A stretch of DNA of 52,125 bases from assembly GCA_001938485.1 (NCBI GenBank), contig MQRK01199284.1, forward strand, positions 1 through 52,125, given 5' to 3'. The stretch comes from Girardia tigrina (lineage: Eukaryota). The notes under the pieces are model-generated. The model made no database searches. It worked only from the letters and a program-made list of their open reading frames with translations, and was not told the DNA's origin. Positions 1 to 52,125 of this stretch are shown piece by piece; the first letter of the stretch is position 1; each line of letters starts with the position of its first letter. Position numbers and translations under genes: made by a program.

Positions 1-48
1 ATCAGAAATGTGGAATGGCTAAAGCCATTTAAATCGAGGGGGATGTGA
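1..48 (+). mobile_element. 3' end of Gypsy pol (integrase C-terminus) with polypurine tract
   Basis: Translates IRNVEWLKPFKSRGM*, nearly identical to the end of the minus-strand pol at 19031-19078 (IRNVEWLKTFKPRGM*). PPT GAGGGGGA at 36-43. Confidence 0.85.
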
Positions 49-532
49 GGAATATTTTAAATTTGGTATGTTGAAATTGGTTTGTTGAATTTTGTATGTT
101 GAGTTTAGTATTTGGAAAATGTGTTTCTCCCACCCAGATGGAAAATTGATATTATAGATGTTCACGATAAATAATTATTCGAGTATAATTTATATAATTT
201 ATATTTTAAAGTACAACATAAGATATTTAAAAACATTAAAAAATATTAAATCTTTTCAAATCTTCATATTAAANNNNNNNNNNNNNNNNNNNNNNNNNNN
301 NNNNNNNNNNNNNNNNNNNNNNNNNNNNNNNNNNNNNNNNNNNNNNNNNNNNNNNNNNNNNNNNNNNNNNNNNNNNNNNNNNNNNNNNNNNNNNNNNNNN
401 NNNNNNNNNNNNNNNNNNATTATCAATTTAGAACGATGTCGAATGACGAGAGTTTTGCTGAGAGTTGTCCAAAAGACAATTCTAATTGTAATGAAAATAA
501 AAGTTTGAAAAGCCATGTTGGTGTTCTTAATA
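44..532 (+). mobile_element. Gypsy 3' LTR (family A)
   Basis: Starts TGTGAGGAATATTT directly after the PPT. Shares TCTCCCACCCAGATGGAA, GAACGATG, AATAAAAG and a TTCTTAATA end with 18538-19035(-) and 30619-31043(+). Contains an N gap. Confidence 0.8.
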
Positions 533-1224
533 AATATGATAGATTTATATATAATTTTATTATATAATGACTTTTACTTAATTAATTTGCACTAAAAACT
601 GTCATTTTTAACTCTAAACAAAAATCTCTAATTTTATTTTTAATTATGATATACTTTTTCTAATAAACTTATTTTTAGAAAAAACTAAATTAAAATTTAA
701 AAATTATATATAATGATATATTATAGTTAATCATTTGTTTTAATAATACTAAATTAAAATGGGAGTTTTCTTAATTTCTAATATAATTCTTTGATAGCTG
801 ATATTTGAGCAACGATGAGAGATAAAAATATTCCGCTAGAAGAAGAAATGCACGAGAAAAGGTAATAGATCTATTTTCCATAAAATTATGCTAGGGGGAT
901 TACTTAAGATTAGAGGATGTCTTATATTTGGAGAAACACGGTAGCTGTTAGGAATTTTTAAGTAATGTTTTTAAAAGTTTTGAAATAATAATTGAATTAA
1001 AAGTATAATTTTAAATTTAAAAAAAATCAAGAACTAAATAAAGATTTTTGTTAAGTATGATAAAATTTCGTAAATTTAATTAAAGAAAATGAAATTATTT
1101 AATCTTCGGAAATTAAAAAAAAAGTAAAATGAATTAATAATACAATATTTATTTTTATTATACTGGTTTGAGATTTATGAAATAAGAATTAGACATTTTT
1201 TGTGGATTAAAAAAACTTGAAAAC

Positions 1225-1530
1225 TAATGTCGGCTTTTAATATCGACAACGGGGAAGATGTTCCAAAAACATCTTACACTAGTTATTTTAAATAATTTCT
1301 TCAAAAAATACGATTTGCACTGGAAGAAAAAACTACGCTCAATTTGCGGAGAAGCTTGGCAATAAATCAGGTTCTCATTATTCATTGCTTTCTATATTGG
1401 TCTAACCGGGCAACCCATATTATGTACGATGATATAGTCCTTAATACTGATCAAATATGTACCACTGATCTGAGTGCTCATGCATAAGCATAATGTTAGC
1501 AGACGTGTTAATAAAAACATTAATTTCTTA
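1225..1530 (+). mobile_element. Degenerate hAT (Charlie/SPIN-like) transposase fragment
   Basis: Frameshifted pieces STTG/EDV, NNFFKKYDLHWKKKLRSICGEA, GNKSG, IIHCFL and INFLK resemble the hAT 'TTG..IF / W..L.SI.TDGA / HC..H / VNFIK' motifs. Confidence 0.5.
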
Positions 1531-3142
1531 AAGGTTAAGGACATTTTAATATTTTCTAAATTGAAGAGTTTTTTGACGGTTTAATAAAATTAATAAATTG
1601 ATTCCGTCTTTAATTCTTGGTTTTTCCAAACAATGATGCAGTAAGAAATTCGAATTATCGGTAACATTTTACCAGAAAATTCCATGAAATCCAACACTTG
1701 AGATAATTATAAATAGTCTATATGAAACCAATAAGTTTAAATTATAATTTTCAAATGTCTATTAAGTTAGTGTTGTGGGAAACAGATATGGGGATTTGAT
1801 CTTATCATATAAAAAATGCAAGTTAGTTTATCTCGGAAAGAGAAAATGGCCTGTAGGTTATCGAGATGGTTCATTTGTGGTCGGAGAAGCCGCCACACCA
1901 GTGGCTAATGACAAGTACTGGTCCAGATAGAATTAGACCATGTTAAGTCAGCAAAAACTAATTTTAAACATGATTAATCAATAGTTAATATGAAACAATA
2001 AAAGCATTTGAATGACATCTAATAAAGGTTGAATAACTAAATTTATTTTCATACCAGAAGACAAAGTTATTTTCAGTACAAGAGTGATTCAAATATTGCA
2101 AGGTTTTTATTTTAATTTTAAAACCCATTAGATATTTGTATTTATGTCCAAGGACAGGTACCTGTACGCAATATATCAGGACTGTACTTTTATTGTTATT
2201 TACTTTATTAATATTCTAAATTGAATTGGCAAATCCCCATTTTCAATAAATAGTATAACAAAGATTGTTTTCTAATTTATATTAATTTAATCTAATATTA
2301 AATATCAAAATTTACAATGATAACCAATGACAAAAAATAATAAAAAGTTGATTATTTTGAAAATTTTAAGAAAAAAATAAATCTTTATTTATTTATTTAA
2401 AATCCACGATAAATAACATTTTTATTGAAATATTCATATCAAAGTCTGACAATATACATAGTAATAATAATAAATTATCATCTATATATGATGACGACAG
2501 TCATAATATATAAACTGCATGCGCTCCAAACAACGAGATCTTCAACAACTTCGCTACGACCACAAATATCACAATATAATATATCATCATTATTGTACTA
2601 TAAACACTGATAATCGACTTCAATTGCAAACTCATGTTCCTTTCATTTACACTGGGTTTTGTTAACAGTCGGCACATGTTAAAAAATAAAATTAAAACTA
2701 AAACCAAAGAAAGAACAGAAAGTGACAGAGAGAGGATAAGAAAGAAATTAGAAAGAAAGAAAACAAACGTGAGGTGTATTTATAACTGTAACCAGAAATG
2801 ATATTATAGTTTCTTTTTCAATAAAATCTCCAAATACTTCTGAAATATTAAAAAAAACAAATGTTGTCTAGTAATATAAGCAGCAAAATAAGAGTGTCAA
2901 ATAAATGTTCCATGTGGTTCGTGTATAAATATTTGTCATGCAACACTAGTTGTTCAAAGAACAATAAAGCACAGCACCATTTTAAATAGTAATTTACACA
3001 CAGCTTAAAATTAAAGACGACATTCGGGTACAGACAAGCAATTCCATAACGTATTCTCTGTACAAGAAAATTCGGCAGCATAAACAAGTGTGAGGCACAT
3101 ATCAGTTTCTTTAAAAAAAAGATCAAAGAAATGATAAAATTC

Positions 3143-4095
3143 CTAAAGTTTGTTACAGGGTTTAGAAAAATGCGTTGTTGACACGTCTAATTCGGTTTCA
3201 TCAACATCTTCGTACTCATCATCAAAAGACGGAGTTCGTGGATTGGTGGAATCGAAAAATTCCGTTACGGAATTGGTTGTCAGATCTGTGAGCATCTCAT
3301 CGACCGGCTGAAGTGAATCGTTTCCATCATTATCATCTCGGATTTCTGTGTCAACATCATCATCTGATAAATGAGAATTGGAAGATTTTTGTTGGTAATT
3401 ATAAAGGTCGGTGCCATGGTGATTGACGTCTGACTGGCTGGTTGAGTTGCTGCTGTTGTTACTGCTAAAAGGCAATGTGTTGATCATCGATGAATTCGTT
3501 ACTGAGTCTGACAAGGCATCTGAAATAACCGAATCCACTAGTGACTTCGATTCATTAACCACTGATAGTAACAATGTACTATCAGTACCTTTGATCTTAT
3601 GACCTTTACTGACTGATTTGATCGACTCATTTCCACCGAGATCTTGAAGAGATTTCTGATCATAAAAGTTTGAAGGTGAATTCAAAAAACAGTTTTCGTT
3701 TAATACATTCTTTTCGACGGAATCTATTAATTCATGTTTGGTATTCATGATAGAATAGTTACTTAATAAATGATCTGTTTGTGGACTGCCACTAACGTCA
3801 TAGATCGATTCTGAGTTCTGGTTGTCAATGACAGAATCTGACCCGTCACCCATGATGTCCTCCTGCCATTTGTCTACGGACCTCCTACGAGCATTCATGA
3901 AGAAGTTGGCAACAGTTGATACGTCGAGATTCAATTGTTGAGCAATTGTTGTTTGCATTTCTTTGCTCGGCCGTTTAGTTTCTTTGAAGATTGCGTGTAA
4001 AGTTCGTCTTTGAATATCTGTAAACACCAAACGAGGTTTTTTTGATTGTTTTTGTTCTTCTGGGGTTTTTGGTAATTCATCTTTACGTTTCCCAG
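3143..4095 (-). CDS. onecut: ONECUT exon 4: linker, homeodomain and long acidic/Ser-rich tail
   Basis: KKPRLVFTDIQRRTLHAIFKETKRPSKEMQTTIAQQLNLDVSTVANFFMNARRRS. Acceptor ttttcCAGTAG (exon start 4098 or 4095). Stop TAG at 3143-3145. The ORF-track start at 4183 is intronic. Confidence 0.95.
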
Positions 4096-7000
4096 CTACT
4101 GGAAAATAATAGATAATTATTTTGACGGTAAAAATATTGACACGGTCAAATACAGAAGGGAATGATTTATTAAAGAAACTCATAAAAAAATCTAAATTTT
4201 AATACAAATTATACTTTTAAAAACGTTTTAAAAGATTAATGATCGGCTATATCATATTGACAAAGACATTTAGTACCTTGTAAATCTTCAGAAAACTAAT
4301 TATTTGAATCAATATGAAGATTTACACTTTAAGTAAACTTCAATTGCAATATTAATAATAGTAATAGTAGTATATAGGAGTGCAACTTCACGTTTAGCAG
4401 TTCGAAGGTTAGGCATGTGGTTAAGTTGGCAGCTTTTCTAGAGAATTGGTTACATAAATGGAACTATAATGTCACACCTTTCGTAATTTCGGACCCTCTG
4501 TATCTTATATTTTTGGTATTTGGTTGCGGATGGTAGACATAAGCAAGGCATGTACAGTGGACAGACAAGAAACCATTCTAATTGTAACTGATCGAAGCAT
4601 AATTAACATCACTGCAAATTTATACTCCATATTTCAGGATGATCACTGCGTTTTATGTACTGGAGTTCCGAAGCTTGTAAAAAAGTGAATCGTGAAATAA
4701 TAAATGCTTAATATTTAAGCATATGACTTTCAAAAAGATCTGTCAATGTAAGAAATCTTTGATACAGCAGCGAACGGCTTGTGTATTTAAAATTTGGTGT
4801 ATGAAAATAATTTAATTGGATTTGCGATCATTATAAAACTTTTCAGAATTTCAGTGAGAAAAATAATTTTCAATTGGCACTGGAAACCCATGAACGCATT
4901 GATGTAGAAGTAGTTGACGAGATTGAATCTGACATAAAAGATTTTACTGAATGTGAAAAAAAGAGACATCAATTAATGAAGTATTGAATGTAGTAAGAAA
5001 ACTTAAATTTTTGGATTTGCAAGAAAACCCATGAATTTTTAGGGCAGGTTACTAGAGCTGATAAAGTGATGAACGGATATGTTTGTGAAAGGCGAAAAAA
5101 TTAAGGAAACTTTAATCTAAGATTAATTTGAAGAAAATTCTTACCAGAAAAATTCCTCTAAAATCATTAATTTCGGAGTTATTTTATTTGGAAACTGTTT
5201 GAAAAGATTAATAAAAAATTTTTATTGAATTATTATAATAGTTTATAATTTATGATTAAAATGATATCCATTGTATTAATATTTTATAATTATAAATTAC
5301 TATATAATAATTTATAATTAAAATGATATTCGCTGTATTAATATTTTTGTAAATCAACAAATATTGTGTTGTAACTAATAAATTATTGATTTTCGAGGAT
5401 TTGTTTTTCTAAAGAAATTGTTTATTGAGGATTATTTTTAAGTATTAAGTATGTTGTTTGTGGTATTGTATCCCTTCTACTCAAAATTTCGATTAATATT
5501 TTTCAATGTTTTATGATTTAAATGGTTCGGAAAGAATTTAAAATTTAGAATCATAAGCGTTTGTGTGCATAATATATTTTAATAGCTTTAATTGCTAACT
5601 TTTTATTATATCAGGTCATTCTATAAGTTCTGTCCGATTTTTACATATTTAAAATTGAACGAATTTAAGGAGTATTTTAAAATGTCTGATTGAGCTGAAT
5701 ATATTTTTTATTTTTAGATGCATTGACACTGATCAAATTTATTTGATTTTATAAATCAATAAATTTAAATTTTGCTTCATTAAAACCCTCCGAACATGGA
5801 TGCACTAAAGAATCATTTGAGGCTCGTAATGCTTTATGATTTTAAGAAAGGAAAGTCAGCAGCCGAAACAAGTAGAAACATTTATTCAGTTTATGGAGAG
5901 GAATTTATGAATAAACGAACTTGCAGAAGAGGATTTACGAAATTCAGCTGAAGAGATATCATTCTTGAAAATGAGGATCGAAAAGAATTTCCTGTTTAAT
6001 TTGATGATTATCTTCTTGAAACAACTCTTAAATAAAATCTTAATTCATCATTTGAGCAATTGGCAATAAAGCTTGGTTCAAACCATTCAATTATACCTCG
6101 TCATCTTCGACAACTTAAAAAAGTTTCTAAACTTGGAAAATAGGTACCTCCTGAATTATCTGAAAGTAATCTCAAATGCCGTGGTAAAATCTGCTTTTAT
6201 CTCCATTTCATCATTTTTTCATCTCTTTTTGATAGACTTGTGACTGATTACAAAAATTGATATTTTATCAAAATATTAGGCTTCGTAGACAGAGACTGTA
6301 CAGAGAGAGACCCCAGACACAGCCAAGAAGAGAAATTCATACGGAAAATGTTCTTCTTTCAATCTAGTGAGATTACCAATAAAATATCTACCTCGAATTC
6401 TTACTAGTTAATGCAATAATTAATGCTCAACTCTACTGTCAGTCATAAGAGCTTTTCACATAAAGCGTTTGTGGAAAAAAGACCTACTTTAATGAATCAC
6501 TGTTGATGTTTCATCATTAAATGTACGGCCTCATAAAGCAATAATGACTCCACAAAAGATCGAAGAACTTGGTTGGGAGAAAATTCATCACCCAACTGAT
6601 ACCCCTTCAGATTATTATTTGATTCGTAGCTTACAAAATCATTTGAAAGAAATAAATTTTGCAACTCAGAAAGAGGTTTAAAATGCCATATGTGATTTCT
6701 TCAAATCAAAACTAAAGGAATTTAACAATGAAGGTTTTATAAGGTTGCTAATAGATAGGATAATCAGGGGAAATGCATTTATTATTGAATATTTAATTAA
6801 ATATAACACTTGATCACCTGTTTTCTTTATTCGAAATTTGTGTCAGACTTATGGGATGACCAAATAATGATGACGGGAAAAGCTGAGTTCAACTTAAAAA
6901 AACTGTATTCTTTTAAGGATGTCAAACATTTTCCTTAATTGTCAATCTTTAAGATAAATATATCTGATATTCATTCTATTTTATTGATGTTATTTTACCG

Positions 7001-10000
7001 TTATATTTATCTTATTTTAGCCAAGAGTCAAATATAAGACAATTTACCTGTACGGATTTAGAACTGATTAGTTTAAAAATAAAAAAAAATTACTTTCTTA
7101 AATGATTGAATATCTTCATTTATTGATTTTAATTTAAGAATTAATATAAATTCCATAAAAAAGACGCTTTATTTTTAAACAGCTGCTGAAAATTCTATAT
7201 ATTATAGGAAACTTAATTTTAGCTATTTCGGGGTGTTTTTAATTGAATAGTTATATGTTGGCTTTTTAATCATGAATCTTAAGAGACTAATAAAATATAT
7301 CTTACTTGCAGTTCGCAAATGAGCCATTCTATTGGCTTCGGGTTCGTTTAACCATTTACACATTCGTCGAAATGTTTCACGACCAGATTTTAATTTGCTC
7401 CAAGGTTTCGGATTTCTTAATAAATCTGATAAAGTTCCCTGACTTCTACACAAAACCCTTTGCGCAAAAACTGCTTGAGGAATACTGTACCGCTTCAATT
7501 CAGCACTTATTCTTTGAGCTAAATCCTTAGAGGAAAAATAATTTCAATTATTTAAAATATCGATAAATATTTTTTTATTAAACTAGTATTGAAAATTGCA
7601 AAATTAGATTTTATAATACATAACTGTTACTATTAAATATTTCAGTAATAATATCTTAACATTAAATAAATAGAAATTTATTTATTACCTATAAAAAACA
7701 AAATTAAATAGAAAATTGAGTAAAAATAAATAAATTATAAAAAATATAGTTCTTTAACACTTTAATGAAAGTTTCTTATGGAATTGTGGTAAGATTCATC
7801 AGTTTTAAACCTGTCTTTGTCTCGTTCTTTATCAGTGTTTTTTTAATTGAATTTTACTTGAATGAAAATTTTTATGTGGGCTATGGATCACATGAACGTC
7901 AAAGTATTGAAAATTACGCTTATATCGAAAGCTTTTACTACCTAATTTTATAACCCATTTTATTTAATGAAATTTATCATCAATTACTAAAAACTAATAA
8001 TCCATCAACTTGAAACATTAATTTCTTTTTAATTTATAAAGACACTCGTAAGTAATCGTAAAACTCTTGTTTAGGTAGTTGACGAATTAATCGATTAGTG
8101 AGTAATTTTTAATTCATTCACGTGTTGTCATCGAGATTACACAACTGTGTAATTTTTTCTAAATCAGACCACGGGAAGTGAGTGAACTGTTGGCAAGATT
8201 TTTTAATAAGATAATTTTTAATTAACATTTTGAAGACTGTACCGATGGGAATGCATTCCACGAGAGTAAATTTATATTTTTTAGACCGGGGTACCATCCT
8301 GGAGCATTTAAATTAATGTCTACGTCAAATTATTGTACACTCAAAAATAATATGCAATTTACAAAAAATGTCGGTTCAATAGTAAGAAATGCGATTTTGC
8401 TGTGCGGTCTTCAACGTGTTAAAGAACAGAATAATCGAGAAATAATGAACTATGGACGAAATAACTATTAATTTTTCAGATTAAAGTCTTTCTATAGACA
8501 GTCGTAATTGTTTAAAGAGTTCAATGGATAGATTATACATCGTTTTTATTATTATATTTGCTGCAGAATGCAACTATCAATCCTTTAACAAAAGGTAGGT
8601 TGTTATAGAATAAGAATTCACAATATTATTCTGAAACCGATGAATAGTACAGTTTTAGAATGATTCATTTTATTACTTGAACTTAGATCTTCCACATTTT
8701 TGGTATTATTGAATAGATTCAAAATTTATTTGATAACTTTTCTGCTTTGTAAAAAATTTGGACACCAAAATTAATAGTGAATTCAATAAAATTTCAGTAC
8801 AAAGTGTAATAAATTGATATCCTTATTCAGGACCAAATTAACTTGGATATTAGCGATATTATATATTGATTTGAGAAATACTTTTTATATAAGGACGTGT
8901 TTATCTTGTATTTTCTATGTATAAATTTGAAGATTCTAATCTCACAGAATAAATAAGTGTACAGATAAGTGATATTCTTAAAATCCTTTGTCTTTCCATT
9001 CATCTCTAATAACTAATATGTGTAAATATATCTTTTGTATCCTATTTCAGTGAGGTTTCTCCTAAATTATTAATGATAAAATCAATTACACACTCAAAGA
9101 ATGTAGAAATAAATTGCAACTGATAGTTAACAATAGTAATCATAAATACATGTGACAAGTTGATAAGTAAAAATTAAGTCCGTTTAAAATAGTTCCGTAG
9201 AGCTGAAATGATACCGTCAGTAAATCAGTGGTTTAATAGACAAGGATGTATTTTCTGCGAATTAAGAATGAAATTCTTTAATCAAATAACAATTACTAAA
9301 GCTAAAGAGATTGAATAACTTTTACAATATTAATTTGTCATAATAATTTTTGCGGAATTAAATTCGTAAGTTTTAAAAATAAAATAGGCACAGCTTCAGC
9401 AATTGATACAGATGAAAAATTTGGAAAAGGGAATTTCATAACTTTCACTGGAACTGACAATAAATTCTCGACATTAATGTCAGGATTGGGTCAAAATACG
9501 ATTGAAAATTCTAATGTAAGGAAGTATTCCTTTTTGATTTTTTTTGAAATACTTATGATTTTTATTGACTTATAGATTACCAATTTGAATCCAGGTAATC
9601 ATATATGTGATTTTGGCATTAATAATTACTTTCATTTTAAGGGTTTTCTGAATTACCGAAGAATTGAATGACTTGTGGATCCTAAAATAAATATTCTTAT
9701 TTTTGTGTATACAATATTCTTACTTGAAACGATCGAATTGATTATTCTTGTATTTATTGAAAAAAATATGGTGACAAAAATATAAATTAAACAGTTTAAA
9801 AAGTAACTCATCATAATTGTAAATACAATGCATTATTGATTAATTTGCAAATATACAGGCGAATCAAAATTTAGTCAGTGACCTAAAACCGAAGGTGGCT
9901 CAACCGTGGAAATATATTATGTCCTTGAAAAATACATTATAAAATGAATGAGCTTCGATTTTAATAAAAACTTTTCATCCGGCTTTCAACTTACATTTAT

Positions 10001-13000
10001 GCATTTATATTTGTTATTTACATAGATGTATAATATTTGATGATAAGTGGCGTTAAATAATTTTCATGAAATATGAAACACCAATGTAATTACACATTGA
10101 TATTAAAAGTTTAACAAATGTGTTTTAATATAGATGCATGAATAATGCATCAAATTTACCTAGTAGTGCCATTAATTAGTTCAAACATCAAGGGATCGTG
10201 AAAGAATTAACAAAAATCTATTTTAATTATATTAACCCAATAAAAGAATTAATCTAAATAAAGAATATATTGTTTTTGTTTAACCAATATAGTTTTTAAC
10301 AATTTTAAGATATTTATTTTATAAAATTGTTCGTAACCACCAAAATGTTTTAGTGATCAAAAATCTATTTCATTAATTTAATAAACCAAAACAAGTGGCT
10401 GTTTCCCTAGGCAGTTTGATCTTAATCATAAACCTAACAAAACCAATATGACCGAAAAAATTCTCATTGTAACCAGCAAATACCACCAGCTGACCTTATG
10501 ATGTTACTTTGAACTAGAATCACTTTTAGAGTATTATATATTAAAAGGTTAGAGTAGCTACTGGAATACATATTAGGAACACCAAGCTTTTTGAATATAT
10601 ATTTATCTACAAAACACAAATATATAAGTTCTTATGTTTATTCTGGAGCACATTCCTCATCGACTTTAATATTTGCACAAAGTGATAAAGATAGGTTCCA
10701 AATAAACTGCTATTTGCAAGTTTCGTCTGTGATTCCCAATATTCAGCACAGTTATCATCCCACAGTAAAAGTAGTGGAAGAAATAAATAGGATACATAAA
10801 CATTTTAAAGAAATATTAAATCAATTAATGTTTGCAAAAGATTAAAAAGTAAATCTACAAGTTTGATCAAAGTGTTTCATAAGAATTGAAGGCAATAAAT
10901 TCAGAATATAGTTATTCTTGAATCAAGTTGATGAAAAGATGGATTCCTTAGATTCAAAAAAGATAGACAAAACAGCGACTGAAACTCGAAAAGAAATAAA
11001 GTAAGCACAAAAATACAAATTTAATGTACACATTGTAACATGTGTTTCGTTATTTGATAATATTTCATGCACAATTGTTTAATAAAACTTTATCAAATGA
11101 GCAAAACGGATAAAACTATTACAAATCAAAAAATCTGTGAAATAACTTGTCAGAAAATATTCTCTGCTATTAAAAGTAGAACTTTAAAAAGAAGGAAAAC
11201 ACTGAGTTTATCGGAACTTAGAATAGTTTCATTTATTGGATAAAATAGACAATAGAATGACATTGGATAAGTAAATATTTCTGGGAGCCCCGAATCTCAC
11301 TTTTGTGGTCTTGCACAATGGTCTCGCTCTTAAATGCAATATATATCATAATTGTGCACATCGTTATGTAAATCTCATTCATTTTTGTCACCAAAGTGCT
11401 TAATTGCAAATGTAAATTGTTTTTTAACATCATAAACAATCTGGCTATTTATACAAGAATGATTTATGAAATCATTTTTATTTATCATGAATTATCTAAA
11501 GGCTGTTGATTTTCTACTTCTTTTTTTACAAGAAGGTAATTGAATAAATCAGTAATTCTCAGGGTTGTCCATATAACACCTCTTAACATCAAGATATCAT
11601 TCGATAAATATACATTTTTATTTAGAGATTAATTTATATATTAGTTTGTTACAAAATGAATGCAGGTTTTTACCGCAATATTTTATTTATATTTTTTTAT
11701 TTACCGCAATGTTTTACGACTAAAGCATGTATGATGTTATGAGTCATTCGAAAGCTCTTTCAGATATATTTTTTTTAAAACTTATTATAATGTTTTTTTT
11801 GTTAATAATTACGATTTTAATTGCAAATGTCAAAACGTGATTTTCGCAACATTTACTTCTACGAGTTCTTGCTAGGGTGTAACGCAGCTCAAACCGCTCG
11901 AAACATCAACAAAGTTTTGCTCTGGCAATACCAGCCTGGAAGATGAACCTAATGGCAGCCGCCAATCGAAGATTGACAAGTAAGATCAAAGCTTACCATG
12001 GTTGTAACGGGTAACGGGGAATCAGTGTTCGATTCCGGAGAGGGAGCCTGAGAAACGGCTACCACATCCACGGAAGGCAGCAGGCGCGCAAATTACCCAA
12101 TACCGGTTCGGTGAGGTAGTGACAAAAAATAACAATATGGGCCCTAGTGGTTTCATAATTGCAATGAGAACATTTAAAATACATTATCGAGTATCAATTG
12201 GAGGGATAGTCTGGTGCCAGCAGCCGCGGTAATTCCGCTGATTAATAAATCGTGAGACTGTTGAGGTAACTTTTGTCGATTTGAACCTGCATGATCACGT
12301 AAAACGCCTTGGCTTAGTTTCAAAACTTGACATATTGGTTCGACGTTTTCAAAAACTTCAAGAAAATGATGATTTTTTTTTTAAATAAATCATTAGTGGC
12401 AACGAGAAATGGGTTATTTACAAAAATTTTAATTGCAAGAGATTATGGAGTAAAAAAGATAAGCCAGCTCTAACCACTTCAATATTCACCAAAATAGGTC
12501 ACGCTATTTGTTTGGTGGGATTTCAAGCTGATAATGTTTCTAGTTTCTAACAGATAATACCACGATTAATTTTGAAGTGTACTGTGATCAACTGGACAAA
12601 TTGAATGATTCACTCGAACAGAAAAGGCAAGATTTGATCAATAGAAAATGTAATGCTCCACAACGATGATGAGAAATCTCATGCAAGTTTGCTAACTTGC
12701 TAAAATCTTTTAAATCTTAAATATGATTTTCTAGCACAACCACAGATTTGGCTCATTTGGACTATTTTTTGTTACGAGAATTTTGACGGGAATACCTTCA
12801 CTTCAAATCAGGATGTCAAATATCACTTGGAACCATTTTTGTCAGTAAAGATCAGAAGTATTATGAGAGTGGAATTAATCTCCTGTCCGAAAGATGGCGA
12901 AAAGTATTAGACCAAAATGGAGAATATATAATTTTTAATGTTTATACACTCTAAAAATTGTATTTCATTTTCCCCAAAAAAACGATAAGACTTTCCGAAT

Positions 13001-16000
13001 AGCCCAAATATTAAATAAATCAGAAAAATGAAAGACAAATTAGCGTGAAAATTAAATTATTTAATGTTAAACAATTTTTTACACTTCACTATTAATCTGA
13101 TTTTGAGAAAATAATATAATAAAGTTATTAAAACCAATATTCATTTTAATTTGAGATTATCAACACGAAATAACAGTTTCTTTTATAGTGGTTTTTGAAT
13201 AGAAGTTTATTAGAGATATATTTTCTTTTTGCAAAAAAACTTATTTGTCACGCGATTGCAAAAGATATTTTTATATTCGAGTCACAATGTTTTAAAGAAA
13301 TAATTTATTTTGTTAATTTCATAAGTGTTCCATCAATTCAAAACTTGGTGTAAATGAGTTATTCGATCATTTTGTTATTTTACAATTTTGTTTGCATAAT
13401 AAACAATTATCACTGACTGCCATCAGCATCAAAGCTAGCAGATGCTCTTCAAGCTGGCTCACACAGCCTCACGATACACCGGTGAGTCACGACCACCCTC
13501 TGTCTGCAATCATCACAATGCACTTTTAATACAAATGTCCCTTTTGTCTATAAATCATCATTCATTCTATTACAGAGTTTTAGAAAATTTAATAATATTT
13601 ACAAGTAATACACTTTACTTTACAAGTAACTTTTCAATTTAAACGTTTGTGATAATAAAGACTATATTAATGAAATTTATAATTTAAAAAATCTAATTAT
13701 CTAATTTAGTATTTTGTTAAGATTATTTGTGCTATATTCAATCAAATTTCTGGAAAAATCATTTTAGAAAATTTGAAATTACTAATGTTAAAAAATAGAT
13801 AATATAAAATTCAAGATATCATTTTGTTCCCATTCCTGCATCTACCGTTTTAGCAAATTGCTTATATCTAAGTGAATGCACTATCAATAAAAAATAAGTG
13901 TTTCTTCGAATGAAACTTAAATTTTAACAAATTTGTACCTTATCACAAATGACAGTTTAATTAAATTATATATCTTTCCTTTTACCTAGAGCCTTCATTG
14001 AATTATACAATAGAATTTTACTAAAATATATAGACTGATAATACCAGTAGATTTCCATAGAAACATTGAGTTTAATAATATTTTGTCCCTGGAAAGATAT
14101 TCATTATTTTTAAATAGATTATTTATTAAATCGATTTCCATAAACAATAACACGCACTACTCGTTTGAGACTATATACACAATGTGAATGATACATATTT
14201 ACGAGGTTTCAAAAATACTTTACAAAAAAGGAACAGATTCCTAGAAGGATTCAAGCCACTCTTCCAGTTTAACTGAAGTTCTGGCGACACATACTGAAAT
14301 ATTGATAATAAAAAAACATTAAAATCTTTATTAATGTTTCTCAAAAAAAGAAATAACATTAAACTAATTCTAAAATAATAAAAAATCATTATGGTTAATT
14401 TAGTAAAAATATGACTATAAAATTATGTTGGTTTTAATTTATAAATAGTGGAATGTAAATTTTCAGAATAAATAGAATAAAAAAATTTTCAATTTTAAAT
14501 AACTTATCAGTTTATTTATATTTATATTTTCATATTTTTATATAAAAAATCTGGTCAAACGAAAAAGTTCCTCGACAAACAATTTTTTATTAAAAAAAAT
14601 TGTTAACTAAAAATTGTTTGAATAATTGTTAATTGTGTTATTAATAAATTTTTGGTGTTAATGAATTATAATATTGATCAAGAACCTAACATGGCGACCA
14701 TCGCCAGCAGCTCCGAATAACTAATTTCGAGGCTTATACCAGACAAATTTAGGCGACAAGATAATATGGAAACTTGCATTTTGGCTTGCGCAAGATACTT
14801 CAAAGTGGCCAAAGTATCGGAAAGTATGCAAGAGATTTTGGTAATTGGTTTATTGTCACACGAACTCGTACCGATATACGAAAGTGTGGGTCCCGAAGTG
14901 AAGGGATATGAAGCCCGTCTACGACAAGATTTTCAGACGAAAAGCACGTTAATGGATGATTTGATAGAGGCGGTAAACTTCGACAGATCTGGAGAATCAG
15001 TGGAGGAATTCTTCGTTAAAGCAAAAAAGTTGAGAGGTAAGTTTGATTCAGATTGTGTGGGTCCCTACTTTTTAGGCTTATTGGAGAACTGCCAGCTGCT
15101 TATATAGATGGTTACTTCATGTGAGTTTAAGATTGAAAATACATACCAAAAGCATCACAGAGAACAACTGAAAACCTGGATACATCTGGCAACTAAAACA
15201 GAAAGAGATGATTGATCTATTTATGATTGATCAGAATAGATCAAGATTCCTATTTGACTTATAAAGTTATTCATAATTATAATGCACATCGAACCTTTTG
15301 TTGTTAACTACATGATTCTGAAAGTGAAATGGAATAATGCTAAGAAGTTACCACACAGGCTCCATAAAAATCAGTGGCTGAAGAAAGCAGAGATTAGAAT
15401 AATGCATGAAGATTGATGATGAATGGTAATTCGGCAAAACAACCACCTTCGATGATTTTATTAAACTTTTCAAACAGGATGGTTCTTAAACCTGAAATCG
15501 AAACAAGCTTGATCTAGTAATCCTTGCAAAGAGAGCTACAAAGAAAACTATAACTGACCTCCCAACACTGATCAACAAGAGAATGAACTGATGAACGAGA
15601 ACTGCTACAAAGAGTTTTCTGAACAAATAAAATTGAACCGACATGTTTGCAATGACCACCAGAACACAAAGCTAGATGAAGGTCAAAAACCTTACCGATG
15701 TCAGCTATGCTTGAAGAGTTACTCAACTGAAGGATTTCTGAAACGTACACAAAACCACGGAAGTATCAACCTCAATCCAGCAAAAGCGACAAAAATTAGA
15801 AAAAAGCACAGAAGCTACGAAGGAAGACAGATCAAAAAGCACCAGCAACATTCAGGTACTCACCGTACATGCGAATTACTCAACAAATTCTTCTGGGACT
15901 ATATAGAAGTTGCAAATTTTCGATTGACTGACTGTTTGGAAAAAGAAAACTTTAAATGTCCATTAGCTGGCTGCCCTACATCTACTAGATCAACTAGAGG

Positions 16001-19000
16001 AATGCAAAGCTATGGAACATTCAAACATGGTTGGTCGTTTTTCATAGGAGGACCGAAGAAAATTAGAAAGAGGAAGGTTGATAAACCCATCGGAGACCTA
16101 TCGGAAGGCTAGCTCAATTCCATTGAAATATATTGGAGGCTTTCATTGGAGAGACAAATCGTCATCTCAAAATCAGGATTAGTGAGCATTCGCAATCGAG
16201 TCGATTGAATAAGGTTATTGATCATTATTTGTAAAATAGAATATCATTTGTTTTATAGAATGAGCTTTCAGTTTAAGAGAAGGACTTCGATTAAGATTAC
16301 GAGTAACAGTTCTGTGAATCATTATTGATAAAACACTTTAATTTGAAAAATATTGATTTAATAAGAAAATAATGTATTTAATACGAAAAAAATATCAATT
16401 TAATATGATAAATATCATTTTAATATGAAGTAAAACTTTTACAATACGTTTGTAAAACTTTTGCAATTTATATTAAATTGATGTTTTTTTCATATTAAAT
16501 ACACAATCTTTCATTCTAAATTGAGAAATTTTCATTTTTAAATGAAATTTTTTCATATAGTTAGTGAATTCGGCAAAAATAGACTAGTTCATAAATTCGG
16601 CAATTACACTAATTAGCAAACTGTTGCCGATTTCACGAATTCGGCATAACATATACATGGATTATTTCAACTGTAAATGAAAATAATATTATCTTATAAC
16701 GGAATAATTATATTACAGCATTACCTCAGTAAACCGCGGGTGCTGGGAACCATCATTTTAACCCGCGGTTTAGATAACTTCGGTTAACTGAAAGTTAATA
16801 TTTGTAGCAATATAAAATTGGGTATTTGTAAGATATGACGCTTATTAAAAGAAAATTAGCTATTTTACTAACTTAATTTTTTTTCCAAATACCACAAATA
16901 CCAGTTTCGGTAATACCGGTATTGAAATCCCTAATCATAATGGTATTAATGTATGTCTGTGGATATTATGTATTATTGCCATGTTTGAATAATAATATCA
17001 GGTTTAAGAAACGACAACAATTAAAATATTTTTGGGATCTATACAAGCATCCACGGTGTACTGAAGGGTTACTGTATTTGTTTTCTAAACAATGAAAAAA
17101 GTGATTTCTAGCAATACAATTAAGTCAGTTTTATAATTAACAGCAGTCATATAATTAACAGCACGTAAAATTATGTCAGAGTCTGATAATGTTGTTAAAT
17201 TGGTAGTTCGCCTAAGTGTAAATCCATTTCTCTTCATAAACCCTGTTATCCAATTTCCAGTAGCCTTTAATTTAATATTAAACTCTTTACTCAAGGCTAC
17301 TGCCCTATCAGAAATATATGGAAGATTCAAATTAATGAATCAATTAATTATTAACATTTGTGTATACAGGCAAACTCGGTTATCTCGAATATACGGCTAT
17401 CTCGAATTTTTTTTCCGTCCCGCACGATTCGAGATAAGCGAGTTTGACTCTATATTGATTTCTTAAGATGATTTAAAAATCAATTATTGGATATTAACTT
17501 GTTCTAAAACATTTTGTTAGATTTTATTCTTAAAATTTTCATATTAGTCTTTAATATTTGTATATTAAATGAAATTCTTTTACTTAAAAAATTTAAAAAA
17601 ATTAATCAAATTGCAGTTTGTTTAACTGCATCAATTGTAATAACGAAAATTGAAAAATAAATAATTTTTTTGAGTTTTGGGTATTTTGATGGATAATTAT
17701 AAATTTCAACGACAACGATCACCTATTCCAATGAATGTCTTTTCGGATCAACGAGAATTAAATGAACCATTTGAATTAAATACGATTAAAAATAATTTTG
17801 AAAATTATTTATGATTTAAAACCAGCTCAAATTAAACTAAAAGAAAATATAATTCCTAATAATGAAATACGAATTGTTTTGAATAAAAATTTGAAAGTAA
17901 AACTGTTTACTGTGAGATCGAGCAATAAAAATTTAAAAATGGCTAACTAATATACTTCCGACTAACTTTCATTTTTCGTATTCTAAGATCCATTATCTCA
18001 TCGCAAATAATTTGTTCTATAGTTCCCAAACTGGTTTTCCTTCCTGCTCCCAACGCTCTTTAAATTGTTGGTTTTTTGATTAGCAAGTTTTTCTTTGTTT
18101 CTAAACCACTGTTGAAACATAGAATGATCATACATTTTCCCGTTTTTAACTTCGAAATGCTGTTTAACAATACGTTTTTTCCTTGCAACATAAACTCGAT
18201 TACTTCTTTTTCAAAGCGATTGTGAACGACCGTTTGGCCATAATAATTTTTTAAATGGAATATTTATTAATATTAAAACAATTTAATTAAATGATTTTAA
18301 AAATTAATTATTTGTTTTCAAGTGATTTTTAAAAAAAAATTAGGTAGTAATACTAATAGGGTCGTGATACTATTTAAATAATATCACTAAAAAAATTTTT
18401 ATTATTTGGGTCGTGATACTATATGGGTTGGTGATACTAATTGGTGATATCCTTTAATAATCAGTTAAGAAATTAAATGATTTGTGAATTTTTTTATAAT
18501 TATTGGATGCGAATTCAGAATTCAAGTTCATAACACCTATTAAGAACATTTAGATAAGTCGCGTTTGAACTTTTATTACAATCACATTTAGAGTCATTAT
18601 GACTCTCAGAAAGTCTTTCATCGTTTGTCATCATTCTAATTGATTTTCTTATTTTTTTTAATCATGATTATTCGAAAAATTTTTCTAAGTCATTCTTTTT
18701 AGATACATTTTTATTGTATATTAATTAAAAATAATAAATTTTACCATTTCTCAATAAATCCCAAAATAATAAAAATTTCATCAAATTATTAAAAATACAT
18801 TTAATTTAAATTTTACCAAAAAATATTAAACTTAATTTTAATTGTGAAATTAAAAATATGAACTCATAAAATGATTATTTTAATTATGTTTGAATAGTCA
18901 ATCACTTTAAAAATAAACAAAAAAATACTAATTTCCATCTGGGTAGGAGAATCACCATTCTAAATTCAACATACTTAAATCAACATACAGCATCACTACA

Positions 19001-22000
19001 TTTACATATTCAAACAATTTAAAATATTCCTCACATCCCTCTCGGTTTAAATGTCTTTAGCCATTCTACATTTCTGATCAAGATCGTGCCGTCATCTAGT
19101 TGTATCTCATAACTTCTTTCGTGTCTTTGCTTTATAATTTTAGCTGGTTCCATATAGCGGTCATCATCTTTTGATGGGTTAACTTTCTTTATCAATACTT
19201 TATCTACGACCTGAAATATTCACTTTGTTTCAATTGTATTTTTATTTTCTTTTTCTTCAATTTTTCATTCTGCTGTGTTCTTCCACCAATTTCAGAGTTT
19301 TCTTCCGAAGATTATCTCGGCTGGAGATATTCCAGTTGTTGCTTCAGTTGTACCGTTTAACATTTCTGTCAACATTTCTACCCAATCTCTATGCATTTCA
19401 TCCTTTAATCTTATATTGATGGCGTCTCTTATTGTTCTGAATTGTCTTTCTATGATCCCGTTAGTGTTGTGGTGATAAGGGCTTGAGTAGACTATCTCCG
19501 TCTTAAATTTCTTCGTCGTTTCTTTAAAGAGTGCTGATTCGAATGCTCTATCAACGTGTATCTCTGTTGGTGGTCCGAATTTCCAAATCCATTTCTCTAA
19601 TAGTACCTGTCGTGTAGTCTTCTCGTCTTGGTGTGGCACTGCGGTCAAGCTGATGTACCTACTAAATTGATCTATTATTGCTAAAATGTATTGATATCCA
19701 TTCATAGTCCTTCTGAATGGTCTGCAAAGTCCATGTAAATATTTTGAAATGGTTCGTCGGCAGATTGTTTAATGTGTTTCTCTTTCGTTTTTGCTGTCAG
19801 TGTCTTCCTTTTCTGGCAGTTTTCGCAACTTTGTACGATTTTCTTTATCTGTTGTCTTATTCCATACATATCGAAATCATATTTTATGTAATTGTATACT
19901 TTTTTACTTCCTGCATGGCATAAAATTTTATGTATATCTTCTATAAAGTCTGTTCTCTTCTTCATAGGGATCCAATATTTGTTATCTCTTGTCGTCACGA
20001 TATTGTTTTTCAGTAGCCATTCTTTTGTCTTTCCCCTTTTAATATTTTCTTTAATCTGTTCTATTTCTTCATTATTCGTCTGCAAAATGAAGTCTTCTGA
20101 ATCTTCTGTTAATGCTAGGAGTTTAGTTTAACTTTTCCTTTTTAGCGTCATCGTGCATTGCCTGACATTGTACACATAATTCACATGTATTTCTCGACAT
20201 TGCGTCTGCATTGGTGTGTTTTTCGTCCTTGCGGTATTCTATCCTCATGTCTAGTCCACTAAGGAAGTTTATCCAAGTTTGGAATTGTGGAGTTATTGGG
20301 TTCTTCGTTGTCATCATGAATGTGATGGCCTTATGGTCCGTTCTAAGTAGAAACTTCTTTCCGTATAAGAAATGTTTGAAGTGTTGGGTAAAGTAATAGA
20401 TTGCCAATAATTATTTTCTTGTAATACAGTATCCCAGTTCGTCTTTGTTCATCTTGTGGGATTCATATGCAATTACTCTTTCCCTTCCATATGCATCCTT
20501 CTGTACAAGTACTGCCCCGATTGTATCAAAACTGGCGTCTGTATCCAGTATAAACTCCTTTTCAAAATCTGGATATGCTAGGATCGGTGTTTTTGTTATT
20601 TTATCTTTTAAATTTTGAAATGATTCGTCACATTCCTTTGTCCATGTCAATTTTTTATCTTTATTTTTTTAACATAGGCCTTCCAGTATTTTTGAATATT
20701 TTGCATAATCCTTCAAAAATTTTCTATAATACTTCGTGAGCCCCAAGAAACTTCTTAAATATTTAATGCATGAAGGATTTTGAAATTTGTCAATTGCTTA
20801 AATTTTCGTTTTTTTCCGTCTCTAAACCATCTTCGATCACGACATCCTAAAAATTTTGTCTTTTCTACCATGAATTGACACTTTTTATGGTTTATCCAAA
20901 GACCCGATTCTTTAATCTTTTGAAATATGTGTTCGACTCGTCTGAAATGTTCTTCTTTGTCTTTTGCGAAGATCAGAATATCGTCCAGGTATACAACTGC
21001 TTCATTCTAATTTAATTCTCCTAACACTCTTGTCATTAGTTCTTGAAATGTCGCTGGAGCAGCTGCAATTCCGAATGACATTCTTTTAAAACAATATTGG
21101 CCGTTCTTTGTCGAAAATGCAGTTTTTATTTTTGAATCGTTCTCCAATTCAACTTGATGATATGTACTCCCCAAGTCGATCGTGCTGAAGTACTTCGCTC
21201 TATTTAATGTATTCAGCATTTCTTCTACATTTGGCATTGGAAGTGCTGGTCTGATTGTGACTTTATTTAACTGTCGAAAATCAACACATACTCGGATATC
21301 CTGTTTGTCTTTTTTTCATACGCATACTAGCGGAAAATTCCACGGCGAACTGCATTATTCAATGATAACATTTTCCTCGTAATTCTTGATAATATCTCAT
21401 TAATCTCATATTTACCATATTTTGAGTAACACAGACACTCTCTCACAAACAGTTTTTGTCTAAAGTAATAATGTATGTACCGTAGTTTGTACATTGTTTT
21501 TCTCTTATTCTGATTATTACGAAAATCGGATATAAGTTGAATTCATTATACAACAACTAAGAATACTATAAGATTTTTTATTTCTATAAATCTGGAAATA
21601 TTTTGAAAAACCAAGGAAATGACAAATCATACCCAATACTTTAAGTATTGGTCAAATGCTTGTGAATAAATGTTCAAATATTATTTTAAGTTTTAATATT
21701 TTTGATTAGAAATTTTCGATAGCTTTTTAATATTCTTTTCTAAGCTCAAATTTCATATGTTTTTGTGAGTTCTCAATCAATCAGGTGATTCATTCATTAA
21801 TTCCTTACATGACAAATTTTGACAGATCCCCGAAACTCGAATATATTATATTCTCTTTTCACACGAATTATTTTTAAATATTTTGAAAAAAAATAAATAA
21901 ATAGAGAATTCGTTGTAATTATAAAGTTACTATTAGTTAGGACATTTGTATGGATGATACTCATTTGTTAATAATTTATCTATAATGTTTAGCCTATGAA

Positions 22001-24064
22001 TTTCTATTTTATATTTCGATAATTATTTCTTTTTAATTAATACAACAATTTATTGAGATATTGATTTAAGAATTTTTCATAAAATATTTCTATTTATTTT
22101 TTAAATGATCGAAAAATTACTTATTCAAACAAAATGTTTTTAAACAATACAAAAATAACAGATTACTTATGACAATTCACTGAAAATATTCCAAGTAAAG
22201 AAATAGGTAAGAAAGAAAAAAAGATAATTTAGTTATTTTTGCAGTAATTCGAAACCACTTAAAATTGCAACACTTAATATTTATTCTATTTTGCTCTGTT
22301 GATAAATATTTTTTAAAAATAAATGAAATAAATTAAAACTTCAAAAGAAATTAATTTAGGACTAAAAATTCAAATTGAATATTTAAATAATTAGGCTTAT
22401 TTTTAATCTTCAAAGTTCATGTTAAGATTACAAAGAGATTTGTGATATAATTTGTGCATTTTAGAAGCTTAAAATATTTGTCACTTCATCAAAATAAAGT
22501 TGAGGTCACAATATAAACATACAAAAATATTATACATAATTATCAAATTAATTCAACTACTAAAACTATATATTTCTTTAATATCATAGTACACATTAGT
22601 CAAAGATGTACAAGAGAAGGATCTCTAGGCAAGATAATATTCATAGACTAATTGAAAGATTCTTTGTAGTCAAATAATTCAATTCCGGTTAATAATAAAC
22701 AACAAAAGAAACAAGACTAGTTAAACAGTAAAATATAGTTTTATAACTTCATTTTGAAACCTTTACGTATGAATGGACCAGTGTTTGCGTTGAGTATGTC
22801 GGAGTTAGTATCTAATTTAGACTTATACTTAATTATATTATAGTATAAATATAAATCATTTCTAACGACTGTTTTTAATTTTTATTTTTAAAATTCCAAA
22901 AATTGTGAAAACAGCTACTATAAATTTAAAACCAATTTAACACTAATAATTGAAAATTTTAATTTTATTCCAATTTCTCATTATTAATTTAATTCATTAT
23001 TAATCCTTTAATATAAAAATACAATTTTAAACCTTTGTGTTGAGGTCTTCCATGTCTGTGTTATCTGATAGGTCGTTCATGTTTTCTTCGTCATTTCCAA
23101 AATTTGAAGCGGTATTTTCTGATGCTGATGCTGAAAGGAAATCATTATTTACTGAAATATATTCTTCATAAATTTTATTTATTATTAAAGGAATCAATAT
23201 TCTTTAGAGTTATTTCATAAACTTTAAATTATCTGACTTTATAGTACGAATATTATTGTCTAAAAATATCTCGCTTGTAAACAGTTATAATTGCTGATTT
23301 GGAACTAATTCCTTACAATGAACTAAGAAAGAAAGAAGGAAATAACAGGAGGAAATAACCTTGTAATTTAAATTTGAAGGAATTGTTAAAGATTACTTTC
23401 TTTAGATTAATTTGAATCTTAATTTTCTTTTTTTAAATACTTTTAATTTGTTTATTACAATTAATTACAATGATTTTTGGAATTTCAGCAAGACTTAAAA
23501 TCTTTGAAATAATTGAAATAATTTGAAATAAAATCTTTGAAATAGTAAATTGTTGCTCTATTAATCATGTTGCTTTTTTAATTTAAATAATATTCGTATG
23601 TAATGTGGATTTTTTATTTGAATTCATAAATACATTTAATTATTACAATGATTTTTGGAATTCCAGCAAGACTGCCGGTTATATTGACTTAGGACAACTC
23701 TACCGAACAACTGATCAATGAATGGTTTTTGGGTGATGCATTGGGTATGATGGCTGGATTTGACTTAACAACAGCAAAGACACCAACAGAAACAAAAAGT
23801 AAGTACATAAATATGAATATAAATAAATATTAATACCTATAATTATTACTTTATTTTCATTAATTCTTAAGAAAAATTTGTCATACATATTTTAGCAAAA
23901 GATTTCGAGACAAATTGGTCTAAATTTCAAATTATTTATATTAAATCCATCAAAAGAATATAAAAAGAAATCGCAAGTGTTTCTATCATGTAAACCAGCA
24001 ATCCAGTCAGTTTTGCAAATGTCAATTATAGAGATTTAGATTTTCAGTTTTAAACACAACTTAT

Positions 24065-24113
<49 letters not shown>

Positions 24114-27100
24114 TATATCAAAATAATTAATGTTAAAATTCACTGCAGAGATTTATCATTGTACTTAATTGTTGATATGACTTCATAATTTATGTGCAAT
24201 AATAACTCAGGTATCATTTAATCTTTGTAAGAAGTAAATTCGATTTTCTTGATGGCGAATGTAAAAACGTGTTCCATTCATCGACAGATGGATAAAAATT
24301 TAAATTTTATAATTGAAACATTAAAGTACAATAATTTCAGATAGGAAAATGGGAAAATTATTTAAAATCTTGACCTAAAAATATTAATTCTGATTTGACA
24401 CAATAGCAAATATCAGAGAAATGGTTAAAATTCGTTCAAATATGAAAAAAATTTCATCAAAAACGCAATGATTCTGTTTCTTTATTGAATTTATTTACTG
24501 ACTAGTTTATGTTTTACATTATATATCCATTTGAATGAATTTTATATCCAAGAACTTTGTCATTATCAAGGAGAATTAGTTTTTTAATAAAAAAAATCAA
24601 AATTCTATGTAAAAATATATTGATTCAAATTACATGTCGCATTTGTGGGGACAAATTTCTGGCATCTAGATTAATATAAATTTAATTACTGTAATACAGA
24701 TAAGAAGCAAAATAAGTCTTAAAATTTGTTACATTGAATATTCAAAATTATAAAGATGTGCCGCACATTTTCAAACGTTACAGTAATAATTATAATCTTT
24801 GTCACAAGTACTTCAACATGTATTGTGAATGGTCAGACTGTATGATTTATTATTTTAGAAAAGGTCAATAAATTGGTAATGTCTACCAAATTTCTGATGA
24901 CATTTATCACTTCTTTAATATGGTTGCTTTAGATCTTCTACTGGAACACGTTTGTAAACATTATGTCGTAGATAAAAATAACCCGTAAATAAAACATAAC
25001 GAGCTTTTTCAAAAAGTACATAAATATTTTTAAATTTATCATTATGGCTTATAAAGCTTATTTTTTGTAGTACTTTCATATACCCTTCCATAATTTTATC
25101 AAGAATCAGTGAAAAACGAAGAAACATCTTTTCAGTAACCATTAATTATTTCATAATTTACGACATGTTTCGTTCTTATAAGAACATCTTCAGGTGGATC
25201 ATCATTGATAGAACAGATTTATAAATATTCAAAACTAAAACAACAGTGAGTCTGTATAAAGCATAGCGTATTTGTCAAAATTCTGATATAAATAACTTTC
25301 AACACTAAAAAGATTTATATAAAAATACTACTATTTTAATTCATTTTTAAAAATTACATTAATATATTTTTCCAAAAAGAATAACTTTTAATAAATTTAG
25401 TCTTTTAAAACATTTTTTTAAATACAAAAACATTAATTTTACTAATCCTTTAAACAATATTTTTAGTAATTTAAAAATTATTAATAATAAATAATAATAA
25501 ATAATAAAAATTAAATAAAATTTTAATACCAAAATATTATTTTATATATGTGTGTGTGTATAATAAAGAACAAACGCCATTTTAGTAGTTTTTAGCGCAA
25601 TTTCCATACTGACAATTGCGATTATTAATTGGTTATTTCTGTGTGGATGGATGGATGTGTGTCCGCAGCTTTAAGTCGTATCTCCTCCTCAACGAAGCAA
25701 TATCGAGGGCTAGTTCCAAAAGCAAATATGTTAAGCAAGTTTCGAGGATGATTGTGGGCCAAAAAAATTCCCGGAATTCCTTCATGGATTTCCCGGAAAA
25801 GCCAAAAAACCTCGAAAAATGCAGTTTTTGGCCTATATCTCGGCAACCTGACCACATAGCGACTTGAAACATTTACCAATCGATTACTACAATAATTTAG
25901 AACAATATTGCCGAAGAAAGTTTTCAAAAATATCCTTTCGTTCGGTCACAAAAAATTAATCATAGTCAAGTACTGATATAAACGTTTTAATATTTGGGCA
26001 CCGAATAACATAAGGAAATTACGCTTAAATTGTCACTAGACTTTTTATTAACTTGTTTTATTTTCCAAAGCATGTTTTGCATTACGGCATCATCAGTTGT
26101 GAAGTAAATGTCAGATTACAAGTCATTTATATGGGACAGAGACTATTATGCAACTAATCTTTTTTTAATATTAATCAAATATTTCTCCAAAATCAGGAAT
26201 TTGGCAGGCAAACTGTCTTTTTTCGAACAAGGATGTCCTGACGATGCATCTCCGAAATTTCCTTGAGAATATGATGACCAGATTCAAGCTGGCAAGGGAG
26301 CTGGATTGTCTCAAACACCATATTCAAGAGATAATTGACATTGATTGGAACTTTGTATAACTCCCTGTTCGTTTAAAATTATTGTAGTGACACAAATTTT
26401 TATCAGTATTTATAAATATTAAATATATATACATAAAATCATATATTTCTTATTTATAATTACAATTTCCTCGAAATTGAGACACTGTTAATCAAAATTG
26501 CATATTATTTTCTTCAAGTGATTATAAAGCCCATTTATAAGAAACCTTCTTGATTTAACATATCGAACTTAATAATTTTATCTTAATTAATTCGATGTTT
26601 TCTTTCAATGGATTAAATTTTTTTTGTAATTCTAGTGAACGGTCTGATTTTTTTTGAGTAAAACTTTTCATGTAAATTTGGTTTTTTTATAATTAAAAGA
26701 TTGTTTAAATATTGTACATTGTTTAAATATGGAACTTTTAGAAAATACATTTTTTTGAAAATTAATTATTCTTTTCGTCTGATAATTGAATGGTTGATAA
26801 TTTCCCATTTTGGTCGAATGAGTTTCCATTCGCTCGAACTCGTCAATAACGACAACAAAAACGATAAATAAATAATTTCCACAATCGAAATTCCGGTCTG
26901 CCTCGTCCAGCCAGTGTTCTCACCAATCGACTTCAATTCATCAAAAAGAAAATNNNNNNNNNNNNNNNNNNNNNNNNNNNNNNNNNNNNNNNNNNNNNNN
27001 NNNNNNNNNNNNNNNNNNNNNNNNNNNNNNNNNNNNNNNNNNNNNNNNNNNNNNNNNNNNNNNNNNNNNNNNNNNNNNNNNNNNNNNNNNNNNNNNNNNN

Positions 27101-30100
27101 NNNNNNNNNNNNNNNNNNNATCACCGATGTGAGACTCGTGTTCCAGAATTGCTACATCTTCAATCCTCCGGAAATCGATCTGATCAGCATGACTCTGACG
27201 CTCGAGAACATCTTCAACTCGAAACTCGAAAAATTACCGTACCAAGAAAGCGACATCTCCTCCGGCATCAGCAACACCAACAGCGCCAAGAAAGACACGA
27301 AATCCAGCAGTATCAACAACGATTCGTCGTCGGAGCCGCCACCAGTGTGCGACATAAAGAAATCACTCCGGCCGACCACTAAGCGCATCAAATCNACCTC
27401 GAATTACAACGAAGCGACATCGACCCATGCGAGCAATTGTTCGATTTCTCCGGACGCGAAATCCAAATCGAAAAAACGGAAAGTCGAATCGTGTTACGAT
27501 TTATCGTTCGAGCTCCCAGAACATGTCAGACGGTCAATAGAGGCGATATTACCAGTCGATTGCGTCGCCATGGTGATCGAGCTCGCGTGGAACAAGAACG
27601 ACGCCAACCGCAACTGGGAGGACAGTCTGTGTCCCAAGTCCGACGCGACGAAGAGACTTCTAAAATTATATTTGTGTCTTTCTATTGGAGATTATATCAT
27701 ATACCGGTATATATAGAAGGAATTATGAAAAAGGCTATTTTGGATAATGCTATTATATATATATATATATAATTTTTACAGTAAACTGTAATTTATCAAA
27801 TAATTAGATAATTTCGATATTAAAATAAATTTAAAAACAATGATAATTATGAACATGAAATTTCCAGATTTTCTAATGACCACCTTTAATTATTTGTAAA
27901 GTAGAGGTAAATATTAATAATTTATGAATATATTGAATTTGATATTGATCATCATTACATAAAATTTATCGTATTATAAACTCAATTTCAAATTTTAAGA
28001 CTTTAAAAAGCGCTATAAATATATTAAAAAAAATAAATAATTATCTTTCTTTTGTTTATAAAATAGGAAAATTATTCCCCATTCTTAAAGCCAAAATAAT
28101 TGATAGAATTTTCTTATTTCAATTCCAAAATATTTACGCTTATATTTTTACATTAAAATTACAATAAAATACATTGTTGTATCTCTAGAATTTAAAATTA
28201 AAATAATTAAGTATGAATCTGATGTATTCATTTTAATTAAGAAAGTATTTACTTATTCATAATCTGACTGAAAATTAAAATACAAATTACTGGTTTAATT
28301 CTTCAAAAGAGACTACCGAAAAATGATATCTTGATTATATTCTTTTAAATTATGCCATTTAAAAACTGATAAATTTTCGTATTAACTTTGATCTGATTTT
28401 AAACAATTTTGGCTAAAATTTTATTCATTAACTGCCTCTACGAAAAAAATATAACTGCAAATATCTTTTTATATATACTTTTATTTTTTATTCATATAGA
28501 TGTAAGGAAATTTTGTAAATGTTGTTTTATTTTATATATCTCCTATCCAGATTGTTACTTAATATTTTAAAATTATCATTTTCAAATTATTTAATTTATA
28601 TTTTAAAATATTTAATAACTTTTTAAATGTTTTCTAATTTGAAAATAAAATGATTTAAAATTGGATTTTAATGTTTTAAGTGTATTTAACATTATTAAAG
28701 TTTATTATATTGAATAGTTTTGTAAAATAAATTAAAATTGATATTTTTGAATAATTTAATTCAGCAATATTTTGGATAATTAATTTAATGAATTTGGGTT
28801 CCATTTCAGATAGTGAAAATATTACAATAAAATCATAAATATGACAAATTCAGAATGTGCTATTGCAAATTATTGTAATGACAAATCTGTTTGTGTGATT
28901 AAAAGATGTATTTTTGTCAATAACATTAATGTTAATAATAGATATATAATTGAACGATTTGATAAATTTAATAGTAATAATTTATGAAGCCATAGAAATA
29001 ACTGTAAAGATATGATATTTCTATTAACATCGAATCTGATCTGTATTATATATTACTTTCCAAATGATAATATACCCACAAAAAAAGTTGCTGAACTTAT
29101 ACAAAATATTTTTTACAAAACTTAAAAAGGATAACTCTTATTATTTATAGTTTTAATTTCAATTATTGTTAAAATAGAATTTCATCTGTAATTATAAATT
29201 AATAGAATTTTTAATTTAATTTTCTGATATTTTATAGTTACTTAAAGATACTTAAAGCTATTTATTAAAAATGTGACGACATTCAAAAAGTACATCCAAC
29301 ATAGTTTGAGAAACACTTCTAAAGTAATATTTTAACTGTCAGAAAAATTAAATAATGTAACAGTTACTATCGGTTAAACCAAAATTGAAATTCATAATTG
29401 TTTAATTTTTCAGAAAATGACTTTCAATTCTGAACGACTTAATAAGAACTGTTTAATGACAATTATTACTCGTAGAGATACGAAGCACTTGTATACCTTG
29501 AATAGAATATTTTATGGTGCAAACAAATAACTTTTCCTCTATTCTTTTCATTTGTTTTTTTAAATCAACAATTTTATCTATTAAAGTTTGATCTATTAAA
29601 TTCTAACTTGTATATGTAGTTAAATATTATATCTATTTATCTGTATATCGGATTACGAAAAATTTGGTTGTTAATTAAAGATATTAACTCTTCATCAAAA
29701 GTGTAAAATATGTGCCATGTTATACAAAATCAATTAAATAACGTACCAGGTATATATTACCAAGGAAGGACTTGTTGAAATCATTTGGAAGATAACCGAC
29801 GTTGACCTTTTTTTATCTTTGAAAACTACAGTCAATACAAAAAAGGTTTGGGAACAGTCTTAAAACATTAGTATGTGAAAATCGAAATTTTAATTAATTA
29901 TAACAAATTTGTTTTCAAAATATGGAAGTTTTATCACTAAGAATACAAAATAACAATAAAAAATATTTTTTAATTTTATATTTTGATATTTTTTCAATTG
30001 GAAACTTACAAAAAATATATTTAGTTTTTTTAATTAAGAAGATATTAATAAATTAAATATAAAAAAAGGAAAAAAATTTGTTAAAATTTCTGATTAGCAA

Positions 30101-33100
30101 AACAAAATAAAATTGATGGCGGATACTGAAATCTCTAAAGAACATATGTTAACTGTTTTGCATTTCATGCAACTAAATAAAATATTTTATAAAATATTAT
30201 TTATTTATTTATTAACTTTATAATACATTCTATTTTATTTCCATAAAATTATGAAAATCTGACAGAAAATGAATATTTTTAATGAAATGGTAAAACTGTA
30301 CATTATACTTTAAAATTAAAATTTTAAATTAAGTTAGTAATACGTTTTTAATAGAGAAACACTGAAATACAAAAAGTCACAACAAATAATAAAGGTAAAA
30401 TTTCTAACTTGTTCTTAACAAATTAAAACCACCTTCAAGTATTCCGTGTGAGGGATCTATTAAATACGATATATATTTTGCCTTTTAAGCAATTTGTATT
30501 ACAAATATTTTACAAATATCCGCCGCAGTCACACCACTGCGCCACCCACTCTGTTATCAATGATTATTATTATTATTATTAATAATAATCATTATATATA
30601 TATATATATATATATATATGGTGAAGAATATTTTCGAATAATGTTTATTGTATGTTGTGTTTGATATATTGTTTTTAGAATTGGGTTTCTCCCACCCAGA
30701 TGGAAGATTGATAATTTCAATGTTTTGAACCGTCGCGATGGATTATTCAGGCAATTTAAAAATGTAAATGACAACTTTAAACTTAAAATAATATATTTTA
30801 ATTAATAAATATATAATAATATTTTAATCATAACTAATATATTTAAAATAAAATTAAAATATTCCTAAATTTATTTAAATTGTAAATTATTTCGTAATTA
30901 AAATTTGTTCGAATAATTAGAGGTTTAGAAATAGAATTAAAATTTATCAATCAAGAACGATGTCTACCTACGAAAGCTTAATGGAGGTATTTCGCGTTGT
31001 GATGTCTATAAAAGTATTGAAAATCATATCAGTATTCTTAATATATAGAATAAATAATATCTTTTATTATAATAAAAAATGTTAAATAAAAATTAGACTG
31101 AAAAATTAAACAAGTTAATAAAAAGTCTAGTGACAATTTAAGCGCAATTTCCTTATGTTATTCGTTGCCCAAATATTAAAACGTTTATATCAGTATTTGA
31201 CTATGATTAATTTTTTGTGACCGAACGAAAGGATATTTTTGAAAACTTTCTTCGGCAATATTGTTCTAAATTATTGCAGGAATCGATTGGTAAATGTGTC
31301 AAGTCGCTAAGTGGTCTGGTTGCCGAGATATAGGCCAAAAACTGCATTTTTTCGTGGTTTTTTTGTTTTTCCGGGAAATCCAGGAAGGAAATCCGGGGAT
31401 TTTTTTGGCCCACAATCATCCTCCGAACTTGCTTAACATATTTGCTTTTGGAACTAGCCCTCGATATTGCTTCATTGAGGAGGAGATACGACTTAAAGCT
31501 GCGGACACACATCCATCCATCCATCCACACAGAAATAACCAATTAATAATCGCAATTGTCAGTATGGAAATTGCGCTAAAAAAAATTGTTTATATTTAAC
31601 TGCTTATTTTTTTGAGCATTTTAATTATTAATCAATTGAGTATGATTTAATTAAAACTATATTCCTTTTTTACAGTCATTTTAAAGTTAAAATCCACCAA
31701 ACATTTGATGCTGCAGGACTGTCTACAAATACTCAACTATTTACCAAGAAAATTTACATAATATATCACTTAAAAACAGTCAAAGAAAACAAATGTCTTT
31801 TGTACACAATTTTAACATTCTTATGACTCGGTTCTGTTTCCTTATAAAATTAAAATATTGACTTAAGTGTCAGTTGTTTTGTAATAGATTAAGAAACTGT
31901 TTTTATATCAATGAAATATGTTTGTACATTCCTTTTTATAAAACTGAAATGGAATGATATTTAACTTTTTGTAGATATTTATGTAAAATTTAACCACATT
32001 TGACCGTCTTAACGTTAAGTCTTTGATATTAAAACGTCAATATGTTGAATTATATGATAATAATTAGATTTAAAGTTTGAAATAAAAGCAAAATAATGCC
32101 TAAACTAAATATTTTACATCAAAGTTAATAACTTAAGACAGATCATTCCAACTTGTTGCGCAAAATTATTACCAAATATCATTTTTGTATACAAAAAAAC
32201 AAAAAAAACAATCATCAAAACGGTTTTGGTTAATTACTCTTAATAATTTACTTTTGTAAACAATATGAATGTTTGGAATATAGCAGGATTTCTTAAACTG
32301 TGGGTTTTTAAGGTCACAAATAAAATTTTGGAAGAATGTATGTATTAAAATATGAATTTATACGAATATAGAAGAATATTTGTATGTATAAAGTTACTTG
32401 ATGAATAAATCTTCACAGAATGCTTATCTTTTTTATATTATTATGAGGTGACCGAAAATCTCAAAATTATAAATTGAGTCATGAATGAAAAACGTTAAAG
32501 AAGTCCTGTACTAGATAGTTGTATACATTAATTGTAATATCTTTTTTTGGAAATAAATAATTTATTTGATAATTTAATCAAGTAGATAAAAAAATAATCT
32601 AAAAACAAGTGAACGTCTTAGATTAATATAAATGAATCTATTTAATTAATTTTTCTTACGTATGTTAAAAACACGTATATATCTCTTCCGATTATTGGAG
32701 TTTTGTTATTTTTGTTACATTAATGTAAACCAACTAACATTTTTATACATGCAATATCTTATTCTAATTATTATAAAAAAATTAATTTTATACATAAAAA
32801 GAAAATATCTTATTTTTTTAACCATTTATAATTATCAAATATAATTATAAAAAATAAATTAAATTACATATGTAAAAGCAAACGTATGATTTGTTATGAA
32901 TGTTATGGATTATCTTTTAACAAGAAAGATAATACCATCCAAACCCCTTATGCAAGTCATCTACAAAAATAATTAACAGGATTACCGTAGATATTGGAAG
33001 AAAATACATTTATCTACTTCGAAGATTTTATATTAAGCTAATTTTTTTTATTCTTCAATCAAATCTAAATTCGTGTTACTGTTATGAATCATTATAATAA

Positions 33101-36100
33101 TTTAACAAATCTAATGAATTAACTACGAGAAGTGGAAAAGTAAAGATTCATAATCATTGTTTTGAAATTTAAAGATAAATTTATATATTTTCTTATTTTC
33201 ATTTATATTTTTATTCCAAATGTTTTCTCTCCACTCCAAAAACAATCTCTCAATTTGGATTCAGATGATTTTTAATCGTTTTATTCGAATGACAATAGAC
33301 TATTTTATTTGCTGTCTCGCTTTGCTGTAAATAATGTGTATAAAATATACCGTGCGATTCATAAGTCGTCGTCTCAAGATATGGAACTATACTGCGATGT
33401 AATGTAAAACTTTTTGAATATGATATAAATGTATTACGACATGGTTTTTTACGCAGTACAACTTGAATATATGAAAAGCAAAAAGTTTTACAATAATTGT
33501 TCAAAATGTTCACCATTTTTCTGCAAACACAGATTGCATCGCTCCACAAAATTTGTGTAGCATTTTCGAATGATGCGATGATCGATGTCTGAAAGCACTC
33601 TTGAAATGGCGCCTTGTAGTTCGTCGAGGTTCAGATAGTTATTTTCGATGGCGTAAACTCGATCTTTGACGTAACTCCATAGCTAGAAGTCAGGTATCGT
33701 CAAATCGGGAGACCGAGGTGGTCATTCATGGGGTCTTTTGATAAAACTAATGCTAATAGTACACCCTTAAAGCACTGAATACTAGGCTTAGTATATAAAT
33801 CAGTTATAAATAACTATAAATCAGAAATAAATTAAATAACGTAATGAATATATATATACTGGAAAGTCGAAACCAAACTACACAAAAAAATACTTTTATC
33901 AACCTGGATCGTGAAACGTTAAACGTAATCACCAATGATAAACCGCAAAGGAGACAAAAACAAAATCGTCGAAATAGTAATATAGGATAACACTTGGTAA
34001 AAACCCGATGTCTGAAAATAATTTTGACTTGAGTTATCTCGGAATATCAGAGGAATTGAAAAATATCAAAGGATTTCTTGTTTTTTATTTGTATTTTCGA
34101 AATTGTAGATTTTGGAGTAATAGAACTGAGATTTGAAATTTGTGTTCGATTGCTAAGTTTTCTTTTCTAGTTTCTGTGTCTTTTGGATTTTAACAATTAC
34201 TATTGTTACAAATAATATTCTGAGAATGGTTAAAAATTTTTATTGAATTGTTTGAGGGCGAGAGGACTAAAATAGGCGTTAAAAATAATAATTCCAAAAA
34301 AAATATAATCCGATGAATTAATATCTGATCCAAAAAGATAGTAATTTACTATTATTAAATTAGTAGATTATTACAATATCGATAATAATTAAAAAATCGA
34401 TGCATATGAAAAGGTAAGAAATAATTCGTTTAGTTAAAAAAAAATAATGAAATTTAGTTTTAATAATATTAAATTTATTTGGCGTAACTTTAAATTTAAA
34501 ATTAATTGAATAAAANNNNNNNNTAAAATAGAAAATTTCGCGAGTTCCGTGTTCCGTACCGATAGTAAAAAACTCAAAAATCATGATTGATTATTATAAA
34601 TATCTGAACGACTTTTGAAATTTTCTCCCTTCCAAACGTTGGTCGATGGATCATTCTGGAATGTACTGGCGAGAAAGAAACTCGATGAAATTAAATAGAG
34701 TGAGGAACCGCATTGAATCAATGGACATTTTAAGCATTTGTATAATGCCGGGTCTTCCAATCGATTTATGGTCACGATGGAATCATTCGACAAACCGAAA
34801 TTGACACACAAAAATGTGTTTCAGATCAAAAGAAAGCTGTGGGTGTANNNNNNNNNNNNNNNNNNNNNNNNNNNNNNNNNNNNNNNNNNNNNNNNNNGAA
34901 ATTGACACACAAAAATGTGTTTCAGATCAAAAGAAAGCTGTGGGTGTAGAATACGTCCGAGGACTTTCAAAGCAAAGATAAATCGGAATTTTTGAAAAAA
35001 CATCCGGTTGAATCGAAGCGTAGACTTGAATTTTAGCGGTGATGATAAATAGGTAATTATGTTGATGAAAAGTTTCATTATATAGATCAGTTATCGGAAA
35101 CTCATTGAGGCGGAATATTTGTGATAGAATATCTGANNNNNNNNNNNNNNNNNNNNNNNNNNNNNNNNNNNNNNNNNNNNNNNNNNTAATTATGTTGATG
35201 AAAAGTTTCATTATATAGATCAGTTATCGGAAACTCATTGAGGCGGAATATTTGTGATAGAATATCTGAACAATATAACTTGGAGAATGACAGTAAAATG
35301 AATAGTCTTCTCTTGAGATACATTATTTCGACAGAAACGAATAATTTGATGAATAAATAACTTTATATGGTTAATTTGATATAAATAAATATATAAAAGA
35401 AAATGCAATTTTTAAAATGAAAGGGCAATCCTAAATTACTACAGGGTCCTCTACGACCAATCCATCTTTGTGGGAAATGTTCATCCAGCCACGTTCGCGC
35501 TGCAATGCTGAAATGCGGGGATGCGCCATCATGTTGATACCAGTGTTGCGTGTTATCCCCAACAAAAGGCAGCAACTTTTGATTCAGAACGTCGACATAT
35601 CGTACCTGGTTCATTGTTTCACGGATAATACTGAAAGTTATTCCAAGGTCGTAGAAAACAGTTGCCCAAACAGTTAATCCCGGCGATTTCATAGGCACAC
35701 GAATCAAATGATGTCCATTCTCTTCAGAATAATAAAAAAGACTATGCTTTCGCACATGACCATTAAGGAAAAACGATGCCTCATCAGAAAAAATAATTCT
35801 TCTGCAAAAATTGGTGCCATTTTCTTTGATTATCCAAGAACAAAATTCAATTCTTCGATCTGGGTCATCTTCTGTTAACTCTTGTTGAAAAGAAAACTTG
35901 AAAGGCGTTACCTTTTATTGCTTGAGGTAACGATGAACAGAACTCTGCGAAGTACCAAGGACACGTGTAACCCGTCTTTGATTTGCAGTATCGTTTTCTT
36001 TCAAATACTGAACAACACTTTCCTTCATGTGTTCATCAGATGGTCTTCCTGATCGCGGTTTTGTTCACAAATTCCCCGTTTCTTCGAATTTCTTCTTCCA

Positions 36101-39100
36101 ATGCTGAACCGTTGTTCTCAGTAGCGGTTTACGTTTGAAACGCTCTTTAAAAATTTGACACGCTTTTGTGCAGCTTTCATAAACGATTGCATGACTAGTG
36201 ATGAAAACTTTATCTTTAATAGAAAATTCGACATTTCCACTTGCTTCAGCCATTGTACTGGCAGTTGGCGCATTTGAATAAAAGTGAAAGTACACAAACT
36301 AATATCATACATTTAAAATTTCAATTTTATAGATATTGAATAACCGGATAATCAATCAATAGGCCATAAACAATCAAAGGAATATAATTGAATATGAAAG
36401 TCTGCAGAAAACCATAGCTTTTCTTTGCTTTATAAGAGAAAATGTCGAGTCAGATATCTATCACCGCATCATTCGAAAATGCTACACGAATTTTGTGGAG
36501 CGATGCAATCTGTGTTTGCAGAAAAATGGTGAACATTTTGAACAATTATTGTAAAACCTTTTTCTTTTCATGTCTTCAAGTTGTACTGCGTAAAAAACCA
36601 TGTCGTAATACATTTAATCTGAAGGAATCTAATTTTAAGAAATCAATTTAAAAAATTAAATAAGAAATGTTGTTCGATTTCATAAATTTGTTCTCTAATT
36701 CAAAATAATTCGGACATCTGTTTTCAATTAAAAAGAATTCGGTTACCAATACTTAAAATCTGATAACATAACTATTATAAAAATAAAGCGATCTCAGCAA
36801 TAACTGGGTTATACTCTGAAATTGCTTTCTTTTTATAATGAGTATAAAATAAAATAAAAATGTGATAATTTACAATAATAAACTATATTAATCAATAAAG
36901 TTGAAACGGACAGAATTGGAAACATTTTTCTTCAGATCACAAAACAATAAATGATAGATTTCAGAAGGGTCAAATAATGGTAAGTTACTATTACGGAATG
37001 AGTTTGGAAGAAATATTTATTTGAATTGGAATTGCTCAGAATTATGGGTATATTTTTGGTTAACCAATCAAAGGGAGCCATTTCACTTAATCCAACAACC
37101 GATTGGCACACAAACACACCAGCTCTCTCTCATTGGCATACAGACTCGGCTCGGTACATACTCGCTCTCTCTAAAACAACTCGGTGCACATATTGACCGA
37201 CAAATCAATTGATTCTCGAGGAGTCACATGGGCAACAATTATTATGTTCGAAATGAACATAATTTAACTAAAATTAAATTTAAAAATAATCTCTGCTTAT
37301 TTGATTATTTAACTCATTATTCGTTGCTTATTTAATATTTAATATACCATGCTGGCCATAAAATTAAGCTTTTTTGGAAAAAAGTATTGTTTTGGTGAAA
37401 GACAGTAAAGACTCCATTTGATGTTATAATTTTTGCACAAAATAGTGGGTACATAAAAATAAACAACAATTCCAACATTTAATATGTTAATATTTTGTAG
37501 GGCAACATTTGGCAGCAATAACAGCTGCCAAGTGATTTGGCAAGGAATTCAGCAATGCCAAATGGTACTCAGGTATGATTTCGCTGCACCATACTTCAGT
37601 AATTTTTTTCTTTCAAATCGTTCCTAGATGTCGGTCGCAAAGCAAATACCTTTTTGAGTATCACGCAACAGTTCTTTATAGCATTCAGATCAGGTAAACT
37701 ACCAGGCCAGGGGTTAAGTACCTCCACCTGTTTTTGTTGTAGCTATTCACGCACACACTTTGCATAATGTGCTGGAGCACCGTCATGTTGAAATTTATCA
37801 CATTGACACCTTTGTATGGCTATCAAAAACTTCTCTTGTAACAATCCAAGATATACTTGCGCAGTTAATGTTGAAATTTTTAGCATAAACCACAGTGATC
37901 CACTACCAGCAGCCGAAATAGTCACCCATATCATTGTCGATTGTGAGTTTTAAACGCGCGAGAGGGTATATCTTTTACTATATCTCTCACCAACTGGCAG
38001 ACGGACATTGGTGGAGAAACTGTAGAACTGTTTAACCAATGTTTCGTCTGTGAAAAGGATTTAGTGCCATTGCTGCGGCCTCCAGTCAATTTATCGCTTT
38101 GCAAACGCCAACCTAACCCTAGTGTTCTTGGGAATAATCGTTGAGTGCATGCTGGACGGTAGGCACATAACAAAAAATCCACTTGTAATTTCCGCCGCAC
38201 TGTTTTGGTTTTAACAGACAAAAGTAATTGAGAGGTAATAAATGACGATGAAGCAGTGGGATCAGTTGTTGCAAGAAGCCGCATCATTCGATCAATTCTT
38301 TGTGAAGTTGAACGTTTTCTGCCAATTCGTTTTCTTGCAGCGTAAGAACATGTAGAACGATGACGTGCTAAGAATTGTTGTACCGTAGATCTAGCAACAT
38401 CTAATCGATATGCTATAACTTTGTGAGTATGACCATCTTCCTTTAAAAACACCATCTGTGACACTGTTGTAGGCAAAATGTATTTTCGGTGTCCCATGCT
38501 TAACAAACTCAAATAACAAAATGAATAATTTCCACACACGTAAACCGATATAAATAGGTACAGTGCGTTTCATTTAACAACAGCAAGATACGAAATTCTA
38601 ACCTGAAAAAATTGTTTGAATATAATTATCCAATAAAATAATAGTTGAAGATCTTTTAACAATAAAATTTACTATAGAAATTAATGTTACACACACTCAC
38701 ACAAGCATATACACACAAAAACACACATATATACATACATACAAACATCAAAACATTGTAGGGTCATTTAACAATTTAAGGCTCTTTTAACAGCAGTATC
38801 TCAGAGAAGTTTAAAAAATGATACGATTGAAAACCATTTCTTCGGCGTCAGACAATAATACTGACCCAGCAATGGATGTTTCTCATGACATTCATGATAA
38901 AAAAAACGAAAATCGTAAAATGTTTTAACTTTTTACTTGATTTACTTCCTCAATTTTCAGAGTTTCTAAGAATGACAAAGGGAGAATTGTATCGGCGTAC
39001 AATAAAGGACAAGATTATATCCTCTTGACTGATCAAATGAATATTACCAAGTCAACAGCCAGGGCTGTAATCTACAGATATAAAAAATACGGTCATGCAA

Positions 39101-42100
39101 CGGTCAGAAAGCATGGTGGTTATAAAAAGCATTTAATATCCCCGGAGGTCGGTAAGAAAATCCTGGATTTCGTGGACGATAATCCCACCTGTTTTTTGCG
39201 AGAAATAAGATCCTTTTTGGTGCAATCATGAAATGTGACAATATCCAGATATTTGGAAGGTCAATTATTAACATTCAAAAAAGCAAAAACCTGTGTCGAA
39301 AATGAAAACTCCGAGCCAGTGAAACAATCCCGATATGAATACGTACTCAGATTTATCGAAGAAGGCTGGAGAACGCATGAGTGTGTATTCATAGATGAGG
39401 TGGGCTTCAATCTTTGGACCTAGAGATTGAATGCCAGATCCAAGAAATGAGATCTGGCCAATGTAATCGTTCCCACAAATCGAGGTAGAAATATTTCAAT
39501 GATAATGGCCATTTGGAAATTCGGCCCAATAAATTTTAGAGTGGTTCCCGGTAGCATCAACCATGACGTGTACCAAGATTTCATTGAGAAGCTATCATCA
39601 AAGCTCCCAGATGGCAATTATCGTTTCTTACATAATAATGCATCAATTCATTTCGATACAAACTCTATTTATTGGGTGTACAATTTACCACCATATTCTT
39701 CTTTCTTGAACCCCATTGAAACCGTTTTTGCCAAACTGAAGGAAAACATCAGAAGTCAAATGTAGAGGAATAGGGAACTATTTTCGACATTGTCGTAAAT
39801 TCTTGGCAAAATGTCTCCTAAAACATGATATCGTCGGAGATTGACTGACAATTATTGATTGATTTTTTATATTCTAAAATAACAACGTTTAATAGTGATT
39901 TGTCTTAAATTCAAAAAGATAAAAATATATGTTAAACTGACTTACAAAAATTAACTCCATCATCTCATGCGCCGTCAAATGGAGGTTACAATCAACGATT
40001 GTGGCCCTAATGAGGACCAGTTCACCTTCTCCGGCGTTGCTCCTCTCAAAGACCGCCGTCGCCGATGTCGTTATAACAATCGGTTGAAAATAAAATAAGA
40101 TTGCAAAAATAACAACAGTACATAAAATTATGTCATGAAATTGAATAAACTTGAAAAAAGATGGCAATTTTTTATTATAAACAAATAAACACCATTTAAA
40201 AATATTTTTATGATAATATATTTCGACGGTTTAACCATCATCATCAGATCACTGAATATGTTCTTTTTTATTGCTTTTATATAAGAAATGAATGATTATG
40301 TAATCACTTGCGTAAGTCTAATCGAAAACTCTTAACAAATTAGTGTAGAGTGCTGTTTGAACATTGATTTTTGGATCACATGATCTTATCAACAATGCTT
40401 CACATGACACTCTCCCAATAATTTTTAAAATGCTTGCACCTAACCCATTACACGTGTATTGATAAACAATGTCCGAACACAATCCTAAAGGAGTATGTGA
40501 TTGTTTGTGTTCGGACATTGTTTATCAATACACATGTAATGGATGCAATGCCACATACATGGGAGAGACTGCCCGTCATCTCTGCAAACGAGTTCAAGAA
40601 CACAGTCAAAAATGGGGAAAGAGTAATATTGCTGAGCATAAAAAACGTGTAAATGTAATAAATGATTTTAAGATTTTAGCGTTTATTTGTTTATAATAAA
40701 ATTGAATGTTATTCCATTTTATGATATATCATTATATAAGTCCTTTTTGACGTTGCGATATTATGTAACAGTACATAAAAACAATCATAAAGTAAAATTA
40801 TGATTGCTTTTACTGTTATTAAATGTGCACGTTATGTTATAAAATGAAACGCACTGTAAATTGCACGAACACACACACTAAACAGCTATGCATACATTAT
40901 GATGCAACGCAATGAACATCATCGCATGAATCCTATTAGCAGAGAAACATGGCTGTTTAGACAAAACCGTTATATTATGACCAGCATGGTATATTTCATA
41001 CATATCAGAATATATATATATATATATAGTGCAATGGATTGCACAGTAATAAAACAATCAGATTGTCATTCGAACTGTTTCGGCATGAAACTAGGATATT
41101 TTACTCAAAATCTTTGTAGATTTGAAAGATTGTCGAATTGATCATGAGAGAGATAAGGGATTCGAATATAAATATGACAATAACAATAAAAAAATAACTA
41201 AATTTGAATCCCGAACAGTTATGGAACATCGTCGATTTACTGATATTTAAATTTTGTAAATTTTCATTTACTGATTTTCGTTTAACATGCATGGCAAATA
41301 TTTTCTCATGCAGTTTTAGTATCCATCTTTTTCCCATGAACCATATTTTAAAAAATGAAAATTTTATCGACTCAAATATGTAAATAATAATAATAATAAC
41401 TACATGTTTTTACTAATAATCTATATTGAATTTTAAATAATTCTTATATATTATAATATTTATTAAGCGTTCGAATTCTTTTGAATTGAAAAGCAGATGT
41501 CCGAAACAAAATTATCATATTTACGGTCCTGAAAGTGATAAATATTTTTTAAGCATTCGAATTATAAAATTGTTACTCTTATATCTTACATTCATTTTAT
41601 TTTGATATTAATTTTAATAATTTAATTTTTAACGAAAAATAATGTTTCACGGCGAAAAGTTTTGTAAGAAATTCTCATGTTTAGAAACAGATGTACCAAA
41701 GGACTATTGAAAGATACATAAAGTACTTCGCTCTTCTTTTACGTACTAATCTAATATCCTCAAACTATATTATCCCAAAAATTTTTTACAATTTCCTAAT
41801 TTTTAAAGTAATATTGAATCATTAGAAGCATACTAATAATCATAGTTATTATTATATACTAGCGCGCTCGGCCCGCTTCGCGGCCCTCTCTTGCCGTGGG
41901 TTCAATTTTTTTTATATTATAAAAGCCCAAGTCACTCACTGCCTGCCTCACTGCCTCACTAATGCAGAATTTAAATACAGAATTTTTCATAATAAATTGA
42001 TGTTTTTCATATTAAANNNNNNNNNNNNNNNNNNNNNNNNNNNNNNNNNNNNNNNNNNNNNNNNNNNNNNNNNNNNNNNNNNNNNNNNNNNNNNNNNNNN

Positions 42101-44678
42101 NNNNNNNNNNNNNNNNNNNNNNNNNNNNNNNNNNNNNNNNNNNNNNNNNNNNNNNNNNNNNNNNNNNNNNNNNNNNNNNNNNNNNNNNNNNNNNNNNNNN
42201 NNNNNNNNNNNNNNNNNNNNNNNNNNNNNNNNNNNNNNNNNNNNNNNNNNNNNNNNNNNNNNNNNNNNNNNNNNNNNNNNNNNNNNNNNNNNNNNNNNNN
42301 NNNNNNNNNNNNNNNNNNNNNNNNNNNNNNNNNNNNNNNNNNNNNNNNNNNNNNNNNNNNNNNNNNNNNNATATTTTTTCACATTTATTTTTCAACAAAT
42401 AATACTATTATTACGTCAACAATTATTACGTAAGTGCGTTAGTGAAGCAGGCAGGCAGGCAGTGACTTGGGCTTTTATAATATATATTACTCCGTCATAT
42501 ACTTACAAAAATTACAAAACCCAATAATGGCCATAGGAATAAATGAATAAATTAAAATATTGTTTTACATAAAAATCAAAAAAAAATATATTTATCCTCA
42601 GATTTGTAAAGTGCGCAAATAAATATTTTCTTAGAATCCTGATCGACAGTGCTGAATAAAAAATGATCGTATAAAACAGGATTAGGGGTTTACTTATTGC
42701 TCGTGAGTCATTATTGGAAAAACTAATCCAAAATAAAACAAATATTGATGCATCATATCTCAATGATCCTCCATTGATTTCAAAATTAAATTATTATTAT
42801 CATTTGTAATTGTATTAAGTATATTTTTATTGAATTAAATTATTAAATTTAATAATCTAAAATTTGAAACGAAATACCATGAAAATAAATGAGCTGTAAA
42901 AATTTTAATTTTTAAAAGAAACTTTAAAAAGTTAATATATAGAATAAAAATATTTTTAAAGATTAAGAACAGTATTCTATTGTTTTATCGAATTATTTTT
43001 CAAAAAATCCTGATTAAAAAACAGTCCATTCTCTCGACGTTGTCCGACCTTCCTACAGAAAAATAAAGATCTACAAATATTTAAGGAGTATTTTCGATAG
43101 TTTTCTTAAACTTGTTCTTTTTCTTTGTACTAACACTTTCTGTTTGTGACAATTTAACTTGATTTATTTCTGTTAGTTTTTAATGATATATTATAATATT
43201 TTGATTTTTCAAAATTATAGTTTCACAATGAAGTAAATTTACTAATGTTCTATTAACAAACCGTATCATAAGAAACAACCAGCACACCTCTTTTTTAAAA
43301 TAACCATATTTTTTATTAAGACAAAACAGAAATTAATATCAACCTATGACTTTCCATTTTCAAACTGAGACTTATGGTAAGTTTTACCTTCGAATATTCT
43401 TATCTAACATTACACATTCCAGTATAAGCAATCTTTAATCAGTCATTGTGAATATTAATTTAGTCTGTCATGAAAATTCTCTACAAATAATTTCACAATT
43501 TCTCTAGCAACTGATACGATCAAATTACCAAAAAAGTTTTCGACAGCTATAATATACATTGAATCATTAAATGAAAAGAAAAAATCTTTAGAAAATGGGC
43601 ATTTTTATACTAAAAAAGATGTAAGCTGAATATTTTAAGAAACCTTTACCTTTAGCTTACATATTTATAAATTTATCACTAGTGAACTATCTTTACTGTG
43701 ATGATTTTTTGTGAATACTGGGATTTTATGAAAGCCTTCTTGTTCTCGTCGTTGCCCTCTACTCAGAATATTAACTAATTTCTTAAACAGACTCAGAAGA
43801 TTAGTTGTCCACATAATGAAATAGAAAACAGTTATGACAAGATCAGATTCTTGTTTACATTGTTTAAATTTGCACCAGTGAGCTTTCATTGCACATATTA
43901 TTTGAAATTCACAAGGTTGAAGAACAGAAGTTGTTTTTATGGCAAAAATTTAACTGTTACGTTTTAGAGAATTAATAAGGGATGATAAGCAGAAGAACTT
44001 TACAATTGGCTTTTTCATCACTTTATTGATATATATATATATATCAGTAGTGTCAACGTAGGAGGTCAATAGGAGAAGCATCGAGGTTTTTATATATTTT
44101 CAAGAGCCACACTTAAAATAGTTAGAGATATTTAATACAAAAAATGTTACATAATTTTTATAATAATTTTACAAATAAATAAAATAGACAAATATTCAAA
44201 TAAAACGTTTTCAATAAATTTTTTTTTAAATAATGGATAAAAAATTCCATAAAAATGCATTAAAATAATTTACAAATAACAATAAAATGAATGATACATA
44301 CTAAATTAAATTAATTGATACATAATATTAGTTTAAATTTTGTTTTCAATGAAAGATCATCTAAATTCTAAAATAAACATACTGAAAGGCGATAAGACGT
44401 TGTAATATGTTTCTACTATTTAGAGAAAGAGAATTCAGAGTGAATTGACGAATATACTTATTAATACTTTTATTATTTTTAGATTAACATATAAAATTCT
44501 GACACATACTTAACAAATATCGAGTTTGTATTTATTTATATTATTGTTAAAGTTTCGCGAAATTTCAAAAGGAGCCGCACAGAATCCTTCAAAGAGCTGC
44601 ATTAGGGTATATATATATATATATATATNNNNNNNNNNNNNNNNNNNNNNNNNNNNNNNNNNNNNNNNNNNNNNNNNN

Positions 44679-44735
<57 letters not shown>

Positions 44736-47700
44736 GTTATGATTATTAAACAGTTAATTTTTAGTGTACACAATCTGAGTGATTTTAAATAGTTAAAATT
44801 TCTTTTAAAATTACTTAACACGAAAATGTAAAACAGCTCCTTTAATTAATTTGGAAATTAATTCAAGTCACTTTTAAAATAAACGAATCATACAACATAA
44901 AAATCATATCATTAATACAATTACGTAAAAAATATAACTTTATCTCCCTGTTCATTAGTTTGAAAACTTTACAAATACAAATAAGACGAATTATTTTCTG
45001 ACAGACTTGTGTTTAGAACCTAGGAATTGTTTAATGTGTTTTACGCATAGTATAAGGTCTAAATACAAGATAATAAACTGTATGTGGAAAAAGAAAAACT
45101 ATTTCTATCAGTCATAGTCGGTTTTAAGTACCCACATAAATCAACTTATCTAAAAAGTATGTTAACCCTTAACTCATGAGAGCATTTTAGTGATCCACAA
45201 ACTCCACAAAGTAACTTAATAAAAGCTTAAATTAATATAAATTATATTGCTTAATTGAAAATATATTTTGATTGCAATGATTTTAAGCAATCGGAAATAA
45301 AAAGGGATTAAATTTATTTGAAAATGATTATTAAATTATTGAGAAACTTTCAAATTAAGTGAAACATGATCGATGAAAAACAGAATTTTGTTATTTTAAA
45401 TAATACGTTTGTGTAATTTTAAAAATAATACATTTAAACTAGTAATATATTAACATCTGACTGAAAACGTATAGTTAATCGATGTAAAAAATATTTTTGT
45501 TAAATCATAAGTGTATGTTAGTTTTATAAGTTCGTAGAAAATGCTTAATAATTATATATTTATCAATATTGTGTAATTGATGCGGTAATTTATACGAGAT
45601 TTGCATTTCATATAATTTAAGAATGATCATAAATAATAGGCATTAACTAATTTTTTTTACATTCTTTCAGTGAAACACTTTTTCCTAAAAATGAAATTTT
45701 TTTTAAAAATAATATTATTAAATAATTTAATCAAAAAATATATTTTTAAAATTTGATAAAAACTTGTAAAAGATCTTGTGTAATTTGAAAAATTGAAAAA
45801 GATGAAATTGTTGTTTTCTACAAATATTTCTATTTGTTTAATTTCTATTTTAAATTATCAACATACAATTTCACGTCAAAAAAGTTGTTAAAGATAGACT
45901 TTAAAACTGAGATTTAGTCAATTATTTCGATGATGTACCGCTTCAATAATTCAAATTTAATTGCTATTTATAGTTTAGAATGTTTAGAATTTTAAAGAAT
46001 TTACACTACATCCTAAACGCCTGTAGCGCAAGCAGCCAGAGTTGATTATTACAAATGATCCTGATGTGACTGGAGCTTTACACAGAGTTGCTTTGCCCGA
46101 CAGAGGAGCCCTATACACTTTCAAAGGCTCTTAGCCATGATGTCAGTAACATGACATTATCAAGAAGCTCCATCAGACGTTCTCGGTACTCAAACTGTGA
46201 ATAACAGAGCAGTGTATCAGACATCCATCCACAATAAGTCACTTCTACTTCGTTGGATGGTAAACTTATATCGGATATTACTTATAGGAAAGAGAGAATA
46301 GACAGAATTGCAGTACTGGTAACAAGTGGTGGTGAAGAGATGCTGCTTGGTGTTCCAAAAAATTGTCTCAGAAGTGATAAAAATCAAGCTGATGCCTTTT
46401 TAGTAACGCTTGATGAAAGGGAAATCAGACAACTAATTTGTGGTCTAGTATTTGATACGCCTACTAGCAACATTGGAATAAAGAAGGATACATGTTCTAT
46501 TATATAATGTTCTCTAGGATAAGACAGAGCTAATATTTAATGTTTGTGATATAATAAAAAAATTTCTCAAAATTCTGAATTTTTCCTGTATTACCCATTT
46601 AATATTAAGAAAAAGAATTTGTATTTGTACAACCTCTAAAAACTCACCTATCTGGTTGAAATTTGACAGACGTGTTACTAGGCACACAGAACAAAATTAG
46701 ACTTTTGAACCGATAGTTACATGAGTTTAACGTTTTTGGACCACCCTAATTCCAAATTCTTTCGCTTTCCAGCTTTCTTCGGCATTACTGTTAGAACTGA
46801 CCAATCATGGACATTATATCCATGACTGGTAATAACTTTGGATGTATTCGTGGACTTAACACAACCTTGAAACATGTTTGTATTTCCAATGTGGCCTCCC
46901 ATCTTTTTCGAATGGTTTTGAGCCTATAGGCTATTTAGAGGGCCCACCCAAACTAAAGAATCACTAGCATAGTACGAGTTTTTATACCATTAAATTTATA
47001 AACTAGATTATCTTGCTATGCACAAATTGTATTCGCTTTATTTAAGAGAATGCTTTGAACTTTTGATGTCGTTGAAACTACTTTGACTCTTTGAAATACT
47101 CTTCTTAAATACTTTAAACCCTTCAGAATATGGTGTTTTGATTATTTGTTTTTGCTCTTCAGTGTTTCTTTCTTCTAATCCTTTCTTAAGCAGTGTTTGT
47201 GTGCAATATGACATTAATGTGTGGTTTATTTTGCTTTGTATACATTTTGTCCCTTAAGCGTACTCTAACAATATTTAAAATTATGATATGCAATTTCAAA
47301 ATCGGAATTGTTATGGTTTCGGTGAATAGTTACGACTTGCGACTATTCTTATCTAACCCTAACCCAGATGTATTTTTATTTAATTTCAACAGGGTCAAAA
47401 ACGATCCTTTATCTATATGATTTCGATACTTCCGTGTTATCCTATCTCCAAAATGTTTTGTTGCGAGCGTTGGTCAATGAGAAAACCAGTGCTGTGCATT
47501 TTTTGTAGCACCGTGAAAACCTACACAACCCCGTATGTGCAGTAATAATCAAGCATTGACTTTGTCACTTAATGACCATCACGATGTGTTTCCCCAACAA
47601 TGGGTTTTTGGTGGTAATTGTAGAGAAAGCGTTGAGAAAGATAAAGTATGGAAAAAACCAAAACATTTCTATTTAATACAGTTTAGACATTTTTGGATAA

Positions 47701-49068
47701 TCCTAAAACGTTTTTCGCTAAAAACATTTTTTTGATTTACTCATTTGATTAAATTTTCACATTATCATTTATTGTCTTCAAAAATGAGTAAGTGTGCAAA
47801 GCTTTTCGAAAATTAATTGAGCTAAAAGCCTTCAAAAATAGGTTNNNNNNNNNNNNNNNNNNNNNNNNNNNNNNNNNNNNNNNNNNNNNNNNNNNNNNNN
47901 NNNNNNNNNNNNNNNNNNNNNNNNNNNNNNNNNNNNNNNNNNNNNNNNNNNNNNNNNNNNNNNNNNNNNNNNNNNNNNNNNNNNNNNNNNTATATTGTTG
48001 GATACTTTGCCATCAAATAAATACACTTCATAATTCCTCCGAAAGAATTCTCAGAATATGATTCTTATTCCAGGTACAATATGCGGTCTCATCCTCTTAC
48101 AGCACACGCCCAATAAATATACATATAGCAATCAAGCTAATGTTAAGCATGAAAAACAACCGAATCTTACTTTCATTCCATCCGTCCGCAAGGCCCTTGA
48201 TATCGGGCTTGATATCGGGCTCATTGTCCAAGTCACCACAATTAATCATATTGGACCCGATGGAGAAATCCCTCGACACGATATCGATATTCTCCTGATC
48301 CTGCTTGCTGCTGTGGTGATGATGGTGATGCAACTCGGAATCGATATGCGAATTGATCGTAAAACTCTCCAACTCAAAATTCTTCAACTCGGACTCGGTG
48401 TTAGCGAGACTGGCCTCATCGACAATGATCGATTCGTACTTCCCGTGTCCGTAGAACGAGTCGCCGTGAGTCAATTGATTCAACAATTCCGCTCGGATAT
48501 TTAACTTCTCCGACATGGCACTGATTGGCGGCAACAGATTCTGTTGTGATCGAACGGTGGTTGCTGTCGTCGTCGAAAGAGAATTCGAATTGAAACTCGG
48601 TTTGGTGATTTGTAAACCATCGTGTTGAGGATTGTTGTCCAAATTCGGATTCAAATGATTCTGAGAATTGTTTAATCCATCGATATTTAAATCCAGAATT
48701 TGCTGCTCGGTCGATAACGCGGGGGTCAATAAAATCAATTGATTTTCACCGATATTGATTAACGTCACTTTCAATGACGCGGAATTCGAATTTTCGATAA
48801 TCGAATTGGCGAGAAACGGAAGATTGTGATGGTTGTTAACGACCGAGAGATTGTTAATATTTAGTCCGTTAAGAGGCATATTGAGGGAATAGGGAATCGT
48901 CATGGGGTTTTGAAAGATTTCATCGCGACAATTCAAATTATTGTGGGTATTATTAATGATATTTCGTTCGGATTTATTTAAAAAATGGAAATTCTGATTA
49001 GTGTTATTATTAGTAGTAGTAGTATTATTCGTAATTGACGTTCCAATATTTCCATTGAAAAAATTCAT
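3143..49068 (-). CDS. onecut: ONECUT (HNF6-class) CUT-homeodomain transcription factor, 4 coding exons: join(49068-48171, 23130-23033, 7525-7306, 4095-3143), about 722 aa
   Basis: Exon lengths 898+98+220+953 = 2169 nt (723 codons including stop). Intron phases 1, 0, 1 all match with GT..AG ends. Single CUT domain plus a homeodomain with the F48/M50 ONECUT signature. Extra small exons in intron 1 cannot be excluded. Confidence 0.88.
5611..6864 (+). mobile_element. Decayed full-length mariner element
   Basis: TA-flanked imperfect TIRs (TCAGGTCATTCTATAAGTTCTG / CAGACTTATGGGATGACCAAA). ATG at 5796 gives MDALKNHLRLVMLYDFKKGKSAAETSRNI. KLGK*VPPELSE corresponds to WVPHEL. Many stops and frameshifts. 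Confidence 0.88.
7306..7525 (-). CDS. onecut: ONECUT exon 3: CUT domain
   Basis: DLAQRISAELKRYSIPQAVFAQRVLCRSQGTLSDLLRNPKPWSKLKSGRETFRRMCKWLNEPEANRMAHLRTA. Acceptor tttttcctctaag, donor A|gtaag. Confidence 0.96.
8040..11010 (+). pseudogene. Putative decayed multi-exon gene antisense to ONECUT intron 2
   Basis: Cluster of strong donors (gtaagt, gtgagt x2, gtaaga, gtaggt, gtaagg) paired with T-rich acceptors. Introns 9516-9575 and 9595-9641 splice in frame to ...QNTIENSN|ITNLNPG|FSELPKN*. Product not identified. Confidence 0.35.
11738..13010 (+). mobile_element. Decayed mariner element carrying an internal 18S rDNA fragment
   Basis: ATG at 11827 gives MSKRDFRNIYFYEFLLGCNAAQTARNIN, then SGNTSLEDEP. 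After the insert: HDHVKRLGLVSKLD, IISGNEKWVIY, VYCDQLDKL, LPERWRKVLDQNGEY. Degenerate TIRs at about 11738-11765 and 12980-13010. Confidence 0.85.
11980..12236 (+). rRNA. 18S rRNA gene fragment (pseudogenic, about 255 bp)
   Basis: Universal SSU motifs TTCGATTCCGGAGAGGGAGCCTGAGAAACGGCTACCACATC, GAAGGCAGCAGGCGCGCAAATTACCCA and GTCTGGTGCCAGCAGCCGCGGTAATTCC. The rest of the rDNA unit is absent. Confidence 0.97.
14426..16112 (+). mobile_element. Internally deleted LTR retrotransposon (family B): 5' LTR, PBS, gag, zinc-finger/integrase remnants
   Basis: Putative LTR TGTTGG(14426)...CCTAACA(14691) followed at once by PBS TGGCGACC. Gag-like ORF 14766-15107 (PDKF...ESVEEFF). ORF 15591-16112 has KPYRCQLC, H-x-G-x2-RT-x7-FW and FKCPLAGC. 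LTR start is tentative. Confidence 0.65.
16716..17074. mobile_element. Tigger/pogo-type MITE
   Basis: TA|CAGCATTACCTCAGTAAACCGCGG ... CCACGGTGTACTGAAGGGTTACTG|TA: imperfect TIRs with TA flanks. Confidence 0.65.
17085..18455 (-). mobile_element. pogo-like transposase 5' half (CENP-B-type HTH), interrupted
   Basis: MAKRSFT...GAGRKTSLGTIEQIICDEIMDLRIRKMKVSRKYI (18241-17949) continues as SDRAVALSKEFNIKLKATGNWITGFMKRNGFTLRRTTN (17312-17190). Terminal subrepeats GGGTCGTGATACTA at 18359-18440. Confidence 0.75.
17367..17450. mobile_element. 84-bp Tigger-like mini-MITE
   Basis: TA|CAGGCAAACTCGGTTATCTCGAA ... TTCGAGATAAGCGAGTTTGACTC|TA. Confidence 0.75.
18538..19035 (-). mobile_element. Gypsy 3' LTR (family A)
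   Basis: Follows the pol end and PPT (GAGAGGGA). Starts TGTGAGGAATATTTT, ends TGTTCTTAATA. Homologous to 44-532. Confidence 0.85.
19031..21382 (-). mobile_element. Ty3/Gypsy pol pseudogene (RT, RNase H, integrase), 5' truncated
   Basis: RVCVDFRQLN, YFSTIDL, KTAFST, YLDDILI (RT). LDTDAS, RTDHKA (RNase H). H-x4-H..CENC, IDQFSRY, NGIIER (integrase). RT-RH-IN order. Frameshifts and stops. Confidence 0.96.
23033..23130 (-). CDS. onecut: ONECUT exon 2 (98 nt), supplies the start of the CUT domain
   Basis: ttcctttcag|CA TCA...GAC ATG GAA GAC CTC AAC ACA AAG|gtttaa. MEDLNTK|DLAQRI matches the ONECUT consensus MEEINTKEVAQRI. Phases 1 and 0 fit both neighbours. Confidence 0.9.
25156..25199 (-). ncRNA. 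Minimal type I hammerhead ribozyme motif (Penelope-type)
   Basis: auccac CUGAAGA u GUUCUU au AAGAAC GAAA CAUG U C guaaau. Intact core, 6-bp stem II, palindromic stem III (ACAUGU), GUC site. Stem I has two mismatches. Confidence 0.75.
25589..26058 (+). mobile_element. DINE-1/HINE-like non-autonomous Helentron, copy 1
   Basis: Subterminal IRs AGCGCAATTTCC (25594) / GGAAATTACGCT (26014), partial 5' IR CAATTGCG, (GGAT)n microsatellite, 3' hairpin GTC-ACTA-GAC, T-rich ends. Inverted near-identical copy at 31108-31582. Confidence 0.75.
26063..26380 (-). mobile_element. Penelope-like 3' remnant with a degenerate hammerhead motif (26063-26101)
   Basis: cacaa CUGAUGA u GC cguaau GC AAAA CAUG C U uugg (GAAA mutated to AAAA, U16.1 to C). 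Upstream LILEKYLINIKK resembles a GIY-YIG C-terminus. Confidence 0.5.
26818..27716 (+). pseudogene. Intronless BET-like (BRD2/3/4 BD1-type) bromodomain copy, probably a retro- or captured pseudogene
   Basis: LTNRLQFIKKK (cf. TNQLQYL), then an N gap, then ITDVRLVFQNCYIFNPPEIDLISMTLTLENIFNSKLEKLP. The frame is kept across the gap. The ATG at 26818 is out of frame. GC is much higher than the flanks. Confidence 0.8.
30619..31043 (+). mobile_element. Solo LTR (family A) inserted at a (TA)n run
   Basis: GTGAAGAATATTTT start, GTTTCTCCCACCCAGATGGAA, ATCAA..AGAACGATGTC and TATTCTTAATA end are shared with 44-532. Confidence 0.72.
31108..31582 (-). mobile_element. DINE-1/HINE-like element, copy 2 (inverted)
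   Basis: Reverse complement of 25589-26058 with scattered substitutions. Confidence 0.78.
33350..36616 (-). mobile_element. DD41D (rosa/Visitor/LTIR-type) Tc1-mariner element, split by an insertion
   Basis: IIFSDEASF...YQHDGASPH...WIGRRGP|HE*PPRSPDLTIPDF*LWSYVK...NGEHFEQLL*. There are 41 residues between the second and third Asp. Likely terminus TA|CCGTGCGATTC at 33350. Confidence 0.88.
33736..35443. mobile_element. About 1.7-kb insertion with 5-bp TSD, probable long solo LTR
   Basis: GGGTC duplicated at 33731-33735 and 35444-35448. Removing the insert restores RRGPHE. One end is ...TACTACA (TGTAGT on the minus strand); the other end is TTTTGA. Confidence 0.75.
37347..38580 (-). mobile_element. 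Decayed Tc1-like element (DD35E-type spacing)
   Basis: MGHRKYI...GRKRSTS HTH, LFTDET, FQHDGAPAH...WPGSLPDLNAIKN. Terminus TA|CCATGCTGGCCATAAAA resembles the Tc1 TIR. The 5' end is uncertain. Confidence 0.85.
38818..39830 (+). mobile_element. IS630-like Tc1-superfamily transposase pseudogene
   Basis: Continuous frame with stops: HGGYKK, VDDNPTCFLREI, VFIDEVGFNL, RGRNISMIMAI, HNNASIH, LPPYSSFLNPIETVFAKLK. Confidence 0.85.
40180..40696. mobile_element. Penelope-like element remnant: two GIY-YIG endonuclease pieces in opposite orientation
   Basis: Plus strand: DIVYQYTCNGCNATYMGETARHLCKRVQEH...DFKILA. Minus strand: DIVYQYTCNG..EALLIRSCDPKINVQ..LRVFD*. Confidence 0.88.
40210..40252 (-). ncRNA. 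Minimal type I hammerhead ribozyme motif in a Penelope pseudo-LTR
   Basis: GUGAU CUGAUGA u GAUGG uuaaa CCGUC GAAA UAUA U U AUCAU. Intact core, 5-bp stems I and II, palindromic stem III, AUU site. Lies about 65 nt after the GIY-YIG stop codon. Confidence 0.78.
41859..42486 (-). mobile_element. Non-autonomous Helitron with a second, inverted 5' end
   Basis: 3' end on minus: hairpin GGCCGCGAAGCGGGCC, then CTAG|T. The 5'-type sequence TATATTATAAAAGCCCAAGTCACT occurs on minus (~42484) and plus (~41913). Confidence 0.75.
44608..44733. repeat. (TA)n microsatellite spanning a 50-N gap
   Basis: Seen directly. Other (TA)n runs at 24068-24106, 27755-27771 and 30593-30619. Confidence 0.95.
46020..46748 (+). 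mobile_element. hATm-like transposon remnant
   Basis: LLLRWDGKLISD, DRIAVLVT, LLGVPK, GLVFDTPTSNIG (cf. HWDGK...FDTTASNTG). Right terminus TTTTGGACCACCCTA (TAGGGTG-type end). Family assignment is from recall. Confidence 0.65.
46750..47190 (-). mobile_element. Degenerate Penelope-like RT-linker/GIY-YIG remnant
   Basis: IKTPYSEG, KVVST, NLVYKF and HGYNVHDWSVLTV..KRKNLE in shifting frames. Confidence 0.4.
47440..47640 (+). mobile_element. Merlin/ISXO2-like transposase fragment, internally deleted
   Basis: AVHFL*HRENLHNPRMCSNN fused directly to FPQQWVFGGNCRES (WVFGG motif). Confidence 0.6.
48171..49068 (-). CDS. onecut: ONECUT exon 1: Asn-rich N-terminus, TP-box-like motif, poly-His tract
   Basis: LLPPISAMSEKL (cf. 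ONECUT LPPISTVSDKF) and HHHHHH. Donor GAA A|gtaag at 48170 is phase 1 and matches exon 2. Confidence 0.85.
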
Positions 49069-50066
49069 ACTAAAATTTAAAAAATCAAAAAAATCAATAT
49101 AAATAACATTTAAATTTAAATATAGATTTTTTTTGTTTTAGTTATAGTAAAATTTGATTTTCTATATATTAATATAGTCATAAATTTATAATGGCGGTGA
49201 AGTTACTGCGCAGTTGGCAAATTGTGAAGAAAATAATAATTAGGTCATATAGATCTTTTTACAAAAATCTATTTTAATGACATTTAAATTTAATATTAAT
49301 TGATGTTTATAATTAATTTTTCATTTGATTAGTATTCGATGAAATTTAAATTTGAAAATTTTAATTTTCATTAAATGACTCATTCATGTTGACGTTTTTC
49401 TGGTATTAGAAAGCTGTAAATGTAAACTTTAATTTTTGAAATTATTAAGCTAAAATCTAAAACAGTCTTTTTGTTACTATTTTTAATATATTTTTTCTTT
49501 TTAAATTCTGTTTGTCAACTTATTTTAACGAAAATGTGTAATAAATTGAAGGAGAATGAAAATTAAATAAATAATGATTTAATTTTATATTTTCAGATTA
49601 TTGTTTTTTAGACAAAAATTTTGTTTATAAATTTTAAAAAAAATTTTTTTAAAGACGTTCAAAAAATTTTGAAAATTTTTTGTCATGTTTAGATGGATTA
49701 GAAAGTATTATTAATAAATAAAGTTATCAAAATGTACTTTAAATGTCTGTAAATTGTGAATTTTTATTATCAATTTTTGTGATGTACTGTGGTTATTTAT
49801 AGAGGATCATGTTATTTTAAAATGATCACGTTTTATTGTGATTACTTTTGGTTAATAATTCATGGAATTGTAGTTTATATTCTTAATGTTTATTGGATTT
49901 CGATTAGTTTTATTAAAAATTTTATTTGATGGAAGAATACTATCTTTAGTGGTTTTAAGTCAAAAAGTTGTTCAATTAACTGATTTTAAATTGGAATATA
50001 ATATCCTGATTAGAATTCAACAGTGGAAAAAATCGTAGTCTCATTAAGTGGAACATTATATAAATA

Positions 50067-50745
50067 CTAGAAAAATACCCGTCATATACAACAGGTGAGC
50101 TGAATTTTCGACTTTCAAAGTTTCTGTTTTAATTTTTAAATCGTAATTATTATACTTTATTATTATTTGTTTTGAATTCTGTATTAATTTAACAGTCGGT
50201 CAAATAAATCGACTCCCAGGGTCTCTCGGCAAAGACGCTGAACAGACAGAACCGTCTCGATGCGGACTATGCAGAACAATCGCAACTTTATGCGGATTCA
50301 CTCACTTCCTCGAATTTTCTCATTTTATCAGCATATTTACCGACAAACCGTGAATCAGTTGATAACGAAATTGTGCAAATTTAACCTAAATTTGTTTTTA
50401 GAAATATAATTAGTAAATAAGTGATAGAAATCGTCATTTATCAAATAAATTAGTATTTTATTGATATTTTCATAAAACTTTTTACGAAAATCCGTGTAGG
50501 AATCATCAATATTTGAAATTGGTGTTAATTTAACCATTTAACGACTTGTGTGGTTTTCAATTGATTTCATCGGCTTCCTGGCGTCTTTCGGCAAAGGCGC
50601 TACACCAAAAAATTGCATTGATACGGGCTATCCAGATTGACCACGATCTTAAATGGATTCACTCTGGTTCATCCGCAATTTCACATTGAAAAGCGTGATC
50701 GACAAACAAACCAACACACTTTTTAGACAAATATTATATATATAT
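50067..50745 (-). mobile_element. Non-autonomous Helitron upstream of ONECUT
   Basis: 3' end on minus: CCTGTTG-TATA-TGACGGG hairpin, then CTAG|T. The other end reads ACAAACAAACCAACACACTTT..ATATTATATA. An internal diverged repeat (50211 and 50571) contains the GCGTCTTT-CGGC-AAAGGCGC hairpin. Confidence 0.6.
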
Positions 50746-51597
50746 TTAAAAAATAAATTTCAATTCAGGTAGAATAAATATTTTTTTCATTGGGATGAGA
50801 ACGTTTGATTTCACTACACTATATCGCGATAAAAATTAAAATCAGTTAAGATTTAGTATTTGTATGTTTATTAGTTTTTTATGCAACAGTTGGATTGCAA
50901 CTACTTTTATCAATTGTTAAATCAAATTAAATTAAATCAAATTCTTTCCTATCTTTTTATTAAGCTTATTATGCTTAGTTTTTGTTAATTATGTTAATCG
51001 TCCATAGTTTTTTTTAGATAAATTAACAATTCAAACAAAATTTCTCTCATCTTCTTTTTGCGTATAGCCTAAATTTTCAAAATTGTAACCTTTGTAAATA
51101 CTAATTTTATTAGAAAAAACGTTTCAAATTATATTTCAAATTCCAGCAAACTTTTTATTTTTATTGACAGATTGAAGTACAATAGATAAGCAATAGTTCA
51201 AAAATTTAACAAGTTAAAAGAAAATGCACATTTATAATTTATTAACAGTTAAAATTATGTTATTATTTTTATAGACTGTGCACCTAAAAATTAATATATA
51301 AAATAAATTCAATTTGATCAAATTTTAATCAAACTGTCATTTTCTATTGAAAAATTAATTTAATCTAATTTCTTTATAATAAATTTAATATCTAATTTTT
51401 ATCATATAAATTTTTGAATTATTTAATTCTCAGCATATAAACGAAGTGAAATGTTGGATATTAGATATTTTGATTATTTCAAATATTTAATATATGCTTT
51501 TTTGATAAATATTTTGTTTGAATATTATCAATTAAACATTGTTTTTGAAAATAAACTTTTCGCGTGTTACAAGCTATCCGGGCATAATAAATGATAT

Positions 51598-52125
51598 GAA
51601 AATCATTTTGGAGTTTTTGGAAAAATTCGATGGAAGCATCAGCTTCGAGATTTGGCAGAAGAAATTTGAAATGGTCATGAAAATCCAGAAGAAAACTGAT
51701 CCAGCCCCGTATCTCCCCTTTTTACTATCGGGGGTTGCACTGAACATATTGTTGCGGTCGAAAAATAACATAATCATACATCACACATGCAATACAAAAA
51801 GGAAAAAGAAAATAGAGAATACTAATACATTTATTAAATCGAAAAATAAATCCACGGATCGCTTTGAGTTCATTGTGGCAAAGGGGGGCAGCATTGTGTC
51901 GTAGCTAAAAAACGATAAATGAAGAAAATTAAACAAGAAAATTGAGAGCTTACTCGATGAGAAGAACCCAGGTGGCATGGTAAGCCGTTGAGACCAAACT
52001 ATAGAACTCCGAAAGCCTTGAGAAGAAGTAGCCGCTCTAAAAGATAAAATAATTAATTAAAAAAGACCAAAACGAATTAAAGCACCTCATGGACGATCCG
52101 TTATTGGTTAGGGGTCATCCGACAC
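51598..52125 (+). mobile_element. LTR-retrotransposon gag N-terminal fragment
   Basis: LEKFDGSISFEIWQKKFEMV...YLPFLLSGVAL fits the gag 'F.G....W...FE...L...L.G.A' pattern. Preceded by AATAAA...GTTACA, a possible LTR end. Confidence 0.6.

Follow-up and report, generated by a model that had tools for sequence, protein, structure and literature searches.

A piece of 18S rRNA gene lies between mariner-like sequences in the 52,125-nt stretch of DNA analysed here (the window), and the question it raises is whether the rDNA was captured inside a single transposon, whether that transposon carried it through the genome, or whether the locus was assembled from separate parts. Searches with ONECUT relatives and Pfam place the host gene, ONECUT, on the minus strand. 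Its homeobox exon lies at 3.7-4.1 kb and its CUT-domain exon at 7304-7537 (Pfam CUT, E = 9e-34), the latter downstream of the 18S piece in the direction of transcription. Upstream of the piece, a minus-strand open frame at 48097-49137 holds the likely first coding exon (near 48.3-48.8 kb), to which the N-termini of 2 of the 7 relatives tried gave weak matches (P0001 and P0026; E = 3e-4 and 0.003). Since ONECUT exons flank the 18S piece on the minus strand, the plus-strand piece falls within an intron and, as an earlier note on this DNA had stated, runs antisense in the pre-mRNA. The ONECUT relatives, together with the two 18S classes described below, indicate a triclad flatworm.

The 18S piece is an internal fragment of 257 bp (11980-12236, plus strand; approximately model positions 330-587). 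The Rfam SSU match is longer (11710-12242, 233 bits), its leftward part over-extending into mariner DNA at low posterior probability; the true ends were fixed by a search of the animal's own genome, in which 39 other places match at 84-100% and the closest other copy is 98% identical. Base 11980 fits both mariner and 18S. Compared with the majority sequence of its class, the piece differs at 4 of 257 sites (12176, 12183, 12206 and 12207), all within the last 62 nt beside the right junction, and the first 195 bp (11980-12175) are identical to that majority. It lies wholly inside mature 18S, includes neither end of the rRNA and has no poly(A) tail. No target duplication was found around it, the longest word common to the 40-nt flanks being 5 nt and not abutting the junctions. 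To this extent the earlier description, of about 255 bp of well-preserved 18S with no obvious duplication between the motifs SLEDEP..KID and HDHVKRLG..KLD, is confirmed, both motifs being present. The end at a universal motif, which it also described, is not a boundary shared with other copies. We fetched 29 other 18S loci from the 39 places for comparison of class and ends: their ends are staggered, and the loci that reach the ends of the 257-bp piece continue beyond them. An 18S repeat or SINE with common boundaries was rejected on this basis, as matches to query positions 81-337 mark only the ends of the piece itself. An rRNA-derived retroposon, either SINE28-like or a processed rRNA copy, was likewise rejected, given the staggered ends in the 29 loci and the lack of a tail or duplication at the piece.

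To the left of the 18S piece lies the 5′ end of a high-copy mariner family, here called A (11639-11980, plus strand; family nt 1-390, codons 1-69). It comprises the TA, 5′ TIR, leader and first HTH (alignment; HTH_48, E = 1.3e-6), and the profile match covers 11629-11979. The TA and TIR at 11639-11668 (plus strand; 27/30 nt to the family A majority) form the true left end of mariner DNA; the start proposed earlier, 11738, corresponds to about nt 85 of family A. As the left end halts exactly at a clean TIR and TA, true transposition is indicated. This piece differs from the family majority at 24 of 326 columns; in addition, it has lost 11 bp at one place and 53 bp at another and contains a short local duplication. 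The 53-bp deletion, which has a 7-nt overlap (microhomology at 11911-11917, plus strand), lies about 60 bp before the left 18S junction and occurs in the window copy alone, being absent from the sister copy L032.

On the right, 12237-13010 (plus strand; profile and alignment) represent the 3′ two-thirds of an older mariner, beginning near codon 82 and closing with a TIR and TA that belong to this element. Positions 429-1284 of a B-clade profile match 12235-13007, i.e., starting right at the junction, and the same profile detected no B-type 5′ remnant upstream of the 18S piece. Stops, frameshifts and a 48-bp deletion interrupt this element. Its 3′ TIR (12981-13010, minus strand; 25/31 nt to the family B majority) is not the partner of the left TIR. 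Across the flank, identity is 71% to the family B majority and 47% to family A. Nothing else in the assembly exceeds 74% identity to the right piece over its whole length. The piece differs from six older B-like copies at 162 of 759 columns and sits on a long branch outside any supported group in a tree. Judged by subfamily primer motifs as printed in PMC3036899, family A fits cecropia (15/17) and the right flank mellifera (17/20), labels that reflect these motifs rather than a tree with named references.

The flanks are two different mariner lineages in the same orientation, not one host element. Families A and B are 56% identical in global alignment, within the 40-56% DNA identity reported between subfamilies in PMC3036899. 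Aligned with one another, the outer ends of the locus agree at 14 of 30 nt. Both are bordered by TA (11639-11640 and 13009-13010), which is expected of two separate mariners as well. Right-flank matches among 29 family A loci and left-flank matches among 29 right-flank relatives both number 0, and a natural A/B hybrid family was accordingly rejected (0/29 and 0/29 loci). The view of the earlier note that the 18S sequence was captured inside one mariner transposase, with both TIR remnants of that element retained, is thus superseded.

A sister copy of family A, L032, shares with the left piece the 11-bp deletion and 13 derived substitutions (a few of them in T-runs and less sure) and continues as plain mariner without 18S. 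Over 268 columns, the window copy has 2 private changes and L032 has 7. The reading of L032 as the other allele was rejected because its contig has only repeats in common with the window and no unique flank, so that it ranks as a paralogous sister. Also rejected was a small mobile subfamily carrying the 11-bp deletion, as the deletion occurs at 3 places, a second diagnostic motif at 2, and L126 lacks the shared substitutions. The private changes of the left piece (2/268) and of the 18S piece (4/257) are not distinguishable (Fisher p = 0.44). Truncation, the 53-bp microhomology deletion and 18S capture are thus compatible with a single period. The likely order is an old B-like element, then an A copy, then truncation and 18S capture. 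It had been suggested that the rRNA piece is less decayed than its host element; this is true (4/257 compared with 24/326 on the left and 162/759 on the right), strongly so only against the right element.

Dispersed 18S pieces are common in this genome, with at least 39 other matching places. They fall into two classes that differ at 16 of 257 sites: among the 29 other loci, 17 are alpha, 11 are beta and 1 is too short to assign. The piece in the window is alpha at 16/16 diagnostic sites, 4 changes from alpha and 20 from beta. Two 18S types occur in planarian flatworms and type I is mainly expressed, according to PMC10991399, PMC6884822 and PMC3368283; PMC10991399 describes one type as barely expressed, and in the available part of supplement 1 of PMC6884822 the probes are not divided by 18S type. 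Alpha and beta are classes within this genome, compared independently of labelled type I and II references, and the expectation that the donor could be traced against types I and II hence holds as far as one of two classes and stops short of a type I or II name. In two beta loci (L023 and L025), some 150 nt ahead of the 18S start are shared as well. Together with the dispersal of both classes, this favours DNA donors in general and does not settle the donor of the 257-bp piece itself.

We propose, with a probability of about 0.6, that the 18S piece is rDNA filler captured during a break repair that joined two mariners, the intervening DNA being lost. An old mellifera-like element would have been first in the ONECUT intron, and a cecropia-like copy would later have jumped into a TA on its upstream side. 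In a single end-joining or template-switch event, A would then have lost about 890 bp and the B-like element as much as about 426 bp, along with the spacer, if there was one, and rDNA copied or captured at the joint would have sealed the gap via overlaps of 1 nt and about 1-2 nt. What the locus lacks corresponds to nt 391-1281 of family A and nt 1-426 of family B. The left overlap of 1 nt was read against the sister L032; the right one, about 1-2 nt, was read against older relatives that are about 28% diverged and is thus less sure. Of the two origins suggested in the earlier note, filler at a break is the one that fits these small overlaps, the missing duplication and the lost sequence. The assembly yielded no allele that predates the deletion, and one event and two steps are not told apart from the sequence.

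The other suggested origin, a mobile mariner-rDNA chimera that spread the 18S piece, draws on the TIR-like ends with TA on both sides and on the fact that other 18S composites of this genome are duplicated (L016/L021 and L015/L018). Mariner ends that differ as much as these are not known to be moved together by one transposase. Moreover, the transposase is dead, and even when up to 2 mismatches are allowed the assembly contains the left junction (30-nt pattern) and the right junction (29-nt pattern) just once each. Neither outer flank has a second copy, and among 40 scored places no other covers mariner and 18S together. The genome-wide junction search proposed earlier, which looked for several loci, hence yields a single copy and a one-off event, and the mobile chimera, already contradicted within the assembly, retains almost no credibility. 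A Pack-type single mariner with cargo was rejected on similar grounds: the flanks differ, the TIRs are unmatched and the junctions are not multi-locus, so that the TA at both ends is its sole point of agreement. A joint found once could also be an artefact in which two real loci, one of mariner A and 18S and one of 18S and mariner B, were merged via the common 18S. The assembly is fragmented (255,254 contigs), and a join is formally possible in 11980-12175, where the piece is identical to the class majority. Two DNA runs bear on this. For 10800-13800, the word share is 0.82 in run X1 and 0.68 in run X2, compared with ceilings of 0.71 and 0.63 if the right mariner were missing; X1 thus holds at least part of the right mariner, and the excess in X2 is within noise. 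An X1 contig spans 10800-11727 with three differences from the window and bridges the intron flank and left TIR. These data establish that the parts exist without thereby demonstrating their joining, as no contig bridges an 18S junction among the matches listed, where the bridge looked for was that of the left junction at 11980. X2 has no cover at 11333-11578 and is uninformative on the pre-insertion state, the small word shares of runs X4-X20 are no evidence either way, and loose ends at 11624 in X3 and X4, at a depth far above single copy, were taken as another repeat. Against a merge, the locus is flanked by ONECUT exons whose order is correct, albeit with N stretches between the 18S locus and the first exon. 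A merge would also leave surplus ends behind; there was no sign of these, and each junction is present at 1 place. We consider an assembly chimera improbable.

If the joint is real, it might have been guided rather than accidental. A homeology-guided template switch from A to rDNA and on to the B-like element near the matching codon would give an in-register hybrid in one event. In the window, codon 69 is the last of A, and the B-like sequence picks up where A would have codon 80, 10 codons off, on the same strand and with only 30 nt of homologous transposase missing, which happens about 5% of the time by chance. Overlaps of 7, 1 and about 2 nt would suit serial switches, as would the position of all private 18S changes in the last 62 nt beside the right junction (post hoc p about 0.014). 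However, the identity of A and B is as low as 56% in global alignment, the clean TIR and TA at the left end point to transposition, and no other A/B hybrid exists among the 29 and 29 loci. With breakpoints placed at random, 4.7% of pairs come within 30 nt of register, and since such cases are just what a reader flags, chance suffices, though the filler reading has to invoke both chance and this selection, which counts against it. Guided switching is unlikely at this locus, and we are equally doubtful of the general claim that planarian repair fuses mariner subfamilies nearly in register by serial template switching with rDNA as a stepping stone. The filler, for its part, could have been copied from rRNA instead of rDNA, by LINE reverse transcription or RNA-templated repair. 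This would agree with a piece wholly inside mature 18S and with the alpha-class loci, which upstream of the piece match, by eye, the single Schmidtea mediterranea 18S entry in the available part of supplement 1 of PMC6884822. Nevertheless, the piece has no poly(A), no duplication and neither RNA end, beta loci are dispersed as well as alpha loci (11 and 17, respectively) even though one type is described as barely expressed in PMC10991399, and the common upstream sequence of L023 and L025 points to DNA or precursor donors. An rRNA template is thus quite improbable, and rDNA filler at a deletion junction remains the preferred reading.

Such filler has close parallels. Templated insertions at breaks show 0-4 nt of microhomology (PMC11724301), and these insertions and numt filler (PMC2567098) resemble the locus in a foreign piece of a few hundred bp with 0-4 nt overlap, no target duplication, a donor left in place and local deletions. 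The locus differs in that the donor is rDNA, the flanking loss is presumably large (about 1.3 kb or more) and the event is a natural one in a flatworm. Dispersed rDNA fragments and pseudogenes are similar in being decaying rDNA far from the arrays (PMC5381670); here, two 18S classes let the class of the donor be read. Pokey/mPok, SINE28, SINE3 and Cassandra, as covered in PMC10946416, also join rDNA-derived sequence to transposons. They are multi-copy, whereas the locus is single-copy, has unmatched ends and includes no promoter-bearing rDNA part. Planarian cecropia and mellifera mariners are known from PMC3036899, and the left family fits the former motif and the right flank the latter, with fragments of both fused at this locus. 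Among titles and abstract openings, with most subscription papers outside coverage, we found no published report of an 18S piece joining two mariners. The arrangement was thus not found reported, yet all its parts are of known kinds.

As it stands, the locus matters little: it is likely an inert scar within an intron some 40 kb long, and nothing points to a function of the antisense 18S. It serves as a caution that a collinear-looking ‘interrupted transposon’ may be two elements. Once each class has been linked to its expression, the many dispersed 18S pieces of two classes could serve to test whether natural repair draws on DNA or on RNA donors. Were the near-register joint guided and not due to chance, it would offer a way for mariner subfamilies to recombine. 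If serial switching were true, such joints together with dozens of class-typed rDNA patches would form a datable record of natural repair, and the process would be a route to hybrid transposases.

Mariner beside 18S occurs at chance level. Our background sample, 20 stretches with 188,920 non-N bases in all, was drawn from long contigs, each with a repeat match elsewhere, and is not strictly random. Mariner-like DNA covers 8.1% of it and lies within 100 nt on one side at 9.3% of positions. For the other 18S pieces, mariner was found within 100 nt at 7 of 50 testable ends (p = 0.18; a further 8 ends were left out because they ran into N or the end of a contig), and pieces inside a single mariner make up 2 of 22 loci with both ends counted, compared with 1.8 expected. 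Enrichment of mariner beside 18S pieces was rejected as not significant. The two loci concerned, L012 and L019, fit the description of 18S inside a mariner better than the window locus does, at a frequency that is itself the chance level.

At locus L012 of the same assembly (contig G000:C201000, 1402-1806 when read in the 18S-sense orientation), a 405-bp piece of alpha-class 18S is enclosed by one mariner, which is in register on both sides and holds the piece between its DFAP and YHL motifs. L012 is a true case of 18S sequence inside a mariner. The piece is flanked on both sides by a 7-bp direct repeat, which resembles a duplication scar. At locus L019 (contig G000:C173280, 1398-2015, again in the 18S-sense orientation), a single B-clade mariner is interrupted in the linker that follows its first HTH by an insert of ~100 bp of other DNA together with 496 bp of 18S. 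The 18S sequence of L019 begins at most 4 nt from the 18S start of the window piece.

Composites that carry 18S sequence also occur in duplicate. Loci L016 and L021 share a mariner fragment joined to beta-class 18S and are 93.7% identical over 2.4 kb, and loci L015 and L018 (95-96%) have an 18S piece within a repeat common to both. Each pair represents either alleles or multi-copy units. In the dispersed 18S copies at L023, L025, and L026, the core is of the beta class and the helix upstream of it is alpha-like; these copies are possibly recombinants or members of a third 18S class; L023 and L025 reach upstream beyond the 18S start. At L014 (contig G000:C189075), the 18S is scrambled: several short stretches that derive from separate regions of the gene have been joined to each other.

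The left (family A) mariner piece of the window and its sister at L032/L093 (G000:C22134:6492-7420) are two copies of a single decayed element; relative to family A, the sister copy is missing the initial 58 nt as well as nt 976-1246. Just upstream of the left mariner piece in the window, cover by the sequencing run X2 ends at 11322 and is absent throughout 11323-11578, a region in which cover by the run X1 is continuous. The X2 gap possibly reflects a structural variant or a filter effect.

A third mariner of the window, likewise decayed, occupies the next ONECUT intron (5765-6681, plus strand). In the long intron, broken frames on the minus strand (18922-21396) presumably encode the reverse transcriptase, RNase H, and integrase-like parts of an LTR retrotransposon, and L093 contains a copy that is 74% identical to this element. 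A gene fragment that we take to be bromodomain-like by motif (26868-27716, plus strand) runs opposite in strand to ONECUT and lies partly under N.
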